Of a stretch of 64,000 nucleotides of DNA, positions 1-64,000 are shown piece after piece (position 1 is the stretch's first letter; every line of letters begins with the position of its first letter). The notes beneath the pieces were generated by a model. It made no database searches, had not been told where the DNA came from, and saw nothing but the letters and a program-made list of their open reading frames with translations. The stretch is from an uncultured bacterium (GTDB lineage: Bacteria > Bacteroidota > Ignavibacteria > Kapaibacteriales > UBA2268): contig OW818676.1 in assembly GCA_942493235.1 (NCBI GenBank), forward strand, positions 2,919,605 through 2,983,604, in the 5' to 3' direction. The position numbers and the translations under genes are program-made.

Positions 1-1
1 T

Positions 2-766
2 GCAACTTACGGCTACAGTAATGTCTATGACTGTGCTTCATTTGACAAAATAAATCCCGATGCTTTTTTTTCATCCAATATGCTGACTTTGTTTTTGAGA
101 TTTTTACCTGATACAAATGTTGTATTTACAGATACTTCCGGAATAATTTCCAATATATCAACACTTTCTGATAATAAAACAGTATTTTATACAAAATCCG
201 ACAATCCTACATTATTATACAAACATAATGTGTTTACTGATTATACTGAAACAATAAGCTTTGATATTAATATAGATAATATGTTTATCTCTAAAGATAA
301 TTATTTTATTGCTTTAGTAGATACTGATACTAAATCGGCTAAAATTTATAAAACAAAATACATAAGCAATAAGGAGCTCGTTGCCGAAATCCCCCTACTT
401 TATAATAACTTATTCTTTAGTGATAATTTCAAATATGTGTTCAGTAGGACTATTAACGACGATGATTGCAAGTTTAACTGCTATCAGATTATATTCGATG
501 ATACTGATGCAGTTATTGATGAACCTTTTAACAGATTGACTATGAATTTATCGCCTAATCCGGCTGATAATGAGCTTAGTATTAGCACTAATTCCGGAGA
601 ATTGATTGAGAAAATTGAAATATTCAATAATTTGGGACAATCAATTTCAGTATATAATAATGTCCTAAGTCCTTCATTTAGGATTGATATTTCAAAATAC
701 TCAATTGGTACTTACTATGCGGTAATTAATGGTATTACAAAAACATTTATTAAAGTCGGTTTATAA
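2..766 (+). CDS. T9SS type A sorting domain protein, 5'-truncated by the window edge; paralog of the next gene
   Basis: Frame is open from position 2 to the ORF-track ATG at 80. The C-terminus LSPNPADNELSI...GTYYAVIN..KTFIK is a typical T9SS CTD. RFLPDTN...ISFDINIDNMFIS aligns by eye with RILPDTN...MIFDFNIYSPKVS of 795..2891. Confidence 0.8.
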   Translation, partial: ATYGYSNVYDCASFDKINPDAFFSSNMLTLFLRFLPDTNVVFTDTSGIISNISTLSDNKTVFYTKSDNPTLLYKHNVFTDYTETISFDINIDNMFISKDNYFIALVDTDTKSAKIYKTKYISNKELVAEIPLLYNNLFFSDNFKYVFSRTINDDDCKFNCYQIIFDDTDAVIDEPFNRLTMNLSPNPADNELSISTNSGELIEKIEIFNNLGQSISVYNNVLSPSFRIDISKYSIGTYYAVINGITKTFIKVGL

Positions 767-794
767 TTATGATAATTATTTAAGGAAATAAATT

Positions 795-2891
795 ATGAAA
801 AAGTTTATTTTATTATTCATTCTATCAATTGGATTTTTTAACACAATTAAAGCAGCAGATTATGAGCAAGTGTGGAGTTATTTGCCTCCATCACCATATA
901 AATCAATAAAAGCAATATTCGGTGGCAAGTATCTGTATGAAAGCCAATATTCGGTCATATATGACATGATGAATCTCAATGCTACTCCTGATACAATAAT
1001 TCAATTACCTACAAAATTTAAAACAAATAAAAACTTTGATGTATATGGATTATTAAATAATAATTCCTTTTTTAGATATAATTACAGTACGAATAAATCT
1101 GAAGAAATTGCTTTGGACTTCGGTATCGATAGCAATTTCTACAATATTATCGATTATACTAATCATCATATCGGTATTTATCAAGACATTAAGCTGGGAC
1201 TTAAAATTTTCGATATTGACAGTAACAAGGTAATTCGTGAATTTAATTTTTACAATTCTATGCCTGTGGAAATTTACCAATTCTCGCCGGACGAAACCCA
1301 ACTCCTATTTACTTACAAAAATACTATTTTTATCTATGACATCGCTTTAGACAGCATAGTCCTCCAAAAAACATTTACTGATATACCTCAGTCTCAGTAT
1401 TTAGACCATGCAGTATGGTTAACAGATTCAAGTATTGTACTTGCATCTTTTAAAAACACGATTACAATAAATCCAAAGTCAGGAGAAATAAAGCACAAAA
1501 CAGATAGATTGATTACTTTTAATTATCAACTGATGGGTTCGGATAGTATTTACGTTCGTTCTACTAATTATAATATTTATTTTTATAATTATATAAATGG
1601 ACATATCGATTCAGTTTATAAGTACAATAATCAAACCACTTGTTTTGTACTAATTAATAATAAACCGTCTTACTTCACTATTACTGATAATTCAATACTC
1701 TATCAGAATATTATTGATTCTAATAACTATACATTAACGTCGTTTACTATTAATACAAAAGCACAATATTTAAGCGATTACAATCCTAAATCAATAATTA
1801 ATAATGATTTTACGAAAGCTATTGTAAAATCTTATAGCCAAGCAGTTAATAAGAATATATATTATTTAATAGATTTTGAAACCGGAGAAATTAGTGACTC
1901 AATTACAATCCCCTTAAACAATCTATATATATATAACAAGGATTTCTTCCGATCTACCGGTGGCGGACAAAATAAATATTATCAATATGATTCTAAAACG
2001 AAACAAATCACTGACTCAATTGATCCGGTAAACAGTGACTTATGGAAAATATTCGATTTAAATGAAAAATTTGTATTATCAAAATTGAATGTTGGTAACG
2101 AAATTAATGTAATTGATTTAAAAACCCAAAAAAGCATTCTTGAGACTGGAGCCGATAATTACTATTCTTATCTTTCAAAAGATAATCAGAATGTACTATT
2201 TGCATCTCTAAATGATTCAGTTAGTGTAAGAATACTGCCGGATACTAATACTCTATTTAAATATAAAAGGTACGAAATATCTTCTATAATAGCACTCCCT
2301 GATAACTCGTCGCTGATGTATATTAAAAAAGATAATATGAAAAAGCTATATATTCATAACCTTAAAACTAATACTATAGCCGAGATGATTTTTGATTTCA
2401 ATATTTACTCTCCTAAAGTTTCTATCAATAACAGATATTTCGCTCTTAAAGACTCTATTAATCGCAAACTTCATATTTATTCTATGGATTCGAAGATAAA
2501 AGAATTAACAATTCCCCTATTTGATAATGTAATCAGTACTGTACATAATTCTGCGGATTTTAAGTATTTTATTGTTAAATCATCAGAACTGCAATATAGT
2601 AAGAGTATTTGTTATAAATTAGATTTAGCAAATCTAAGTGTTAGCACTGATAAGCCTGAAGAAAGAGCTTTATCAATTTATCCGAATCCTGCTACTAACC
2701 TATTAAATATAAGTTTACAAAATAACCTTATAATCAAGGATATAAAAATTTACAATTTAACCGGCGAGTTAATCAACCAATTTAATAATGTTAATGCAGA
2801 AAGATTTGAAATAGATATAAGCAATTACCCGCTTGGTTCTTATTATATTTCAGCAGACGACAAATGGGAAATGTTTGTAAAAGCTGATTAA
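795..2891 (+). CDS. Secreted beta-propeller-like protein with T9SS type A sorting domain
   Basis: N-terminal signal peptide MKKFILLFILSIGFFNTIKA, beta-rich WD40-like body, CTD IYPNPATNLLNI...GSYYI. Confidence 0.8.
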   Translation: MKKFILLFILSIGFFNTIKAADYEQVWSYLPPSPYKSIKAIFGGKYLYESQYSVIYDMMNLNATPDTIIQLPTKFKTNKNFDVYGLLNNNSFFRYNYSTNKSEEIALDFGIDSNFYNIIDYTNHHIGIYQDIKLGLKIFDIDSNKVIREFNFYNSMPVEIYQFSPDETQLLFTYKNTIFIYDIALDSIVLQKTFTDIPQSQYLDHAVWLTDSSIVLASFKNTITINPKSGEIKHKTDRLITFNYQLMGSDSIYVRSTNYNIYFYNYINGHIDSVYKYNNQTTCFVLINNKPSYFTITDNSILYQNIIDSNNYTLTSFTINTKAQYLSDYNPKSIINNDFTKAIVKSYSQAVNKNIYYLIDFETGEISDSITIPLNNLYIYNKDFFRSTGGGQNKYYQYDSKTKQITDSIDPVNSDLWKIFDLNEKFVLSKLNVGNEINVIDLKTQKSILETGADNYYSYLSKDNQNVLFASLNDSVSVRILPDTNTLFKYKRYEISSIIALPDNSSLMYIKKDNMKKLYIHNLKTNTIAEMIFDFNIYSPKVSINNRYFALKDSINRKLHIYSMDSKIKELTIPLFDNVISTVHNSADFKYFIVKSSELQYSKSICYKLDLANLSVSTDKPEERALSIYPNPATNLLNISLQNNLIIKDIKIYNLTGELINQFNNVNAERFEIDISNYPLGSYYISADDKWEMFVKAD

Positions 2892-2958
2892 TATATTGTC
2901 AATGTCATTCCGCAGGTTTCTGTACCTGTGGTAATTATTTTTTGCAAATTTTTAATCC

Positions 2959-2985
2959 TCAGCCCTACGCTCCGCGTAGGGCTGA
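2959..2985. repeat. Perfect 12-bp inverted repeat (REP-like)
   Basis: TCAGCCCTACGC-TCC-GCGTAGGGCTGA between convergent genes; shares the CTACGC-N3-GCGTAG core with a module of the 7358-9020 array. Confidence 0.75.
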
Positions 2986-3051
2986 ATTTACGGGCTTGGT
3001 CTTTCTCTTACGCATAAATAGGAGATAGAAATTATATAACTATCCAAAATT

Positions 3052-5400
3052 TTACAATTCAACTATCGTTACTCCATCGCCGCCCTCGGTCAAATCGCCT
3101 AGCCTAAATTTAATTACAGACGGATGCTCCGACAAATACTCGTGAACGGCATGACGCAATGCACCGGTACCCTTGCCGTGGATAACAGTTAATATATTTA
3201 CATTGCTAACCAAAGCATCATTTATCAAATCGTCGATTTCTCTGATAGAGGCTTCGGCTCTCTTTCCGCGTAGGTCAAGACGTGTCTGAGCATCAAATTT
3301 CAAATAATTGGAATATTCTTTTTTTAGTTTATCTTTCTTTTTTGTTTTAATTAGTTGATTAGTCGGCATGCGGAATTTAACTCCGTTGAAATCGACTAAA
3401 GCCATTTTACCGTTATCGTCAATGAATATAACTGTACCGACAGAATCGGAATCTTCGATAGTAACTACATCACCTTCAGCTAATTTATCTGGTTCAGCTG
3501 GAATTGTGTTTTTATTGTCGTTCTTCTTAACTTTATTTTCAAGATTTTGTTTCTCGGTTTGGAATTCTTTTTTTACCTCGGCAACTGCTTTCTGCTCTTC
3601 ACGAATTTCACGAACAGTTTTTTCAATAAGAGCATTTGCAGAATTCAATACTTCAAGGGCTTCTTTATGAGCTGTATCAATTAGTTCTTTTTTCTTGAGT
3701 TTAATTTCTTTCAGCTTAGTTTCATATTCAATTCTAAGCTTTTCAGCTTTCATTTTCTCTTGAGCAGCAATTAACTTCAACTGCTCGGCTTCTTGTTTAT
3801 ATTGCTGAAGTAGCGAAATACTTTTTTCTAATTCGGAATGCCCCCCGCCTAAGAATTTATCAGCTCTTTCTAATACCAATCTATTAAGCCCAAGGCTCTT
3901 AGCCAGAGCAAAGGCATAGCTATTGCCGGGAATACCGGATAAGTATTTATAGGTTGGTTTTAGCTTTTTGTCATCAAATTCCAGCGACGCATTTTCGATT
4001 TCTTCGCGATTGAGAGAATATGTTTTCAGTGATGATTGATGCGTAGTAACAATAAAAAATGCGTTTAATGCAATAAATGTATCCAATATACCTGCCGCAA
4101 GAGCTGCACCTTCGTAAGGGTCTGTACCGGAGCAAATCTCATCAACTAATACAAGCGATTGAGCCGTACAGCACTCGACAATATTTTTAATTTGGATAAT
4201 TTGCGAGCTAAAAGTAGATAAATCGTGCTCAATTGATTGATTATCGCCTATAGATGAATAAATCATACGAAAATTGGTTTTACATACACCGAGGGGGAAT
4301 ATACCGCTCAGAGCCATTGCAATATTAATACCTATACTTTTCAGTGCTACGGTTTTACCACCGGCGTTTGGACCGGATATCAACTGACCGCGTTTTTTAT
4401 CGTTAAATTCTGCACTTAGTGGGATTACATTATTAATATTTTTCCCATGGCATAGTAAAGGATGGCGAATGTCTTTTAGATAAATTTCGTTTTCGTCGGA
4501 AATATTCGGTTTAATTCCACCAAAATCAAGAGCATATTTTGCCCTTGCCATTATTGAATCCAGATGGATAATTATATCATAAGACATTAATAATTGTCGT
4601 GCATCTTGCCCGATTTCCTGAGTCAGATTCTGAAGTATTTTGTATATTTCACGTTTTTCTTCGCTCATTAGCATTGAAATTTCGTTATTCATCTCAAATG
4701 TCTCACTCGGTTCTAAAAACACAGTCGAACCGGTCTGTGAGACGTTATGAATAATTCCGGGTACATGCCTCTTATGCTCGGCTTTAACAGGAATCACAAA
4801 ACGTCCGTCTCGAATAGAGATAAACTCTTCAGTAACCATATCGTCTTTGACTACATTTGCTAATATTTTTTCTAAACGCTGACGCAGTCTATGAGATTTT
4901 TCTATAATTTCTCTTCGGATTCGCATAAGCTCTCTTGAAGCAGAGTCCTTAATCTCGCCGTTTTCATCTATAGCGTCACTAATATGCTTTTCTAATAGTT
5001 TGTTCTCAAATAATGGCTCTACCCTATCCCATATTACTGGATATTTATCTCGCCTAAGCGAGAAATAAATTTTCAAGCTACGAGACTGATTCATGAGCTG
5101 ACACAATTTTAAAATCTCTCCGGAAGTAAGTACCGCATTAGTAACCAAGGATTTATGTAATTTTGTTCTTACATCGTCTATACCATCATAAGGGATTTCA
5201 TCATCGGCGACTAAAATGGAAACCATCTGCTCGATAAGTCCGTATTCATCATTTAGAAATTGATTATCATCGGTAGGCTCCAAACTTGTAATAATCTCTT
5301 TAGCTGATTCACTAAGTGCATATTTTGCGACATAATTAAGCAATGATTCAAATTCCAATTGCCTAAGAGCTAAATTCTGTAAAGTTTTTTCATCTGTCAT
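3052..5400 (-). CDS. mutS2: Endonuclease MutS2 / ribosome rescue factor RqcU
   Basis: Walker A ISGPNAGGKT, STFSS, DEICSGTDP, TTH motifs, a coiled coil, and a C-terminal Smr domain (LDLRG...IHGKGTGALR...GGDGVT). Confidence 0.95.
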   Translation of the reverse strand: MTDEKTLQNLALRQLEFESLLNYVAKYALSESAKEIITSLEPTDDNQFLNDEYGLIEQMVSILVADDEIPYDGIDDVRTKLHKSLVTNAVLTSGEILKLCQLMNQSRSLKIYFSLRRDKYPVIWDRVEPLFENKLLEKHISDAIDENGEIKDSASRELMRIRREIIEKSHRLRQRLEKILANVVKDDMVTEEFISIRDGRFVIPVKAEHKRHVPGIIHNVSQTGSTVFLEPSETFEMNNEISMLMSEEKREIYKILQNLTQEIGQDARQLLMSYDIIIHLDSIMARAKYALDFGGIKPNISDENEIYLKDIRHPLLCHGKNINNVIPLSAEFNDKKRGQLISGPNAGGKTVALKSIGINIAMALSGIFPLGVCKTNFRMIYSSIGDNQSIEHDLSTFSSQIIQIKNIVECCTAQSLVLVDEICSGTDPYEGAALAAGILDTFIALNAFFIVTTHQSSLKTYSLNREEIENASLEFDDKKLKPTYKYLSGIPGNSYAFALAKSLGLNRLVLERADKFLGGGHSELEKSISLLQQYKQEAEQLKLIAAQEKMKAEKLRIEYETKLKEIKLKKKELIDTAHKEALEVLNSANALIEKTVREIREEQKAVAEVKKEFQTEKQNLENKVKKNDNKNTIPAEPDKLAEGDVVTIEDSDSVGTVIFIDDNGKMALVDFNGVKFRMPTNQLIKTKKKDKLKKEYSNYLKFDAQTRLDLRGKRAEASIREIDDLINDALVSNVNILTVIHGKGTGALRHAVHEYLSEHPSVIKFRLGDLTEGGDGVTIVEL

Positions 5401-5527
5401 AAGTATATATAATTATTTAATAAATATTTTCAAATAAAATCAAGTAATTAATTAGACGAATGTAAGCTACTTTTTAATGTTTTTAAAATTCATTTTATAA
5501 CTATAAAATACAATATTCCTGCATATT

Positions 5528-5709
5528 GAGGGGTGGCATCGCGAAGCGATGACGGGGTGGGTTCTTTCTTCGGAATTGGGAAGTAGGAAATAGGAATTAG
5601 GAATTTGCTCGTCTCCTTACTACGCTCTGCGTAGTAAGGCTACTCTTCCAACAGCGTTAGATGTTGAACATCTGTAGAATATATTTTGCACTTCCTTTTT
5701 CTTTCTTTT
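5528..5709 (-). repeat. Single inverted copy of the mosaic palindromic repeat unit
   Basis: Reverse complement reads AAGAAAGAAAAAGGAAGTGC..TTCTAC..TTCAACATCTAACGCTGTTG..CCTTACTACGCAGAGCGTAGTAAGG..heptamers..CACCCCGTCATCGCTTCGCGATGCCACCCCTC, the same module order as ~8230-8424. Confidence 0.9.
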
Positions 5710-5762
5710 ACAAATCTATTTGTATTAGGAAATAATGAAGAAATTGATTAAGCGATATATAA

Positions 5763-5792
5763 ACAACCCACAGGTTTAACTACGGGTTGTTT
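5763..5792. repeat. Imperfect palindrome AAACAACCCACAGGTTTAACTACGGGTTGTTT
   Basis: AAACAACCC/GGGTTGTTT arms; resembles the palindrome at 59386 and lies just downstream of the DUF6249-like gene. Confidence 0.5.
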
Positions 5793-5835
5793 AATAAAAA
5801 GCAATATGGATGGTAACTTAGTAAGATTCATATTC

Positions 5836-6207
5836 TCAATCTTTTATATTCTTTAAAGCTCTTTTACCAATGAAATAGAATATTACTAAGCTTAAACCAA
5901 TACAAATAGTAATTGATGAACCCATAGCTACTGGACCTTCAAAATGGAGAACCCAGTGCAAATAATTAGCTACTAAAAATCCAACACCAAAACCGATTAA
6001 TATCATGCCGATTTTTAAAAATATAAGTAGATAGATTGACAGCTTGTTTTTTGTTGATTTAGCCGGAGAATTATATCCCCACACTAAATTTGGGTCTATA
6101 TCTTTGTCCATAATTGCCATTCTTTCTTTGTGCCTTGTGCTGATATTTAAATAAAATATTGCATAAATTGTCGCACATATCATCAGAAATACTAAAACGC
6201 CTTCCAT
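5836..6207 (-). CDS. DUF6249-like membrane protein
   Basis: N-terminal TM, RHKERMAIMDK motif, LKIGMILIGFGVGFL helices; divergent from an ECF sigma, the usual context of this family; GAGG RBS upstream. Confidence 0.7.
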   Translation of the reverse strand: MEGVLVFLMICATIYAIFYLNISTRHKERMAIMDKDIDPNLVWGYNSPAKSTKNKLSIYLLIFLKIGMILIGFGVGFLVANYLHWVLHFEGPVAMGSSITICIGLSLVIFYFIGKRALKNIKD

Positions 6208-6251
6208 ATTATTACCTCATAAATTTTAAATATTTTCTTTTCAAAAATAAT

Positions 6252-6278
6252 AACGCTATATTTTAATATAAAGTTGCA
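6252..6278 (-). promoter_or_regulatory. Putative ECF sigma promoter TGCAAC-N17-CGTT for the DUF6249-like gene
   Basis: Plus-strand AACG at 6252-6255 and GTTGCA at 6273-6278 with a 17-nt spacer; mirror image of 6301-6327. Confidence 0.6.
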
Positions 6279-6300
6279 AAAAATATTATTATATTTATAT

Positions 6301-6327
6301 TGCAACTATTTTATAATATTAAGCGTT
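6301..6327 (+). promoter_or_regulatory. Putative autoregulatory ECF promoter TGCAAC-N17-CGTT for the sigma gene
   Basis: TGCAAC at 6301-6306 and CGTT at 6324-6327, 11 nt before the ATG at 6339. Confidence 0.6.
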
Positions 6328-6338
6328 CTTATTGATAT

Positions 6339-6914
6339 ATGAAAGTATCAGAAGACATAGAAATAATTAAGCAAGTACTTAACGGTAATACAAGTGCTTA
6401 CAAAAGTATTATTGACAAGCATAAAAACTCTTGTTTTAATTTAGCATATAGAATTCTCGGTAATCGCCAAGATGCTGAGGAATGTACAGCCGATGCTTTT
6501 ATTAATGCTTTTAATGCTTTAAAAAATTATAATAATAATTTTAAATTTCGCTCTTGGCTAATGAAAATTACTTTTAACAGAGCAATTTCTATGAGAAGAA
6601 AAAAGAAAATCCCTATACAGCAAATCGAAAATGAAGACGAATATTCTTATATACAAGATTCAGTTGAGACTTACAGTCAAATATTTTCAGCAGATAAAAA
6701 GATGATAATTGACAATGCTCTAAGCTGTTTGGATAATGAATCGCGAGCTATAGTAAATCTCTTCTATTATGAAGAGTTTAGCTTAGAAGAAATTTCCGAT
6801 TTGGTCAATTCAAATATAAACACTGTAAAATCTAAACTATTTAGAGCAAGACAAAAAATGAAATCTGCAATTAATCGTTTCTATCAAAATGAAGAAAAAA
6901 ATATGGTGCTATAA
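6339..6914 (+). CDS. ECF RNA polymerase sigma-70 factor (RpoE/SigW-like)
   Basis: Region 2 DAEECTADAF..F.SWLMKITFNRAI and region 4 LFYYEEFSLEEISDLVNSNINTVKSKLFRARQKM. Confidence 0.93.
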   Translation: MKVSEDIEIIKQVLNGNTSAYKSIIDKHKNSCFNLAYRILGNRQDAEECTADAFINAFNALKNYNNNFKFRSWLMKITFNRAISMRRKKKIPIQQIENEDEYSYIQDSVETYSQIFSADKKMIIDNALSCLDNESRAIVNLFYYEEFSLEEISDLVNSNINTVKSKLFRARQKMKSAINRFYQNEEKNMVL

Positions 6915-7291
6915 TGAATGATAAAGATTTTAAGTTGTTATTTAAAGAGACTTCCGTAGAATTAGCTGATGATTTCTCGGATACTTTAATGCAAAAAATT
7001 AATTTGCAGCATAAGACTGCAAAATCCGTAATATTTACAAATATTAAAATTGTAAATATTATTCTATCTGCTATCATCAGTTTAGGGCTGATTATCTATT
7101 ATTTTCTTTATCAGGAAGTTAGCTCTGAATTGTCTCAATTTATATCAAAATTCACTAATAATATAAATATTGATTTTACAAAAATATTTACCTTAGACAT
7201 TTCTAAAACCATACTATATATTTGTCTTTTAGTACTTTTTGTTTTAGTATTTGATAAAATATTATTTCGTTTATTTAATCGCAAAAACTAA
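6914..7291 (+). CDS. Membrane protein, probable anti-sigma factor
   Basis: Overlaps the sigma stop codon (TAATG coupling); N-terminal DDFSDTLMQKI motif followed by two TM helices. Confidence 0.65.
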   Translation: MNDKDFKLLFKETSVELADDFSDTLMQKINLQHKTAKSVIFTNIKIVNIILSAIISLGLIIYYFLYQEVSSELSQFISKFTNNINIDFTKIFTLDISKTILYICLLVLFVLVFDKILFRLFNRKN

Positions 7292-7357
7292 ATATTGACT
7301 TCGTTCAGAATGACAAATTTTAGACTGTTTTATTCAAGCATATTAAAACTTTCATTT

Positions 7358-9020
7358 TACCAATATTCAACATCTAATGATGTTGGAACAGTAGCCTTAC
7401 TACGCAGAGCGTAGTAAGGAGACGAGCAAATTCCTAATTCCGAACATCAATCCCCATGAATTAAGAACCATCCCGTCATCGCTTCGCGATGCCACCCCTC
7501 CAATGGATGGGAATTTGAAGAAATAGCTACAAAACACCAGCTCTTATTATCCAAATATTCTCTTTAAGCCCTCTCCTTTGGAGAGGGTTTGTTTGAGGTT
7601 GAAAGATTTTCAGACACCAGCCACACTACGCAGAGCATAGTAAGGAGACGAGCAAATTCCTAATTCCGAACCTCTATTCCCATGAATTAAGAACCACCCC
7701 GTCATCGCTTCGCGATGCCACCCCTCCAATTGGAGGGGAATTTGAAGAATAGTCTATAAAGTGTTACCCATATCTTCAATATATAATCTTAAAGCCCTCC
7801 CCAAGGGGAGGGTTTGGGTGGGGTTGGAAGATATTCGCCACTAACCACACTAAGCAGAGCATAGTGCGAAGACGTACAAAAAAGCATTCGAAGTGAAGAA
7901 AGAAAAAGGGAGTGCCGCCTTTTTTTCTACCAATATTCAACATCTAACGCTGTTGTAAGAAAAGAATCGATTCCAGTTTCTACTTTCTATTTCCTAATTC
8001 CGAACCTCTATCCCCATGAATTAAGAACCACCCCGTCATCGCTTCGCGATGCCACCCCTCCATTTGAGGTGAATTTGAAGATTTGCTACTAAACAGTTAC
8101 CTCTATCATCAATATACAATCTTTAAGCCCTCTCCTTTGGAGAGGGTTTGGGTGAGGTTGGAAGATTTCAGACACCAGCCACACTACGCAGAGCATAGTG
8201 CGGAGACCTGCAAAAAACATTCGAAGCGAAGAAAGAAAAAGGGAGTGATAGCTTTTATTCTACCAATATTCAACAGCTAACGCTGTTGGAAGAGTAACCT
8301 TACTACGCAGAGCGTAGTAAGGAGACGAGCATATTTCTATTTCCTATTTCCCAATTCCCGAACCCCTATCCCCGAACCCCAAATTAAGAACCACCCCGTC
8401 ATCGCTTCGCGATGCCACCCCTCCATTGGAGTGGAATTTGAAGATTTGCTAATAAACTGTTACCTCTATCATCAATATAAAATCTTTAAGCCCTCTCCTT
8501 TGGAGAGGGTTTGGGTGAGGTTGAAAGATTTTCAGACACCAGCCGCACTACTCAGAGCGTAGTATGGAGACCTGCAAAAAAACATTCGAAGAGAAGAAAG
8601 AAAAAGGGAGTGCTAACTTTTTTTCTACCAATATTCAACAGCTAACACTGTTGGAAGAAAAGAATTGATTCCAGTTTCTATTTCCTATTTCCCAATTCCC
8701 GAACCCCTATCCCCGAACCCCAAATTAAGAACCACCCCGTCATCGCTTTGCGATGCCACCCCTCCATTTGAGGTGAATTTGAAGATTTGCTACTAAACAG
8801 TTACCTCTATCATCAATATACAATCTTTAAGCCCTCTCCTTTGGAGAGGGTTTGGGTGAGGTTGAAAGATTTTCAGACACCAGCCACACTACGCAGAGCG
8901 TAGTAAGGAGACGTAAAAAAAAACATTCGAAGAGAAGAAAAAAAAGGGAGTGCTAACTTTTTTCTACCAATATTCAACAGCTAACGCTGTTGTAAGAAAA
9001 GAATCGATTCCAGTTTCTAC
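7358..9020 (+). repeat. Tandem mosaic array of palindromic REP-like modules, five units (BIME-like)
   Basis: ACCA(C/T)CCCGTCATCGCTT(C/T)GCGATGCCACCCCTCC starts at 7467, 7693, 8027, 8390 and 8731 (periods 226, 334, 363, 341). The CCCTCTCC-TTT-GGAGAGGG hairpin or a variant is at 7569, 7795, 8128, 8491 and 8832. Other recurrent modules are CAACAGC-TAAC-GCTGTTG, CTACGC-AGA-GCGTAG and TTCCTAT/TTCCCAA heptamers. Confidence 0.95.
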
Positions 9021-9079
9021 TTCTTACTTTCAACTTAATAAACATTATAACTTTCAACTTTATAACTTTATAAACTGAA

Positions 9080-9526
9080 TCAGGCAAGCTTTTCTTTTAC
9101 AATTCTTTGAACCATATTGCCATCAGCTTTTCCAGATAATTGCTTCATAGCAGGACCCATTACTTTACCCAAATCTTTCATACCCTCTGCCCCGACTTCG
9201 TTTATAAAATTAGAAATAAAAATGTTTACTTCATCTTCGGTCATTTGTTTAGGCAGGAATTCTTCGATAATAGCGAGTTCTTTGCTTTCTTTATCCGACA
9301 GTTCGGTTCTTCCTGCATTTTTGTACATTTCAATTGCATCTTTTCTCTTTTTTGCAGCCGCAATCAACATTTTCTGCTCGTCTTGCTCGTTCATATCTCT
9401 GCCTACACCGCTTGTTTTGAATTCAAGAATGGCAGCACGAATAGAACGCATAGTTTCTAAACGAAGTTTATCGCCACTTTTCATAGCGGTTTTCATTTCT
9501 TCAGTAATTTTCAGCTCTAAGTTCAT
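9080..9526 (-). CDS. GatB/YqeY domain protein
   Basis: MKTAMKSGDK.RLET.R.I.AAI, KRKDAIEMY..AGR.EL..KE..E..IIEEFLPKQM, MKDLGKVMG, GKADG. Confidence 0.92.
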   Translation of the reverse strand: MNLELKITEEMKTAMKSGDKLRLETMRSIRAAILEFKTSGVGRDMNEQDEQKMLIAAAKKRKDAIEMYKNAGRTELSDKESKELAIIEEFLPKQMTEDEVNIFISNFINEVGAEGMKDLGKVMGPAMKQLSGKADGNMVQRIVKEKLA

Positions 9527-9603
9527 TTTATTTTCCCTAATGTTTTTTACAAATATTATACATGTTACAAAAATAAGAATTTTAATACTTTAAGCCAAAT
9601 ATT

Positions 9604-11469
9604 TCAATTTAAAGTATGATTTAAATTCTTTGGTAATGTAACAGTAAATATTGTTCCATAGTTAACTTCACTTGTTACTGTAATATTTCCATTTAGTGTC
9701 TCAATAAGTCTTTTAGCAATTGTCAAGCCTAATCCGGTACCGGAAATACTACCTACATTATTACTGCGATGAAAGGGTTCAAATAAATTACCAATATCTT
9801 GCTGAGGAATACCGATTCCATTATCTTCGACAGAGAATTGAACTTCATCAATTGTGGAATCAATTGAAACAATTATTTCCGAGCCATAATCGGAATATTT
9901 TGATGCGTTCGATAATAGATTAGACAAAATATGGTTGATAATAATTGGGTCGCTATTGATAAATATATTGTTTGTTTGATAATTTAATTTGATATTGTGC
10001 TTTCCCATATCTACATATTTAAGATTATCAATAGATTTACGCATGAAGTCCACCAAGTCAAATTCTGTATATCGGGTGCTGACGTTACCGGTATCGCTTT
10101 TCCCCAAAATCAAAACATCTTCAAGCAGTGCAGTCATCAGCTTGACTGAATCTTGAATCCTCGATAATTGAGTACTAAACATATCGCTTTCGCCGTTTAT
10201 TTTACACTTCTCTAAAATATAAGTAGAAGATAAAATAACAGTCAAAGGTGTACGATATTCATGAGAGACCATCGAAACAAATCTGGTCTTTAATTCATTA
10301 ATCTCCCTTTCACTTTGCAGTGCGAGCTCAAGATTTTCCTGTGCAATTATCAATTCGGTCGATATTCGATTTTTTTCATCCATTTCAGTTCTTAACTCAA
10401 TAAGAGCATCTTCTAATTGAGCAGTTCTGTCTTCAACTCTGTCTTCAAGCTCAATATTGGCATCAACGAGTTTTTCCTGCTGGTCTAAAATTATTTGCTT
10501 AGACAGCTTAATATTTTGCAACATAGTTCTAAATGAGTTTGATAATACTCCGATTTCATCATTAGAATTCACATTAATTCTTACATCGTAATTCCCTTCA
10601 GCTATTTTCAATGTAGTATTATTTAATTCGATAATTGGTTTTGAAATTGCTTTAGCAATAATAAAAGACCAAATTACAGAGCATATTACAGTAAGTGATA
10701 TAATTATGATTAGTATAAATTGTGTATTATCAGCTATTTTTGATTTTTCGGCTACTAATTCCTCGCTATTATCTTTAATTACTAATTCTAATTTTTCGAA
10801 TTGATTTTCCATTGAATTCAATATTTTAAATACATTTACTAATTTATAAAATCCCTCTAAATAGTAATCCGAGTATTTTAATATATTACTTTTTTCTCTT
10901 GAACTCATTCCGCTATTAAGTAATATTTTTTTAAACTGCGAAATAGAGTTTTCTACTTTAGTAATATACTTAGAAGACTTTCGCATAATAAAATCTTTTT
11001 CACTCCTGCGGGCTTGAAGTATATTGATTATTAAATCCTTAGAGCGTGATAGATACACCATGTTTTCTATATTATGAACTCCGTTTCTGAATTCACCTTC
11101 TATACCGTTATTTTCGTCTAAGCCACGGTATTTCATAGTATCAACATATTGCTTGAATAATTTAACGTAGTTATCTTTATTTGAATTTAGGGAATATAAT
11201 TGACTACTTTCTAATTCGTCTATATAAGCATCAATTTTATTAATTTTATCATAAAATTTCTTTGCGATATTTAAATCTCTGGTTTTTGAAAATTCAATTC
11301 TGAACTGAGTGGCTGTATTAATGGAGGCTTCGATTATTCTTAGCTTATCCCTCTGATTTAACATATCAATAGTATAATAGGACAAAAAAACGATTGCTAC
11401 TAAAACCAATTCTAAGACCGAAGCCATAAGTATAATCTTGGCACGTAAAGACTTGCTAAAATAATTCAT
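9604..11469 (-). CDS. Membrane sensor histidine kinase (periplasmic sensor, HAMP, HisKA, HATPase)
   Basis: Two TM segments, HAMP (DEIGVLSNSF), H-box SHEYRTPL, NLLSNASKYS, DNGIGIP, GTGLGL. Confidence 0.92.
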   Translation of the reverse strand: MNYFSKSLRAKIILMASVLELVLVAIVFLSYYTIDMLNQRDKLRIIEASINTATQFRIEFSKTRDLNIAKKFYDKINKIDAYIDELESSQLYSLNSNKDNYVKLFKQYVDTMKYRGLDENNGIEGEFRNGVHNIENMVYLSRSKDLIINILQARRSEKDFIMRKSSKYITKVENSISQFKKILLNSGMSSREKSNILKYSDYYLEGFYKLVNVFKILNSMENQFEKLELVIKDNSEELVAEKSKIADNTQFILIIIISLTVICSVIWSFIIAKAISKPIIELNNTTLKIAEGNYDVRINVNSNDEIGVLSNSFRTMLQNIKLSKQIILDQQEKLVDANIELEDRVEDRTAQLEDALIELRTEMDEKNRISTELIIAQENLELALQSEREINELKTRFVSMVSHEYRTPLTVILSSTYILEKCKINGESDMFSTQLSRIQDSVKLMTALLEDVLILGKSDTGNVSTRYTEFDLVDFMRKSIDNLKYVDMGKHNIKLNYQTNNIFINSDPIIINHILSNLLSNASKYSDYGSEIIVSIDSTIDEVQFSVEDNGIGIPQQDIGNLFEPFHRSNNVGSISGTGLGLTIAKRLIETLNGNITVTSEVNYGTIFTVTLPKNLNHTLN

Positions 11470-11670
11470 ATTTGCTCTTCTCTATTTAACACACATTAAG
11501 GAATGCAATTTTACAATTTTAAGTTAAGTTTAGAATAAATTTCAAGTTAATTAGGAGTTAATATGGATTATAATCAAAATATAAAAGTCTTTTATAAGTG
11601 ATAATACACTTGTCTGTAGGTGCTGAAGTATTAGGTAGATAACAAACTATCGATATGAAGTAATTTTTGG

Positions 11671-11975
11671 TTCTTCGCTATTATGTGTGGGTAAGCAAAT
11701 AAAGAAATCTTTCTTACAACAGCGATAGCTGTTGAACATCGGTAATAAACATTGTTTAGTCCCCACACTCTTTTTTCTCTTTTGGTCGTTAAAAGAAGAG
11801 AGTGATAGTGGTGTATCTCATTATATTACAGATATTTAACTCCTAACGGAGTTAAGATATAATATCATTGATGTTTATCAAATAATTTATCCAAAACCAA
11901 TATTTGATATATTAAGGTTTTGATAATACTAATAACAAATATTTGCTAACCCACTTAAAATAGCAAAGCCCCAAT
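11671..11975 (+). repeat. ~300 bp dispersed non-coding element, copy 1
   Basis: Near-identical to 42648-42953 (direct) and similar to 24011-24312 (inverted); contains CAACAGC-N4-GCTGTTG and TTTAACTCC-TAAC-GGAGTTAA hairpins. Confidence 0.9.
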
Positions 11976-12023
11976 TTATTTAATTTACTGTTTGTACTTT
12001 AAATTTTCAATTTTTGAAATTTA

Positions 12024-12066
12024 TAAAAAAAGAGGTTGTCTAATAAGTATGGACAACCTCTTTATT
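12024..12066 (-). terminator. Probable intrinsic terminator after the TonB-dependent receptor
   Basis: AAAGAGGTTGTC...GACAACCTCTTT stem with a plus-strand A-run, i.e. a U-tract on the minus strand. The arm resembles the GAGGTTGTCT ends of the small elements. Confidence 0.6.
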
Positions 12067-12095
12067 GTATAATTAATAACAAACAAATACTAAAT

Positions 12096-14498
12096 CTACA
12101 TTTCTAATTCTATACCAAAGAAAAAATATCTCTCTTGACCGGGAAAGAATTCTTTGCCTTCGCCGGAACTTGCGTATAATTTATTGAATATATTACTTAA
12201 CTGACCGTTGAGTTTAACACCTTTTAATCCCAATATATCTTTGAATTTGTATGATAAATCCAAATCAACTATGAAATAGCTGTCAACTACGTTATCGTCG
12301 TACCAGCCGTCCCAGCCGGCAAGTAAATTTCTTTTTAAGTCCGCATTATTATTTATCATTTCGCCATAATTATCAGTATAGAATTCACCTACATATTTAC
12401 CGGTTAAACCGAAAAACAAATCCTCCATATAGAAATTAACACCGAAATTCACCATAAAATCAGGAAATCCGGCAATTTTGTTATCTTTCAGTGAAATTTT
12501 AGCTCCGTCATCGAGACTAACATCGTAATCAATAAATTTATTCTGACTATATGTAGTATTTGCCCAAACGGTAAATTTTGAACTTTCGTCAATTATAAAA
12601 TTATACTTAGTTTCAAGTTCTATTCCATAGTGACGAGAGCGTGAAGCATTCTCATCTACCGGATTGCCCCATATATCAACTTTACCTGTTTTTACTAATT
12701 CATCATTATAGTCCATGTAATACAAAGTAGCAGAAAACATTAGGTCATTCGCTTTGTAGTTTAGTCCATATTCGATATCAATCATTTTTTCAGGTTTTGC
12801 TATCGGAGAATCAAAATCATATCCCCAAGTAGTATCATTAATTTGAACTGTTTTGAATTTTGGAATAGCTCCGGAATAAGCATCGTCGGCAGCATATAGA
12901 TTTCTCATTCTTGGTTCGCGAGAGGTATAAGCTAAGAAAAAATAGGTACTAATATTTTCATCTGGCTTGAAGTTCATTCCTACTCTTGGATTTAGGAAGG
13001 TGTAATTAACACTGAATAGTTCATCTTTACCTCCTACATATTTCCCTTCACTATTTAGGTAATATCTATAATTATTGCCTGCTTTTTCGTCTGCAATAGC
13101 AAATCTATGGTTTACTAACTGTAAATCCGCAAAAAGCATAATTTCTTCAATCAAATACAAATTATCTTTAATAAATAATGAAATAACATCTCTTTTGCCG
13201 TTATTTGAATAGAATTTATAATCATAGTCAAAATTCTCCGGCATTTGCTCAGCAAATAGGACTTTTCCGTAATGATTTGAACGGTGAATTCGGAGCTCAC
13301 CACCGATAGTAAACTCATTCTCGTCTGTTTTAAAAATCAGTCTTGGAATCCAGCCACCATGTTTATTTTCAACATAAGCTCTCATAAATGTATTTTTTAG
13401 CTTATTATCTTCGCTAATAGGATAATCGTTAGTAGCAATTATATTAAAATTGTCATCAGCCCAAGCGGCATCTCCATCGAAATAGCCGTCGCCTTGATAA
13501 TAGAATAAAGATGATTTAAAATACAAATTATCAGTAATTTTCCAATCATTTAAAACCTCAAAATGCGGCTGAGAAAATTCTTCGATTTCCTGTTTTTTTC
13601 TATCGGTATACCAGCTTAGTTGTTTTCCGGTAGAATCATAAGCCCAACCGTAAGCGTAGTTTTTCTTTCTTAGAGATTTATCTGTAATATAGCTTTTAGG
13701 CAAACCGTTATAAGCGAGCCCATCGCTTACCGGACCGCCAAAAATATTAATCTGAGTAGAGAAATCTTCTTGGAAATTAGCGGCACTCAAGAAAAACGAA
13801 TTAAGATTTGTCCAAGAATTATCTCTGTAGCCGTCGGATTGAATTTTTGACATTTTTACATAGAATGCCCAATTATCAATTAGACCAGATGATACTTCTA
13901 TCGACATTTTACTTGTATTAGCCTTATAAATAGAATTATCTCCGCCAAATTCTTGAACGCCCATTCCTGCGAACATTTTCACGCCCTTATAATTAGCATA
14001 GTTAGCTGTAGTAAGGTTAATTGAGCCACCGATAGACGGCGAACCATAATTGCTAAGCCCAGCACCGCGTTGAACTTGAATACTCTCAGTAGAACCGGCT
14101 AAATCAGGCATATCAATCCAATATACTTGATGATCTTCAGGGTCATTCTGAGGGATTCCATTTACCAAAACGGCAATACGTCTTTGGTCAAATCCTCGCA
14201 TAGTAAGTGATGAATAGCCTATGCCATTCCCGTTTTGAGAACTAAAAATAACACTTGGCATAGTCGAAAGCAATTTTGGCATATCGGCAGTAATATACCT
14301 CTCTCTAATCTCGGATTTTGAAATTTCTGCAAACGGTGCAGGAGTCTTACCGAAAATTGCACGAGTTGATGTAACGGTAACACTTGGGGTAACATATACC
14401 TTGGCTGAATCATACTTTGTCTCTAAAGCGTCTGTAGCTTTCAGCGGTATATAGCATAGAATAATCAAAGCTGTGATTTTTAGAAATAATTTGTACAT
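12096..14498 (-). CDS. TonB-dependent receptor, probably for thiamine or a precursor
   Basis: Signal peptide, VTVTSTR TonB-box region, plug (MRGFDQRRIAVLVNGIPQND, IQVQRGAG...GGSINL), terminal beta-strand FFFGIELEM; preceded by a TPP riboswitch. Confidence 0.9.
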   Translation of the reverse strand: MYKLFLKITALIILCYIPLKATDALETKYDSAKVYVTPSVTVTSTRAIFGKTPAPFAEISKSEIRERYITADMPKLLSTMPSVIFSSQNGNGIGYSSLTMRGFDQRRIAVLVNGIPQNDPEDHQVYWIDMPDLAGSTESIQVQRGAGLSNYGSPSIGGSINLTTANYANYKGVKMFAGMGVQEFGGDNSIYKANTSKMSIEVSSGLIDNWAFYVKMSKIQSDGYRDNSWTNLNSFFLSAANFQEDFSTQINIFGGPVSDGLAYNGLPKSYITDKSLRKKNYAYGWAYDSTGKQLSWYTDRKKQEIEEFSQPHFEVLNDWKITDNLYFKSSLFYYQGDGYFDGDAAWADDNFNIIATNDYPISEDNKLKNTFMRAYVENKHGGWIPRLIFKTDENEFTIGGELRIHRSNHYGKVLFAEQMPENFDYDYKFYSNNGKRDVISLFIKDNLYLIEEIMLFADLQLVNHRFAIADEKAGNNYRYYLNSEGKYVGGKDELFSVNYTFLNPRVGMNFKPDENISTYFFLAYTSREPRMRNLYAADDAYSGAIPKFKTVQINDTTWGYDFDSPIAKPEKMIDIEYGLNYKANDLMFSATLYYMDYNDELVKTGKVDIWGNPVDENASRSRHYGIELETKYNFIIDESSKFTVWANTTYSQNKFIDYDVSLDDGAKISLKDNKIAGFPDFMVNFGVNFYMEDLFFGLTGKYVGEFYTDNYGEMINNNADLKRNLLAGWDGWYDDNVVDSYFIVDLDLSYKFKDILGLKGVKLNGQLSNIFNKLYASSGEGKEFFPGQERYFFFGIELEM

Positions 14499-14597
14499 TT
14501 CTTCTCTCCAAAAAAATATTAATAAATATATTTTCCGAAAAAGAAGGTTGTTTTATCGACTGAGGAACCAACGAGAATAGGTAGGGCACAAAGCCTG

Positions 14598-14684
14598 CCG
14601 TAATCCCTACGCAGGTATTAGCCTGGTCAGGTTCAAGGAGTCTAATCTCAGCCGCACCCATTACAGGGCGAGCACCTCCTACGG
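14598..14684 (-). ncRNA. TPP riboswitch
   Basis: Minus strand reads CCGTAGGAGGTGC...GCTGAGA..ACTCCTTGAACCTGACCAGGCTAATACCTGCGTAGGGATTACGG, with the conserved CTGAGA and AACCTGA..AGG.TAAT.CCTGCGTAGGGA blocks and a CCGTA/TACGG P1 stem. Confidence 0.93.
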
Positions 14685-14763
14685 ACATACAAAATTAAGT
14701 ATAAGATAGATAAAAACAAAATTATATTATAAATATATTTAAATATTACTCGTGTAAATATTG

Positions 14764-15795
14764 TTAAACCTTTGGAGCTCTATATCTTACTCCCCAAAAT
14801 TTGAATTTAGTTAATGAAGTATATACAACTAATCTCTCGAAATATTTAAATCTCAAAAGGTAATGAAAAACTCTATAAAATAAGAACAGCAGAACCATAA
14901 ATACTGCCGATTCATAGAAAAAGCTTAAAATACTATTTTGAATACTATTTGATATATCACCTAATTGACTATAAACAAAGCCGAAAATAACGGACATAAT
15001 TAAAAATGTAATTGCAGCTATAAATCCATGAGCTGTCTCTATTGCCTTTCGCGGGCAGTAACTCATGCACCTCATACAGCTCTCGCAGTGATATGTCCAG
15101 TACGGTCTTTTGTCAACATATTTAATTGCATTAACAGGACAATTCTTCATACATATTCCGCAATTATCGCAATCTTTAGAAGCGTAATAAGTTTTAGATA
15201 GGATAAATCTACCTACAAAATAGTATCCGAGCGAAATAGGAGCTATAGCTAAATCCAGAATTATTTCGCGAGTAAATTTATAATTAGTCTTTTCATTAAT
15301 AATTTCTTCTGCAATATGATTTACTTTGTTTTTTATCTTTTCATTGATAAAATTCACTGCGTTAGCACGAAGTCCCGGATGAATGGATATCCAATTAGAA
15401 GGCAAATCAACCGAATAAAGCGACTGAATTTTATACCCCTTTAATTTCAAAACAGAAGCTGCGAAATATAAGGTAATTCCGCTTAATCCTGGAGTAACCC
15501 AATTGCCTATTTTCATACCGGCACGTGTATTCATAATTACTACTTTATTATCTGATTTCGGAAAACCGGCTAAAAAATTAAGCATTATAGGCGGAAAATT
15601 AAATCCGTGCGTTGGCGAAATAAATATTATGGTTTCATTTTTCTCGGGAGTGGGAATATTATTTCTGTCAATTATGGCAATATTGAATAATTTGCAAATT
15701 ATTCCGCTTTCGTTTGCCCTATCGGCAAGCCACAAAGCCGTATTTTTTGAATTACCGGTTCCCGTAAAATAATATATAGTGAATATTTTCTGCAT
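14764..15795 (-). CDS. EFR1-family protein (flavodoxin-like domain plus 2x[4Fe-4S] ferredoxin)
   Basis: YYFTGTGNS flavodoxin loop; CDNCGICMKNCP and CESCMRCMSYCP cluster motifs. Confidence 0.88.
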   Translation of the reverse strand: MQKIFTIYYFTGTGNSKNTALWLADRANESGIICKLFNIAIIDRNNIPTPEKNETIIFISPTHGFNFPPIMLNFLAGFPKSDNKVVIMNTRAGMKIGNWVTPGLSGITLYFAASVLKLKGYKIQSLYSVDLPSNWISIHPGLRANAVNFINEKIKNKVNHIAEEIINEKTNYKFTREIILDLAIAPISLGYYFVGRFILSKTYYASKDCDNCGICMKNCPVNAIKYVDKRPYWTYHCESCMRCMSYCPRKAIETAHGFIAAITFLIMSVIFGFVYSQLGDISNSIQNSILSFFYESAVFMVLLFLFYRVFHYLLRFKYFERLVVYTSLTKFKFWGVRYRAPKV

Positions 15796-15882
15796 ACAAT
15801 TCTCTAATTAAAATATAAGCAATACAAATTTATATTATTTCTATTAATATGAAAAATCATTTTTTTGAAAGGCTATAAACCT

Positions 15883-16041
15883 AAGTTGAACGTCGAAAAA
15901 GGATTATTGAATTAAATTATATAAGTTAAAGGTCGAAAAAGGATTATTGAATAAAATTATATAAGTTAAAGGTCGAAAAAGGATTATTGAATAAAATTGT
16001 ATAAGTTAAAGGACGAAAAAGGATAATTGAATAAAATTATA
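15883..16041 (+). repeat. 40-bp tandem repeat, about 4 copies
   Basis: Unit GGATTATTGAATAAAATTATATAAGTTAAAGGTCGAAAAA at 15901, 15941 and 15981, with partial copies at 15883-15900 and 16021-16041; no spacers. Confidence 0.92.
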
Positions 16042-16108
16042 AAAAAAGTTTGTCTATATTCAAGATTCTTTCTAATTTTACATTTTTTTATTAACTCAGA
16101 AAATTCAA

Positions 16109-16807
16109 ATGGCACAAAAGAAGTTTTGTATAATCGGATTAGGATATTTCGGGCTAAATTTATCATTAATTTTAAGTCGAGACGGAGCGGAAGTATTAGC
16201 TATTGATAGTAATATGGAAAGAGTTGATATAGTCAGCGAAAAAGTTACTCACTCAGTGTGTATGGATGCTACAGATGAAAGGGCACTACGCAGTATGGGG
16301 CTTAAAGAAATGGATGCAGTAATTGTTGCTATCGGAGAAGGATTCCAGAGCTCAATAATGACAACTGCCCTATTGCAGGAAATCGGTGTCAAAAGAATAT
16401 TTAACCGAGTAACATCTCCAATACATGAACGCTTATTGAAGTTGATGGGTATTCATGACTTGTTAGTGCCTGAAGCAGAAGCTGCTTCTCATCTTGCTTC
16501 AAGATTAATGCTCGAAGGAGTAATTGGCTCATTTGAATTATCTGAAGATTACGGCGTTTTTGAAATTCAAACTCCAAGTTTCTTTATAGGTAAATCAGTT
16601 ATGGAATCCAATCTGAGGCAGACCTATAATTTGAACTTAGTTACTATCAAAAGATTGAAGAAAAAAGGCGGGTTAAAAACATTAGGCGACAGAGATGAAA
16701 TTACCGTAGTCGGAGTTCCTTCACCAAATCTTACTATAATCGAAAATGATATATTGGTTGTATTCGGTAAAGAAAAAGATGTTAAATTGTTATTAGAACA
16801 GAAATAA
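16109..16807 (+). CDS. TrkA/KtrA-family potassium uptake regulatory (RCK) subunit
   Basis: IIGLGYFG NAD-binding fold, AID, DATDE.AL, VIVAIG, RCK_C tail D.LVVFG. Confidence 0.92.
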   Translation: MAQKKFCIIGLGYFGLNLSLILSRDGAEVLAIDSNMERVDIVSEKVTHSVCMDATDERALRSMGLKEMDAVIVAIGEGFQSSIMTTALLQEIGVKRIFNRVTSPIHERLLKLMGIHDLLVPEAEAASHLASRLMLEGVIGSFELSEDYGVFEIQTPSFFIGKSVMESNLRQTYNLNLVTIKRLKKKGGLKTLGDRDEITVVGVPSPNLTIIENDILVVFGKEKDVKLLLEQK

Positions 16808-16870
16808 CGAAATAATTATACTAAAATATGAACTATTAATTCCGTTCATTTTTGAAATAAAAAAAATCAA

Positions 16871-18118
16871 ATGATTATAAAGAATATATGTAAAAAGCAA
16901 AATTCAAGAGAAATTAGTAAATTACTCTTTACATTAGTATTTATCATTTTTCTATATCGTCCATTACCCATTTATACACAATCAAATAATGACAATGAAC
17001 CGATAAATCTTACGATATTAAATACTGAAAATGATGAATTCGCCCCAAGCTATAATCAATTTCAAAATTTTCTGTATTTTAATCGGATCAAAAACGGATA
17101 CTCTTTTTTCTATAGCTCTGGAGTTATTGATAACTACAGGTTCGCTCCCCCACTTCTAAGAGCTGACGATATAAATATAAATCAGAATAATCAAGCATAT
17201 ATTATTTTTCTTGACCAAGATCAAGCAGTTTATTCTACTTACTCACTAAAAAAATCAAGGTCATATATGAATCTGTTTTCTGCATATTATAAAAAAGGAA
17301 AATGGACTAATCCAATAATTTTAGATAGTTTATGCGGTGAGTATTTTGTTTCGCACCCTACTATTTCTCCTGATGGTAATTTTATGATTTTTTCAAGTGA
17401 TAGAAGTCCTGAAGATTCTGATACTGATTTATGGATTGCATTCAAGCAGGATAACGGTACATGGGGAGAGGCTTCACCGCTTTCGGAATTAAACTCTCCG
17501 GGAAATGAGATTACTCCATTTCTCAAAAGTAATGATTCACTTTTCTTTTCATCTAATGCGCTCGGCGGACCGGGCGGATATGATATTTATTTAACAATAA
17601 AAAAAGATGGATTATGGACTCGTCCCTATCCGATGAATGAAATTAATACCAAATTCGATGAGTCGGATATCTGCGTACTTCCCAATAAAGATATTATATT
17701 TTCTTCTGATAGACCGGGAACTAAAGGTGGGCTTGATTTATATTCATATTCTCCTAAAACAATAAATAATGATAGCGAAAACGAAAAATCACCGTTAGAA
17801 ATTAGTGCTGCCACTACTGTATATAATATTAAATCACTTACGCAAATAACTATCGATTATGCGTTGAATTGTAATTATTTATTAGCAGTTACTACTCCGA
17901 TAATGAAATCATTTTATGATTTGATTAAACCTGAGAATAAAAATTCTGTTCAATATAGGTCCCTAATTAATCTACTATCTTCGTCGAATATGATAACTTT
18001 GGCTTATAATTTCGATGATGATAAATTAAGAATATTAAAAGATAGTTTAGTTAATTATTACTATAGGGTTTCGTCAAAAAAAATCTCACATTTAAAACTC
18101 AAAACACTGCAGATTTAA
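16871..18118 (+). CDS. PD40/TolB-like beta-propeller protein, N-terminal part (frame 2)
   Basis: Repeated PD40 motifs (HPTISPDGNFMIFSSDR, NEITPF, LFFSSNALGGPGGYDIY, IIFSSDRPGTKGGLDLY); ends 35 nt after an A8 run. Confidence 0.85.
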   Translation: MIIKNICKKQNSREISKLLFTLVFIIFLYRPLPIYTQSNNDNEPINLTILNTENDEFAPSYNQFQNFLYFNRIKNGYSFFYSSGVIDNYRFAPPLLRADDININQNNQAYIIFLDQDQAVYSTYSLKKSRSYMNLFSAYYKKGKWTNPIILDSLCGEYFVSHPTISPDGNFMIFSSDRSPEDSDTDLWIAFKQDNGTWGEASPLSELNSPGNEITPFLKSNDSLFFSSNALGGPGGYDIYLTIKKDGLWTRPYPMNEINTKFDESDICVLPNKDIIFSSDRPGTKGGLDLYSYSPKTINNDSENEKSPLEISAATTVYNIKSLTQITIDYALNCNYLLAVTTPIMKSFYDLIKPENKNSVQYRSLINLLSSSNMITLAYNFDDDKLRILKDSLVNYYYRVSSKKISHLKLKTLQI

Positions 18119-18705
18119 ATAATTATATTTACATTATTTGTGAAGATAAAAAACAAATATTTGAGCTTGAAAATATTAGTAATTCTATAGACCCAAATAA
18201 ATTAGAGATTACACTCAATTCCAGACCAGAAGAATTATTCCTAAGCGGTAAATATTTCTATAAAGATGAATCTAAAAAAGTACTTTTAGGAAATATTAAT
18301 AATTCTAATTCAATTCTCAATATTTCATTAGATACATTACTGAATTCGTCATTCAACGAGTTCAAGATAATAACTCAAGTGCTTGATAAAAAAAGAAAAG
18401 AACAAAATGCTGACTTGGAATTCATAGTATCAAATAAAACTGATAAGTCAATAAATAGCTATACCTTTGATAATCGGCAGTATAATAAATTGGAAATTAT
18501 CCCCTTTCTTCCAAACGGATTAGATACTTATTCAGACTCTTTAAAGGAATTATTTGGTGATTGTACTAATATTATAATCGAATACCCTGACCAATCAATT
18601 GAAATGGCTAATCAAATCAAATCATTTCTAACAGAAAAATTATCTATAAAAAGTATAACGTTAAAATCAAAATTAACTACAGAAACCATATCAATTTACT
18701 TCTAA
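18067..18705 (+). CDS. Frame-1 continuation of the PD40 protein (probable frameshifted C-terminal part)
   Basis: Frame 1 is open without stops from 18067 to the stop at 18705 and overlaps the upstream ORF across the A8 run at 18076-18083; the ORF track only starts it at GTG 18379. Confidence 0.65.
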   Translation, partial: GFVKKNLTFKTQNTADLNNYIYIICEDKKQIFELENISNSIDPNKLEITLNSRPEELFLSGKYFYKDESKKVLLGNINNSNSILNISLDTLLNSSFNEFKIITQVLDKKRKEQNADLEFIVSNKTDKSINSYTFDNRQYNKLEIIPFLPNGLDTYSDSLKELFGDCTNIIIEYPDQSIEMANQIKSFLTEKLSIKSITLKSKLTTETISIYF

Positions 18706-18789
18706 ATAATATTTCCATATATCTTAATTTTTCATCATTAATGAAATATTTAGCCTACTTATCCTTTTATACGGATTTTAATTTGCAGA

Positions 18790-20055
18790 ATGAAGATGAA
18801 GGATAATAATAATATTGAAATTATGTCGCCGGTGGGTTCTTATGAATCTCTAATGGCTGCTATACAGGGTGGAGCCGGCAGTATTTATTTTGGCTCGGGT
18901 AACTTGAACATGAGAGCAAACTCCTCTAATAATTTTAGTTTGGAAGATATAAAAAACATTGCCAATATCTGTAAAGAAAACAAAGTAAAATCTTACCTTA
19001 CAGTAAATACAATCATCTATGATGATGAAATCGAATCAGTTAAATCAATTATTGATATAGCTAAAGAGTCCGGGGTAACTGCGATAATTGCTTCGGATAT
19101 GGCGGTAATAGCCTATGCCCGTAGCATAGATATGGAAATCCATATCTCTACTCAGCTTAATGTAACTAACATTGATTCTGTTCGTTACTTTGCTCAATTT
19201 GCTGATGTTATAGTTTTAGCTCGCGAATTAACAATAGAGAAAATTGCATATATATGTAGTAGGATTAAAGAAGAAAATATATGCGGACCATCTGGTAAGC
19301 AGGTAAGAATTGAGATATTTGTTCACGGAGCTTTATGTATGGCTGTGTCCGGTAAATGTTATCTAAGCCTTCATGAGAGAAATTACTCTGCTAATAGAGG
19401 TGCATGCCTTCAGACCTGTCGTAGAGCTTATAATGTAAAAGATATTGATACCGGATATGAACTTGAGATTGATAACAAGTTTATTATGTCTCCAAAGGAT
19501 TTATGCACTATCGGATTTTTAGACAAAATCATTTCAGCCGGTGCTACTGTGTTAAAAATCGAGGGTAGGGGCAGAGCTCCCGAATATGTTAAAACTGTTA
19601 CTGAGTGCTATCACAGTGCTGTTTCTGCGTATTTTGACGGTACTTTTAGCAAAGAGAATACTGACAAATGGACTGAAAAACTCAGAACTGTATTTAATAG
19701 AGATTTCTGGGACGGATATTACCTCGGTCAGACTTTCGGGCAGTGGAGCGATAGATACGGCTCACAAGCTACAAGACGTAAAATTCAAATCGGCAGAGTA
19801 CAGAAATATTATGATAAAGTCAAAGCCGCAGCATTTAAGATAGAAAGCGATACTTTGAAAGTCGGTGATACAATTATCATTACCGGACCAACTACCGGTG
19901 TATTGGAAATCTCGGTTAAAGAAATTAGAATTGATTACAAAAACATTGAAGTAGCCAACAAAGGCGATATTATCAGTATTCCGGTTGATACAAAAGTAAG
20001 AGCTAATGACAAGCTATTTAAAGTAATACCGGCTGAAGAAGCCATCTTGCAATAG
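18790..20055 (+). CDS. U32-family protein (TrhP/RlhA-like Fe-S hydroxylation protein)
   Basis: EIMSPVGS, GAGSIYFG, HISTQLNVTN, EIFVHGALCMAVSGKC, NRGACLQTCRR, LKIEGRGR.PEYV. Confidence 0.92.
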   Translation: MKMKDNNNIEIMSPVGSYESLMAAIQGGAGSIYFGSGNLNMRANSSNNFSLEDIKNIANICKENKVKSYLTVNTIIYDDEIESVKSIIDIAKESGVTAIIASDMAVIAYARSIDMEIHISTQLNVTNIDSVRYFAQFADVIVLARELTIEKIAYICSRIKEENICGPSGKQVRIEIFVHGALCMAVSGKCYLSLHERNYSANRGACLQTCRRAYNVKDIDTGYELEIDNKFIMSPKDLCTIGFLDKIISAGATVLKIEGRGRAPEYVKTVTECYHSAVSAYFDGTFSKENTDKWTEKLRTVFNRDFWDGYYLGQTFGQWSDRYGSQATRRKIQIGRVQKYYDKVKAAAFKIESDTLKVGDTIIITGPTTGVLEISVKEIRIDYKNIEVANKGDIISIPVDTKVRANDKLFKVIPAEEAILQ

Positions 20056-20064
20056 TTTTTACTC

Positions 20065-20377
20065 CCCACTCTGATACGTGTGGTTGATTCAATTACGAAC
20101 TTCAAATTACCAATTACGATTTACATAAGATATGTCTCTAATTCCCTATCCCCACTCCCGCCTCTGAAGCGAGGGGTTGATGGCAGAGATGTATTTTCTA
20201 TTCCCCACGCTAAAAAATGTGGTTGAAAGATTTTCGGTTACCAGCCATTAGCCATACTACGCAGAGCGTAGTAAGGAGGGTTGCATATTCCTATTTCCTA
20301 TTTCCAATTTCCAACTCCTACTTTATAACTTCATAACTTTACAAACTTTATAACTTTCAACTTCCCACTTCATAACT
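20065..20377. repeat. Cluster of palindromic modules and heptamers between convergent genes
   Basis: CCCCAC..GTGGTTGA variants, TGAAAGATTTTC..ACCAGCCA, TACTACGCAGAGCGTAGTAAGG, TTCCTAT runs and ATAACTT runs, shared with the 7358-9020 array. Confidence 0.75.
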
Positions 20378-21184
20378 TTATAAATCAATTTCTAAAATAA
20401 CCGGACAGTGGTCAGAACCCATTACATCGGGTCTTTGAGTACAATTAATCAGCTTTGGTTTTAAGTTTTGCGAAATCAAATGATAATCAATTCTCCAGCC
20501 TATATTTTTATCTCTTGCTCCACTTCGCTGGCTCCACCAAGTATAGTTATTAGGTTCGGTATTGACTTGACGGAAGGCATCGACAAATCCAAGCTCGAGC
20601 ATTTGGTCGAGCTTTTCTCGCTCTTCAAGTAAAAATCCCGAAGTATTGATATTATCTTTGGGTCTTGCCAAATCAATTTCTTTGTGAGCTGTATTGTAAT
20701 CGCCACAAATAATTAATCTATGGTCTTTAGGATAATTCTTTGTGATATAGCCGAATAGATTATCATAGAACTCGATTTTGTATTGAAGTCTTTCGTTATC
20801 CGTATATCCCTTAGGGAAATAAATATTGAAAAGTGAAAAATTAGGATAAGTAACTTCTAATACTCTGCCCTCCATATCAAATCTTTCCTCATTAAGAGAA
20901 TCATTTACTACTTTTGGCTCAATCTTACTGAAGACGGCAACACCCGAATAGCCCTTTTTGCCTTTGGAATAATTATAGTATGAATAATAGCCATTGGGAG
21001 TTCTCAATTCCTCCAATATCTGTGCCGGCTCGGCTTTGATTTCCTGCAAACAGAGTATATCCGGATTTTCATCTTCGATAAACTTAAACAATTTATTTTC
21101 TTTGGTAACTTTGTCAAATCTCTTACTTGAGTTCTGACCGGTAACAGCTCTATAACCGTTTATATTCCAAGTGATTATCTTCAT
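20378..21184 (-). CDS. xth: Exodeoxyribonuclease III / AP endonuclease
   Basis: KIITWNING, DILCLQEIK, GYSGVA, EGR, IYFP, GDYNTAH, GF.DAFR, YTWWS, WRIDY, GSDHCP. Confidence 0.96.
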   Translation of the reverse strand: MKIITWNINGYRAVTGQNSSKRFDKVTKENKLFKFIEDENPDILCLQEIKAEPAQILEELRTPNGYYSYYNYSKGKKGYSGVAVFSKIEPKVVNDSLNEERFDMEGRVLEVTYPNFSLFNIYFPKGYTDNERLQYKIEFYDNLFGYITKNYPKDHRLIICGDYNTAHKEIDLARPKDNINTSGFLLEEREKLDQMLELGFVDAFRQVNTEPNNYTWWSQRSGARDKNIGWRIDYHLISQNLKPKLINCTQRPDVMGSDHCPVILEIDL

Positions 21185-21288
21185 ATTATTATCTCAATAG
21201 TTTTCATAATTATTATTAGATTGATAAGTGAATAAAACATCCGAACGAATTACGAATTAATAAATTTGAAAATATAATTATATACATT

Positions 21289-21310
21289 CCCCGAGTATAA
21301 GCTCGGGGTT
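21289..21310. repeat. Short palindrome CCCCGAG-TATAAG-CTCGGGG
   Basis: 7-bp arms downstream of accC and upstream of xth; REP-like or terminator-like. Confidence 0.45.
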
Positions 21311-21359
21311 TGATTTCGATTATTATTCACATTTTAAGCTAAGCATCAAGATACTGTTG

Positions 21360-22700
21360 TTACACTTCCCAATTATGATTATCCAAATATTTAGTATCGA
21401 TGTTTCCATCAATAAAATCTTTATTTGTCATCATTTTTTTATGGAATGGCAGAGTAGTTTTAATTCCCTCAACGATTAATTCATCTAAAGATCGCTTCAT
21501 TATAGCAATGGCTTCGGCTCTGGTCGGGGCAAAACTGATTAACTTGGCGATTAGTGAGTCATAGTGAGGTGGAATCACATATCCCTGATATGTATGAGAA
21601 TCAACTCTTATGCCTCTTCCGCCCGGGAAATGCAAGACTTCGATTTTCCCCGGTGAAGGACGGAAATTCATAAATGGGTCTTCGGCATTTATACGGCATT
21701 CAATTGAATGATTGATAGCTTTTACACCTTTTATACTCAGCTTTTCGCCCGAGCAAACTCTCAACTGTTCTTTAACCAAGTCGATACCAATTGATTGCTC
21801 GGTTACCGGATGCTCAACCTGAATTCTGGTATTCATCTCCATAAAGTAGAAATTTTTATCATTATCAACTAAATACTCTATAGTTCCGGGTCCTACATAG
21901 TTAACGGATTTAGCACCGGCGACGGCAGCTTCACCCATTTTTTTTCTTAATGCCTCATCAACAAACGGTGAAGGAGATTCTTCTATCAACTTCTGATGAC
22001 GGCGTTGTAGTGAGCATTCTCTTTCATTGAGGTGAATTACATTGCCGAATTTATCTCCTATAATTTGCACTTCAATATGCCTTGAGCCTAACACTAATTT
22101 CTCAATATATACATCAGGATTTCTGAAAGCTAATTCAGCTTCATTTCGTACTGCCGGGAATAGCTTTATCAATTCATCTTCATCATTAATTACACGCATT
22201 CCCTTGCCCCCGCCACCGGCAACAGCCTTTAGCATAACGGGATAGCCAATATCATTACAGACTTTTTTTGCTTCGTTTATATCTTTCACTATACCGACAC
22301 TACCGGGAACAACCGGTACTCCTGCTTTACGCATTGTTTCTTTAGCAACGGCTTTATTACCCATGTTTCTAATAGCATCGGCAGATGGACCGATAAACTC
22401 AATATTGCAATTATTACATATTTCTACGAATTCATCATTCTCTGCCATAAATCCATAACCCGGATGAATGGCATCAGCTCCGGTAATTTCGGCAGCCGAG
22501 ATAATCGCCGGAATATTGAGATAGCTTAATTTACTTTGCGGAGGTCCTATGCACACGGCTTCATCAGCATATTTAACGTGGAGAGCCGATTCATCAGCTG
22601 TCGAATAAACAGCAACTGTAGGAATGCCTAATTCCTTGCAGGCACGAATAATTCTCAAAGCAATTTCGCCTCTGTTTGCAATCAATACCTTTTTAAACAT
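21360..22700 (-). CDS. accC: Acetyl-CoA carboxylase, biotin carboxylase subunit
   Basis: [61 protein letters not shown]. Confidence 0.97.
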
Positions 22701-22715
22701 TATTTAGTTCCCTTT

Positions 22716-23192
22716 TTATGCTTTAATTGCGAATAATGGCTGAGCAAACTCTACGGGCTGACCGTTTTCAATATAAATTTTTGCTATAGTCCCGTTTATA
22801 TCACTTTCAATTTCATTCATTAACTTCATAGCTTCGATTATACAGAGTGTATCGCCTTTATTAACAGATGAACCCACTTCGCAATAATTTTTAGAATCAG
22901 GCGATGGTGCTCTATAGAAAGTACCAACCATAGGTGAATGAATTATATGCAGATTTGCATCTTCATTCGTAGAAATTTCGTTTATAATAGGGGCTGCATT
23001 ATATTCGTTTTTTATTATTTGTGGTGAAGAATTCACTTGAGGCTGAGCTTGATATACCGGCATCTGCTGAATTGTCGGCATCTCCTGAGTGCAAGACATA
23101 TACAATTCAATTCCGTCTTCGGTAATAGATAATTCGGTTGCTTTACTTTTATCAAATATTTCGACTATACTTTTTAAATACTTCAAATCCAT
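22716..23192 (-). CDS. accB: Biotin carboxyl carrier protein
   Basis: [13 protein letters not shown] and EAMKLMNEI biotinylation motif; start placed at MDLKYLK (23192) rather than 23219. Confidence 0.95.
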
Positions 23193-23299
23193 ATTAATTC
23201 CAATATAAATATTAAACATTTACGCAATATTAACGAATCAAGTTCAGTAATAATTTATTTGAATGTGAAATAATGCTTTTACAAAAACAGTTATAAATA

Positions 23300-23334
23300 A
23301 AAATATTCCACAGCTATTAGATGTGGAATATTTT
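23300..23334 (-). terminator. Probable terminator hairpin
   Basis: AAAATATTCCACA...TGTGGAATATTTT stem just downstream of the beta-barrel gene. Confidence 0.55.
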
Positions 23335-23380
23335 AATTAAATTACTTATAATTATTACAACCTATAATAATTATAATTCT

Positions 23381-23884
23381 TTATAATCTGAAAGTTAAAC
23401 CTAATTTACCTCCGGAAAATGAATTACCGCCACCGAACTCTAAATTAAGACCAACACTTCTTGATAGATAATATCTCATACCTATTTGCCCGCCTAATCC
23501 TAAACCGGAAGTATAATCTCCATCATAATCATTGTCTGAAGACCAAACAAAGAACCCTACATTAATACCGGCATACAAATCAATTTTACTATTCCTTATT
23601 TTAAATAAGCTGTTGAAATGATAATTTGCATTTCCGGAAAATCCCATAATTGAATGGTGCCAGTTTCTATGATTCCAGTTGTCATCATAAGAACGATAAG
23701 AGAATTCAGCACCAATAGTGAAATCCCTGTCTATTCCATAATCAAACCCTGCATAAAATGGAACGCCCCAACTTGAAAAGCCAAAACCGACATTTATTTG
23801 AGCCGAACCCTGTGGCAATGGATTCTGTGCCTCTAAAGCAAATGCACAAAAGAATAATGCAAGATAAAGTGTAATTTTTCTCAT
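23381..23884 (-). CDS. Small outer-membrane beta-barrel protein
   Basis: Signal peptide, alternating aromatic/Gly strands (GQIGMRYY, GLNLEFG), C-terminal GLTFRL. Confidence 0.8.
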   Translation of the reverse strand: MRKITLYLALFFCAFALEAQNPLPQGSAQINVGFGFSSWGVPFYAGFDYGIDRDFTIGAEFSYRSYDDNWNHRNWHHSIMGFSGNANYHFNSLFKIRNSKIDLYAGINVGFFVWSSDNDYDGDYTSGLGLGGQIGMRYYLSRSVGLNLEFGGGNSFSGGKLGLTFRL

Positions 23885-24010
23885 TTGTTACCTATTCTGA
23901 TAATTGTTAAATCGTTAACTATTGAATTAAAGAATACTTTTTTGACGTATATTGGCTATTTTTAGTCTATTTTCGATAAAATTAGACTAAAGAGTTTTGA
24001 ATCAGTCCTT

Positions 24011-24312
24011 TGGGTCTTCACTATTTTAAATGGATTAGCAAATAATTGTAATTACTTTAAAGAAATTCCTTATATATCAAATATTGATTTTTGATATATA
24101 ATTGGATAAACATATTTGATTTTAAATTTTAACTCCGATAGGAGTTAAACATCGCTAACATAATGAGATACACCACCACCACCCACTTGATTTAACAACA
24201 AAGAGAGAAGAAAGAGTGCGGGGGGCTAAACAATGCTTATTACCGATGTTCAACAGCTAACGCTGTTGTAAGATATTTTTCTTTATTTGCTTACCCACTC
24301 ATAATATCGATG
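24011..24312 (-). repeat. ~300 bp dispersed element, copy 2 (inverted, more diverged)
   Basis: Reverse complement matches 11671-11975 and 42648-42953; TTAACTCC-GATA-GGAGTTAA and TTCAACAGCTAACGCTGTTGTAAG are present. Confidence 0.85.
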
Positions 24313-24315
24313 AAT

Positions 24316-24432
24316 ATAGAAAATGATATTATTAGGTATTTGGAAATAAAAACATAATTAAAGAGTTTTGAAATAGTTTTATTATGTTAAATAGAAAATG
24401 ATATTATTAGGTATTTGGAAATAAAAACATAA
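24316..24432 (+). repeat. Exact 42-bp direct repeat at 75-bp spacing
   Basis: ATAGAAAATGATATTATTAGGTATTTGGAAATAAAAACATAA at 24316-24357 and 24391-24432. Confidence 0.88.
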
Positions 24433-24485
24433 AAATGTAATTTTGAAAGCTAATTATTGGACAATAAAATTGAAATAAGATACAC

Positions 24486-25355
24486 ATGAAAATTACAGGA
24501 TTTAGCTTTATTAAAAATGCACTCAAATATGATTACCCAATTATAGAAGCAATTAAATCGATACTTCCCATTTGCGACGACTTTGTTATAGCTGTCGGCA
24601 AATCCGAAGATAATACTTTAGAACTAATTAAAAGCATAGACAATGAAAAAATAAAAATAATAGAAACAGTCTGGAATGATTCTTTACGCCAGGGTGGGCA
24701 AGTTCTCGCTGTCGAAACCAATAAGGCTTTTAATGCAATTAATAATTGTACAGATTGGGCATTTTATATTCAAGGTGATGAGGTAGTTCACGAGAAATAC
24801 CTTGATGAAATATATAATAATATGCTCAAATTCAAAGATGAACCTAATATTGACGGGCTACTACTTAATTATCTGCATTTCTATGGTTCTTACAATTATG
24901 TGGGAAATTCGAGCAAATGGTATCCGAAAGAAATCAGAGTAATCAAAAATGATAAAAGCATATATTCGTACCGCGATGCTCAGGGTTTTCGTAAGGGGAA
25001 TAATTTAAAACTGAATGTTAAGCCAATCAATGCTTATATGTATCATTATGGTTGGGTAAAAAACCCTCGCTCTATGCAGGCTAAGCAGGAAGATTTCAAT
25101 AAGTATTGGCATAATGATGAGTGGATAAGCGAAAATATCATTAAATCAGAAGAATTTGATTACAGTTCAATAGATACACTTAACCAATTTACCGGAACTC
25201 ATCCTTCGGTAATGAAAGAAAGAATAGAGAGATTAAATTGGAATTTCGACTTCGATATCAGCATAGATAAAAGAAGAAAAAAAGACAAGATTAAGAATTT
25301 TCTAAATAATTATTTTGGAATTGATTTCAGCTATAAGAATTATAATATTATTTGA
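24486..25355 (+). CDS. Family 2 glycosyltransferase
   Basis: YPIIEAIKSILPICDDFVIAVGKSEDNT, WAFYIQGDEVVHE (DxD-like), YHYGWV. Confidence 0.85.
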   Translation: MKITGFSFIKNALKYDYPIIEAIKSILPICDDFVIAVGKSEDNTLELIKSIDNEKIKIIETVWNDSLRQGGQVLAVETNKAFNAINNCTDWAFYIQGDEVVHEKYLDEIYNNMLKFKDEPNIDGLLLNYLHFYGSYNYVGNSSKWYPKEIRVIKNDKSIYSYRDAQGFRKGNNLKLNVKPINAYMYHYGWVKNPRSMQAKQEDFNKYWHNDEWISENIIKSEEFDYSSIDTLNQFTGTHPSVMKERIERLNWNFDFDISIDKRRKKDKIKNFLNNYFGIDFSYKNYNII

Positions 25356-25557
25356 TTGATAAATATCATCTGATATTAGAAATATTGCATTTATCTGTAT
25401 CTATACAGTAGTCTCAATCTGAAATCAATTACAATAAATAATATAAATAATTGACTAAACACAACTTTGACTATAACAATTCGTCGATTGTGCAAGTTAA
25501 AAAAAAGGAACTATAAAATGTTAAAATACCCTCTGATACTAAAAAACAGGCATTAAA

Positions 25558-26334
25558 ATGATAAAAATAAATAATTTATATAAAACATTTGGCGATAAAC
25601 CGGTACTGCGAGGGATAAGCTTATCAATTCCCGAAGGCAAAACATACTGCATAATCGGCAAATCAGGTTGTGGAAAAAGTGTTTTAATTAAGCACATAGT
25701 TGGACTTTTAGAACCCGATAGCGGAAATGTAGAAGTAGAAGGCAGAGTAATCAGTAAGCTCAATAAAGATGAATTATTTGAGTTACGCTTGATTATGGGA
25801 TTTGTATTTCAGGGAGCTGCTCTCTTTGACTCTTTATCGGTATATGAAAATGTAGTTATTGGTCTATATGAGCATGGATTCAGAAACGAAAAAATGCTAT
25901 TAGAAGAAGCCAAACGTGTACTTTCAGCGGTGGGGCTACTTCCCGATTTTAGCGAAAATGAAACAGAGAATTATGAAACTAAATGGCAACAGCTAAAGGA
26001 TAAACGAACTTCTGACTTATCAGGGGGAATGAAAAAAAGAGTCGGCGTAGCCAGAGCTTTAGTAGGTAAACCTAAGTATATATTCTATGATGAACCGACT
26101 ACAGGCTTAGACCCCGTTACTTCCGAGCAGATAGACGACTTAATTCTGCGATTAGCAAATGAACTAAATGTAACATCGGTGGTAATCACTCATGATATGT
26201 TTTCCGTATTCCGTATCGCAGATAAAGTGGCGATGCTTAACGATGGGGAACTTCGATTTGAAGGTTTACCAGAGGAATTAAATGTATCGACAGACCCAAT
26301 AGTAATGGAATTTTTAGATAGATATAAGAAATAA
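25558..26334 (+). CDS. mlaF: ABC transporter ATP-binding protein, MlaF/Ttg2A family
   Basis: GKSGCGKS, FQGAALFDSLSVYENV, LSGGMKKRVGVARA, DEPTTGLDP, ITHD. Confidence 0.88.
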   Translation: MIKINNLYKTFGDKPVLRGISLSIPEGKTYCIIGKSGCGKSVLIKHIVGLLEPDSGNVEVEGRVISKLNKDELFELRLIMGFVFQGAALFDSLSVYENVVIGLYEHGFRNEKMLLEEAKRVLSAVGLLPDFSENETENYETKWQQLKDKRTSDLSGGMKKRVGVARALVGKPKYIFYDEPTTGLDPVTSEQIDDLILRLANELNVTSVVITHDMFSVFRIADKVAMLNDGELRFEGLPEELNVSTDPIVMEFLDRYKK

Positions 26335-26339
26335 AAATC

Positions 26340-27446
26340 ATGAAAATTGACGGAAAACAATATACGGGTATCTGGCTCGATGAAAATAATAATGAAACTG
26401 TGAATATCATTGATCAAAGGTTTCTTCCTCATAGATTAGAAATAATAAACATTTCTAATTACATAGAAATGACAGATGCAATCAAAGAAATGAAGTTGCG
26501 AGGAGCTCCATTAATAGGAGTAGCCGGAGCATTTGCAGTTTACTTAGCTTTAATTGATATAAGAAATGAAAAATTCGAAGAATATGAACTTGATAAAATT
26601 ATTGAAGAAATAATAAATGCACGCCCTACTGCCGTAAATTTGTCTTGGGCAGTAAAAAAAATAGAAAAAGAAATAATTCATAGTGATTCTATTGAAGAAA
26701 AAATTGCTCAAGCAAGAAATTCCGCATTAAATATTATGAACTTCGAAATAGAATCTTGCAAAAAAATAGGCGAATTCGGTGTAAAAATTATAAAGGATAT
26801 TTATAATAAAACACAAAAACCAGTGAATATTCTAACTCATTGCAATGCAGGATGGCTGGCAACAGTTGATTATGGCACTGCAACAGCACCGATTTATAAA
26901 GCTAAAGAAATGGGAATACCTATACACGTTTGGGTAGATGAGACCAGACCGCGAAATCAAGGTGCAAAGCTAACAGCTTGGGAATTGCTTAATCAAGGAA
27001 TAGAGCATACATTAATAGCTGATAATACCGGCGGTATATTAATGCAGAGAAGATTAATTGATTTAGTAATAGTCGGTAGCGACCGAACTACTTCGAGTGG
27101 CGATGTTTGCAATAAAGTCGGCACATATCTGAAAGCTCTTGCCGCAAAAGATAATTCCGTTCCTTTTTATGTTGCATTGCCAACATCATCAATTGATATG
27201 AGAATAAGCGAAGGAATTCGCGAAATAAATATCGAAGAACGAGACGAAAATGAAGTTAAATATATGGACGGAATCGATGAAGAAGGAAATTGGAGAAATA
27301 TTTTGATATGCCCTGCTCAGACTCCTGCTTTAAATTTGGGATTTGACATTACTCCTGCCCGATTAGTAACTGGGATAATAACTGAACTTGGAATCTGCAA
27401 TGCTGACCCCAATTCAATAAAAAATTTATTTTCAAAATATATTTAA
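26340..27446 (+). CDS. mtnA: S-methyl-5-thioribose-1-phosphate isomerase
   Basis: IDQRFLP, LRGAPLIG, RPTAVNL, LTHCNAGWLA, DETRPRNQG, NKVGTY, FDITP. Confidence 0.94.
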   Translation: MKIDGKQYTGIWLDENNNETVNIIDQRFLPHRLEIINISNYIEMTDAIKEMKLRGAPLIGVAGAFAVYLALIDIRNEKFEEYELDKIIEEIINARPTAVNLSWAVKKIEKEIIHSDSIEEKIAQARNSALNIMNFEIESCKKIGEFGVKIIKDIYNKTQKPVNILTHCNAGWLATVDYGTATAPIYKAKEMGIPIHVWVDETRPRNQGAKLTAWELLNQGIEHTLIADNTGGILMQRRLIDLVIVGSDRTTSSGDVCNKVGTYLKALAAKDNSVPFYVALPTSSIDMRISEGIREINIEERDENEVKYMDGIDEEGNWRNILICPAQTPALNLGFDITPARLVTGIITELGICNADPNSIKNLFSKYI

Positions 27447-27508
27447 AATAAATTGTATATTTCAATAAAATTTATTATTTTTAAAAGTTATTATTTAGAA
27501 AGATAATT

Positions 27509-28249
27509 ATGAAAATTAAACTGATTACTATTGATTATTGGAATACAATTTTTGATTCGACCGGTGGCAAAGAAAGAAATTCTCAGAGAAAAAATGAAAT
27601 CTATAAATTGATAAAAAGCTCAGATTTGGACGAGGGTAGTATTGACTTTGACCAAACTATACGCTACGGCTGGGAATACTTTAATAATATATGGAAAAAT
27701 GAGAATAGAACACCATCTACTCAAGAGATGGTAGAGCAAATATTTGATTTATTGAAACTTGATAAGAACAAAGAGTTAATTGATAAATTGGTGAAAATCT
27801 TTTCTGAAAGTGTTTTAGAATATCCTCCTAATCTATTAAGGGGGGCGTATGAAGTAATTAACAAATTAGAAGCCGAATATAAGTTAGCTATTATATCAGA
27901 CACCGGCTTTTCACCCGGAAATATACTTAGAGTGCTTTTAAATGACAATAGAATTCTACATTTATTTAGTGCATTTAGTTTTAGCGATGAGACAGGAGTA
28001 TCTAAACCTCACCCCAAGGCTTTCATGAAGATATTAGATGAACTAAATATAAAACCTGAAGAAGCTATCCATATCGGAGATATTGAGCGAACCGATATTA
28101 TCGGTGCCAAGTCGATTGGTATGAAAGCAATAAAATACAATGGCGAACCGTTCTATACTAATTCGTTAAATGATAGTAAAACGACAATTGCCGATTTTGA
28201 AACAAGCGATTGGAATGAAATTTATCACTATATTAAGAGCTTAAATTAA
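27509..28249 (+). CDS. HAD-family hydrolase
   Basis: IDYWNTI motif I, ISDT, KP.P.AF, HIGD...DI.GA. Confidence 0.88.
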   Translation: MKIKLITIDYWNTIFDSTGGKERNSQRKNEIYKLIKSSDLDEGSIDFDQTIRYGWEYFNNIWKNENRTPSTQEMVEQIFDLLKLDKNKELIDKLVKIFSESVLEYPPNLLRGAYEVINKLEAEYKLAIISDTGFSPGNILRVLLNDNRILHLFSAFSFSDETGVSKPHPKAFMKILDELNIKPEEAIHIGDIERTDIIGAKSIGMKAIKYNGEPFYTNSLNDSKTTIADFETSDWNEIYHYIKSLN

Positions 28250-28867
28250 TTGATTTACAGAAGAAAATACATATTAATTCTATTGATTCTATTGATAGTA
28301 ATGTCAATGCTGAATTCATGTGACATGTTCTCTACTCGTAATCCGGAATCTCCCGATGTATTATCATCAGATTATCCTCCGGCAACGAGTACCGATGTAT
28401 TAATTGACAATTTGATAAATTCACTTAATAATCTTAATTACGATGCATATTTAAATTGCTTTGCCGATAAATCCAAAGAAAGTATTGCAGATTTTGAATT
28501 TATACCAGCCGGAGACGCTGTTGCGAATTTTCCGGGTTTGTTTATGAACTGGACAATTAGCAATGAAACCAGAAACATAAAAGCTTTTTTTGCTGCAGTA
28601 GATGAAACTCAAAATCCGGTATTGAGTTTTTCTGATGCTAAATATGAGATTAGAACAGCGGATTCGTCAGTATTTTCAGCGGGATATTATTTAAGGGTGA
28701 AATTAAAAGACAAACAAGCTGAAGATATTTATAGCGGTACTTTATATTTTACTTTTATTGCCGAAACTAATGGAATATGGAAGATTTTACGTTGGACAGA
28801 TATAAGTATTATGATTAACGCACCTAATAATTCTTGGAGTATGCTAAAAGCTAAGTTTTCGAATTAA
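28250..28867 (+). CDS. Hypothetical lipoprotein
   Basis: TTG start adjacent to the previous stop; hydrophobic leader ending LNSC; FSTRNPESP follows the Cys. Confidence 0.65.
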   Translation: MIYRRKYILILLILLIVMSMLNSCDMFSTRNPESPDVLSSDYPPATSTDVLIDNLINSLNNLNYDAYLNCFADKSKESIADFEFIPAGDAVANFPGLFMNWTISNETRNIKAFFAAVDETQNPVLSFSDAKYEIRTADSSVFSAGYYLRVKLKDKQAEDIYSGTLYFTFIAETNGIWKILRWTDISIMINAPNNSWSMLKAKFSN

Positions 28868-28898
28868 GTATAGAGTTTATTTTGTTAAGGAGAAATTA

Positions 28899-29984
28899 AT
28901 GTTTAGAATATTAGTGATAGAAGATGAGCTACCGATTCTTGAGAATATTTGTGATTATTTAGAGATGAATAACTATTCTACTCTTAGAGCATCTAATGGA
29001 AGAATAGGGTTGGAAATTGCACTAAAAGAAATACCCGATATTATTCTGTGCGATATTATGATGCCGGAATTAAACGGAATCGAAGTCTTAAAAGGTTTAA
29101 GAGATGTGCTTTCAACAGCAGATATCCCTTTTATATTTTTAACAGCAAGAACTGAAGAGAATGATTTAAGAATGGGTATGAACTTGGGAGCAGATGATTA
29201 TATAAAAAAACCCTTCCGAAATGCTGATTTAATTAAATCAATTGAAACCAGATTAAACAAAAATAAAACAATTCAAAAAAAACAAGAGCAAAAATTAGAT
29301 AATCTACGCTATTCTTTAGCCGTATCGCTTCCGCACGAACTTTACACTCCTTTGAATGGAATTTTGGGCTATTCCCAACTTTTGAAATCAGATATTTACA
29401 GCTTTTCTAAAGACGAATTAGCGGATATTTTGAACAATTTAAACAGCTCAGCACAGAGATTAAATAACATAGTTACTAATTATGTTTACTATCTCTCCTT
29501 GTTAGAGATACTTAACAGCGGTTTAAAATTAAATAATGAAATCACTTTAGATACATCTGAAATAATTATAGAGCAATCAAAAGCAGTGGCTCGCCACTAC
29601 AATACTGAAAATAGGCTAGAAGTTGATGTAAAGCCGGTCATTACAAATATTTCAAGCGTTCACCTTTATAAATTAGTTAACGAACTTACTGATAACGCCT
29701 TTAAATTCTCAAAAGCAGGCCATAATGTTCGCATAAAAGGTATAATAGAAAACGGAAAGTATAGACTTTCATTTCATAATTTCGGTGTTGGAATGGACAC
29801 CGAACAGATTAAAAATATTGGTGCTTATATCCAATTTAATCGTACCAAATATGAACAGCAAGGTCTGGGGCTGGGGCTGTCGATATGCAAAAAGATATGC
29901 CAAATATATGATATTCAAATTGACGTATTTAGTATTCCTAATGAATTTTTAGAAGTAGTATTAAATATTCCGGTCGCTTCGTAA
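28899..29984 (+). CDS. Response-regulator receiver fused to histidine kinase
   Basis: ILVIEDE, PDIILCDIMMP, FLTA, KPF; H-box HELYTPLNGILG; NAFKFS; GLGLGL. Confidence 0.9.
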   Translation: MFRILVIEDELPILENICDYLEMNNYSTLRASNGRIGLEIALKEIPDIILCDIMMPELNGIEVLKGLRDVLSTADIPFIFLTARTEENDLRMGMNLGADDYIKKPFRNADLIKSIETRLNKNKTIQKKQEQKLDNLRYSLAVSLPHELYTPLNGILGYSQLLKSDIYSFSKDELADILNNLNSSAQRLNNIVTNYVYYLSLLEILNSGLKLNNEITLDTSEIIIEQSKAVARHYNTENRLEVDVKPVITNISSVHLYKLVNELTDNAFKFSKAGHNVRIKGIIENGKYRLSFHNFGVGMDTEQIKNIGAYIQFNRTKYEQQGLGLGLSICKKICQIYDIQIDVFSIPNEFLEVVLNIPVAS

Positions 29985-30060
29985 GTTTTTTGCGTAATTC
30001 AAAATAATATTCAGTCTAATTCGATATGATTGTGTATTTGATTTTATTATTTTGGAGAGT

Positions 30061-31959
30061 ATGAGCGAAGATATAACAACAAATGAACTATTTGAAGAGA
30101 ATAAAAAGTCAACATTAGAAGAAAAGTTGGCAAATCTACCGACTAATCCCGGAGTATATCAATACAGGAATAGTAACGGCAAAATAATATATATCGGAAA
30201 AGCTAAAAATTTACGTAATCGGGTTCGTTCTTATTTTCAAGATTATAGACCATTTGATGCTAAAACCAAATTAATGATTAGCAAAATAGAAGACCTTGAA
30301 ATTATTGTTACTGACTCTGAAGCCGAAGCACTTATCTTAGAAGATACGCTGATTAAAAAGCATAAGCCTAAGTATAATATATTACTTCGTGATGACAAGA
30401 CTTATCCGTATGTCAGAATAACCAATGAACCCTACCCCAGAATTTTTAAAACCAGAAAAGTAATCAGAGACGGTTCTAAGTATTTCGGACCATTTACCGA
30501 AGTAAGAAATTTGAAATACCTACTAAAAGTATTAAGAACTGTATTTAAATATAGAAGTTGCAAATTAAAGCTTGAAGATTCTGCCATTGAAAAAGGTAAA
30601 TTTAAAATCTGTTTAGACTATCATATTAAAAAATGTACCGGTCCCTGCCAAGCTCACATTAATCACGAGAGATATAATGATAATATAAAATCGGCAATTG
30701 CTGTTCTACAAGGTAAAACAAAAGAGCTTGAGCAAACCCTAAAAGCCAAAATGGATGCTTTATCTGAAGAAATGATGTTTGAAGAAGCCGGCGAGATTCG
30801 CAATCAATTGCAATTACTCAAGGAATATATAAATAATCAGAAAATTGTCAGCTCAGACTTAATCGATAGAGACGTAATCGGTATTTCAAAAATTGATAAT
30901 TCTGCATGCACATTGATTTTCATGGTTCGCGAGGGCAAGCTGACCGGTAAAAAGCACTATATAGTCCCAAATGTCGGAGAAATACCCACAGAAGAGCTTG
31001 TACAAGCTACTTTAGAGCGATGGTACATGGAAACTGAATTTATCCCTAAAGAGATTTTTGTGCCTTCTATGCCCGAATCTCCCGAATTTCTAATTGACTG
31101 GCTTAAAAAGAAACGCGGTAAATCGATTGACTTAACTGCTCCGAAGCTCGGAGATAAAAAGAAAATTGTTGACTTGGCATGTGCGAACGCAGAATTTATG
31201 CTCAGAGATTATTTTATAGCAATTTCAAAAAAAGAACAGACCCTATCAAAAGCTATTCTTGATTTACAAAAAGACTTACATCTACCAAAAGCTCCGATTA
31301 GAATCGAATGCTTTGATAATTCTCATCTTCAAGGAACAGACTATGTTTCGTCTATGGTGGTCTTTGTAGAAGGTAAGCCAAAGAAATCCGAATATAGAAA
31401 ATTTAAGCTTAAAGAAGTTGACGGCAATGATGATTTCGCCGCTATGCGAGAAGTCATTTTCCGTAGATATAACAAAATAAAAGAGCTATCCGAACCCATG
31501 CCCGATTTGATTATTGTGGACGGTGGCAAAGGGCAATTGTCATCTGCAGTCGAAATCTTAAAAGAAATCGGAGTCTATGAAAACACTTCGATAGTGGGAC
31601 TTGCTAAAAGACTTGATGAAGTATTTTTACCGGATCAATCCGATTCAATTCTATTACCACGTAACACAATATCACTGAAAATTATTCAGAACCTACGAGA
31701 CGAAGCTCATAGATTTGCAATTACTTATCACAGGCAGTTAAGAGCAAAAAGAACTATTAAAACCGAACTTACATCAATTGACGGAATTGGCATAAAAACA
31801 GCTCAAAAACTTCTTAAAAAATTTGGTTCGGTTAGCCAAATAGAGAAATTAGACTTTGATACATTAAGTAAAGAAGTAAATGACAATATGGCAAATTCAA
31901 TTTTACTTTTTTTCAAAAACAAAAAGGAATCCAATGAAACACTTTCAAATGATATATAA
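30061..31959 (+). CDS. uvrC: Excinuclease ABC subunit C
   Basis: PGVYQY..IIYIGKAKNLRNRVRSYF, LIKKHKPKYN, IECFDNSH, DDFAAM, VDGGKGQL, RDEAHRFA, HhH GIG.KTA. Confidence 0.97.
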   Translation: MSEDITTNELFEENKKSTLEEKLANLPTNPGVYQYRNSNGKIIYIGKAKNLRNRVRSYFQDYRPFDAKTKLMISKIEDLEIIVTDSEAEALILEDTLIKKHKPKYNILLRDDKTYPYVRITNEPYPRIFKTRKVIRDGSKYFGPFTEVRNLKYLLKVLRTVFKYRSCKLKLEDSAIEKGKFKICLDYHIKKCTGPCQAHINHERYNDNIKSAIAVLQGKTKELEQTLKAKMDALSEEMMFEEAGEIRNQLQLLKEYINNQKIVSSDLIDRDVIGISKIDNSACTLIFMVREGKLTGKKHYIVPNVGEIPTEELVQATLERWYMETEFIPKEIFVPSMPESPEFLIDWLKKKRGKSIDLTAPKLGDKKKIVDLACANAEFMLRDYFIAISKKEQTLSKAILDLQKDLHLPKAPIRIECFDNSHLQGTDYVSSMVVFVEGKPKKSEYRKFKLKEVDGNDDFAAMREVIFRRYNKIKELSEPMPDLIIVDGGKGQLSSAVEILKEIGVYENTSIVGLAKRLDEVFLPDQSDSILLPRNTISLKIIQNLRDEAHRFAITYHRQLRAKRTIKTELTSIDGIGIKTAQKLLKKFGSVSQIEKLDFDTLSKEVNDNMANSILLFFKNKKESNETLSNDI

Positions 31960-33901
31960 TAAGTTGTTGATAATTAAAGAACAATACACCAATCTGCCTG
32001 AATATTTTGTTCCATCTGTTTGGATAAATAATTCTAACTCCTCTGAAATAATCGCAATCAATCCCTTAGATTTTTTTATTAATTCTTTTGATTATATTTG
32101 CTCAAAACCCAAAGTGGAATTTGAAGAACAACTTGCGAATTCAACAATTTACAATTTCATGGTAAGGCTGACTACCGCATTTGACCATAATCAAAATGGC
32201 AACATTGATATAGATTATCAATCAATATTCAGAGAAACAGGTACATTTTTAAAATCAATTGCAATACTACCATACATCAAATCACTTGGAGTAAATATAA
32301 TTTATTTACTTCCAATTACTTCCATAGGCGTAGCTAATAAAAAAGGAAATCTCGGCTCAGTATATGCAGTTAAAAATCCATACAAAATTGATGAGAATTT
32401 ATCTGAACCTATTTTAGAAATAGCGGTCGAAGACCAGTTTAAAGCTTTTGTCGAAGCCGCACATCATCTTGGAATTAAAGTAATTACAGAGTTCATTTTC
32501 CGTACTGCTTCTATAGACAGTGATTTTGCTTTAGAGCATCCGGACTGGTTTTATTGGTTGAAAGATGACATAAAAGATAAGTCTTTTACCAATGATGAAC
32601 TGTCTTATTCACCCCCAATATTTTCAGAAACAAGTCTCATTAAAATCAAGCAAGACATTGATAATCATATCTATTCCGAACTTATTCCACCTGATGAATC
32701 ATATATAAATATGTTTACCGAAGCACCCGTAAAAGTTTATAAAGTGGATAGTAGAATCAAAGGTGAATTAAAGGACGGGACAGTCGTCAGAATTCCTGGA
32801 GCTTTTGCAGACTGGCCACCTGATGATAACCAGCCTCTATGGAGCGACATAACTTATTTAAAATTATATACTCATGCAGATTACAATTACATTGCCTATA
32901 ATACTGTCCGCATGTATGATGATAAAATATCCGATGAAAAATATATAAATCAAGAGCTTTGGGACAAGTTAAGCTCAATCATTCCATTTTATATTAATCA
33001 GTATGATATAGACGGAATAATGCTTGACATGGGGCACGCACTTCCTCTTAAACTACGCAAGCATATCCTTGATAATGCAATTATTTACAAAGATGATTTT
33101 TTGCTGTTTGAAGAGAATTTTATTCTCTCTAAAGACTCAAAAGACGAAGGATATTCTGCTGCTGTCGGGTATCTACCATTTGATTTCTCTATTTGTAATA
33201 AGATGAAAGAATTTATTTATAGAATTGCAAATAATGACATTCCAATATTATCATTTGCAACTGCTGAAAACCACAACACAAAAAGAACTTATAAGTACTT
33301 TGAAAATATTGAATATAGCAAACTCGTCTGGTCAATTTCAAAATTCCTGCCGAAGACTATCCCCTTTATTCATTCAGGATTTGAGCTATTGGAGTCTAAT
33401 CCGGTAAACACAGGGCTTGGTTTTACCGATGAAGAGATACTCAGTTATACTACCAAAGACTTAGCTCTATTCTCTTCTGCTTGTTTAAATTGGACAAATA
33501 CCAATATCATTGATTACATAAAGAAAATCAATTTTATTAAACAGTACTTTTTCTCAAAAGAAAATATTAAACGGGTAATTGTTATAAATCACTGCAATAC
33601 AAATATATTAGCATATATTCTGATTAGCGACCATGAAAAACATATTCTATGCTTGGCAAATTATTCTGATAAAGCAAATAAAACCGGAATAGAAATTGAA
33701 AATTCTATTAGTCTTGATAATACAATTAAAATTGAAAATTCTATTGATATTGAAAATTCTATTGAAATTGAAAATAAATTTTCAAAAAAACAATATAATA
33801 GCTTTTATAATTCAATAACTAATGTTAATTTTGAAGTTCGGAATAATTCAATAGATATTGAGTTAGAACCGTTTGAATTTATGGTTGGACTAATCAAATA
33901 A
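31934..33901 (+). CDS. GH13 maltodextrin glycosyltransferase-like (Thermotoga maltosyltransferase type)
   Basis: RLTTAFDH, FRETGTFLK...LPYIKSLG.N.IYLLP, FKAFVEAAHHLGI.V..EF..RT, HPDWFYW, IDGIMLDMGHALP, P.N.GL match my recollection of the T. maritima enzyme; start at 31934 has an AAGGA RBS and overlaps the uvrC end by 26 nt. Confidence 0.8.
   Translation: MKHFQMIYNKLLIIKEQYTNLPEYFVPSVWINNSNSSEIIAINPLDFFINSFDYICSKPKVEFEEQLANSTIYNFMVRLTTAFDHNQNGNIDIDYQSIFRETGTFLKSIAILPYIKSLGVNIIYLLPITSIGVANKKGNLGSVYAVKNPYKIDENLSEPILEIAVEDQFKAFVEAAHHLGIKVITEFIFRTASIDSDFALEHPDWFYWLKDDIKDKSFTNDELSYSPPIFSETSLIKIKQDIDNHIYSELIPPDESYINMFTEAPVKVYKVDSRIKGELKDGTVVRIPGAFADWPPDDNQPLWSDITYLKLYTHADYNYIAYNTVRMYDDKISDEKYINQELWDKLSSIIPFYINQYDIDGIMLDMGHALPLKLRKHILDNAIIYKDDFLLFEENFILSKDSKDEGYSAAVGYLPFDFSICNKMKEFIYRIANNDIPILSFATAENHNTKRTYKYFENIEYSKLVWSISKFLPKTIPFIHSGFELLESNPVNTGLGFTDEEILSYTTKDLALFSSACLNWTNTNIIDYIKKINFIKQYFFSKENIKRVIVINHCNTNILAYILISDHEKHILCLANYSDKANKTGIEIENSISLDNTIKIENSIDIENSIEIENKFSKKQYNSFYNSITNVNFEVRNNSIDIELEPFEFMVGLIK
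33689..33778 (+). repeat. In-frame 18-bp tandem repeat x5 inside the GH13 gene
   Basis: Encodes IEIENS-ISLDNT-IKIENS-IDIENS-IEIENK; unit approximately ATTGAAATTGAAAATTCT. Confidence 0.8.
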
Positions 33902-33911
33902 GTGATTGTAA

Positions 33912-34469
33912 ATGAAGCCAAATAGAGAACAAGCTTGGGAATTACTAAACAAGTACAATAAAAGTGAGTCATTAATTACTCACGCTATTTCAGTAGAATC
34001 AGTTATGAAGTATTTCGCTGAGCATTTCGGCGAAGATATTGATAAATGGGGCGTTATTGGGCTAATTCACGATTTAGATTATGAAATGTATCCTACTGAA
34101 CACTGTACTAAAACCAAAGCACTTTTGGAAGCAGAGAATTGGGATCAAGAATATATTAGAGCAGTTATTTCTCACGGATGGGGAATTTGTTCGGATGTAG
34201 AACCCATTACAAAATTAGAAAAAACACTCTTTGCTATCGATGAATTAACAGGGTTGATATACGCCTGTGTATTGGTCAGACCCAATAAATTAATAGATGA
34301 TTTAGAGCTTAAATCAGTCAAAAAGAAATGGAAAATCAAAACATTTGCTGCCGGAGCTAATCGCGATTTGATTATCAAAGGAGCTGAAATGCTAGGTTTA
34401 GAAATAGATGAGCTTATTAGTTTAACTATTTCAGGAATGAAAAAATATTCCAAGGAAATTGGAATCTAA
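33912..34469 (+). CDS. HD-domain (HDIG-like) predicted hydrolase
   Basis: REQAWELL..YN..ESL..HA..VE..M, GLIHDLDYE, H, DELTGLI.A..LVRP. Confidence 0.85.
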   Translation: MKPNREQAWELLNKYNKSESLITHAISVESVMKYFAEHFGEDIDKWGVIGLIHDLDYEMYPTEHCTKTKALLEAENWDQEYIRAVISHGWGICSDVEPITKLEKTLFAIDELTGLIYACVLVRPNKLIDDLELKSVKKKWKIKTFAAGANRDLIIKGAEMLGLEIDELISLTISGMKKYSKEIGI

Positions 34470-34503
34470 AATGGTGATATTCTTATAGGAATACAAATTT
34501 AAA

Positions 34504-36366
34504 ATGGCAGATAAAAAATATCAAACCGGTAACACTGAATTCGGGTCAATAGGTAGAACTAATATTTTTAAAGGTTTAGTGATTGTTTTTGCAATATTAT
34601 ATATTGGCAGATTGGGCTATTTGCAAATTGTAAAGGGCAGCACTTACTTAGTAGAATCCGAAGCACAAGCTATTAAACAAGAAGTAGTTGAACCATTCAG
34701 AGGTAATATATTCGACCGTAATGGTGAACTATTGGTTCATAATGAGCCGTCATTTACAGTAAAAGTTACTCCAAGTGATTTTAAGCCTGAAGCTTTAGCA
34801 CTATTGTCTTCGTTAGTTGGCATAGATTCTAATGAAATAAAAAAAACTATTAAATCTTTTGAAGGATTTTCAAGATTCGAGCCGATTAAAATAGCGAGAG
34901 ATATTGATAGAAGTATGGCATTACTAATTGAAGAATACAGTGATTTCCTCCCCGGAGTAGATATATCAATTGAATCAAAGAGATTATATGATTTTGCTGG
35001 TAGCATGTCGCACTTATTCGGTTATACTCGCGAAATATCTCGTGAAGAATTAAAGAAATATTCAGATTATAAGCCGGGGGACAATATTGGTAAAACCGGA
35101 ATTGAAGCTGCATACGAAGACTTTCTCAAAGGCACTAAAGGTATTAAATATGTAGCTGTTAATCGTGGTGGGCAGAAAGTGTCAAGTTTTAATAACGGCA
35201 AAAGTGACGAATCGGTCAAAAACGGATTTGATTTATATCTATCACTTCATAAAAAAACCCAAGAGAAAGCAGTCAGCCTGCTTGAAGGAAGGCGTGGTGC
35301 AATTATTGCCATCGACCCAAGCAACGGCGAGATAATAGCTTATGTATCTAAACCTGATTATGATTTACAAGAAATGAGCGGCAGAGTACGTCCGGAATAT
35401 TATTCCCAATTAAGAGACGACGATGGGCACCCACTTGTTAATCGTGGTGTAATGTCAGCATATCCCCCGGGATCAACTTGGAAAATGCTTGTAGCGATTG
35501 CCGGACTTCAGGAAGGCTTAATAAATGAAAATACTACTTTTTATTGCGGCGGTGCATTCCAATTCGGTAATAGGTCTTACGGTTGCCACGGAGCTCATGG
35601 CTCTGTAAATGTTAGAACTGCATTGAAAGCCTCTTGTAATATTTATTTCTATCAATTAGGGCTTAAATTAGGGCTTGACCGCTTAGCAAAATATGCTAAT
35701 ATGTTCGGTTTCGGTCAAAAAACACAAGTAGATATTCCAAATGAGAATAGAGGATTCTTCCCTACTGCCGAACTATTAGATAAAAAGTTCGGAAAAGGAG
35801 CTTCAAAATATAAAGGCAGATTAGTCAATTATGGTATTGGTCAAGGCGAGATAAATGTAACCCCTATTCAGATGGCTGCCTATATCTCGACCATTGCTAA
35901 TAAAGGCACTTATTACCAGCCACATGTAGTCAGAGATATTTATAATAATGTAACAAAAAAAATGCGAAAAAATGACTATTATTCAAGAGAACTTCCTATT
36001 GATAAGAGAGTATTTGATATAATATTACCCGGTATGTTTGATGTAGTTAATCAGCCCGGAGGTACTGGCTTTGGAGCTTTCGCTTTATATCGCCAGTTTC
36101 TTACCGGATTTCAAGTATATGGTAAAACCGGTACGGCTGAAAACCCTCACGGAGATGACCACTCATGGTTTGTATGCTTTGCTTCAGAAAACGGAAAGCC
36201 TAAAATAGCTGTAATTGCTATGGTAGAAAATGCCGGTTTCGGTGCTACGGTTGCAGCTCCTATTGCTTATCAAATATTAGCTACTTTCTTAAATCCGAAA
36301 TTTGAGGAAGTTCCTATTTATGACTCTCAAACAAGTGGTAAAGATTCAACAATAACAGAGGATTAA
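34504..36366 (+). CDS. mrdA: Penicillin-binding protein 2
   Basis: N-terminal TM, RGNIFDRNG, YPPGSTWK (SxxK), SCN (SxN), KTGTAE. Confidence 0.93.
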   Translation: MADKKYQTGNTEFGSIGRTNIFKGLVIVFAILYIGRLGYLQIVKGSTYLVESEAQAIKQEVVEPFRGNIFDRNGELLVHNEPSFTVKVTPSDFKPEALALLSSLVGIDSNEIKKTIKSFEGFSRFEPIKIARDIDRSMALLIEEYSDFLPGVDISIESKRLYDFAGSMSHLFGYTREISREELKKYSDYKPGDNIGKTGIEAAYEDFLKGTKGIKYVAVNRGGQKVSSFNNGKSDESVKNGFDLYLSLHKKTQEKAVSLLEGRRGAIIAIDPSNGEIIAYVSKPDYDLQEMSGRVRPEYYSQLRDDDGHPLVNRGVMSAYPPGSTWKMLVAIAGLQEGLINENTTFYCGGAFQFGNRSYGCHGAHGSVNVRTALKASCNIYFYQLGLKLGLDRLAKYANMFGFGQKTQVDIPNENRGFFPTAELLDKKFGKGASKYKGRLVNYGIGQGEINVTPIQMAAYISTIANKGTYYQPHVVRDIYNNVTKKMRKNDYYSRELPIDKRVFDIILPGMFDVVNQPGGTGFGAFALYRQFLTGFQVYGKTGTAENPHGDDHSWFVCFASENGKPKIAVIAMVENAGFGATVAAPIAYQILATFLNPKFEEVPIYDSQTSGKDSTITED

Positions 36367-36373
36367 TTACAAA

Positions 36374-37033
36374 ATGTGTGGAAGATTTGCATTATCACCA
36401 AAAACTAATAAAATAGAAGCATTATTACCGGATAGTAAATTGATACTTAATAATGTTCCTCGTTTTAATATTGCCCCTGGTTCAAACGTAAATTGTATTA
36501 TCAATAAATCCGGTAAATTTGCTATCGGCGAATTTCTCTGGGGTTTGATTCCGTCTTGGTCAAAAGATAATATGGGTGCCTTTAATCTATTTAATGCCAA
36601 ATCCGAAACTCTGGACGAAAAACCCGCTTTTAAATATTTAATCAGTCGTAACAGAGCATTAATCCCTGCTACCGGCTTCTATGAATGGAAAAAAGAAACT
36701 TCAAAAACAAAAACTCCTTATTATTTCTATTTAAATGATACTGAAGTATTTGCTTTTGCAGGACTTTATGATAAATGGAAGAATTCAGCCGGAGCTATAG
36801 TTTATTCTGTTACTATTATTACTACTGATGCTAATTCAATAATGAAACCTATTCATGACCGAATGCCTATAATATTAGATAATTCTAATGCTGCCGAATA
36901 TCTTAATCACTCAAATAACATTCAAGACTTCCTAAAACCATATAAAAGCCGAAAGATGAAAACATATCAGGTGGATAGATATGTCAATAGTGCTCTTAAC
37001 GATGGCGAATTATGTGCTAAACCATTAATTTAA
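36374..37033 (+). CDS. SOS response-associated peptidase (SRAP/YedK/HMCES), abasic-site protection
   Basis: MCGRF N-terminus, RFNIAPG, WGLIPSW, FNAKSET, GFYEW, IHDRMPIIL. Confidence 0.94.
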   Translation: MCGRFALSPKTNKIEALLPDSKLILNNVPRFNIAPGSNVNCIINKSGKFAIGEFLWGLIPSWSKDNMGAFNLFNAKSETLDEKPAFKYLISRNRALIPATGFYEWKKETSKTKTPYYFYLNDTEVFAFAGLYDKWKNSAGAIVYSVTIITTDANSIMKPIHDRMPIILDNSNAAEYLNHSNNIQDFLKPYKSRKMKTYQVDRYVNSALNDGELCAKPLI

Positions 37034-37127
37034 GTGGTGATTATATCAGATTTGCAATCCTTATTAAGAAATTCAAAATAATTTCTTTTTTCAACTATTG
37101 CTAAACTATCGAATTTTTGATTAAACT

Positions 37128-37260
37128 CTTATCAAGAGGTTGTCATTATGAAAGAAGTGAAGAATCCAGATAAAGCTAAATACTGATAATTCTGGATTCT
37201 TCGTTACAATCAGAATGACGATTTGGCAATATTATTAATTTTAGACAGCCTCTTGATAAG
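37128..37260. mobile_element. MITE/REP-like element with nested inverted repeats
   Basis: Outer arms CTTATCAAGAGGTTGTC / GACAGCCTCTTGATAAG (1 mismatch); inner GTCATT..GAAGAATCCAGA / TCTGGATTCTTC..AATGAC; lies between convergent genes. Confidence 0.75.
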
Positions 37261-37363
37261 CATATACTAAATTATTAATACATCGATAAATGAACTATAA
37301 ACAAATATTTTGGACTTTTACAACAGACTTATATCTGTAATCGTGTATTGCAACAGTTCTTCT

Positions 37364-39013
37364 TTATTGTAATTTAAAGCGAATCGGCAATTTAACTTCA
37401 AAATCATCGCCGGTTCCGAAATCAATACCCGAAGTATTAAACATATTGACTACTCTAAGCACTTCATTATCAAAATCTTTGTTAATGCCTTCGGATATTT
37501 TTATATCCTTGATTTTACCTTTATTAGTAATTTTAAAAGTTACATATACAGTACCACTAATATTAGATTTGATTCCCGATTCAGGATATTTAATGTTTTT
37601 GCCGACGAACCTCATCATAGCATCAGTATTGACTTTGCCCATTTCATTATACGAATTATCGCCTTTTTTACCTTTTTGATTAGTAATGCTTAAAGTTGGC
37701 TCTTCTTTAGCTTTCCAGACATTAACATCGCCGAATTGAACACGAATAATATCATGTTCATAAGCAGCTGTTCCAGTCGGATTTTCAACTTTTTTGAAAT
37801 CGCCGTATCCTCTGACTAAGCTTATAGCTTTTTCTTCAAGACCATAACCTAATTTGGATTTCCACTCACCTTCGACTACTTTTCCATTAATTGCTTTTAT
37901 GTAAATTAGTTTACCATTGGGGTCACGAACAGTTTTTAAATTAATTACAGCATTAGTAATTCCGGCTTTTACAGCTTCAGCAGGAATATCTCTTACATCT
38001 TGAAGCTTATTATAAAATGATGAGAAATCCGGCAAGTACCTTTTTGCAGAATCAATAGGTATAATCTTACCATTTTCATCAAAACAGCAGCTATATTCAT
38101 ATTTTGCATATTTATCGTCTGCCGATACAGGATTGTTTTGCTTATTACAAGCAAATGCAAAGAATAAAATTGCAGATAACGGAATAAACATTAGATATTT
38201 AATATATTCCGATTTTCGAGAATTGTTTTTGTTAAGCATTTTAAACCTCTTTTTTATCATTGACATACTAAATGAGTTGACTGGTGCGGCGAAGAGGTTT
38301 TTCAGTGTTGCAGAAAGCATTAGTTTTTTGTAGTCTTCTTTTCTAACTCCTTGATTAATAATTAAATTATCGGCTGTAAATTCGTGGTTTTCACGTAAAG
38401 CTTTTTCGTAAAGATATATAAAAGGATTAAGCCATAATATAGATTTTATTATTGATACAAATAGCAAATCCAAAGAATGATAATTGTCAATATGGATTTT
38501 CTCATGCTTAAATATTTCACAGAAGTCTTTTGATTGGTAAATTGATTTACTGACAAATATACTTTTTATAAATGAAAACGCCGGAATTTCTTTATTTATT
38601 ATATATAAATTTGTACTATCGTGCTGAGCATGAACTGCTTTTATTTTCAATAGGTTAATCCTAATTACCGAATAGATATAAACGGCGATAAATATTGAAC
38701 TGAATATGATAAATATTAGCATAGCTAAGCTATTATAATTTAATTCACTTAACTGCAATGTATGAGCTGGAGCATTGGCATAGACCACTATTCCCTGAAT
38801 ATAATTATTATTATAGATAGAATTGTCGGAAATAGATTCCGTAGATAGCGATATATTAATTATTGGAATTACAAGACTTAGCAATAATGTAAGTAGCAAA
38901 TAAACGCGGTTTAATGTAAAGAATGTATTTTTGCGTAAAAGCAAATAATATAATCCATAGAACACTCCGGTGCAGAGCGATGATTTAACTAAATAACTTA
39001 AAAACTCATTCAT
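37364..39013 (-). CDS. BlaR1-like M56 peptidase fused to tandem TonB-C domains (paralog 1)
   Basis: FSF..IF, HEKIH (HExxH), WLNPF, ENHEFTAD, KKRFKML; C-terminal GYGLEEKAI and KNIKYPE...GTVYVTF.I...GKI.DIKI; start MNEFLSY at 39013. Confidence 0.9.
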   Translation of the reverse strand: MNEFLSYLVKSSLCTGVFYGLYYLLLRKNTFFTLNRVYLLLTLLLSLVIPIINISLSTESISDNSIYNNNYIQGIVVYANAPAHTLQLSELNYNSLAMLIFIIFSSIFIAVYIYSVIRINLLKIKAVHAQHDSTNLYIINKEIPAFSFIKSIFVSKSIYQSKDFCEIFKHEKIHIDNYHSLDLLFVSIIKSILWLNPFIYLYEKALRENHEFTADNLIINQGVRKEDYKKLMLSATLKNLFAAPVNSFSMSMIKKRFKMLNKNNSRKSEYIKYLMFIPLSAILFFAFACNKQNNPVSADDKYAKYEYSCCFDENGKIIPIDSAKRYLPDFSSFYNKLQDVRDIPAEAVKAGITNAVINLKTVRDPNGKLIYIKAINGKVVEGEWKSKLGYGLEEKAISLVRGYGDFKKVENPTGTAAYEHDIIRVQFGDVNVWKAKEEPTLSITNQKGKKGDNSYNEMGKVNTDAMMRFVGKNIKYPESGIKSNISGTVYVTFKITNKGKIKDIKISEGINKDFDNEVLRVVNMFNTSGIDFGTGDDFEVKLPIRFKLQ

Positions 39014-39066
39014 ATTAAAACCGTATTTTATTTTATAATTTACCAATTATTTTATATAACACATTA
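38099..39066 (-). repeat. ~970 bp near-identical duplication (partner 40882-41852)
   Basis: Shared from about 53 nt upstream of the ATG (TAATGTGTTATATAAAATAAT) to ...GCAGACGATAAATATGCAAAATAT; the sequences diverge abruptly after DDKYAKY. Confidence 0.9.
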
Positions 39067-39079
39067 TAAGAATAGTTAG

Positions 39080-40096
39080 TTACACTTTTTTGGAAATTTT
39101 AGTCGGAATTATTGATTGAGGCTTCTTATCAAAAGTGAAACTAATCGGAATACGTATTTCATCATTATTAGCATAGCCAATATCATAATTATAATCATTT
39201 ATCAGACTAATCACTCTTAATGCTTCTCTATCAAATTCTTTATTAAATCCATCAGTAACTTTAATATCTCGAATTCTTCCTTTATTATTGATAATAAAGC
39301 TAACATACACAGTTCCGCTAATTCTATTGTAAACCGCTGAAGAAGGATATTTCAAGTTTTTTTCTATGAATTTTTCCAAGCTATCAAATTTCACAGTATG
39401 AGTCATTAAGTCCCAATTTTTTTTGTCATCTTTATTCATTATCTGCTCTACCATTGGGTTTTTCGCTCTATAAACATCATAATTTCCGAATTGAAGTCTT
39501 ATATTTTCGCACTGATATGCAGGAATTCCTTTAGGATTAACAAGATAAGTACGATATTTAACATTTTTGCGAACAATTTCTTCGGCTTTTTTGTCAAATC
39601 CATATCGAATATCTGTTGACCAGCCACCGTTAGTATTTCCTTGTATCGCTTTGACATATATTAACTTACCGTTTGGGTTATAAATTGTTCTAACATCAAT
39701 CTCACAAGTAGTAAGCAAATTTTCTAATTCTTTTGGTTTATTTTTAATTTTTGATACACTTTTATGAATTTCTTCGACTTCTTTAGGAAAATCCATAATA
39801 TTTGAAGTTAGTTTCGGATATAACTCAGGTGTATAAGCAAAATGTCTTGGAAGTGAGTCTTCACTCGGATATTCATTCTTTACCATTTTTCCATCTATAT
39901 ATGAATAAGATGCATCTTTTAATAAATTTCCAAATTTATCAAAAAAGTAATATTCGTAAATATTTGGACACTTTGCTATGATTTGTTCATCCATACTTTT
40001 TACTGCTATAGCTTTTTGACAGGAACTCATTGTAAATAAAGCAATAATTATAAATGTAATGTTTAAGATTACCAATAAATATATTTTGTTTTTCAT
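39080..40096 (-). CDS. Stand-alone TonB-C domain lipoprotein homologous to the C-terminal half of the M56 proteins
   Basis: Leader ending MSSC; NPNGKLIYVKAI..G.W...RYGFDKKAEEIVR and KNLKYPSSA...SGTVYVSFII; GGAG RBS. Confidence 0.82.
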   Translation of the reverse strand: MKNKIYLLVILNITFIIIALFTMSSCQKAIAVKSMDEQIIAKCPNIYEYYFFDKFGNLLKDASYSYIDGKMVKNEYPSEDSLPRHFAYTPELYPKLTSNIMDFPKEVEEIHKSVSKIKNKPKELENLLTTCEIDVRTIYNPNGKLIYVKAIQGNTNGGWSTDIRYGFDKKAEEIVRKNVKYRTYLVNPKGIPAYQCENIRLQFGNYDVYRAKNPMVEQIMNKDDKKNWDLMTHTVKFDSLEKFIEKNLKYPSSAVYNRISGTVYVSFIINNKGRIRDIKVTDGFNKEFDREALRVISLINDYNYDIGYANNDEIRIPISFTFDKKPQSIIPTKISKKV

Positions 40097-40107
40097 ATTT
40101 TACTCCA

Positions 40108-41799
40108 TTATTTTAATCTGAATTCAATTGGTACTATTGTTCTACTATCGTTACTACACCCCATATCAAGTCCTGAATTATTAAAAGAATTAACTACTCG
40201 CAAAACCTCAGCATCCATATCTTCATTTATACCTTTATCTATTTTGACATCCTTTAGTTTGCCGTTCTTGTTAAGAGTAAAGGCAACCCAAACCTGTCCG
40301 CTAACATTGTTCTTTATGCAGGATTCCGGATATTTTATATTTTTACGTACAAAGTCTAATAAGACATTAACCTTGGTAGTATTAAAGGGCATTGAAGTAG
40401 AATCTTTGGAATTAGTGGCTAATAATCTTTTTTTAATAACAGGGTCTTCCAAAGCTCTCCATTTATTTATGCTTCCGAATTGAACGCGTAATATACTATG
40501 TTCGTAAGCACGAATCCCATTCGGATTTTCAATCAATGTGCATTTCCCTAAGTTTCTTACAATTTCTTCAGCTTTTTCATCAAAACCATAGCCAACTTTC
40601 GATTTCCATTCCCCTCCGGCAATTTTGCCGTTAATTGCTTTAATATAAATAACATTGCCATCTTTATCGGTAATCTTTCTTACATTAATAGCAGCACAGT
40701 CGATACCAGCATTTACGGCTTCCGGTGGTAAATCTCGAATATCTTGAATTTTACTTAGTAAATCATAGTTTTCCAAATATCTGCGAATTGTTTTTGTCCG
40801 TGGTACTATTTTCCCATTATCATCATCATAACCTGTCCAAGGTATTATTTTTCCATTATCATCAAAATAACAGTATTCGGTATATTTTGCATATTTATCG
40901 TCTGCCGATACAGGATTGTTTTGCTTATTATTACAAGCAAACGCAAAGAATAAAATTGCAGATAACGGAATAAACATTAGATATCTAATATATTCCGATT
41001 TTCGAGAATTGTTTTTGTTAAGCATTTTAAACCTCTTTTTTATCATTGACATACTAAATGAGTTGACTGGTGCGGCGAAGAGGTTTTTAATTGTTGCAGA
41101 AAGCATTAGCTTTTTATAGTCTTCTTTTCTAACTCCTTGATTAATAATTAAATTATCGGCTGTAAATTCGTGGTTTTCACGTAAAGCTTTTTCGTAAAGA
41201 TATATAAAAGGATTAAGCCATAATATAGATTTTATAATTGATACAAATAGTAAATCTAATGAATGATAATTGTCAATATGAATTTTCTCATGCTTGAAAA
41301 TTTCACAGAAGTCTTTTGATTCGTAAATTGATTTACTTACAAATATACTTTTTATAAATGAAAACGCGGGAATTTCTTTATTTATTATATATAAATCTGT
41401 ACTATCGTGCTCAGCATGAACTGCTTTTATTTTCAATAGGTTAATCCTAATTACCGAATATAAATAAACAGTGATAAATATTGAACTGAATAATATAAAT
41501 ATTAGCATAGCTAAGCTATTATAATTTAATTCACTTAACTGCAATGTATGAGCAGGAGCATTAGCATAGACCACTATTCCCTGAATATAATCATTATTAT
41601 AGATTGAATTGGCGGAAATAGATTCCGTAGATAGCGATATATTAATTATTGGAATTACAAGACTTAGCAATAATGTAAGTAGCAAATAAATGCGGTTTAA
41701 TGTAAAGAATGTATTTTTGCGTAAAAGCAAATAATATAATCCATAGAACACTCCGGTACAGAGCGATGATTTTACCAAATAACTTAAAAACTCATTCAT
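40108..41799 (-). CDS. BlaR1-like M56 peptidase fused to tandem TonB-C domains (paralog 2)
   Basis: First ~305 aa differ from paralog 1 at only about a dozen positions; HEKIH intact; divergent C-terminal TonB-C pair. Confidence 0.9.
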   Translation of the reverse strand: MNEFLSYLVKSSLCTGVFYGLYYLLLRKNTFFTLNRIYLLLTLLLSLVIPIINISLSTESISANSIYNNDYIQGIVVYANAPAHTLQLSELNYNSLAMLIFILFSSIFITVYLYSVIRINLLKIKAVHAEHDSTDLYIINKEIPAFSFIKSIFVSKSIYESKDFCEIFKHEKIHIDNYHSLDLLFVSIIKSILWLNPFIYLYEKALRENHEFTADNLIINQGVRKEDYKKLMLSATIKNLFAAPVNSFSMSMIKKRFKMLNKNNSRKSEYIRYLMFIPLSAILFFAFACNNKQNNPVSADDKYAKYTEYCYFDDNGKIIPWTGYDDDNGKIVPRTKTIRRYLENYDLLSKIQDIRDLPPEAVNAGIDCAAINVRKITDKDGNVIYIKAINGKIAGGEWKSKVGYGFDEKAEEIVRNLGKCTLIENPNGIRAYEHSILRVQFGSINKWRALEDPVIKKRLLATNSKDSTSMPFNTTKVNVLLDFVRKNIKYPESCIKNNVSGQVWVAFTLNKNGKLKDVKIDKGINEDMDAEVLRVVNSFNNSGLDMGCSNDSRTIVPIEFRLK

Positions 41800-42051
41800 A
41801 TTTAAACCGTATTTTATTTTATAATTTATCGATTATTTTATATAACACATTAATATTGATCATCATTAGGTTAAATTTAAAATTCTATAAACAATCAAAG
41901 AGCAAAGAGACTTTGCTTCTATATCATTCTTACGAATAAAAGTATCGCTGTCTTCATTACATTACTTAAAGCAATGGAATTCATCTGCTTAATTATTTCC
42001 ACCCTACTTACGTATAATACGCAAGCAGGATGAAAATATGCGATGAGAAAA

Positions 42052-42423
42052 CTAATCATTATTATAGTCGTTATCCGTTAGCATATTTTGAATTTCTTCA
42101 AGCTCTGCTACAGATAAATTTCCTTCTTTAGCAAAGAAAGAAACCAAACCGCTATAAGAATCCCCGAAATAATTCTTTACGAAATTCTTCAAAAAGGATT
42201 TGCTGTAATCGCTTTTTGATACAGTCGGGAAATACATATAGCTCCCGCCAAAGTCTTTGTGAGAAATGAATCCCTTTTTTTCCAGAATTCTAATAATCGT
42301 AGAAACCGTATTGTATGCCGGCTTAGGTTCTGGAAATATTTCAACTACATTCTTCACAAATCCCTCTTGCAGACTCCATAGAATCTGCATTACTTCTTCT
42401 TCCGCTCTTGTCAACTCTTTCAT
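42052..42423 (-). CDS. BlaI/MecI/CopY-family transcriptional repressor
   Basis: MKELTRAEEEVMQILW, PKPAYNTVSTIIRILEKKGF, F..F.KNYFGDS...LVSFF, LS..ELEEI; start at 42423. Confidence 0.95.
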   Translation of the reverse strand: MKELTRAEEEVMQILWSLQEGFVKNVVEIFPEPKPAYNTVSTIIRILEKKGFISHKDFGGSYMYFPTVSKSDYSKSFLKNFVKNYFGDSYSGLVSFFAKEGNLSVAELEEIQNMLTDNDYNND

Positions 42424-42457
42424 AATTACAAATATAATACATTTTAAAACAGAATGC

Positions 42458-42494
42458 AACTAATATTTTAGTTAAATAACTAATTTATTAGTTA
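42458..42494. promoter_or_regulatory. Two tandem palindromes, candidate BlaI operators
   Basis: AACTAA-TATT-TTAGTT (42458-42473) and TAACTAA-TTTA-TTAGTTA (42477-42494), 20 bp apart and 35-71 nt upstream of the blaI-like start. Confidence 0.65.
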
Positions 42495-42647
42495 ACTAAT
42501 CTTAAATAATTGATTTATATAGTGATATGTTATATATAAATATTTATTATTGTACCGGAATAATAATCAAATGACAAAAGAAAAGTGTATTTTTTCTGCT
42601 TTAGGTAACTAAGAAAGTTGAAAATAATTGATATAGTAATTATAAGA

Positions 42648-42953
42648 TTCTTCGCTATTATGTGTGAGTAAGCAAATATAGAAATCTTTCTTACAACAGC
42701 GTTAGCTGTTGAACATCGGTAATAAACATTGTTTAGTCCCTACACTCTTTTTTCTCTTTTTGTCGTTAAAAGAAGAGAGTGATGGTGGAGTATCTCATTA
42801 TTTTACCAACGTTTAACTCCTAACGGAGTTAAAATATAAAATCATTGATGTTTATCAAATAATATATCCAAAATCAATATTTGATATATTAAGGTTATGA
42901 TTATACTAATAACAAATATTTGCTAACCCACTTAAAATAGAGAAGCCCCAATT
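42648..42953 (+). repeat. ~300 bp dispersed element, copy 3
   Basis: Near-identical direct copy of 11671-11975, from TTCTTCGCTATTATGTGTG to AAGCCCCAATT. Confidence 0.9.
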
Positions 42954-43252
42954 ATAAGTAAAAGACAAAATACAAATTCTTGTTAAATTAATTTATAAAA
43001 TTTCTGACTTTGTAAATTAGCACCCTTAGGAGTTACATATTGGTAAAAGTATAACTTACGAAGTTAAAAATCAAAAATACAATTGTATTATAAATTCAGC
43101 AAAATCAGAGGTTCGGACTACAAATTTATCAACTCAATTATATCTCGTTAAAAAAATATACTGATTATTTCGCTTCATTTTTATAATTTTGTAAATTAAA
43201 GTATTGAATATAGAAATAATAACATTTGTATAAATAATTGAACGACAAAATT

Positions 43253-44515
43253 ATGCTGAAAATCATAAGAGAAAATCCTGACAAAGTAAAAGAAAATATT
43301 CGTAAAAAACTTGAAAAAGCTGATATTCAGCCAATTCTTAATCTTGACGAAAAACGCCGTGCAGCTATACAAGAAGTTGAAAAGCTGAAAAACTTGAGAA
43401 ATACAACAAGCCAGGAAATTGCAAACCTTAAAAAGAGCAAAGAAAATGCCGACGATAAAATCGCCGAGATGAAACAAGTATCTGATAAAATCAAAGAGCT
43501 TGATGACCAATTAAGAACTATCGAAGAAGAATTAGACTTAATGGTACTAACTATTCCGAATATGCTTCATGATTCTGTTCCCGAAGGCAAAACACCCGAA
43601 GATAACCCTGTGATTCGCTCTTGGGGTTCTATAAAAGAAGAAGATACTACTGACCATATTGAGATATGCAAAAATTTAAGTTTAATTGATTTCGAACGTG
43701 GTGCTAAAGTTTCAGGCAGTGGCTTCCATTTCTATACAGGCAGAGGTGCGGCTTTAGAAAGAGCCTTGATTAATTTTATGCTTGACTCGCACATTAACAA
43801 ACACGGCTATACAGAAATCATGCCACCGTTTATGGTTAACGAAGAGTCTATGAAGGGAACCGGTCAGTTACCGAAAATGGCGGAAGACATGTACACTATG
43901 GAAAAAGATAATTTCCACATGATACCAACTGCCGAAGTGCCACTTACAAATTTCTATGCTCAGAATACACTTAATATTGAAGAAATGCCAATTAAATTCT
44001 GCGGTTATTCACCGTGCTTCCGTCGCGAAGCCGGCAGTTACGGCAAAGATACACGCGGATTATTGAGACTTCATCAATTCAATAAAGTGGAATTAGTTAA
44101 ATTCGCTCATCCGGACACTTCCTACGATGAGCTTGAATTATTGGTTGCAGATGTCGAAGACGTGCTTCAAACTCTCAATATTCCATACAGAGTGATTTTA
44201 TTATGCAGTGGCGATACCAGTTTCTCGTCTGCAAAAACTTATGACATTGAGGTTTGGTCACCGGCTGATAAAAAATGGCTTGAAGTCTCCAGCTGTTCTA
44301 ATTTTGAAGATTTCCAAGCCCGTAGAGCAAACATCAGATTTAAACGTACTCCAAATACAAAACCTGAATTTATCCATACTCTAAACGGTAGTGGTCTTGC
44401 CACTCCAAGATTGTTAGTTGCGATTTTAGAGAACTATATTCAAGCAGACGGCACTTTAATAGTTCCCGAACCATTGAGAAAATATACCGGCTTTGACAAA
44501 GTTGAAAAAGCTTAG
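43253..44515 (+). CDS. serS: Serine--tRNA ligase
   Basis: IPN.LH.SVP.GK, GAKVSGSGF, PTAEVPLT, CFRREAGSYGKDTRGLLRLHQFNKVE, EVSSCSN.EDFQARR, TLNGSGLA; start at ATG 43253 or TTG 43238. Confidence 0.97.
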   Translation: MLKIIRENPDKVKENIRKKLEKADIQPILNLDEKRRAAIQEVEKLKNLRNTTSQEIANLKKSKENADDKIAEMKQVSDKIKELDDQLRTIEEELDLMVLTIPNMLHDSVPEGKTPEDNPVIRSWGSIKEEDTTDHIEICKNLSLIDFERGAKVSGSGFHFYTGRGAALERALINFMLDSHINKHGYTEIMPPFMVNEESMKGTGQLPKMAEDMYTMEKDNFHMIPTAEVPLTNFYAQNTLNIEEMPIKFCGYSPCFRREAGSYGKDTRGLLRLHQFNKVELVKFAHPDTSYDELELLVADVEDVLQTLNIPYRVILLCSGDTSFSSAKTYDIEVWSPADKKWLEVSSCSNFEDFQARRANIRFKRTPNTKPEFIHTLNGSGLATPRLLVAILENYIQADGTLIVPEPLRKYTGFDKVEKA

Positions 44516-44533
44516 TTTTTCAACTTATTTTTT

Positions 44534-44574
44534 AAAAAACCTCTCATCACTCTTACTAATGATGAGAGGTTTTT
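44534..44574 (+). terminator. Intrinsic terminator after serS
   Basis: AAAAAACCTCTCATCA-loop-TGATGAGAGGTTTTT. Confidence 0.8.
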
Positions 44575-45022
44575 ATTATTACTACAATATAAATACACTA
44601 ACATTTGGCAATAGAATAGTTTACAAATATATGAATACTTGTAAACTATTCTATTGACTGTGCTATACCGGAATTATATTCAGCTATTAACCGTATAAAA
44701 ATAGACCCTAAACATTGAATAATACTATAATGACTATTTAAATATAATATCATAGTAGATTTTGAATACTTACTTTTCAATTAACAACTAATTGAGTAAT
44801 GTAAACATAAAACACTACAAAACAATAGTTTATATAAATAATCGATAAATATCAAATTTTAAATATTTGAGAATATTTAATAAATAATTTTATTATTATG
44901 TCGATATTCTTTAAATTAGTAATTCAGAATAATACAAGTTTTGCATGTATATATATTCTGAAAAATACTTTTGAAAATGAAATAGACAGTGTTTGCTATA
45001 AATATACATTAATAGGTGTGAA

Positions 45023-47428
45023 ATGAAAATAGGTGCAAAATTAATTACAGGTTTTTCTGTAATTTTAGTAATTCTTTTAGCTGTAGGCTTATATGCTTTC
45101 TTTACTTTAGGTAGTTTAAAGGAAGATATGGAATTGACACTAAATGACAGGTACATAAAAGTACAGAGGATATACGAATTAGAGGTTTCAGCGTTTAAAA
45201 ATGGAATTAGTTTAAGAAATATTATTTTAGAAACTAATCCAGAAATTGTTGGTCAATTAAATAAAGAAATCTCAACCAGAACTGCTCAGTCCGATGTTAT
45301 CTTAGATTCTTTAGACAAAACTCTTTCAACAGTAAAGGGAAGAGAATTATATAAAGAATTGAAAACGACTTACAATACTTATAATACTTTAAGAGAAAAT
45401 GTTACTCAGTTAGCAGTAGCAAATAAAAAAGCCGATGCCACTATCCAGCTATTTGGTCAAATGAAAGTAGAAACCGGTAAATATGTGTCAAGCTTAGCTT
45501 CTATCAAAACATATCTGATTAAAGTAATGAATGATGCCGGAACCAAATCAATGGATGCAGTCAATAATGCCAATACAATTATAGTAATTGTAATTATAAT
45601 AGCTATTGCATTGGGCTTATTTATCGCACTATTTATAACCGGAATGATTACTAAACCAATTAATAAATTAATTGAAGTCGCCGATAGCATTGCCGACGGT
45701 AATATGGATATTTCTCTTGATACCGAAAAGAAAGATGAGACCGGAGTATTGAACCGAGCAATGAAGAAGATGGGTGATTCAATTCAGTCATTGGTAGCAG
45801 ATGCCAATCATTTAGCCGATTCGGCAATAGCAGGAAAATTAGATATTAGAGCCGATGCAAATAAATATAAGGGTGAATACAAAAATTTGATAGCCGGACT
45901 AAATAATACATTAGACGCAATTATTAATCCTCTAAACGTTACGGCTGAATATGTTGACAGAATTTCAAAAGGTGATATTCCTCCGCTATTAACTGACGAT
46001 GCAAAGGGTGATTTCAACGAAATTAAAAACAATATGAATCAATTGATTGATACGATAAAAGGACTAAAGCAAGATGTAGAGTTTTTAATGGCTGGTGTAG
46101 GAGAGGGCAAAGTCTCTACTACTCGTGCTGATGCACATAAACATCTTGGAGTATATCGTAACATAGTCGAAGGATTTAATCAAACATTAGAATTAGTTTC
46201 CGAGCCAATAAATGAAGAATTAGAGGTTCTCTCTAAGTTAGCTCTGGGTCAATTAGAAGTTAGAATGGTTAAGACATATAAAGGCGATTTTAACCTACTA
46301 AAAGATAATTTGAATACTACTATTGATTCTTTACCATTAACTGAAACAATGAGAGTAATGGCTCGAATGGCTGAAGGTGATTTAACAAGTAAAATGAGCG
46401 GAAATTACAAAGGCGAGAGCTTAAAGCTTATGAATTCTGTTAATGACACTATAGATTCACTTAACGAAATTCTCTATCAGGTACGTACTACAGTTGACGA
46501 AGTTACTCGTGGAGCTATGCAGGTCTCTGATGCCTCTACTGCTTTATCACAGGGTGCTACGGAGCAAGCAGCTTCGCTTGAAGAAATCACTTCATCTATG
46601 ACTGAAATCGGCTCTCAGACACGTTTAAATGCTGAAAATGCAAATCAAGCAAATTCACTTTCTTTTGAAGCTCGAAGCGGTGCTGAAAGAGGTAACACTG
46701 AAATGGCTCAGCTGAACACCGCAATGTCAGAAATTAACGAATCAAGTAAAAATATTTCGAAGATTATTAAAGTAATTGATGAAATTGCATTCCAAACAAA
46801 CTTGCTTGCACTTAATGCCGCAGTTGAAGCTGCCAGAGCAGGCCGCCATGGTAAAGGATTTGCAGTTGTTGCCGAAGAAGTTCGTAACTTAGCAGCACGT
46901 AGTGCTACTGCCGCAAAAGAAACCGCAGAACTTATTGAAAATAGTATTAAAACTGTTGAACAGGGCTCGTCTCTGGCGGGTAAAACCGGCGAAGCATTGG
47001 AAGAGATCAAGAACAGCTCTGTCAAAGTAGCAGATATAGTTGCCGAGATTACTACATCATCAAATGAACAAGCTCAGGGTATAGCTCAAATTAATGAAGG
47101 GCTTACTCAAATTGATAAAGTAACTCAGACCAATACTGCTTCTGCTGAAGAATCAGCATCTGCTTCCGAAGAATTATCAGGTCAAGCTAATCAATTACGT
47201 CAATTAATCGAGAGATTCAAATTGGCACATCAATCAAATGATACTTATAGACCAAATTATAATAAACCTAATCAAATGGGGGGTAAAAAAGCAGGCAGAG
47301 CTTTGGCTCCGACTTCTTATGACGAATACTTAGACGATGGTTATAGCAATCGTAAGCCTTCATCTAACCCCAAAATTGATGCTAGGGACATTATCAAACT
47401 TGACGAAGACGATTTCGGGAAATACTAA
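45023..47428 (+). CDS. Methyl-accepting chemotaxis protein (4-helix sensor, multiple HAMP-like repeats, signalling domain)
   Basis: Two TM segments; hairpin [40 protein letters not shown]; QAASLEE methylation helices. Confidence 0.95.
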
Positions 47429-47470
47429 TTGAAAATATTAATAAAAGAAGAATATTATATTAATTAAGAT

Positions 47471-47509
47471 AAAAAAAGCGGGACAGTATGTTTATTGTTC
47501 CGCTTTTTT
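47471..47509. terminator. Bidirectional terminator between the MCP gene and fumC
   Basis: AAAAAAAGCGGGACAG...TTGTTCCGCTTTTTT stem with A/T runs on both sides. Confidence 0.7.
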
Positions 47510-47795
47510 ATAACACAAGCCACTTGAAAAGTGAATATTTCGGTAAATGGGTTAGTATTCATCAGTTTTATCAATGAGTAGAGTTCTGGGCAAATACAAT
47601 TGTAGAAGAAAAAGAGTATTTCAAATTCACAATTGAGCCATATCAATTCTCTTTTTAAAACGACCTAAGTCATGAATTTATAACAAAAAATTTATTTCAA
47701 ACAGAATTATATATCATTGATAGAAACCAGTGATTGTAGTACTTATACACCAATATCCCCCCTCCCGACTACTGCCGAGAGGGAGTATAAATATA

Positions 47796-49199
47796 TTACA
47801 AGCTTGGACCAAGCATGTTTTCAGGACGTACCAATTGGTCGAATTTTTCGGCAGTTAAAATGCCAAGCTCTACTGCTGCTTGTTTCAGTGATAAATTATT
47901 ATGATGGGCGTGCTTTGCAATCCTTGCCGCATTGTCGTAACCGATATGCGGATTGAGAGCTGTAACAAGCATCAAAGTATTCTCTACAAAATGCTGAATC
48001 TTCTCTTTATTCGGCTCAATGCCGACGGCACAATGTTCTTCAAACATAACACAGGTATCGGCAAGCAATCTTACGCTTTGTAAGAAATTATAGATAATGA
48101 CCGGTTTATATACGTTTAATTCGAAGTTACCGGAAGCACCACCGAAATTAATAGTAGTGTCATTACCGAATACTTGAGCTGCAACCATTGTCATTGCTTC
48201 GGATTGAGTCGGGTTCACTTTGCCTGGCATAATTGAAGACCCCGGTTCGTTTTCAGGAATAACCAATTCGCCCAGACCGCAACGTGGACCGGAAGCAAGC
48301 CAACGTACATCGTTAGCGATTTTCATTAGTGAAGCAGCAAGTGTCTTTAATGCACCGTGAGCAAATACCAAAGCATCGTGGCTGGCAAGAGCTTCAAATT
48401 TATTCGGAGCAGAAATAAAAGGTAAGCCGGTATATTCGGCAATTTTTTTAGCTGTTTTGGTTGCAAATTCAGGATGAGTATTCAGTCCGGTTCCTACGGC
48501 TGTCCCGCCGAGAGCTATTTGATATAATCCCGGTAATACATAAGCTATACGCTCTAAAGCGGAATCTAATTGCTGAACATAGGCAGAGAATTCCTGACCC
48601 AAAGTCAAAGGCACGGCATCCATTAGGTGAGTTCTGCCCACTTTGATAATACCGGAAAAATCTTTAGCTTTATCATTTAGAGTATTTCTTAATTTGATAA
48701 TTGCCGGTATTAATCTCTTATTGATTTCGGTAGCAGCTGCTATGTGCATAGCAGTCGGGAAAGTATCATTAGAACTTTGTGATTTATTTACGTCATCATT
48801 CGGGTGAATAGGTTTTTTAGAACCCATTTCTCCGCCTGCAATTTCAATAGCTCTATTAGAAATTACTTCATTAGAGTTCATATTGCTTTGAGTTCCGCTA
48901 CCTGTTTGCCAGATGGCGAGCGGGAAGTGAGCATCTAATTTGCCTTCTATTACTTCGTCTGCGGCTTTCGCAATAAGTTCGGCTTTATCTTTGGCAAGTA
49001 CGCCAAGCTCGGCATTAACTTCGGCGGCAGCTTTTTTAAGCGTGCCCATTGCGGCAATAATTTCGCGTGGCATTTTCTCTATGCCGATATTAAAATGAAT
49101 TAAAGAACGAGCGGACTGTGCTCCCCAATAAACATTAGCAGGCACTTGTATTTCGCCCATTGAATCTTTTTCGATTCTGTATTCCATTTTATTCTCCAT
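47796..49199 (-). CDS. fumC: Class II fumarate hydratase
   Basis: [65 protein letters not shown]. Confidence 0.97.
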
Positions 49200-49275
49200 A
49201 AATACATAATATCTATAATTTGATTTATTAGTCCGAAATTAGACAATTCAAACAAACTTTTATTTTATAGATTAA

Positions 49276-50187
49276 CTACATATTTTTAATGGAATTAATA
49301 TTAGATTTCCAAGCTGCCGATAATTTATTATAATATTGTAGCTTAAATGAAGTATTCGGAGATTTTTTTACTGAATGGATTAATTTAAATAAAATACAAG
49401 CTATCTTATTATTGAAAAGCTCTGATTTGAAATAAATATTTTGAATATATGGCTTAGCATATTTCTTTGCAAGTCGGATTTTTGCTTTTACAAATAGGTC
49501 AAGAGCATTCTCGTTTATACCTCCTATATTGGTGCTTGCTCCACGCAAATGAATTACTTTTGCAGCCGGCAGATGAATATTATCATACCCATTAATAGTA
49601 ACTTTTTTGCAGAAGTCGGCATCTTCGGAGTAAAAGAAATATTCTTCGCTGAACCCTGCTACTTTTTTAAATACTTCAGTTCTGACTGCCATTACAGCAC
49701 CATCTAAATATTGAACTTTATGAGGATGTATTGATTTAATTCTGTTCAATAGCGGCTGTATATAGAAAATATTTCTTAAAATTAGCCCCCAGCCGGGAAG
49801 CAGCCCGTAACTATACTGTAAACGTCCGTCAGTATAATATTGAGATGGAGCGACTACTCCTGCCTTAGGATTAGCATTTAAATAATCGAAAAGACAACTA
49901 ATCGTGCCTGAATTATAAATTACATCGGCATTACTGATAATTACAAAGTCAGAATCAGTGGAATTAACTCCAATATTAACCGCTTTCGAATAACCCAAAT
50001 TATCGATATTTTTGATTATTTTCACTTGCGGATAGTTTATTCTAAGCTGTTCAACTGTGTTATCGGTTGAATTATTATCAACTACACAAATATCAATATT
50101 CATTTGACAAGTATCGTAAATTGATTTTACGCAGTTTAAAGTCAGCTCTGCTGAATTATATGATATGATTACAATAGCTAATTTCAA
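49276..50187 (-). CDS. Family 2 glycosyltransferase
   Basis: IVIISYN, VVDNNSTD, NLGYSKAVN.G, SNAD, FFYSEDADFC. Confidence 0.88.
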   Translation of the reverse strand: MKLAIVIISYNSAELTLNCVKSIYDTCQMNIDICVVDNNSTDNTVEQLRINYPQVKIIKNIDNLGYSKAVNIGVNSTDSDFVIISNADVIYNSGTISCLFDYLNANPKAGVVAPSQYYTDGRLQYSYGLLPGWGLILRNIFYIQPLLNRIKSIHPHKVQYLDGAVMAVRTEVFKKVAGFSEEYFFYSEDADFCKKVTINGYDNIHLPAAKVIHLRGASTNIGGINENALDLFVKAKIRLAKKYAKPYIQNIYFKSELFNNKIACILFKLIHSVKKSPNTSFKLQYYNKLSAAWKSNINSIKNM

Positions 50188-50423
50188 TTTAAATCTTTTA
50201 CTAAATTAGTAATTTATACATAATATAAAGATTCAATTTAATTATATTTTAACAAATATCAAAATCTGTTTTTATTTTTTAATTTTATTTTGTAATATTG
50301 TAACTTATAGTAGTGTGCAAAATGAAGAATAGTATTTAAGTAAATAGTTTATATTTTGATGAATATTATATCCATTTGAATTAAGTCAATATTTATTATA
50401 ATAGTGTAAATTTTTTTAGAAAT

Positions 50424-51479
50424 ATGAAAAATAAAATTATTCAGGCTATTTTTTACGAAAAATTAGATGGTAACAAGGTTCGTTGCAGCTTATGCAGTCA
50501 TTACTGCACTCTCGGCCCGGGCAGTAAAGGGATTTGTGAAGTCCGAATTAATGAAGGCGGTGAATTATTTTCATTAGTATGGGGTCGCCCGGAGTCCATC
50601 TGTGTTGACCCAATCGAGAAAAAACCACTATATCATTACAGACCGGGCTCTCAAGTGCTATCTTTCGGAACCAAAGGCTGTAATTTCATGTGCAGGAATT
50701 GCCAGAATTATTCTCTATCTCAGTCTCAAATCAGCAATGATTATATGAATTCCAGAGAATTAATTATGCCTGAATTTATCACCAAAATAGCACTTGACCA
50801 TTTTGCTCATGGGATAGCATATACATATTCTGAACCTACTGTGTTTTTTGAATATGCTTACGACATCATTAAATTTGCAAGAAATAATGCAGCAAGTGCT
50901 CATCTGTTTCATGTATTTGTATCCAACGGATTTTTTTCTAAAGAGCTACTTGAATTATTTGCTAATGATCACATAATTGATGCAATAAATATTGATTTGA
51001 AATTTACCGAAGCCGATAAATACAGGCAAATAACGGGCGGTAAGCTAAAGCCTGTAATTGATGCTATCAAATATTTACATGATAATACCTCTATCCATAT
51101 CGAAATTACAAATTTACTTATCCCTTGGGAAAATGATTCCGATGATGATTTGAAACGCCTCTCTGATTTAATTTCTGATATTTCCGTAAATATTCCTTTG
51201 CATTTTTCAAGATTTTACCCTATATTTAAGATGCTTGATAAAGGCAGAACTGAATTAGCCCGACTTTCTGAAGCAAAAAGAATAGCTGAAGCATCTGGTA
51301 TAAAATATGTTTATATTGGCAACACTAACATTAATGGTGCATCAGACACGCATTGCCCTAATTGTAAGAAAGTTTTAATCAAGCGAGTAAACTTTGACCC
51401 TGAAATTGTGTCAATTAATGCTGTTGATAATAAAGCTTATTGCAACAATTGCGGAACAGAAATTGAAATTATTTTATAA
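50424..51479 (+). CDS. amrS: AmmeMemoRadiSam system radical SAM enzyme
   Basis: C.LC.H.C N-terminus, DPIEKKPLYH..PG, GCNFMCRNCQN, AYTYSEP, SNG, HFSRFYP, YVYIGN, C-terminal CPNC. Confidence 0.88.
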   Translation: MKNKIIQAIFYEKLDGNKVRCSLCSHYCTLGPGSKGICEVRINEGGELFSLVWGRPESICVDPIEKKPLYHYRPGSQVLSFGTKGCNFMCRNCQNYSLSQSQISNDYMNSRELIMPEFITKIALDHFAHGIAYTYSEPTVFFEYAYDIIKFARNNAASAHLFHVFVSNGFFSKELLELFANDHIIDAINIDLKFTEADKYRQITGGKLKPVIDAIKYLHDNTSIHIEITNLLIPWENDSDDDLKRLSDLISDISVNIPLHFSRFYPIFKMLDKGRTELARLSEAKRIAEASGIKYVYIGNTNINGASDTHCPNCKKVLIKRVNFDPEIVSINAVDNKAYCNNCGTEIEIIL

Positions 51480-51484
51480 AATTT

Positions 51485-52423
51485 GTGAGCTTAATAATGA
51501 AATTAAAATCGATAATAATTCTATTTTTTGCATTATCAATTACTTGTTACGCAAAAAAAGCAGCTAAATCGGCTATTCCGGTAATCTTAGATAATAATTA
51601 TGTGCAATTATCTTTTTCCAAATCAACCGGTTCGGCATTTTATGACAACGACGGAGAGTTGCAAACTGCTGTTTATAAGCCATTTTCAACCGAACATGAT
51701 TCTACTTATACTTTTAATAGAGACTCTTATTTTTTCAAATTAGATATTTCACAGATGTATTCTCTTGATTCCAATAATGAAGTGGGTGCCGAATTCGGTA
51801 TTGCTTATGCAAAAAACCAATTGGAACAAAAATACAAAACTCAAAATGACACTATATCTTCAGTATTACTTATTAATGATAATAATTTATTTGAAAAGAT
51901 TGATTTCGGAATTAAATACAGGACTAAATTTAGCTCTTTCATTCTTGATGCCAAGACAAATTTCACTATACCGCTCTCAAAGTACAAAAATTCTATGGAC
52001 ACTACCGATTACAGTCTTATTACAAGTGGTTACAGTTCTATTACTCCCAGCCTAAGCTTGTATATGATTTCTCCCAAATATTACCTGATGCTTAACGGCT
52101 CGTACAGCTTTAATTCTGATGATATTAGCGACATGTATAAAATTGGTTTCGGTGCAGGTCTTCTTACTGTTGAAGATGCCGTACTCAACATACATTTAGA
52201 ATATGCTAACAGCAGTCAATCTATAAACGAACTCTATAGATTTAATCCTGCCAAGCTCCAAATGCAAGAGTCAAATTTTAGAGTCGGTGCAGGCTTTAGA
52301 ATCAAATTCATGAAAAATACTTCGGCAGGTATAAACTACGACATTCTCTTAACCGGAAAAAACACTCTAAATAATAATATTATGAATATATATCTAACTT
52401 ATAACCTGAATTTTCTAAAATAG
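51485..52423 (+). CDS. Hypothetical outer-membrane beta-barrel-like protein
   Basis: Signal peptide, alternating aromatic strands, C-terminal IYLTYNLNF. Confidence 0.55.
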   Translation: MSLIMKLKSIIILFFALSITCYAKKAAKSAIPVILDNNYVQLSFSKSTGSAFYDNDGELQTAVYKPFSTEHDSTYTFNRDSYFFKLDISQMYSLDSNNEVGAEFGIAYAKNQLEQKYKTQNDTISSVLLINDNNLFEKIDFGIKYRTKFSSFILDAKTNFTIPLSKYKNSMDTTDYSLITSGYSSITPSLSLYMISPKYYLMLNGSYSFNSDDISDMYKIGFGAGLLTVEDAVLNIHLEYANSSQSINELYRFNPAKLQMQESNFRVGAGFRIKFMKNTSAGINYDILLTGKNTLNNNIMNIYLTYNLNFLK

Positions 52424-52537
52424 CCTATTTATATTTAGCAGATTGAAAAAAAGACTTGAAAATCATCATTATTTATTGTAAATTATAATTTGTAAAAGTA
52501 ACAGCTAATTATTATAATATTTTTAAAGATAAATAAA

Positions 52538-54277
52538 ATGAGTACTCGAAAAAAAATCCTGTTTATGTTTTCATTTGCATTGATAATGTTTTTAATCTCG
52601 ATTGTGGCTAACCTTTATTTCTCGAAGCAAAGACACGAAAAAATTCAAATGAATGAAATATCCAGCAGAGAATACTCTGTAGATATATCGCTTCTTAAAA
52701 CAGGAGATTATCTTGATGGATTCGCCAAAGACTATTCCCTATGGGATGAATTGGTCAATTTTATTCAAGTTTACAATAAAGAATGGGCTGCAGATAATAT
52801 AAACACTTTATTAAATTCTTCTCGTATCCAATATGTTTGGATTTATAATGCAAATTCCGAACCAATTCACAGGCTGACAGCTAATAATCATTCTGTTATT
52901 CAGCACCCTATATCTTTAGGTGGTTCTAAGTTAGATTTATCTAAAGCCTTTATGAAAAACGGAAGATACACACATTTCTATATTAAAAATGATACGAACA
53001 TTATTGATATAGCCGGTGCTACTGTTCATAACACAAATGACCCTGATAGAAAGCAAGCTCCAAAGGGTTACTTCTTTATCGGTAAAGTAGTTGACAAATC
53101 AATGATAGACGAACTTCAGATTATTACAAATAGCAAAGTAATCATTTACAAAGATACAGTATCGGTATTTACTCCTCAGAAATTTCAAATGCTGATTAGC
53201 AAATCATTAAAAGACTGGACGGGCACTTCTGTGGCAAATCTTAGCTTTATTAGCGAAGATAATATAGGACGTGCCGAAGAAGAGTATTCATTAATTACAA
53301 TTGCTGTTTATATTGGCTTTACATTATTAATTATTTTATTTGCCTATTGGATGATAAACAAAATAATTACTAATCCCTTAAATAAAATAGTTGAAAGCTT
53401 AAACTCCGGCTCAGAACTGCCTATTAAAGAATTAGTCGAGAGCAATGATGAATTCGGTCAAATTGCTCGATTAATCAAAAATTCTTATGAGCAGAGAGAA
53501 CAAATAGAAACTCAATACGACCAAATAACTGATCAAAATAATCAATTGGAAGATTTAAATGCTACCAAAGATAAATTCTTCTCTATCATAGCACACGACT
53601 TGAGAAATCCGTTCGGAGTTATACTTGCTACTACTGAATTTATAGCCAATCCGAATTACGAATTAACTCGCGAAGAAATTGTTGATTTCTCTAAGGATAT
53701 TAATCACACTGCTAAGATGCTCTTTAATTTATTAGAAAACCTGCTTACTTGGGCACGTTCACAGAGAGGCACTATTCAGTTCGACCCTTCAGTATTGGAT
53801 ATTAAAGACCTTGCCGAGACTACTAAATTTGTTCTAGAATCGCAAGCTCAATCTAAAGAAATCATGTTAACAGTTGATATACCTGATGATTTAGAATGCG
53901 TTGGCGATAGAAACATGGTGCTGACAATCATCAGGAATTTGACATCTAACGCAATTAAATTTACAAATAATGGCGGAGAGATTAAGATTATCGGCAGAGA
54001 ATTAAATGACGAGATGATAGAAGTTGCAGTAATTGATAACGGAGTAGGTATTAGCCCTGAAAATCTAAATAAATTATTCCGTATCGATGTCAATGTAACT
54101 ACAGAAGGTACTTCTCAAGAGAAAGGTACCGGGCTGGGATTAATTCTCTGTAAAGAATTCGTTGAAAAGCACGGCGGCACAATCGGCGTAAAAAGTGTAC
54201 TTGGTAACGGTACCGAATTCTCGTTTACTTTGCCACGTAAAGAACTAAAAAAATATAAATTGGTTAGCCCAAAATAA
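52538..54277 (+). CDS. CHASE4-like sensor histidine kinase
   Basis: DYSLWDE..NF motif of CHASE4, second TM, KDKFFSIIAHDLRNPF, RNLTSNAIKFT, DNGVGIS, GTGLGL. Confidence 0.9.
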   Translation: MSTRKKILFMFSFALIMFLISIVANLYFSKQRHEKIQMNEISSREYSVDISLLKTGDYLDGFAKDYSLWDELVNFIQVYNKEWAADNINTLLNSSRIQYVWIYNANSEPIHRLTANNHSVIQHPISLGGSKLDLSKAFMKNGRYTHFYIKNDTNIIDIAGATVHNTNDPDRKQAPKGYFFIGKVVDKSMIDELQIITNSKVIIYKDTVSVFTPQKFQMLISKSLKDWTGTSVANLSFISEDNIGRAEEEYSLITIAVYIGFTLLIILFAYWMINKIITNPLNKIVESLNSGSELPIKELVESNDEFGQIARLIKNSYEQREQIETQYDQITDQNNQLEDLNATKDKFFSIIAHDLRNPFGVILATTEFIANPNYELTREEIVDFSKDINHTAKMLFNLLENLLTWARSQRGTIQFDPSVLDIKDLAETTKFVLESQAQSKEIMLTVDIPDDLECVGDRNMVLTIIRNLTSNAIKFTNNGGEIKIIGRELNDEMIEVAVIDNGVGISPENLNKLFRIDVNVTTEGTSQEKGTGLGLILCKEFVEKHGGTIGVKSVLGNGTEFSFTLPRKELKKYKLVSPK

Positions 54278-54378
54278 GTTCTAACTAATTGAATTCTTTA
54301 TTTACTTACTAACATAAATGAAGACCTTTGCTAAACTCAGAAAAATATGAGTTCGTGACGTTAAACATCTATGAATTA

Positions 54379-54479
54379 TCAAGGGGCTGTCTAAAAAGTA
54401 TAATATAGCCAAATTGTCATTCTGAATGTAACGAAGAATCCAGAATTATCAATATGACAAATTTTAGACAGACTCTTGA
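54379..54479. mobile_element. MITE/REP-like element, internally deleted copy
   Basis: Arms TCAAGGGGCTGTCTAAAA / TTTTAGACAGACTCTTGA (2 mismatches) around TTGTCATTCTGAATGTAACGAAGAATCCAGA..ATGACAA. Confidence 0.7.
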
Positions 54480-54543
54480 CATGTAAACAAAATTCGAGTA
54501 TAACAATAGTCTTAGCTTTACTATTATAGTCTCCAATTTACAT

Positions 54544-54583
54544 AAAAAAGCCTAACAAGTATAGTACCTATTAGGCTGATTTT
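54544..54583 (-). terminator. Probable typA terminator
   Basis: AGCCTAA...TTAGGCT stem with a plus-strand A-run (U-tract on minus). Confidence 0.55.
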
Positions 54584-54641
54584 ATTTAGTTTTCTATTAT
54601 GTCATAAGCTAATTAGAGCAAGCCAAAATAGGCTCATCTAT

Positions 54642-54661
54642 CCCGCGACTTTAGCCGCGGG
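54642..54661. repeat. Short palindrome CCCGCGACTTTAGCCGCGGG
   Basis: CCCGCG/CGCGGG arms around a TTTAG core, like the CCCCACGCT(A/G)AAGCGTGG type near 59035-59340. Confidence 0.55.
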
Positions 54662-54706
54662 TTGATGACAATAAACTAAATTTGAAGTAGTTTTATATAA
54701 TAATTA

Positions 54707-56530
54707 TTATAAAGCATTTTCTTCGCGAGCAGAAACTTTACGTGAATGCTGAGATAATAATTTCTTACGGATTCTAACGAAGTTAGGAGTAATCTCTACT
54801 AATTCATCATCTGAAATATATTCGATTGATTGGTCAAGAGATAATTTCTTAGCCGGACGAATAGTAACCGTAGCCTCGGAGTTAGAAGAACGCATGTTAG
54901 TTAATTTCTTTTCTTTAGTGATATTAACATTCATATCGCCCTGTTTATTTCTTTCACCTATAACCATACCCTCATATACATCAGTAACAGGGTCAATGAA
55001 AAGCTCTCCCCTATCTTCCATAGCAAGAGCAGCGTAACCGGTGGCTCTGCCCGGGCGGTCAGCAACTAATACGCCATTTTGTCTGTGAGGGATAACTCCT
55101 ACCCATGGCTCATACCCTTCAAAAAGCGTATTCATAATACCGGAACCTTTAGTATCAGTCAAGAATTGGCTACGGAAACCGATTAAACCGCGAGAAGGAA
55201 TCACAAACTCGATAGTGGCTCTGCCAAAACCGTTATTATTTAATTTTTCCATTCTAGCTTTGCGTTTCATCAGCTTCTCGGTAACTACGCCGATATATTC
55301 TTCAGGAATATCGAGAAATACTCTTTCAAATGGCTCATGAGTTTCTCCGTCAACTTTACGAGTAATTACATTAGGTTTTGAAACAGCAAGCTCAAAGCCC
55401 TCTCTACGCATAGTTTCAATCAGAACAGCCATCTGGAGCTCACCTCTGCCACATACTTCAAACGCATCAGCTCTTTCTAAAAATTTCAGCTTTAATGATA
55501 CGTTACCAAGCATTTCTTTTTCAAGACGAGCTTTTAAATGTCTCGAAGTTAAGAATTTACCGTCTTTACCGACAAACGGGCTGTCATTGATATAGAATAT
55601 CATAGACACTGTCGGTTCGTCAACATAGATTCTTGGCAATGCAACCGGATTCTCAAGAGAAGAAATAGTATCGCCGATAGTGATATTGGGTACACCTGCT
55701 ATTGCAATGATGTCTCCGGCTTCTACCGTATCAACCAATTTTTTCTTTAATCCATCAAATGAGTACAGAGCAGAGAACTTAATTCCGTTTGTAATTTTAT
55801 CCTCACCGCACAGAGAATATTGAGTATTCATTGACAAGGTGCCGGTAGATAGTCTTCCTACAGCAATCTGACCAACATAAGAGTCATAATCTAGATTAGT
55901 AATCAGGAATTGAGGGTCAGCATCTTCTTCGACTTCAGGACCGGGAATCTCGGTAAGTATAGTATCAAATAAAGGTACTAAATCAGTAGAATCATCTTCT
56001 AAAACAAGATGAGCAATACCGGCTTTAGCATTAGTAAATAATATTTTGAATTCTATTTGTTCGTCATTTGCATCAAGATCAATAAATAAGTCATATACTT
56101 CATTGATTACTTCTTGAATTCTGGCATCACTTCTATCAATTTTATTTATAACTAAAATAATAGGAAGGTTGCTTGCTAAAGCTTTCTTAACTACGAAACG
56201 TGTTTGAGGTAGCGGTCCTTCACTTGCATCAACCAATAAAATAGCACCATCTACCAGATTAAGCCCACGCTCAACCTCTCCTCCGAAATCGGCGTGACCG
56301 GGAGTGTCAATAATATTGATTTTGGTACCATGATACCATACAGCCGTATTTTTGGCTAATATGGTTATGCCTCTCTCTTTCTCAAGATCCAAAGAGTCCA
56401 TTACTCTGTCTTCAATTTGCTGATTCTCTCTAAATGTCCCGCTTTGCTTGAGCATTGCATCAACTAATGTAGTTTTCCCGTGGTCAACGTGTGCAATTAT
56501 TGCTATGTTTCTAATCGTTTGTTTTCTCAT
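54707..56530 (-). CDS. typA: Translational GTPase TypA/BipA
   Basis: RNIAIIAHVDHGKTTLVD, ERGITILAKN, DTPGHADFGGEVER, NKID, V.GRGEL, SRGLIG, ELVEITP. Confidence 0.97.
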   Translation of the reverse strand: MRKQTIRNIAIIAHVDHGKTTLVDAMLKQSGTFRENQQIEDRVMDSLDLEKERGITILAKNTAVWYHGTKINIIDTPGHADFGGEVERGLNLVDGAILLVDASEGPLPQTRFVVKKALASNLPIILVINKIDRSDARIQEVINEVYDLFIDLDANDEQIEFKILFTNAKAGIAHLVLEDDSTDLVPLFDTILTEIPGPEVEEDADPQFLITNLDYDSYVGQIAVGRLSTGTLSMNTQYSLCGEDKITNGIKFSALYSFDGLKKKLVDTVEAGDIIAIAGVPNITIGDTISSLENPVALPRIYVDEPTVSMIFYINDSPFVGKDGKFLTSRHLKARLEKEMLGNVSLKLKFLERADAFEVCGRGELQMAVLIETMRREGFELAVSKPNVITRKVDGETHEPFERVFLDIPEEYIGVVTEKLMKRKARMEKLNNNGFGRATIEFVIPSRGLIGFRSQFLTDTKGSGIMNTLFEGYEPWVGVIPHRQNGVLVADRPGRATGYAALAMEDRGELFIDPVTDVYEGMVIGERNKQGDMNVNITKEKKLTNMRSSNSEATVTIRPAKKLSLDQSIEYISDDELVEITPNFVRIRKKLLSQHSRKVSAREENAL

Positions 56531-56751
56531 ATATCCAATATATCTTTATAAATAAAAAAGAATACTAAATTACGGAATTTTTCTGATATAATAAACTTTT
56601 AGGAACAGATATTGATAGAAACCTGAAAATAAATTCTAATCGCCATTTATTTATTATTTAATTATAAGTGTTTTAAAACCTATGAGTAACGATTATCACT
56701 ATGCTTGAGTACCAAATAAGATAGCCGATTAATGACTAAGCTTTTAGCTGA

Positions 56752-56784
56752 ATTAATCTGATTACTTCAAGTAATCAGATTAAT
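56752..56784. repeat. Perfect 15-bp inverted repeat with 3-nt loop
   Basis: ATTAATCTGATTACT-TCA-AGTAATCAGATTAAT between the nitroreductase gene end and the typA promoter region. Confidence 0.75.
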
Positions 56785-56832
56785 AGCAGCACACAAATTT
56801 ATACGGTAACTCGATTTGTAAAGATATTAAAA

Positions 56833-57486
56833 CTATTTTTTCGGATAGCCGACCGGAAGATTTAATAGCAATTTCTGAGATGGCTTCAATTTTAATATCT
56901 CGTTTAATTTTACTATGTCCATTGATGCCCGTACGCGGGTAAATAGTCCGGTAGCACTACAGAATAGACTTATATTTTGCGATACTATCCCTGCATCAAT
57001 TGCCGCTAATTCCATTTTACGATATTCGTCTTTAACCGGAAATTTTGTCATATCAGAAATCAATAATATAATCACCGGAGCATCAAGAGCCCACAATTGC
57101 TTATCGGCAACTACATTGCGATAATCGCCTTTTACTAAAGGGCTGAGAATATTTTCTTTTGGATTATAAAGATAAATACCGTCTTTAGTACATATATAGA
57201 CATCAATATCCTGTGCATTTAAGGCAGAGGGTGCTGTTCGCTTGCCACTTTCGGCACGATTAATCCCATTTGCCGCCCAGATTAAATCAGACAAATCCTG
57301 TAAATTGAGCATAGTAGAATCATATTCCTGATGGCTGGCTCTACTCTCTAATGCGGTCATAATATTTGTACCTTTAGCCGGAGAGTGTGATTTAAGAATA
57401 ATCGGCTTCAAATCTTGAGCATTAATATTAATTACTAAAAATATTGCTAAAAATATCATACAAAATGTGATAAATATATTTTTCAT
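56833..57486 (-). CDS. Exported nitroreductase-family (SagB/ThcOx-like) protein
   Basis: Signal peptide; AL..RAS, LSDLIWAANG.NR..GKRTAPSA.N.Q, DAG.VSQNI.L. Confidence 0.88.
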   Translation of the reverse strand: MKNIFITFCMIFLAIFLVININAQDLKPIILKSHSPAKGTNIMTALESRASHQEYDSTMLNLQDLSDLIWAANGINRAESGKRTAPSALNAQDIDVYICTKDGIYLYNPKENILSPLVKGDYRNVVADKQLWALDAPVIILLISDMTKFPVKDEYRKMELAAIDAGIVSQNISLFCSATGLFTRVRASMDIVKLNEILKLKPSQKLLLNLPVGYPKK

Positions 57487-57523
57487 TTTGTTCTCTCTTT
57501 AAAATGTTTATTATTATATGATT

Positions 57524-58828
57524 TCAACGTGCATTAATAGTATTAACAATTTTTTCAAAGAGTCCATCATATTTCCATAGCATAGTTTCCGGAAATTCAA
57601 AGTGTACATTGATTAATACATTATCAGAAGCAAGACCATAATCGAAATAAATAATTTGTTTTTCTTTGACTGTACGGGTAATTATTGATTTATTATAAAT
57701 TGTTGACCACTTTTCTCCCCAAGGCTTTGTCTTATTGAAAACCGGTTGAACTTTATGAAAACCCTCAAAATCCTTAGTTGATATTCCCTTCCAATATTCA
57801 ATCAGTGCATTAGGATCAGATATCTTTAGCAATGAATCAGTTGGAGTAATTATCTCTATAAATCCGCCAATTGAATAGAAATCAGTCGGCGTTTTCATTT
57901 CTTCAACAGTAAAGAAATATGTGCGAGCAAGTGCATCTTGAGAATACAAAATATTAAATTTGTCAGGAATTTGCATGCCGAAGCTACTATCGGGATAAAA
58001 GACATATTTCGAGCTGTTCAGATTAATGCCGTCATCAGTTGCTGCTATAATTTGCTTATTGATTTCAGAAAGAAACTTTCGGTCAATCTCTGAAGAATCC
58101 AATTTGTCGATACTCTGATATGCCATGGCTCTGTTGCCGATAGCTTCATAGTTGTTAGAGTCCAATTTGAAAGCCTTAGTATAGTCATCTATGGCTGCCT
58201 GATAATTATTTAGTCTATAATTCGTATTTCCTCTTTTGAAATAAATATCGGACTCTTTAATCCCATAATCAATAGTTTTAGTATAATATTCCAATGCTTT
58301 ATCATACTGTTTATCTTTATATTCAATTTTTGCAAGATGCAAGTATAGAGAAGGATTCTTTGGCTGAAGAATTCGTGCTTTCTCCAAATCATTTTTTGCT
58401 AATATATCATTAGAAACTGATATATTTACCATTGCTCTATTAATATATGCTTGTGCCAAATTTGAATCTAATGCAATTGCACGATTAAAATCATTAAAAG
58501 AATTTAAGATACTATCAGTATAGCTTTTAGCTAAACCCCGATTGTTATACGCATCGGGATTTAGAGAATCTATCAATATATATTTATCAAAATCTGCTAT
58601 GGCACTATCGAATTCGTTTATAAATAGATAGTCCAATCCTCTAAAATACAAGGCTTCTCGATTACTCGAATCTTTATTAATAACTTTTGTATATAGGTTT
58701 ATTGCATTCTCATACTTTCGGCTATCATCAGCTTTGCGAGCTTTTTTAAGCAAATCTTTGATTGATTCGGCAAATCCGATACTGACTCCTAATATCAAAA
58801 ACAAAGCTAAACAAATTATTTTCTTCAT
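57524..58828 (-). CDS. Secreted TPR-repeat protein
   Basis: Start reassigned to MKKIICLALFLILG (58828); repeats ALYFRG, AYNNRG, AYINRA, YFKRG, AIGNRA. Confidence 0.88.
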   Translation of the reverse strand: MKKIICLALFLILGVSIGFAESIKDLLKKARKADDSRKYENAINLYTKVINKDSSNREALYFRGLDYLFINEFDSAIADFDKYILIDSLNPDAYNNRGLAKSYTDSILNSFNDFNRAIALDSNLAQAYINRAMVNISVSNDILAKNDLEKARILQPKNPSLYLHLAKIEYKDKQYDKALEYYTKTIDYGIKESDIYFKRGNTNYRLNNYQAAIDDYTKAFKLDSNNYEAIGNRAMAYQSIDKLDSSEIDRKFLSEINKQIIAATDDGINLNSSKYVFYPDSSFGMQIPDKFNILYSQDALARTYFFTVEEMKTPTDFYSIGGFIEIITPTDSLLKISDPNALIEYWKGISTKDFEGFHKVQPVFNKTKPWGEKWSTIYNKSIITRTVKEKQIIYFDYGLASDNVLINVHFEFPETMLWKYDGLFEKIVNTINAR

Positions 58829-59044
58829 AAACCCTCTATTTATACTATAATATTTACAATACTTAAAAATATAATACAAATTAATAAATTTGCTTAATAA
58901 ATGCAACAAATAAAAAATCAATTTCTCGTTATTTTGTTTGAATAAGTAAATTTTAAAATGTAAACCCATCATCTGTTGAGACTGTGTAAAAACCATCAAA
59001 TGAGAACAAATATTATTGCCCGTTCCATTCAACCCCACCCTTCA

Positions 59045-59298
59045 GAGGCTGTGTAAAAACCTTTTATTACTACAGTATTTTCAACAATAACAAAGTACTC
59101 AAAGTCTCTGGTGAGGTTGTCTAAAAAGTAAAAACATTTCAAAATCGTCATTCTGAGTGTAACGAAGAATCCAGAGTTATCAACAAGTTAGCATTATCTG
59201 GATTCTTCACTTCGTTCAGAATGACAATTTTTTAGTCAGTCACTTGAATGGTGCTGGGAATAATATTTGCCGTCTTGTGGCAGTTTTTACACAGCCTC
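59045..59298. mobile_element. Non-autonomous TIR element (MITE) carrying a nested second element
   Basis: Perfect TIRs GAGGCTGTGTAAAAAC / GTTTTTACACAGCCTC; flanks TTCA and TTTA (4 bp, one mismatch); inner element 59113-59243. Confidence 0.8.
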
Positions 59299-59385
59299 TT
59301 TAGCGTGGAAAATGGCACTAATTACTTGTATCCCCACGCTGAAGAGGCTGTATAAATACTAGAATTAATTTTTTCTACTCTAATG

Positions 59386-59411
59386 CAACCTGACGGTTAA
59401 CCGTCAGGTTG
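59386..59411. repeat. Perfect 26-bp palindrome
   Basis: CAACCTGACGGTTAACCGTCAGGTTG equals its own reverse complement. Confidence 0.8.
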
Positions 59412-59567
59412 ATATATACTTAATAGCTGTTGCTAAAATCTGCACTCCTCAATTTAACCCCAAACCCCTTTTTATCCACACAAATTAGAAGAGAAACCAA
59501 ATTTTTATTACTTTAATCGTAAAAATATTTATTATATTAGTAATTGAAAAAAATAGCAAGAGGAGTT

Positions 59568-60920
59568 ATGAGTAAAGAAGTAATAATAACAGGAGGCGGA
59601 ATAGCCGGAATATATTCTGCTTATCTATTGTCTAATCAAGGATATAGGGTTAAACTGATTGAAGCAAATTCTTATATAGGTGGTAAATGCAGATCGTTTA
59701 TCGATAAAATAAGTGGCGAAGAAATAGACAATGGACAGCACTTGTTTATGGGAGCTTATACTCATTTTTTAGGTTTAATTGAAAATATTTCCGATATTAA
59801 TAATCTAAAAATATTTACCGGTCTTCATTTGGATATTTTTAGTTCCGGTGGCAAAAAGTACTCCCTGTCCAGCGGAAATTTCAGTGGCAAACTCGGCATG
59901 ATCAGGGCTTTATTCAAATTAGATGGTATTTCTCGACAGTCCAAATTTAATATTATTAAATTATTCCTCAAAATTCCATTTATCAAAGCAGAAGACTACA
60001 ACATTTCGGCAACTAAGTACCTGATGCAAAATGGTCAATCAAGTGAAATAATCAGAATATTCTGGGAACCTCTTATTTTAGCAGTCTGTAACACAACACC
60101 ATCGACAGCATCGGCAAAATTACTAATTAATGTACTAAAAAAATCATTCCTTTCAGATGATTATTCTTCGAAAATAATACTCTCTAAAGTCGGACTATCT
60201 CAACTATTAAAGAATTTTGATGACTACCTGAAAGCAAGAAATGGCGAAATCATCTACAATACAAGTATTAAAAGTATAATCATCGAAAATAAAAAGGCAA
60301 TAGGAATTGAAACTAATAAAGGTGAAATTTATAATGCAGATATTATTATTTCGTCTCTACCCTATTATAGCTTAGAGAAAGTTTTAAGTGATGAATTATA
60401 TTTCTCAGACTTTTTTAAAAGTTTGAAATTCTATAAAAACTCTTCTATTATGTCTGTTTATTTATGGTATCAACGCGAAATAGTCACTGATGACTACTTT
60501 GCAATGATAGATTCTAATGTTCAGTGGGTATTTAATCGTAGAAATTATATTAATACCGAGCCGGAAATCACTAATAAATTTAAGGGACATCTAACTGTAA
60601 CAATAAGTGATGCCGACAGATTTAATAATATGACTAAATATGAAATCATCGATTTAATCACAGATGACCTTGAAATTGCAATACCGGAAATCAAAAATAA
60701 CAAATTATTACATTATCAAATCATTAAAGAAAAAAGAGCTACATTTACAGCTACTCACGAAATAGAGAAATTCAGATTAAAGCAATGCCCACCAATTGAT
60801 TCGCTTTATGTTGTCGGGGACTGGACAGACACATCATTTCCGGCAACAATAGAGGGTGCATGTATTAGTGCTGATATCGCAGTAAAAAATATTTTAAAGT
60901 CGGATACTTTACTTTCATAA
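59568..60920 (+). CDS. hpnE: Hydroxysqualene dehydroxylase HpnE-like FAD-dependent oxidoreductase
   Basis: GGGIAG Rossmann motif, GGKCRSF, IDNGQHLFMGAY, FWEPL.LAVCNT, EKRATF, GDWTDT.FPATIEGA; ATG at 59568 has an AGGAG RBS. Confidence 0.8.
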   Translation: MSKEVIITGGGIAGIYSAYLLSNQGYRVKLIEANSYIGGKCRSFIDKISGEEIDNGQHLFMGAYTHFLGLIENISDINNLKIFTGLHLDIFSSGGKKYSLSSGNFSGKLGMIRALFKLDGISRQSKFNIIKLFLKIPFIKAEDYNISATKYLMQNGQSSEIIRIFWEPLILAVCNTTPSTASAKLLINVLKKSFLSDDYSSKIILSKVGLSQLLKNFDDYLKARNGEIIYNTSIKSIIIENKKAIGIETNKGEIYNADIIISSLPYYSLEKVLSDELYFSDFFKSLKFYKNSSIMSVYLWYQREIVTDDYFAMIDSNVQWVFNRRNYINTEPEITNKFKGHLTVTISDADRFNNMTKYEIIDLITDDLEIAIPEIKNNKLLHYQIIKEKRATFTATHEIEKFRLKQCPPIDSLYVVGDWTDTSFPATIEGACISADIAVKNILKSDTLLS

Positions 60921-60940
60921 CTAAGCCTCCAAAAGGGCTA

Positions 60941-60971
60941 TTCATCCGATGGATTGATGCTATCGGATGAA
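60941..60971. terminator. Hairpin between convergent genes
   Basis: TTCATCCGAT...ATCGGATGAA stem; no clear U-tract. Confidence 0.45.
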
Positions 60972-61077
60972 TTCCAATCAATGAATTCTAATCAATAAAT
61001 ATTTTTGTTTACTCAAAATTACACGGGTTAATATTTATTTATCACCGGCTAACAATCACTAATCACGACAACGTCGA

Positions 61078-63519
61078 CTACATACCGCCAGGACCACCAC
61101 CGGTAGGAGGTTTAACGACTGATCCGGTGCCTTTATCACGAGTCTTGAATCCGTCATTGATTTTATATTGGAAACCGATACTAATCGAACGTGAATTGTA
61201 TTTATAAGATGATTCGATAATATAATCGGTACCTTTAGTTATCCGTCTATAATCAACTAAATCAAAGGGGTCAGAGAAATTCAAACTAAATTCAATATTT
61301 CCGTCAAATAATTCCCAACGCAGTGATAAATTAGAATATATGACATCATTGGAGCTACCGGTTGCAGTTTCAGATTCAGGTCTATAATAACAAAATCCCT
61401 GAAAAAACAAGCCTTTTAAAGGATTGACGGAGAAATTGCCGCTTATGCTCCAAGACTTATCAGATTTTGAATACTTATTATTAGGTAATTCTACATTATA
61501 GTCAAAGATATAATAGGAAGCATTGATTCCTAATGTCATTATTTCAAAGAACCTACCTTGATAGTTCAGATCTAATCCGTAGTTGTTGCTATTGGCATAA
61601 TTTCCAAATGTCCTATATATTACATTATCAGCAATAAGATGGCTGTATTCTGTGATTGAAGATATTTCACGCCTAAAGAAAACACTTGGAGTAAATACAT
61701 GCCCGCTAATAATCTTCATATAGCTTAATTCAAAAGAATGTGTATATTCAGGCTTTAGGTCAGGATTACCTTTAGAAATCAAATTAGGATCACTTTTATC
61801 CTCATAAGGAACTAAATACCAAAACCATGGGCGATTAGTACGTTTACTATAACTAAGCTGTAACTGCTCCATCGGAGTAAAAGAGTAACTCATCGATAAA
61901 GTCGGGAATACATCGAAATAAGATTTCTCAATAGTAATATCTTTATTTTTAATGTCTCCGTTAGTTTTAAAATTCTCGGCTCTGATTCCGATTTGATAAT
62001 TAAATTTATCCCAAGTATCATTTAATATGGTATAAGCAGCGTAAGTTAGTTGAGTATTATCATAATCGCTTGTAGCATCAGGATTTAAATTCCAAGTATT
62101 ATCAAAAGGATTAAAATTTTGATAATCAGTAAAGTTTTTAGTATAATCATATTCCGCTCTAAGCCCGGACTCTAATCTCATAGTTTTACTTAAGGGATAT
62201 ACATAGTTTAGCTCTCCGTTAAAATTATCGGAAGAGTTATCAGATTTGATTTTATTAGTCAATAAATTCGGAACTAATTCATTATTGGCATTATAAGTAA
62301 GTACATTTGTCATTGATTTTGAATTATATGACCAATTATTATAATATATATCCGTAGTTAATTCCTGCCCGTTAGTATCAATAGTAAATTTGTAAAAAGT
62401 AGAGATATTATAATTATTGTATGGGCTGTCATTATCATCATCTTGTTTATTGGTAAGATAAACCAAGTTACTACTATTACTATATTTACTTAGTTTATTA
62501 CCAATACTATTGTTATTAGAAAGACCAAAATTTGCCGATACCGTAACAGAATGCTTATCATTAATATCGTAGTCTAAACCAAATTTGCCGTTATGGCTAT
62601 TATATTTACCTTCACCATCACTATAACTGTAATTATACATAGCATCGGGCGATTTAAATGCAGTTGTTTTACTTTCGCTGGAAAAAGGGTATTTCCCAAT
62701 ATAGAAATTATAACCACCGAATATATTATAATTGTTTTTTCGATAATTTAAATTCAAACTTCCGTTATACGAATTTTGAGAGCCTGCTCCAAGGTCTAGA
62801 ATTCCGTTAAGTCCTAAATCTTTTTTCTTTTTAAGTACGAAATTTATAATACCGGTCTGCCCTTCTGCTTCATATTTAGCCGACGGATTAGTATTGATTT
62901 CAATATTCTCAACAGCCGAAGCAGGAATCATTTCTAATACTTTTTTGGGGTCCTGCCCTTGCATTTGAGATGGTTTACCGTCAATAAGTATAGTTACATT
63001 TGAATTACCGCGTAATTTAATATCACCCTCCGGAGTAACCTCAACCATAGGAGCGGTTTTAAGTGCATCGACCGCCGACCCGTTTTGAGCTGCAGGATTA
63101 TTCTCAATATTGACTACAGTTTTCCCATTATCAAAAGTGATTAATGGCTTTTCGGCAGTTACTATTACGTCATTAGTTAGTAGTTCGCCTTTTTCAAGCC
63201 TTATGATACCTAAGTCAATCTTATTATCATTTTTTAAAACATCAATATCGGTATTCCAATAGGGTAAACAGCCGACAAAGCTAATTTTCAGTAAGTATTT
63301 CCCTTTGTCAACATCTTTGATTTCAAATTCGCCTTTAATATTGGAATTATCTCCTTTAACCACTGATGAATCTTTTACATTCAATAGAGCAACTCTGGCA
63401 GACTGCATTGGTTTGTTAGTCTCTGAGTCATAGACTATACCATTGATAATACCATTAGAAAATGCAGAACTTGATATAGTAATCAGCAATAAACAAATTT
63501 TCAACATAAATATTTTCAT
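61078..63519 (-). CDS. TonB-dependent receptor-like outer-membrane beta-barrel with N-terminal CarboxypepD-like domain
   Basis: Signal peptide, G.VYDSET..P...A.V.L, plug (LKTAPMVEVT.EG.I.LRG, ILIDGKPS, NPSAKYEAEG..GIIN), SYSKR.NRP, GNPDLKPE; start at 63519 or 63531. Confidence 0.88.
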   Translation of the reverse strand: MKIFMLKICLLLITISSSAFSNGIINGIVYDSETNKPMQSARVALLNVKDSSVVKGDNSNIKGEFEIKDVDKGKYLLKISFVGCLPYWNTDIDVLKNDNKIDLGIIRLEKGELLTNDVIVTAEKPLITFDNGKTVVNIENNPAAQNGSAVDALKTAPMVEVTPEGDIKLRGNSNVTILIDGKPSQMQGQDPKKVLEMIPASAVENIEINTNPSAKYEAEGQTGIINFVLKKKKDLGLNGILDLGAGSQNSYNGSLNLNYRKNNYNIFGGYNFYIGKYPFSSESKTTAFKSPDAMYNYSYSDGEGKYNSHNGKFGLDYDINDKHSVTVSANFGLSNNNSIGNKLSKYSNSSNLVYLTNKQDDDNDSPYNNYNISTFYKFTIDTNGQELTTDIYYNNWSYNSKSMTNVLTYNANNELVPNLLTNKIKSDNSSDNFNGELNYVYPLSKTMRLESGLRAEYDYTKNFTDYQNFNPFDNTWNLNPDATSDYDNTQLTYAAYTILNDTWDKFNYQIGIRAENFKTNGDIKNKDITIEKSYFDVFPTLSMSYSFTPMEQLQLSYSKRTNRPWFWYLVPYEDKSDPNLISKGNPDLKPEYTHSFELSYMKIISGHVFTPSVFFRREISSITEYSHLIADNVIYRTFGNYANSNNYGLDLNYQGRFFEIMTLGINASYYIFDYNVELPNNKYSKSDKSWSISGNFSVNPLKGLFFQGFCYYRPESETATGSSNDVIYSNLSLRWELFDGNIEFSLNFSDPFDLVDYRRITKGTDYIIESSYKYNSRSISIGFQYKINDGFKTRDKGTGSVVKPPTGGGPGGM

Positions 63520-63557
63520 AAAATAACCCATATTAAATACTAAAGTACAAAATATAT

Positions 63558-63583
63558 TACGTTTGACTAATTATAATGTTTCA
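63558..63583 (-). promoter_or_regulatory. Putative ECF promoter TGAAAC-N16-CGTA
   Basis: Plus-strand TACG at 63558-63561 and GTTTCA at 63578-63583; matches the SigW-type consensus and sits 27-39 nt upstream of the receptor start. Confidence 0.55.
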
Positions 63584-63790
63584 TTTTTGATTAATGTAAT
63601 TTAAAACAAGATAATTATTATAAACAATGCAATAAAGGGATGTTTAACGGGAAAATATAGCAGGAATCTTGCATATTTTACTCAAAAATAAAAAATAACT
63701 TGGAAATTGCAATTTATCTTCTTATTTTAAGTTTGTATTAATTTACAATTGAAAATGGGAAAATTAACCAATTTATATATCGGAGTTATT

Positions 63791-64000
63791 ATGGCTAAAT
63801 CTTCAAACAATGATGTTACAAATACAATGAGTCTCGAATATCACATTAAAGAATTAATTGTAGGACACCGTAAATTTGAAACCGCTTTCCAGTCTGTTTC
63901 ACACATGATATTGGGCAAATCAAGCAGAATTGATAAAATCACTGTTAATGGTCGCTCAACTTATGACTTTAAAGTATTCCGAGATAAAAAGAAACATATT
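63791..64000 (+). CDS. Probable PrkA-family serine protein kinase, 3'-truncated by the window edge
   Basis: Open 70-codon frame MAKSSNNDV...RKFETAFQSVSHMIL...ITVNGRSTYDFKVFRDKKKHI after a GGAG RBS; resembles PrkA-type N-termini as I recall them, but the ATPase motif is outside the window. Confidence 0.55.
   Translation, partial: MAKSSNNDVTNTMSLEYHIKELIVGHRKFETAFQSVSHMILGKSSRIDKITVNGRSTYDFKVFRDKKKHI

Follow-up and report, generated by a model that had tools for sequence, protein, structure and literature searches.

A BIME-like mosaic cluster of triplex-type and CGTC-tagged repeats lies in an insertion that splits the yqeY–mutS2 gene pair in an Ignavibacteriota/Kapaibacteria-like genome

The 64 kb window analyzed here, which is the whole stretch of DNA under study, contains an intergenic block of about 1.7 kb in which small palindromes are assembled into five tandem units. 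The original prediction singled out this block as a long, multi-family mosaic, pointed to the mobilization of REP/BIME mosaics by RAYT transposases, suggested that the block is possibly transcribed as structured RNA, and regarded it as a candidate for an undescribed element. The locus raises the question of what such an array is: a new system, a functional element with a dedicated enzyme or transcript, or an accumulation of repeats that are individually known. Our analysis identifies the array as a cluster of repeats of BIME-like type rather than a new kind of system. It contains at least four small nonautonomous repeat families, designated P, E, R, and H, together with heptamer and purine tracts, and the evidence that places these families, dates the units relative to one another, and accounts for the position of the block is set out below.

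Architecture of the array

The repeat block extends over positions 7354–9079 (+) and comprises five tandem composite units and a terminal octamer tail. It had been located correctly, with bounds of 7358–9020 that prove too narrow; we set the end at 9079 because the octamer tail abuts the yqeY stop codon. A repeat search recovers a five-copy family with start-to-start spacings of 226, 333, 363, and 341 nt, and TRF assigns a score of 646 to the 226-nt period, in agreement with the predicted five units spaced by 226–363 nt. The GC content of the array is 0.40–0.47, vs 0.23–0.30 in its flanks. The core unit is S-P-L-E-G-R (226 nt), with optional K-H-T or K-H-R connectors, and the complete module order is H-R-[S-P-L-E-G-R]-[S-P-L-E-G-R]-K-H-T-[S-P-L-E-G-R]-K-H-R-[S-P-L-E-G-R]-K-H-T-[S-P-L-E-G-R]-K-H-T-O. 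Three junction types occur between cores (none, K-H-T, and K-H-R), so that unit length does vary by whole modules, as had been proposed. R or R-like direct repeats mark both edges of the core. All same-type modules in the array are direct repeats; the one facing pair is formed by P, of minus-strand type, and E, of plus-strand type.

The four hairpins named in the original prediction are present as written: CATCGC-TTC-GCGATG within CCACCCCGTC..GCCACCCCTCC (five array copies), CCCTCTCC-TTT-GGAGAGGG (four copies and one variant), CTACGC-AGA-GCGTAG (seven copies), and CAACAGC-TAAC-GCTGTTG (five copies). The heptamer runs and the purine-rich linker that it described are likewise real. Dinucleotide shuffles of the window (n = 100) give 0 matches to each module pattern, which excludes chance as their source. 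The block contains no long ORF, and blastn of a whole unit against plasmids and phages returned no match. A tRNA/tmRNA scan found none. The sole solid Rfam match in the window is a TPP riboswitch that lies outside the array.

The R palindrome at 8298–8322 (+) has the form CCTTACTACGC-AGA-GCGTAGTAAGG with an 11-bp stem, and the R pattern is found at 7399–7423, 7625–7649, 7849–7873, 8183–8207, 8302–8326, 8547–8571, and 8888–8912. The R copies that follow E carry the leader GGTTGAAAGATTTTCAGACACCAGCCAC in front and have a stem of only 7 bp. The H hairpin, CCAATATTCAACAGC-TAAC-GCTGTTG, is located at 8263–8288 (+), with other copies at 7360–7385, 7930–7955, 8628–8653, and 8967–8992, and it is 77–85% identical to the 3′ end of a dispersed element of ∼310 nt. 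Searches with an R 26-mer gave 0 matches in metagenome and viral contigs, and an H 20-mer gave a single match in 596 Gb of genome contigs, in a Planctomycetota MAG and at chance level; R and H appear to be lineage-specific. The purine-rich K tract at 8583–8613 (+), CATTCGAAGAGAAGAAAGAAAAAGGGAGTGC, recurs at 7885–7915, 8218–8248, and 8924–8954 and is followed by a T-run and then H. We considered K as a homologue of the 310-nt element and rejected this assignment, as the identity is 42–50% and only the H part is held in common.

The S tract at 8327–8390 (+) is a pyrimidine-rich heptamer run (TATTTCC / CAATTCC / CGAACCC), with others at approximately 7424–7467, 7650–7693, 7983–8027, and 8681–8731; TRF detects period 7 at 8332–8380 and 8678–8721. 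A canonical G-quadruplex motif, GGGGTTCGGGGATAGGGGTTCGGG, is found on the minus strand of S in units 4 and 5, and all three canonical G4 motifs of the window fall within the array. The array also accounts for each of the nine perfect Y-R-R patterns with 7 or more triplets that the 64 kb contains; 30 shuffled sequences contain 0. The O tail at 9020–9079 (+), an AT-rich octamer run with the sequence AACTTTAT, ends exactly at the yqeY stop codon, and a second copy at 20320–20383 abuts the stop codon of the gene at 20378–21184 (−).

The units are not of one age class in sequence. Cores 3–5 are 92–96% identical to one another, and cores 1–2 are 81–86% identical to all others; the polarized divergence that had been predicted is thus real, while the description of units 3–5 as nearly identical was overstated. 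Unit 5 is itself a mosaic, whose S and G-R parts are identical to unit 4 over 74 and 64 nt and whose P-L-E part is identical to that of unit 3 over 115 nt. These differences also bear on whether the array is a collapsed or expanded repeat produced in assembly. Short-read assemblies are error-prone at tandem repeats, and the contigs of a relative break near this locus, but the units differ by 4–19% and are joined in three ways, the longest exact repeat inside the array is 115 nt, and the source contig is 4.23 Mb long (4,233,112 nt) with the window's own proteins recorded on it. We regard an assembly artifact as barely credible.

The comparison with enterobacterial BIMEs holds in a loose sense, in that the block is a long multifamily mosaic of small palindromic repeats. 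Like BIMEs, it is intergenic, combines several palindromic types with conserved linkers into tandem composite units, and lies between convergent genes. In BIMEs, the REPs alternate in inverted orientation, are GTAG-tagged, and have a cognate RAYT. In the array, in contrast, the units are direct repeats, and no alternation of inverted REPs joined by linkers is seen; the GTAG of R is inside the stem and pairs with CTAC, rather than forming the unpaired 5′ GTAG/GGAG of RAYT REPs; and the unit is far more complex (6–9 modules, 226–363 nt) and the block longer (1.7 kb). In the window, which covers 64 kb of a 4.2 Mb genome, neither the 45 ORFs that reach 120 aa nor the intergenic ORFs encode a Y1/HUH (PF01797), RAYT, DUF559, or other transposase. 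With no transposase gene in the window and the GTAG of R paired, the proposed mobilization by RAYT finds no support.

Module E and intrastrand triplex motifs

E is located at 8125–8160 (+) in unit 3 and at 7566–7601, 7792–7827, 8488–8523, and 8829–8864 in the other units. Its sequence, AAGCCCTCTCC-TTT-GGAGAGGG-TTT-GGGTGAGG-TT, follows the class II G/C-rich intrastrand triplex pattern with 8 triplets. In the ITxF definition (PMC4666352), class II motifs consist of pyrimidine, Watson–Crick purine, and reverse-Hoogsteen blocks (G.G-C, A.A-T, T.A-T) with stems of 6–15 nt and loops of 1–6 nt. The E copies of units 2–5 conform to this definition, each with 8 perfect triplets and loops of 3/3 (2/3 in unit 2), and they are the only patterns in the 64 kb that do so, with 0 in 30 shuffles. 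The unit-1 copy has a decayed third strand with two mismatches. The unit-2 copy is the variant CCCTCCCC/GGGGAGGG/GGGTGGGG, in which all three blocks change together (T-A-A to C-G-G), a three-way covariation that is single and anecdotal.

These features place E, as predicted from its sequence pattern, as a version of the BoxC/PIT/TMECO intrastrand triplex motif with 8 triplets (PMC4666352). The two share a three-block layout with nearly the same words (CCCTCTCC-N3-GGAGAGGG-N3-GGGTGAGG vs CCCTCNCCC-N3-6-GGGNGAGGG-N3-GGGNGAGGG), occurrence in multiple copies conserved across distant genomes, arrangement in inverted pairs (here, minus-strand P faces plus-strand E), and association with locally rearranged DNA. 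Unlike BoxC, E has stems of 8 rather than 9 triplets, and therefore the strict TMECO pattern with 9-nt stems gives 0 matches in the window; relaxed to 8-nt stems, the pattern matches four E copies. E also differs in its hosts, which are Bacteroidota and the Ignavibacteriota-like genome vs Proteobacteria, in being embedded in a tandemly amplified composite, and in its P partner, whose second loop is 20 nt and holds a hairpin, vs the ITxF loops of 1–6 nt.

Beyond the window, E occurs exactly over 33–41 nt in 14 Bacteroidota loci, and in Mucilaginibacter the same facing arrangement of P and E is found as in the array. An exact E 31-mer gave 0 matches in viral contigs. In 7 of the 14 loci, E is in frame inside ORFs of 278–1134 aa, including leuS-like genes, where it is read as ALSFGEGLGEV, NLTQTLSKGEG, or SPKPSPKERA. 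In this respect E resembles Rickettsia palindromic elements and other intragenic REPs, unlike which no E copy in the window is inside a gene.

Module P and CGTC-tagged hairpins

P is located at 7468–7521 (+) in unit 1, with other copies at 7694–7748, 8028–8081, 8391–8444, and 8732–8785. Its sequence is CCACCCC-GTC-[ATCGC TTC GCGAT]-GCCACCCCTCC-loop-GGAGGGG-AAT: two CCACCCC repeats enclose a 5-bp hairpin with a CGTC tag, and a second (CCCCTCC/GGAGGGG) hairpin comes after it. All six P copies of the window read CGTC-ATCGC-TTC-GCGAT-GCCA, and no further CGTC-tagged hairpin is present in the window. The P 34-mer is 97.5% conserved, even between old units, vs 64.5% for the adjacent linker. On the minus strand, P forms a Y-R-(hairpin)-R triplex pattern that lies outside the ITxF class II definition, as the second loop is 20 nt (limit 6) and holds the hairpin. 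Complementarity of these blocks is perfect only in unit 2 (CCCCTCC / GGAGGGG / GGGGTGG), and the outer purine arm GGAGGGG has decayed in four of the five units.

P is not confined to this genome. Identical 34- to 39-mers occur in three phyla, with exact matches in four MAG loci of other phyla (Acidobacteriota, Alphaproteobacteria), and a degenerate P pattern matches in 10 phage contigs, whereas an exact P 28-mer gave 0 matches in viral contigs. Family members elsewhere have stems of 4–6 bp and loops of 3–5 nt. In an alignment of 19 members, the flanks are invariant and the stem covaries: 94.7% of stem cells are paired vs 56.6% in shuffles (0/500), with double changes in all five pairs. A literature search on P words returned nothing relevant. 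We also considered P as a supplier or sequesterer of a Shine–Dalgarno sequence, as GGAGGGG lies 17–44 nt before a start codon in seven loci, and rejected this as a general role because P is co-oriented with the next gene in 10 copies and opposite in 7, and the array copies precede no gene.

As judged from its sequence, P resembles the described CGTC-tagged REP/NTS class (Di Nocera 2013, PMC3733652; Neisseria dRS3/NTS; Chenal 2025, PMC11893778). In common with these repeats, P has an unpaired 5′ CGTC, an A-T stem start, a short loop, and a CCA-type tail; its orientation is set by conserved nonpalindromic flanks; and it is distributed across phyla and clusters near particular genes with no adjacent transposase. 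The dimensions of the hairpin differ: CGTC-tagged REPs have stems of 8–9 bp with A-T at the first two positions and loops of 4–5 nt (PMC3733652), vs the 5-bp stem (starting A-T) and 3-nt loop of P in the array. The SRM/NTS pattern HGTCWYN(0-2)YYVSBRHN(0-5)WNVSBRGN(0-2)RNCYNB (PMC11893778) gives 0 matches on both strands of the window. P is moreover flanked by the CCACCCC direct repeat and the CCCCTCC/GGAGGGG hairpin, and its five array copies are all direct rather than head-to-head dimers; the only inverted partner is the copy at 5528–5560, 1.9 kb away. The original suspicion of an undescribed element is not supported for E, which belongs to the BoxC/PIT/TM class, or for P insofar as it resembles CGTC REP/NTS repeats, but we found no description of the architecture or of the P family.

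In Neisseria intergenic mosaic elements (NIMEs), dRS3 repeats separate the RS units and inverted pairs of dRS3 form the unit boundaries; these elements have been linked to recombination and variation of neighboring genes. The array is similar in being a long intergenic array with a CGTC-type hairpin at each unit boundary between longer repeat segments; its sequences and host phylum differ, and the dRS3 pattern is absent from the window.

An alternative reading is that P, R, or both are recognition sites of a single-stranded DNA enzyme encoded elsewhere in the genome, which would be a GIY-YIG nuclease of the Ssn type or an HUH transposase of the RAYT type. The array would then be a site cluster like that of Neisseria NTS/dRS3, and it might influence how ssDNA that enters the cell or is being replicated recombines around the sigma cassette. 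The shared layout of P (PMC3733652; PMC11893778) argues for such a role, and the invariant flanks and covarying stem of the 19 members are the pattern expected of a protein-recognized ssDNA hairpin; NTS sites also cluster around particular genes. Against it, the hairpin dimensions and the SRM pattern disagree, the array copies are all direct where CGTC REPs are mostly head-to-head dimers, and no candidate gene is at hand: UvrC is the only GIY-YIG protein in the window, which contains no single-domain cd10448 GIY-YIG (Ssn) gene in its 64 kb, and no small GIY-YIG or Y1 transposase gene adjoins P in 14 other loci. We consider this enzyme-driven origin possible but unlikely.

The same modules were proposed to act as structured noncoding RNAs, transcribed from the ECF operon and processed to unit length. 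The array is co-oriented with the upstream operon with no clear terminator between them, its hairpins are predicted to be stable, and the P hairpin covaries across its family. Two of the checks suggested for this idea speak against it. Rfam covariance models give no match at E ≤ 1 in 6000–11000, and a whole-window scan places none in the array; the H hairpin shows one compensatory change among nine in-window copies, which is no better than shuffles (186/500). The outer arm of P has decayed as described above, and E is conserved as a purine-motif triplex pattern, of a kind that cannot form in RNA (PMC4666352). Elsewhere, both P and E occur in either orientation relative to genes, and E also lies inside coding sequences. 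Structured RNA products are accordingly very improbable.

The rearranged locus and the origin of the cluster

The position of the array is best understood from its neighbors. In 23 relatives yqeY is followed directly by mutS2, and in 20 of these the two genes are no more than 128 nt apart. Here, mutS2 (3052–5400, −) and yqeY (9080–9526, −; convergent with the array) are 3,679 nt apart, such that a lineage-specific insertion of 3.7 kb splits the pair; none of the relatives compared exceeds 87% YqeY identity. No module of the array was found in the relatives' loci (∼950 kb), and exact-protein look-ups of YqeY and the anti-sigma ORF returned no record. In addition to the array, the insertion contains a relocated three-gene cassette at 5836–7291, made up of DUF6249 (5836–6207, −), an ECF sigma factor (6339–6914, +), and an anti-sigma-like ORF (6914–7291, +). 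Relatives keep this trio as a unit in other neighborhoods and without the modules.

The modules are dispersed elsewhere in the window, as had been anticipated, at five sites outside the array: 5528–5700 (−), 11710 (−), 20249–20383 (+), 24249 (+), and 42687 (−), in other combinations. The first of these is a single K-H-R-S-P composite directly upstream of mutS2, which forms the left arm of an inverted repeat. Inverted copies of the composite H-R-S-P of ∼175 nt bracket the cassette (5593–5680/7354–7441, 88 nt, 92%; 5528–5560/7468–7500, 33 nt, 97%), and the right arm runs on into the array. In an 86% relative, the orientation of the cassette with respect to yqeY is opposite, and in two assemblies its contigs end 125 nt beyond DUF6249; the apparent inversion could be an independent insertion because the far side of that locus is unassembled.

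We examined whether the array could serve the genes around it. An ECF-type promoter pattern (GAAC-N15-18-CGT) has no match in 5400–9100, and a role as a promoter set for the adjacent sigma factor was rejected. A functional boundary (terminator, insulator, or 3′-end stabilizer, at the DNA or RNA level) between the ECF-sigma operon (+) and yqeY (−) would be needed because the insertion made a new convergent junction. In keeping with this, the array sits between convergent genes, where, along with sites between unidirectional ORFs, REPs mostly occur (PMC3733652). No terminator-like site is found from the anti-sigma stop (7291) to the first E hairpin (7571–7587), which is itself flagged as terminator-like, as is the R palindrome on the minus strand, and the predicted folds of single units are much more stable than those of shuffled sequences (z = −3.2 to −3.4). 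However, one hairpin would be enough and five units of 226–363 nt unneeded; the relatives have a single ordinary hairpin; and in E. coli, PIT/TM elements acted neither as terminators nor as promoters (PMC4666352). The combined sigma-70 promoter and terminator scan, which is not informative for the host phylum, gives only 6 terminator-like sites vs 2.9 expected. A boundary function is in our judgment quite unlikely.

Taken together, the block is rather probably a passive, recombination-amplified, non-B-DNA-rich, noncoding repeat cluster of the BIME/NIME kind, an assignment we make from sequence comparison. In the route that we propose from one sequence and the partial contigs of relatives, P and E would have arrived as tiny horizontally spreading elements, P being found in phage contigs and E in frame in genes elsewhere. 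The cluster would then have been amplified in tandem, growing as its direct repeats recombined unequally or slipped during replication, with gene conversion thereafter; from this process, the yqeY-proximal units 3–5 would be the youngest. Dense replication-stalling motifs, including hairpins, head-to-head triplex motifs, G4, and purine/pyrimidine tracts, may have helped, and triplex motifs of the TM type have been linked to local genomic instability (PMC4666352). The inverted repeats would be able to flip the cassette.

A passive cluster need not be inert in all of its parts. The strong conservation of the 34-mer in P and the compensatory change across all three blocks of the unit-2 E copy show that P and E, at least, are constrained and not junk. 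P presumably keeps its 34-mer because the sequence itself is constrained, most likely through recognition by a protein on single-stranded DNA. For the array taken as a whole, a dedicated cellular function is improbable, and at most it separates two convergent transcription units; terminator, insulator, and protein-binding array stay on the list of candidate whole-array functions that weigh against the passive reading. A bolder proposal is that P is a new family of mobile mini-elements of ∼55–60 nt, carried between phyla by phages and recognized as ssDNA by an Ssn-like or new enzyme, and that the array and its partner at 5528–5700 constitute an invertible, expandable locus that switches the orientation of the ECF sigma cassette and hence its read-through context. 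We hold this proposal to be unlikely and favor the passive, recombination-amplified cluster.

So far, BoxC-type triplex motifs and CGTC-type hairpins have been known chiefly in Proteobacteria and Cyanobacteria. These findings place both repeat classes in an Ignavibacteriota/Kapaibacteria-like genome as well, where, together with local repeats, they make up a mosaic of 1.7 kb amplified in tandem. A split in a conserved gene pair, a sigma cassette relocated and apparently flipped between inverted repeats, and an expanded array all coincide at this locus; this repeat-associated rearrangement supports the published link of such motifs to genome instability. What spreads CGTC repeats is only partly answered in the literature, and this locus alone gives no answer, but the P family, with its invariant flanks, covarying hairpin, and phage copies, offers a clean substrate for asking which enzyme spreads CGTC-type repeats.

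Modular Structure of the Array

The tandem mosaic at 7354-9079 is genuine. The original prediction of five tandem units was borne out by a repeat search, which returned a five-copy family with spacings of 226, 333, 363, and 341 nt (the 226-nt period has a TRF score of 646). Every hairpin it had named was recovered in the array by pattern search, and these patterns gave zero matches across 100 dinucleotide shuffles of the window. GC content is 0.40-0.47 in the array versus 0.23-0.30 in its flanks, and no ORF longer than 65 aa is present in the array. Exact internal repeats reach at most 115 nt, and the contig on which the proteins of the window are recorded is 4,233,112 nt long; an assembly artefact is therefore very unlikely.

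The module map, built from pattern search and alignment, contains a recurring core of ∼226 nt with six parts: a heptamer tract (S), a hairpin module (P, CCACCCC-GTC-[ATCGC TTC GCGAT]-GCCACCCCTCC-loop-GGAGGGG), an AT-rich linker (L), a triplex motif (E, AAGCCCTCTCC-TTT-GGAGAGGG-TTT-GGGTGAGGTT), a leader (G), and a palindrome (R, CCTTACTACGC-AGA-GCGTAGTAAGG). Cores 1 and 2 abut with no connector; K-H-T, in which K is a purine-rich tract and H a hairpin, follows cores 2, 4, and 5, and K-H-R joins 3 to 4. The block opens with an H-R pair ahead of unit 1 and closes with an octamer tail (O) that reaches the yqeY stop codon. Cores 3-5 share 92-96% mutual identity, and cores 1-2 are 81-86% identical to every other core.

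The modules recur within the window in other combinations, namely a single K-H-R-S-P composite at 5528-5700 (-) and a leader-R-S-O composite at 20200-20383. The latter belongs to a longer stretch, 20060-20383 (+), with C-rich hairpins that have diverged, the GGTTGAAAGATTTTC..ACCAGCCA leader, R, a heptamer tract, and a tail of octamers (ACTTTATA) that ends at the stop of a convergent exo/endonuclease/phosphatase gene (20378-21184, -), which parallels the array tail at the yqeY stop codon. H matches, at 77-85% identity, the 3' end of a ∼310-nt element with three copies in the window (11650-12000 (-), 24000-24300 (+), and 42650-42960 (-)). K does not share this similarity (42-50% identity) and was rejected as a further part of the element. 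The copies show 81% mean column identity over aligned stretches, flanks included, and carry three hairpins (TTAACTCC-GTTA-GGAGTTAA, a pyrimidine/purine stem, and H at the 3' end). Each lies ∼190-280 nt upstream of a gene in the same orientation, encoding a histidine kinase, a 289-aa protein of no assigned function, and a BlaI-like repressor. The element has no Rfam match; a small RNA gene, a promoter-carrying MITE, and a 5' leader are all possible identities. Short tandem duplications occur ∼15 nt past the 24000-24300 copy, before the downstream gene start (24316-24458, 75 nt × 1.9), and adjoining the gene start below the 42650-42960 copy (42458-42499, 20 nt × 2.1). That gene, the BlaI-like repressor (42052-42459), heads a 37364-42459 (-) cluster with three paralogous genes, two encoding BlaR1 peptidase-M56 plus TonB_C and the third (39080-40096) TonB_C only.

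Also in the window are a perfect-register tandem repeat at 15882-16041 (40 nt × 4 copies, 94% matches, unit TAAGTTAAAGGTCGAAAAAGGATTATTGAATAAAATTATA), intergenic between a ferredoxin/flavodoxin-like gene (14764-15795, -) and a trkA-like gene (16109-16807, +), and a TPP riboswitch at 14586-14689 (-) (RF00059, 64.8 bits, E 1.9e-10) upstream of a TonB-dependent receptor gene (12096-14498, -).

The yqeY-mutS2 Junction

The window is ordinary chromosome of an Ignavibacteriota/Kapaibacteria-like organism; its MutS2 has a best identity of 63% to species representatives. Among the loci examined (L005-L053, L113-L121), mutS2 directly follows yqeY on the same strand in 23 relatives. Of these, 20 have at most 128 nt between the two genes, and the other three have one or two genes co-directional with yqeY in the gap. 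In the window, where the pair spans 3052-9526, the gap is 3,679 nt and contains the array, the K-H-R-S-P composite, a DUF6249 gene (5836-6207, -), and, on the opposite strand, an ECF sigma gene (6339-6914, +) and an anti-sigma-like ORF (6914-7291, +). The composite and the array start form an inverted repeat of ∼175 nt around these three cassette genes, with arms at 5593-5680/7354-7441 (88 nt, 92%) and 5528-5560/7468-7500 (33 nt, 97%).

The trio DUF6249(-)/sigma(+)/125-131-aa ORF(+) is kept as a unit in relatives but in other neighbourhoods, beside abhydrolase/PAS-kinase or flgK-flgL genes, with sigma identity of 60-65% and 35% identity between the anti-sigma-like ORF and its positional equivalent; no modules lie beside it there. 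Nor was any module found in ∼95 relatives' loci (∼0.95 Mb around yqeY and mutS2). A relative with 87% YqeY identity has yqeY, an ordinary hairpin, an opposite-strand 98-aa ORF, and mutS2, with no modules in stretches L113 and L114. A relative with 86% YqeY identity has a 350-nt spacer after yqeY with an H-like 13-bp hairpin and a triplex-motif (TM)-like sequence, followed by DUF6249, which is opposite to yqeY there and co-directional with it in the window. The spacer hairpin (L115 5655-5880 / L116 670-900) is a perfect GATGTCCAACATC-TCCGA-GATGTTGGACATC resembling H, and the TM-like sequence reads CCCCC..GGGGGG-TA-GGGGTG. In two independent assemblies of this relative the sequence stops 125 nt past DUF6249, each ending at the palindrome CAACCCTAAGCTTAAGCTTGGGGTTG.

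The differing junctions of the relatives and the window make this site a hot spot in the clade. The cassette has been moved into the junction and occurs in both orientations across the window and the 86% relative, an outcome that recombination between the flanking inverted repeats would give. As the 86% relative's locus is known on the yqeY side only, we infer the inversion.

Probable Amplification of the Array

Direct repeats of 25-45 nt, R or R-like, stand at both ends of the core, the geometry from which unequal recombination or slippage yields tandem duplication. Exchange between units is directly evident in unit 5, a patchwork that matches unit 4 exactly over its S tract (74 nt) and G-R end (64 nt) and unit 3 exactly over its P-L-E center (115 nt). 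The units nearest yqeY would be the youngest and those beside the cassette, at the right inverted-repeat arm, the oldest, an order that fits outward growth from that arm. The array also carries 17 hairpins, purine/pyrimidine tracts, and all perfect triplex patterns and canonical G4 motifs of the 64 kb window; triplex, G4, hairpin, and purine/pyrimidine tract motifs are known to stall replication. Taken together, the repeat geometry, exchange, age order, and stalling motifs suggest that the array is probably passive repeat DNA that amplifies itself and that small mobile elements seeded.

Like BIMEs and NIMEs, the array combines several repeat families into an intergenic mosaic whose composite units are amplified. 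It belongs to neither, because its REP-like modules do not alternate in orientation, its GTAG is base-paired instead of standing free as a tag, the 64 kb window holds no RAYT, and the dRS3 pattern is absent.

E follows the three-block plan of the G/C-rich class II intrastrand triplex motif successively named BoxC, PIT, and TMECO (Holder et al. 2015, PMC4666352). A pyrimidine block (CCCTCTCC) faces its Watson-Crick purine partner (GGAGAGGG), and the third block (GGGTGAGG), read antiparallel, gives only G.G-C, A.A-T, and T.A-T triplets. In unit 2 (CCCTCCCC/GGGGAGGG/GGGTGGGG), the same position is altered in all three blocks and the triplet is kept. Nine overlapping perfect patterns of at least 7 triplets occur in the window, 9/9 inside the array, with none in 30 shuffles. 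E does not match the strict 9-nt TMECO pattern because its stems are 8 nt. It is a member of the described class by the general ITxF definition, not by the TMECO pattern.

TM loci are rearranged more than control loci (PMC4666352). The array may alternatively act at the new convergent junction as a terminator or insulator, a role that is compatible with passive repeat DNA but rather unlikely; PIT elements showed neither promoter nor terminator activity (PMC4666352). An RNA array is very improbable, the array's hairpins notwithstanding; purine-motif triplexes do not form in RNA (PMC4666352).

The P Family

Beyond the window, the modules fall into two classes. R (zero matches in metagenome or viral contigs) and H (one match in 596 Gb of genomes, which is chance level) look lineage-specific; P and E recur in other bacteria. 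Exact copies of the E 33-mer stand in 14 loci from Mucilaginibacter, Chitinophagales, and other Bacteroidota; identity runs on to 35-41 nt, and the chance expectation for a 33-mer in that collection is ∼1e-8 by our own arithmetic. In 7/14 E lies in frame within ORFs of 278-1134 aa, e.g., leuS-like genes, a likeness to Rickettsia palindromic elements. These loci (L019, L021, L023, L025, L026, L027, and L031) translate E as ALSFGEGLGEV, NLTQTLSKGEG, or SPKPSPKERA, by strand and frame.

Three Acidobacteriota MAGs carry the exact P 34-mer, with identity reaching 36-39 nt, as does one Alphaproteobacteria MAG (49 nt at 94%). A degenerate search (CCACCCCGTC-N13-GCCACCCCTCC), with N13 free of any pairing requirement, returned 13 copies in 10 IMG/VR viral contigs (GC 0.35-0.60), located between phage genes such as Baseplate_J, DUF3164, and DUF4054 (L122-L131). 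One 9.7 kb contig (L127) holds four copies (sites 349-1118 and 6457-6490), two of them inverted around a 161-aa ORF without a Pfam match. A co-oriented start codon follows the GGAGGGG arm at 17-44 nt in seven loci.

On the minus strand, P reads CCCCTCC-loop-GGAGGGG-[hairpin]-GGGGTGG, a triplex-type pattern, so each unit carries a head-to-head pair, P minus and E plus; the pattern is perfect in unit 2 only, and its second loop is 20 nt. The head-to-head arrangement also occurs in Mucilaginibacter, with unrelated linkers.

Inner P, a hairpin tagged with CGTC, has a stem that begins with A-T and a GCCA tail, and its six copies are the only CGTC-tagged hairpins in the window. Its layout is that of CGTC REPs (a superfamily; Di Nocera 2013, PMC3733652) and of the Neisseria NTS/dRS3 sites, which the single-strand nuclease SsnA targets (Chenal 2025, PMC11893778), but its 5-bp stem and 3-nt loop are both shorter than in these families. 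P fails the published SRM search pattern and lacks the dRS3 pattern; judged by sequence, it has the tag and tail of CGTC REPs and departs from their stem/loop sizes and SRM pattern.

The internal stem covaries (ATCGC/GCGAT, AGCCG/CGGCT, AACAC/GTGTT, TTGG/CCAA, and AGTG/CACT) between flanks that are invariant across the family. Over 19 sequences, pairing holds in 94.7% of cells vs 56.6% in shuffles (0/500), with double changes in 5/5 pairs, a covariation score of 0.791 vs 0.159 (0/500), and pairing of at most 44% in slid controls. Even between old array units the 34-mer is 97.5% conserved, with the adjoining linker 64.5% identical, and the outer partner arm GGAGGGG has decayed in 4/5 units, so the constrained object is the 34-mer itself. 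It is most simply read as a putative recognition site on single-stranded nucleic acid. That the whole array is a site cluster for a dedicated ssDNA enzyme encoded elsewhere is doubtful; no enzyme gene was found beside any P copy. Within an array that we read as probably passive repeat DNA, the P family is the least explained element: with flanks that do not vary, a stem that covaries, copies identical across three phyla, and a presence in phages, it is a candidate mini-element, described in outline and uncharacterised.

Follow-up and report, generated by a model that had tools for sequence, protein, structure and literature searches.

A BlaI-associated locus in which two M56 sensor-proteases share a near-identical protease half and carry diverged TonB_C-like periplasmic halves

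The locus described here lies within a 64,000-nucleotide stretch of DNA from an uncultured bacterium (the window) and consists of four genes, all on the minus strand, in the order blaI, M56_1, a stand-alone TonB_C lipoprotein gene and M56_2 (Table 1). Gene calls and Pfam searches agree with the gene order and with the domain assignments (BlaI, M56 and TonB_C) that had been proposed in an initial annotation. M56_1 and M56_2 are the only M56 genes in the genome, which is a single 4.23-Mb contig. The neighbours of the locus encode PBP2, SRAP, SerRS and an MCP. No exbBD genes flank the locus and no TonB-dependent receptor gene adjoins it, the nearest of the 22 Plug-domain matches in the genome being ~23 kb away; a search of positions 36000-45000 against Rfam gave no match. 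We conclude that this is probably a four-gene, autoregulated operon of the BlaI/BlaR1 type, in which the penicillin-binding sensor of BlaR1 is replaced in both M56 proteins by two periplasmic TonB_C-fold domains.

Table 1. Features of the locus (nucleotide positions are those of the window).
Feature	Position	Strand	Description
blaI	42052-42423	minus	BlaI/MecI-family winged-helix repressor, 123 aa; Pfam PF03965 Penicillinase_R, E 2.2e-30
M56_1	40108-41799	minus	BlaR1-type sensor-protease, 563 aa; Pfam Peptidase_M56 + TonB_C
Stand-alone TonB_C protein	39080-40096	minus	338 aa, lipoprotein-type leader; Pfam TonB_C, E 1e-13
M56_2	37364-39013	minus	second BlaR1-type sensor-protease, 549 aa; Pfam Peptidase_M56 + TonB_C
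Repeat copy 1	40882-41852	minus	53-nt leader + M56_1 codons 1-306
Repeat copy 2	38099-39066	minus	53-nt leader + M56_2 codons 1-305
Candidate BlaI operator	42458-42493		two AACTAA-N4-TTAGTT dyads 20 bp apart
-7 promoter box TATATTTG	42429-42436	minus	Bacteroidota-type; TTG 23 nt upstream, blaI ATG 5 nt downstream
Terminator-like hairpin	41901-41917	minus	AGCAAAG-TCT-CTTTGCT + T-rich tail, in the 252-nt blaI-M56_1 spacer (pattern scan)
M56_1 periplasmic part			disordered linker, residues 293-344; TonB_C-like domain A, residues 345-452; TonB_C domain B, residues 473-563

Both M56 proteins match PF05569 above its curated cut-off of 31 bits (41.7 and 40.6 bits). The zinc site, HEKIH (HExxH), occupies residues 170-174, and both copies retain H170, which is invariant among 65 homologs, together with E171, H174, H179, D182, H210, E211 and D215, each of which is conserved in at least 90% of those homologs. 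Across the family, the M56 module is the better conserved half. The AlphaFold model of M56_1 has an overall pLDDT of 81, and the value exceeds 90 for most of residues 1-290. By Foldseek, the model matches BlaR1 (8EXP at E 6e-6; 8EXR with a target TM-score of 0.53) and also to TonB C-terminal domains; a phmmer search of M56_1 against PDB sequences found nothing. The model thus predicts a four-TM fold in which the protease faces the cytoplasm and the C-terminal domain lies outside it. M56_1 and M56_2 are BlaR1-like in mechanism at most, since their C-terminal part is not a beta-lactam sensor.

The periplasmic halves (C-halves) of M56_1 and M56_2 and the corresponding part of the lipoprotein can be aligned over their full length, with 49% identity between M56_1 and M56_2 and 35-37% between either of these and the lipoprotein. 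Tandem TonB_C-like domains had been ascribed to all three proteins at the outset, and this is borne out, by Pfam for the last domain and by structure prediction for the first. Pfam detects the last domain alone (PF03544, E 3e-12 to 1e-13, plus TIGR01352), and the first has no match even at E 10. An hhalign comparison of the first domain with the last is in register and weak (E 0.01, probability 4%); in alignments with more distant homologs, the first domain falls opposite their first canonical TonB_C domain. When domain A was modelled alone, AlphaFold returned a pLDDT of 90, and the 11 best PDB matches to this model are all TonB C-terminal domains (probability 0.75-1.0, target TM-score 0.43-0.67). 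We take this fold search to settle the identity of the first domain, such that each of the three periplasmic parts is predicted to comprise two TonB_C-fold domains. None of the proteins has the hallmark of a TonB transducer, a single N-terminal ExbB/ExbD-coupling anchor followed by a proline-rich spacer: the linker (residues 293-344) is not proline-rich, and the N-terminus is the four-TM M56 protease in the fused genes and a cleavable leader in the stand-alone protein. This leader is a signal peptide with Cys26 (…TMSSC), followed by the same two TonB_C-like domains as in the fused C-halves, suggesting that the stand-alone protein is a lipoprotein. It has no close stand-alone homolog among 5.8 billion proteins.

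BlaI has both the winged-helix domain and the C-terminal dimerisation helices of the BlaI/MecI family, and aligns end to end (residues 3-116) with the structures of S. aureus MecI (1OKR) and BlaI (1SD4). At the site equivalent to S. aureus LN/FAK, the locus protein reads SF FAK, with Phe preceding the presumed bond; the residue that precedes the cleavage bond in S. aureus BlaI and MecI, which we take to be Asn, is not conserved. The candidate BlaI operator is a pair of dyads at the promoter of blaI itself, with the proximal dyad overlapping the TTG of the -33 element and a further TTAGTT/AACTAA pair at 42488-42499. A relative that is 57% identical (L022) has the same dyad pair, with the same spacing, upstream of its blaI. 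Six exact dyads are present genome-wide, compared with ~2 expected, and these include both dyads at the blaI promoter. Among the other four, three are intragenic and one is a single dyad ~200 nt upstream of a 422-aa ORF, which makes an unconvincing regulon; the exact-dyad search of the whole genome found no BlaI target besides the operon itself. The -7 box, TATATTTG, is kept upstream of blaI in both L022 and L023; no other TAnnTTTG box of the locus immediately precedes a gene. There is no exact TAnnTTTG box in the 53-nt leader shared by the two M56 genes; an internal promoter within the operon is nonetheless conceivable. A sigma-70 promoter scan, the model for which is ill-suited to this phylum, was not above shuffled expectation. 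The hairpin between blaI and M56_1 may act as an attenuator; terminator-like sites in the region occur at the count expected from shuffled sequence, and the hairpin is thus weak evidence. Because a possible terminator separates blaI from M56_1, the single-operon reading is insecure.

The genes of the locus are linked by direct repeats only. Each copy of the M56 repeat includes the 53 nt preceding the ATG, and copy 1 spans the four TM helices, the zinc protease domain and the start of the periplasmic linker. The copies (971 and 968 nt) differ by 36 substitutions and one 3-nt indel, corresponding to 96.3% identity, and the encoded protease halves differ at 11 residues plus one single-residue indel. 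The ends of the repeat are abrupt, with 25-65% identity within one 60-nt window; identity past the ends is 60-65%, compared to 96.3% inside, and the 3' end falls directly after the codons for DDKYAKY. The initial annotation had described near-identity over ~970 bp including ~53 nt upstream, abrupt divergence after DDKYAKY, and a constant N-half joined to a variable C-half: the first of these is correct to the base, the second is visible in windowed identity, and the anatomy holds (96.3% nucleotide identity versus 49% amino acid identity for the C-halves).

Sliding-window identity across M56_1 and M56_2 shows a sharp step, and synonymous divergence sets the two halves apart. In the N-half, dS is 0.12 and dN is 0.017, whereas dS in the C-half is ~2.2, which is saturated; the contrast in synonymous divergence is about 18-fold. 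Since protein-level selection is unable to explain N-half likeness in the face of such a contrast, recombination, not selection, made the N-halves alike. That no recombination occurred, because purifying selection is much stronger on the N-half than on the C-half or because the repeat is an assembly artefact, is extremely improbable. The family-wide conservation of the M56 module would fit the former version, but the synonymous contrast already refutes selection as the sole cause, the 53 shared upstream nucleotides are non-coding, and the conserved core of other tandem M56 pairs reaches just 73-75% nucleotide identity. Likewise, a collapsed or duplicated assembly is an unlikely source of the repeat, because the copies differ at 37 positions; the genome is, moreover, a single contig.

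Trees of the two halves are discordant. The N-half tree pairs M56_1 with M56_2 (support 99/95), whereas this pairing is rejected for the C-halves (p-AU 0.033), and the path length between the two genes is 0.036 in the N-half tree and 1.06 in the C-half tree. By contrast, the path between the outgroup pair P0003/P0004 is about equal in the two trees (~0.6 and ~0.7). The M56_2 C-half is nearer to P0003/P0004 (59-62% identity) than to the M56_1 C-half (49%), and is the nearest of the locus C-halves to the single-copy genes of the closest relatives. The M56_1 C-half groups with the lipoprotein (88/87) on long branches, and the lipoprotein nests inside a clade of M56-fused C-halves (100/100). The halves therefore differ in age, indicating that non-reciprocal recombination made the mosaic. 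Partial gene conversion of tandem paralogs leaves marks of this kind: identity that changes in a sharp step, dS that differs between segments, and segment trees that disagree. One such conversion tract between old tandem paralogs is the most likely origin of the mosaic. Concerted evolution by this route is a general phenomenon; what distinguishes the present tract is its match to a module boundary, between the membrane/protease half and the periplasmic sensor half.

We consider it likely that, as a whole, the locus is best explained by old tandem paralogs and one late conversion of ~970 bp in an autoregulated, two-sensor BlaI operon. The three periplasmic modules would be old paralogs, dating from about the time at which the nearest sampled genera split off and derived from one M56-TonB_C gene that was duplicated in tandem; in the middle copy, the M56 part would have been lost and the last transmembrane helix turned into the lipoprotein leader. 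Much later, one flanking copy would have been overwritten non-reciprocally by the other, from the leader through the membrane part and the protease to the first residues of the linker, with the tract halting where homology drops and ~4% divergence between the N-halves gathering since. A single event followed by ~4% divergence fits the even distribution of the 36 differences, among which no significant patches occur; the longest stretch free of differences, 120 nt, falls short of significance. Monophyly of the three locus C-halves is not rejected (p-AU 0.16), so the duplications could be lineage-specific and somewhat younger than we propose. When polarised by an outgroup, the 12 amino acid differences in the N-half divide 3 versus 3, with 6 undecided, and the one genome that represents the lineage does not allow the events to be put in order or given a direction.

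The same even spread of differences would be expected if the leader and M56 N-half had been copied once and joined in frame to a pre-existing lone TonB_C lipoprotein gene, making one fused gene de novo without any need for conversion between fused paralogs. A stand-alone version of the module is present in the locus, the Cys that follows its leader lines up with the one at the end of TM4 in the fused genes, and the junction lies just past TM4 and a short linker. We nonetheless regard this partial duplication and fusion as unlikely: it needs a precise, illegitimate in-frame join, both C-halves nest in a clade in which all other members and the outgroups are M56-fused, and the alignment continues across the junction (…YAKY/EY.C.FD.NGKIIP) as it should in homologous genes. 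The grouping of the M56_1 C-half with the lipoprotein, and the resemblance of the M56_2 C-half to the resident ortholog, would also fit a young whole-gene duplication followed by import, through recombination, of the M56_1 C-half and the lipoprotein gene from another lineage. This seems distinctly unlikely, given that 5.8 billion proteins include no donor-like sequence (outside the locus, the M56_1 C-half finds no better match than 49%) and no close stand-alone homolog of the lipoprotein, that GC and GC3 are alike in all segments, with no compositional sign of foreign origin in any of them, and that a crossover inside the N-half should have left a divergence step, of which none is seen.

In a set of 5.8 billion proteins, each protein of the locus forms a cluster by itself; the next relatives in that set are 57% and 53% identical, and relatives in the genome collection are only 28-34% identical. 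Each of the two closest relatives carries just one blaI-M56 pair. At 15 of 15 further loci in the phylum, one blaI is accompanied by 2-4 tandem M56 genes, so that the pairing of a single repressor with an array of M56 sensors is common. Outside this locus, most tandem M56 pairs have diverged over their whole length, but L027, L049, L035 and L039 also contain raised-identity tracts, which are shorter than the one described here and do not extend beyond the M56 module. Homogenising recombination of such paralogs thus stays within the M56 module.

The initial annotation inferred a cassette kept homogeneous by gene conversion. Its case for recombination is supported by dS and by the trees; ongoing exchange finds no such support in the even, patch-free distribution of the 36 differences. 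A programmed or often-recombining cassette, in which continuing exchange between the repeats yields sensor variants in populations, is very unlikely. Direct repeats of such length and likeness (968 nt, 96% identity) lend themselves well to RecA-mediated deletion or duplication, and M56-confined tracts recur in other genomes. However, the copies have diverged by 3.7% and show no more identical patches than chance would give, which speaks against frequent exchange, as does end-to-end divergence in most tandem pairs elsewhere, and there is no recombinase, invertase, silent copy or inversion signal nearby. Of the two outcomes suggested for recombination between the repeats, deletion (or duplication) of a 2786-bp unit is possible; a swap of C-termini is impossible because each M56 gene has one homology block only. 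The further suggestion of the initial annotation, that the differing TonB_C modules could read different outer-membrane receptors, is speculative, and no receptor gene next to the locus speaks for it.

In the conversion model, we propose that BlaI, bound to the two dyads over the -33 element, would repress the operon. The M56 proteins would span the inner membrane, each exposing its zinc protease to the cytoplasm and its TonB_C-like domains to the periplasm. Binding of a cue from the periplasm or the outer membrane to these domains may activate the protease, leading to cleavage of BlaI and derepression; two differing sensor modules would then report to one repressor, perhaps buffered or assisted by the free lipoprotein module. 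In PDB 8EXP, BlaR1 forms a domain-swapped dimer. There is a small chance that M56_1 and M56_2 form heterodimers, in which one BlaI-cleaving core would carry two different TonB_C-type sensor modules and the lipoprotein would be a third partner; in that case, the membrane and protease halves would be alike because the two sensors act as a single unit, and selection for dimer and BlaI compatibility would account for the restriction of raised-identity tracts to the M56 module in several tandem arrays that are unrelated. The locus amounts to a natural domain-swap experiment, with near-equal proteases, 49%-identical periplasmic halves and a free sensor copy between them. Because the protease halves are near-identical, any difference in activation must lie in the TonB_C-like part, and the M56_1/M56_2 pair is a convenient starting point for a ligand search.

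The locus leaves the accepted picture of how the M56 family works unchanged. It represents an uncharacterised system that is common in Bacteroidota, and is a tidy evolutionary mosaic rather than a new type of system. M56+TonB_C with BlaI is an already catalogued architecture: in the portion of a BlaR survey available to us, M56+TonB_C is the second commonest M56 architecture, 96% of BlaR homologs are near a BlaI, and tandem sensor arrays or mosaics are not described (bioRxiv 10.64898/2026.04.08.717257). The same portion presents CenIR of C. difficile as an atypical BlaIR-family system without a transpeptidase sensor (bioRxiv 10.64898/2026.04.08.717257); as far as that account extends, the locus resembles CenIR-type systems in combining an M56 protease, a BlaI-like repressor and a non-beta-lactam C-terminal domain, whereas CenIR is Gram-positive and has a different C-terminal region. 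Like the S. aureus BlaI/BlaR1 and MecI/MecR1 systems, the locus has a PF03965 repressor adjoining a four-TM HExxH M56 zinc protease, and a candidate dyad operator over the repressor's own promoter; the M56_1 model matches the BlaR1 cryo-EM structures 8EXP/8EXR. Unlike those systems, it has TonB_C-fold domains in place of a transpeptidase-fold sensor, a different operator sequence, no divergent beta-lactamase or PBP2a target gene, two sensors per repressor and a non-conserved residue before the cleavage bond. B. thetaiotaomicron TonB10 (BT3898), which consists of M56 and two TonB_C domains, lies next to TonB9 (BT3896), a stand-alone protein with two TonB_C domains (PMC10350073). The locus likewise combines M56 with tandem TonB_C and has a free two-domain paralog in the neighbourhood; it differs from TonB10/TonB9 in that its first TonB_C domain is too diverged for Pfam, and in having two fused paralogs with homogenised M56 halves.

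Four minus-strand genes, blaI, M56_1, lipoprotein and M56_2, follow one another head to tail in that order. They are flanked by a PBP2-type transpeptidase and a SRAP peptidase at one end, and by seryl-tRNA synthetase and a chemoreceptor at the opposite end. The genome consists of one contig (4.23 Mb, 33% G+C) whose only M56 genes are M56_1 and M56_2; both retain an intact HExxH site and the remaining near-invariant residues of the M56 family. Starting 53 nt before each ATG codon, the two genes share a repeat of 96.3% identity (36 substitutions and one 3-nt indel) that ends directly past the DDKYAKY codons, beyond which identity drops to 25-65%. The sequences outside its start are unrelated, being the blaI spacer for the M56_1 copy and the end of the lipoprotein gene for the M56_2 copy. 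The initial annotation had placed both copies, and their end after DDKYAKY, at exactly these positions. Differences are evenly scattered over the repeat, and the longest run free of them, 120 nt, is not unusual given 36 differences in 970 nt. The tandem duplication in the M56_1 linker explains much of the length difference between the two M56 genes.

Coordinates of the locus and of compared features (window coordinates unless another sequence is named)
Feature	Position	Strand	Description
blaI	42052-42423	-	123 aa; Pfam Penicillinase_R, E 2e-30
M56_1	40108-41799	-	563 aa; Peptidase_M56 + TonB_C
Lipoprotein (predicted)	39080-40096	-	338 aa; signal peptide ending …TMSSC; one Pfam TonB_C domain
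M56_2	37364-39013	-	549 aa; Peptidase_M56 + TonB_C
Repeat, M56_1 copy	41852-40882		971 nt
Repeat, M56_2 copy	39066-38099		968 nt
…FAFAC, M56_1	40933-40947		end of TM4
…FAFAC, M56_2	38150-38164		end of TM4
Lipoprotein Cys26	40019-40021		lipobox Cys, aligned with post-TM4 Cys of fused M56-TonB_C homologs
M56_1 linker duplication	40795-40871		39-nt tandem duplication GKIIPWTGYDDDNGKIVP, just downstream of conversion boundary
Two exact dyads	42458-42493		upstream of blaI
blaI-M56 spacer, window	41800-42051
blaI-M56 spacer, L022	7846-8000
blaI-M56 spacer, L023 (other close relative)	400-564
Non-coding stretch	42500-43237		~740 nt, between blaI operator and serS
Inverted repeat pair	42790-42844 / 43005-43059		long, imperfect
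Inverted repeat pair	42650-42679 / 42916-42945		long, imperfect
Lone dyad (genome coordinates)	4073688-4073703		outside window
L027 (Prolixibacteraceae MAG)	392-4125		90% nt identity over 432 and 123 nt, dS 0.3-0.4; saturated segments between and after
L049	1708-5289		94.5% identity over 145 nt; pair otherwise saturated
L035			83% identity over 315 nt
L039			82% identity over 568 nt

Nei-Gojobori estimates for M56_1 versus M56_2, made segment by segment, gave dS 0.12 and dN 0.017 for the shared half, against dS 2.2 (saturated) and dN 0.44 for the C-terminal half. Because the gap in dS is so large and the non-coding leader is shared too, stronger purifying selection on the N-half is ruled out. 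Maximum-likelihood trees pair the two N-halves as sisters (support 99/95), with a path length of 0.036 substitutions per site between them and of 1.06 between the C-halves; between P0003 and P0004, the nearest outside M56-TonB_C proteins, the paths for the two halves are about equal (~0.6 and ~0.7). Enforced sisterhood of the M56_1 and M56_2 C-halves is rejected (p-AU 0.033), and a clade uniting the three window C-halves is not (p 0.16). The M56_2 C-half is 59-62% identical to P0003 and P0004 but 49% identical to that of M56_1, and both N-halves are equidistant from P0003 and P0004 (62-65% identity). Together, the dS contrast, segment trees, topology tests and segment identities indicate an old paralogy of the periplasmic modules and a recent coalescence of the N-halves.

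Among 5.8 billion proteins, the only close relatives are P0003 (57%) and P0004 (53%), both metagenomic; each is encoded in a plain blaI-M56 pair, with neither a second copy nor a lipoprotein, and the expansion is therefore specific to the window's lineage. No close stand-alone homolog of the lipoprotein was found anywhere. The lipoprotein nests, with 100/100 support, within a clade of M56-fused C-halves whose outgroups are fused too. In an alignment with the fused genes, its leader falls on their last TM helix and its Cys26 on the Cys of …FAFAC. On the simplest reading, it would descend from a fused gene after losing the M56 part. About 12 of 17 aligned M56-TonB_C proteins have a Cys right behind the last TM helix (FAC, FSC, ISC, FTC, AAC); the alignment of this Cys with the lipoprotein's lipobox Cys prompts one to ask if release or lipid modification of the periplasmic module ever occurs.

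The best explanation is that one M56-TonB_C gene would have undergone an old tandem expansion, that the middle copy would have lost its M56 part, and that a single gene-conversion tract of ~970 bp would later have formed between the flanking copies. On the evidence of this one genome, fusion of a recent N-half copy to a free TonB_C module is unlikely, agreeing more poorly than conversion does with the trees and with the junction; we consider it a little less probable again that the M56_1 C-half was imported together with the lipoprotein gene, a history that falls short of conversion on the same two counts. Nothing points to a programmed cassette, and no recombinase was found among the neighbours. 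The initial annotation expected recombination between the repeats to remove the middle gene or swap C-termini. Since only one stretch of homology is present per gene, such recombination would instead delete or duplicate a 2786-bp unit, made up of the M56_1 C-half, the lipoprotein gene and a single repeat copy, and would leave the C-termini unswapped. The original observation is confirmed, and its interpretation is partly supported.

The AACTAA-N4-TTAGTT dyad occurs upstream of blaI in two exact copies spaced 20 bp apart, with an extra half-site pair adjoining; exact dyads number six genome-wide versus ~2 expected. L022, the locus of the 57%-identical relative, has the same two dyads at equal spacing, followed by the same TATATTTG box. 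Together with a TTG located 23 nt before it, that box is the sole Bacteroidota-type promoter match directly 5' of any gene in the window's locus. The dyads and conserved box suggest that blaI, M56_1, lipoprotein and M56_2 probably form one autoregulated operon. A weak terminator-like hairpin within the 252-nt spacer past blaI counts against a single operon, and an internal promoter within the shared leader is possible. Spacers between blaI and M56 in the window's clade are 150-250 nt long, with hairpins or inverted repeats, and attenuation may keep the sensor genes of this clade below blaI in expression; the two frames meet or overlap in the majority of the other loci surveyed. The window's BlaI can be aligned end to end with S. 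aureus MecI and BlaI, and has SF FAK where their cleavage bond (LN|FAK) lies. The genome-wide exact-dyad search gave no convincing second BlaI target. The only other intergenic exact dyad sits between an ORF rich in hydrophobic helices and a 422-aa ORF ~200 nt downstream, and as a lone site is too weak to be counted as a regulon member. The non-coding stretch beyond the operator, with its two pairs of inverted repeats, has no Rfam match.

The AlphaFold model of M56_1 (pLDDT 81) is confident for the M56 membrane/protease part, residues 1-290; a disordered linker, 293-344, then leads to two compact domains at 345-452 and 473-563. Foldseek matched it to S. aureus BlaR1 cryo-EM structures 8EXP (E 6e-6) and 8EXR (target TM-score 0.53), and to TonB C-terminal domains (target TM-score 0.65-0.74). 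Pfam did not detect the first compact domain, and its hhalign match was weak. In alignments with more distant homologs it pairs with their first canonical TonB_C domain; one of these homologs, P0006, is an intermediate sharing its 11-residue insertion. When it is modelled alone (pLDDT 90), its best 11 PDB matches are all TonB C-terminal domains. The description of these domains as tandem and TonB_C-like was therefore correct. By analogy with the BlaR1 paradigm and with what TonB C-terminal domains do, two periplasmic sensor modules would feed one repressor via near-identical proteases. No TonB-dependent receptor gene adjoins the locus, the nearest of 22 Plug-domain matches in the genome being ~23 kb off.

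The locus is a new member of a catalogued, uncharacterised family, and its clean recombination mosaic gives it value as a natural experiment. In B. thetaiotaomicron, TonB10 (M56 plus two TonB_C) and its neighbour TonB9 (two TonB_C alone), both uncharacterised (PMC10350073), are the same kind of neighbours as the window's fused genes and lipoprotein. A 2026 preprint ranks M56+TonB_C second in frequency among M56 architectures and reports a nearby BlaI-like gene for 96% of BlaR homologs (bioRxiv 10.64898/2026.04.08.717257). One blaI with two, three or even four tandem M56 genes that differ in their C-terminal regions is a common layout: all 15 further loci of the phylum (L035-L049), chosen for at least two M56 matches close together, have one blaI and then 2-4 tandem M56 genes. 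Many of the M56 C-termini in these loci are not TonB_C by the profile used. Most of 22 paralog pairs, from 18 loci, have saturated synonymous differences end to end; the exceptions, in four of the 18 loci (L027, L049, L035 and L039), have tracts of raised identity relative to a conserved-core baseline of 73-75% nt. All of these tracts lie within the M56 module and none reaches the C-terminal half, L027 and L049 being independent cases of raised identity limited to that module. Among the loci compared, M56_1 and M56_2 are the most extreme case.
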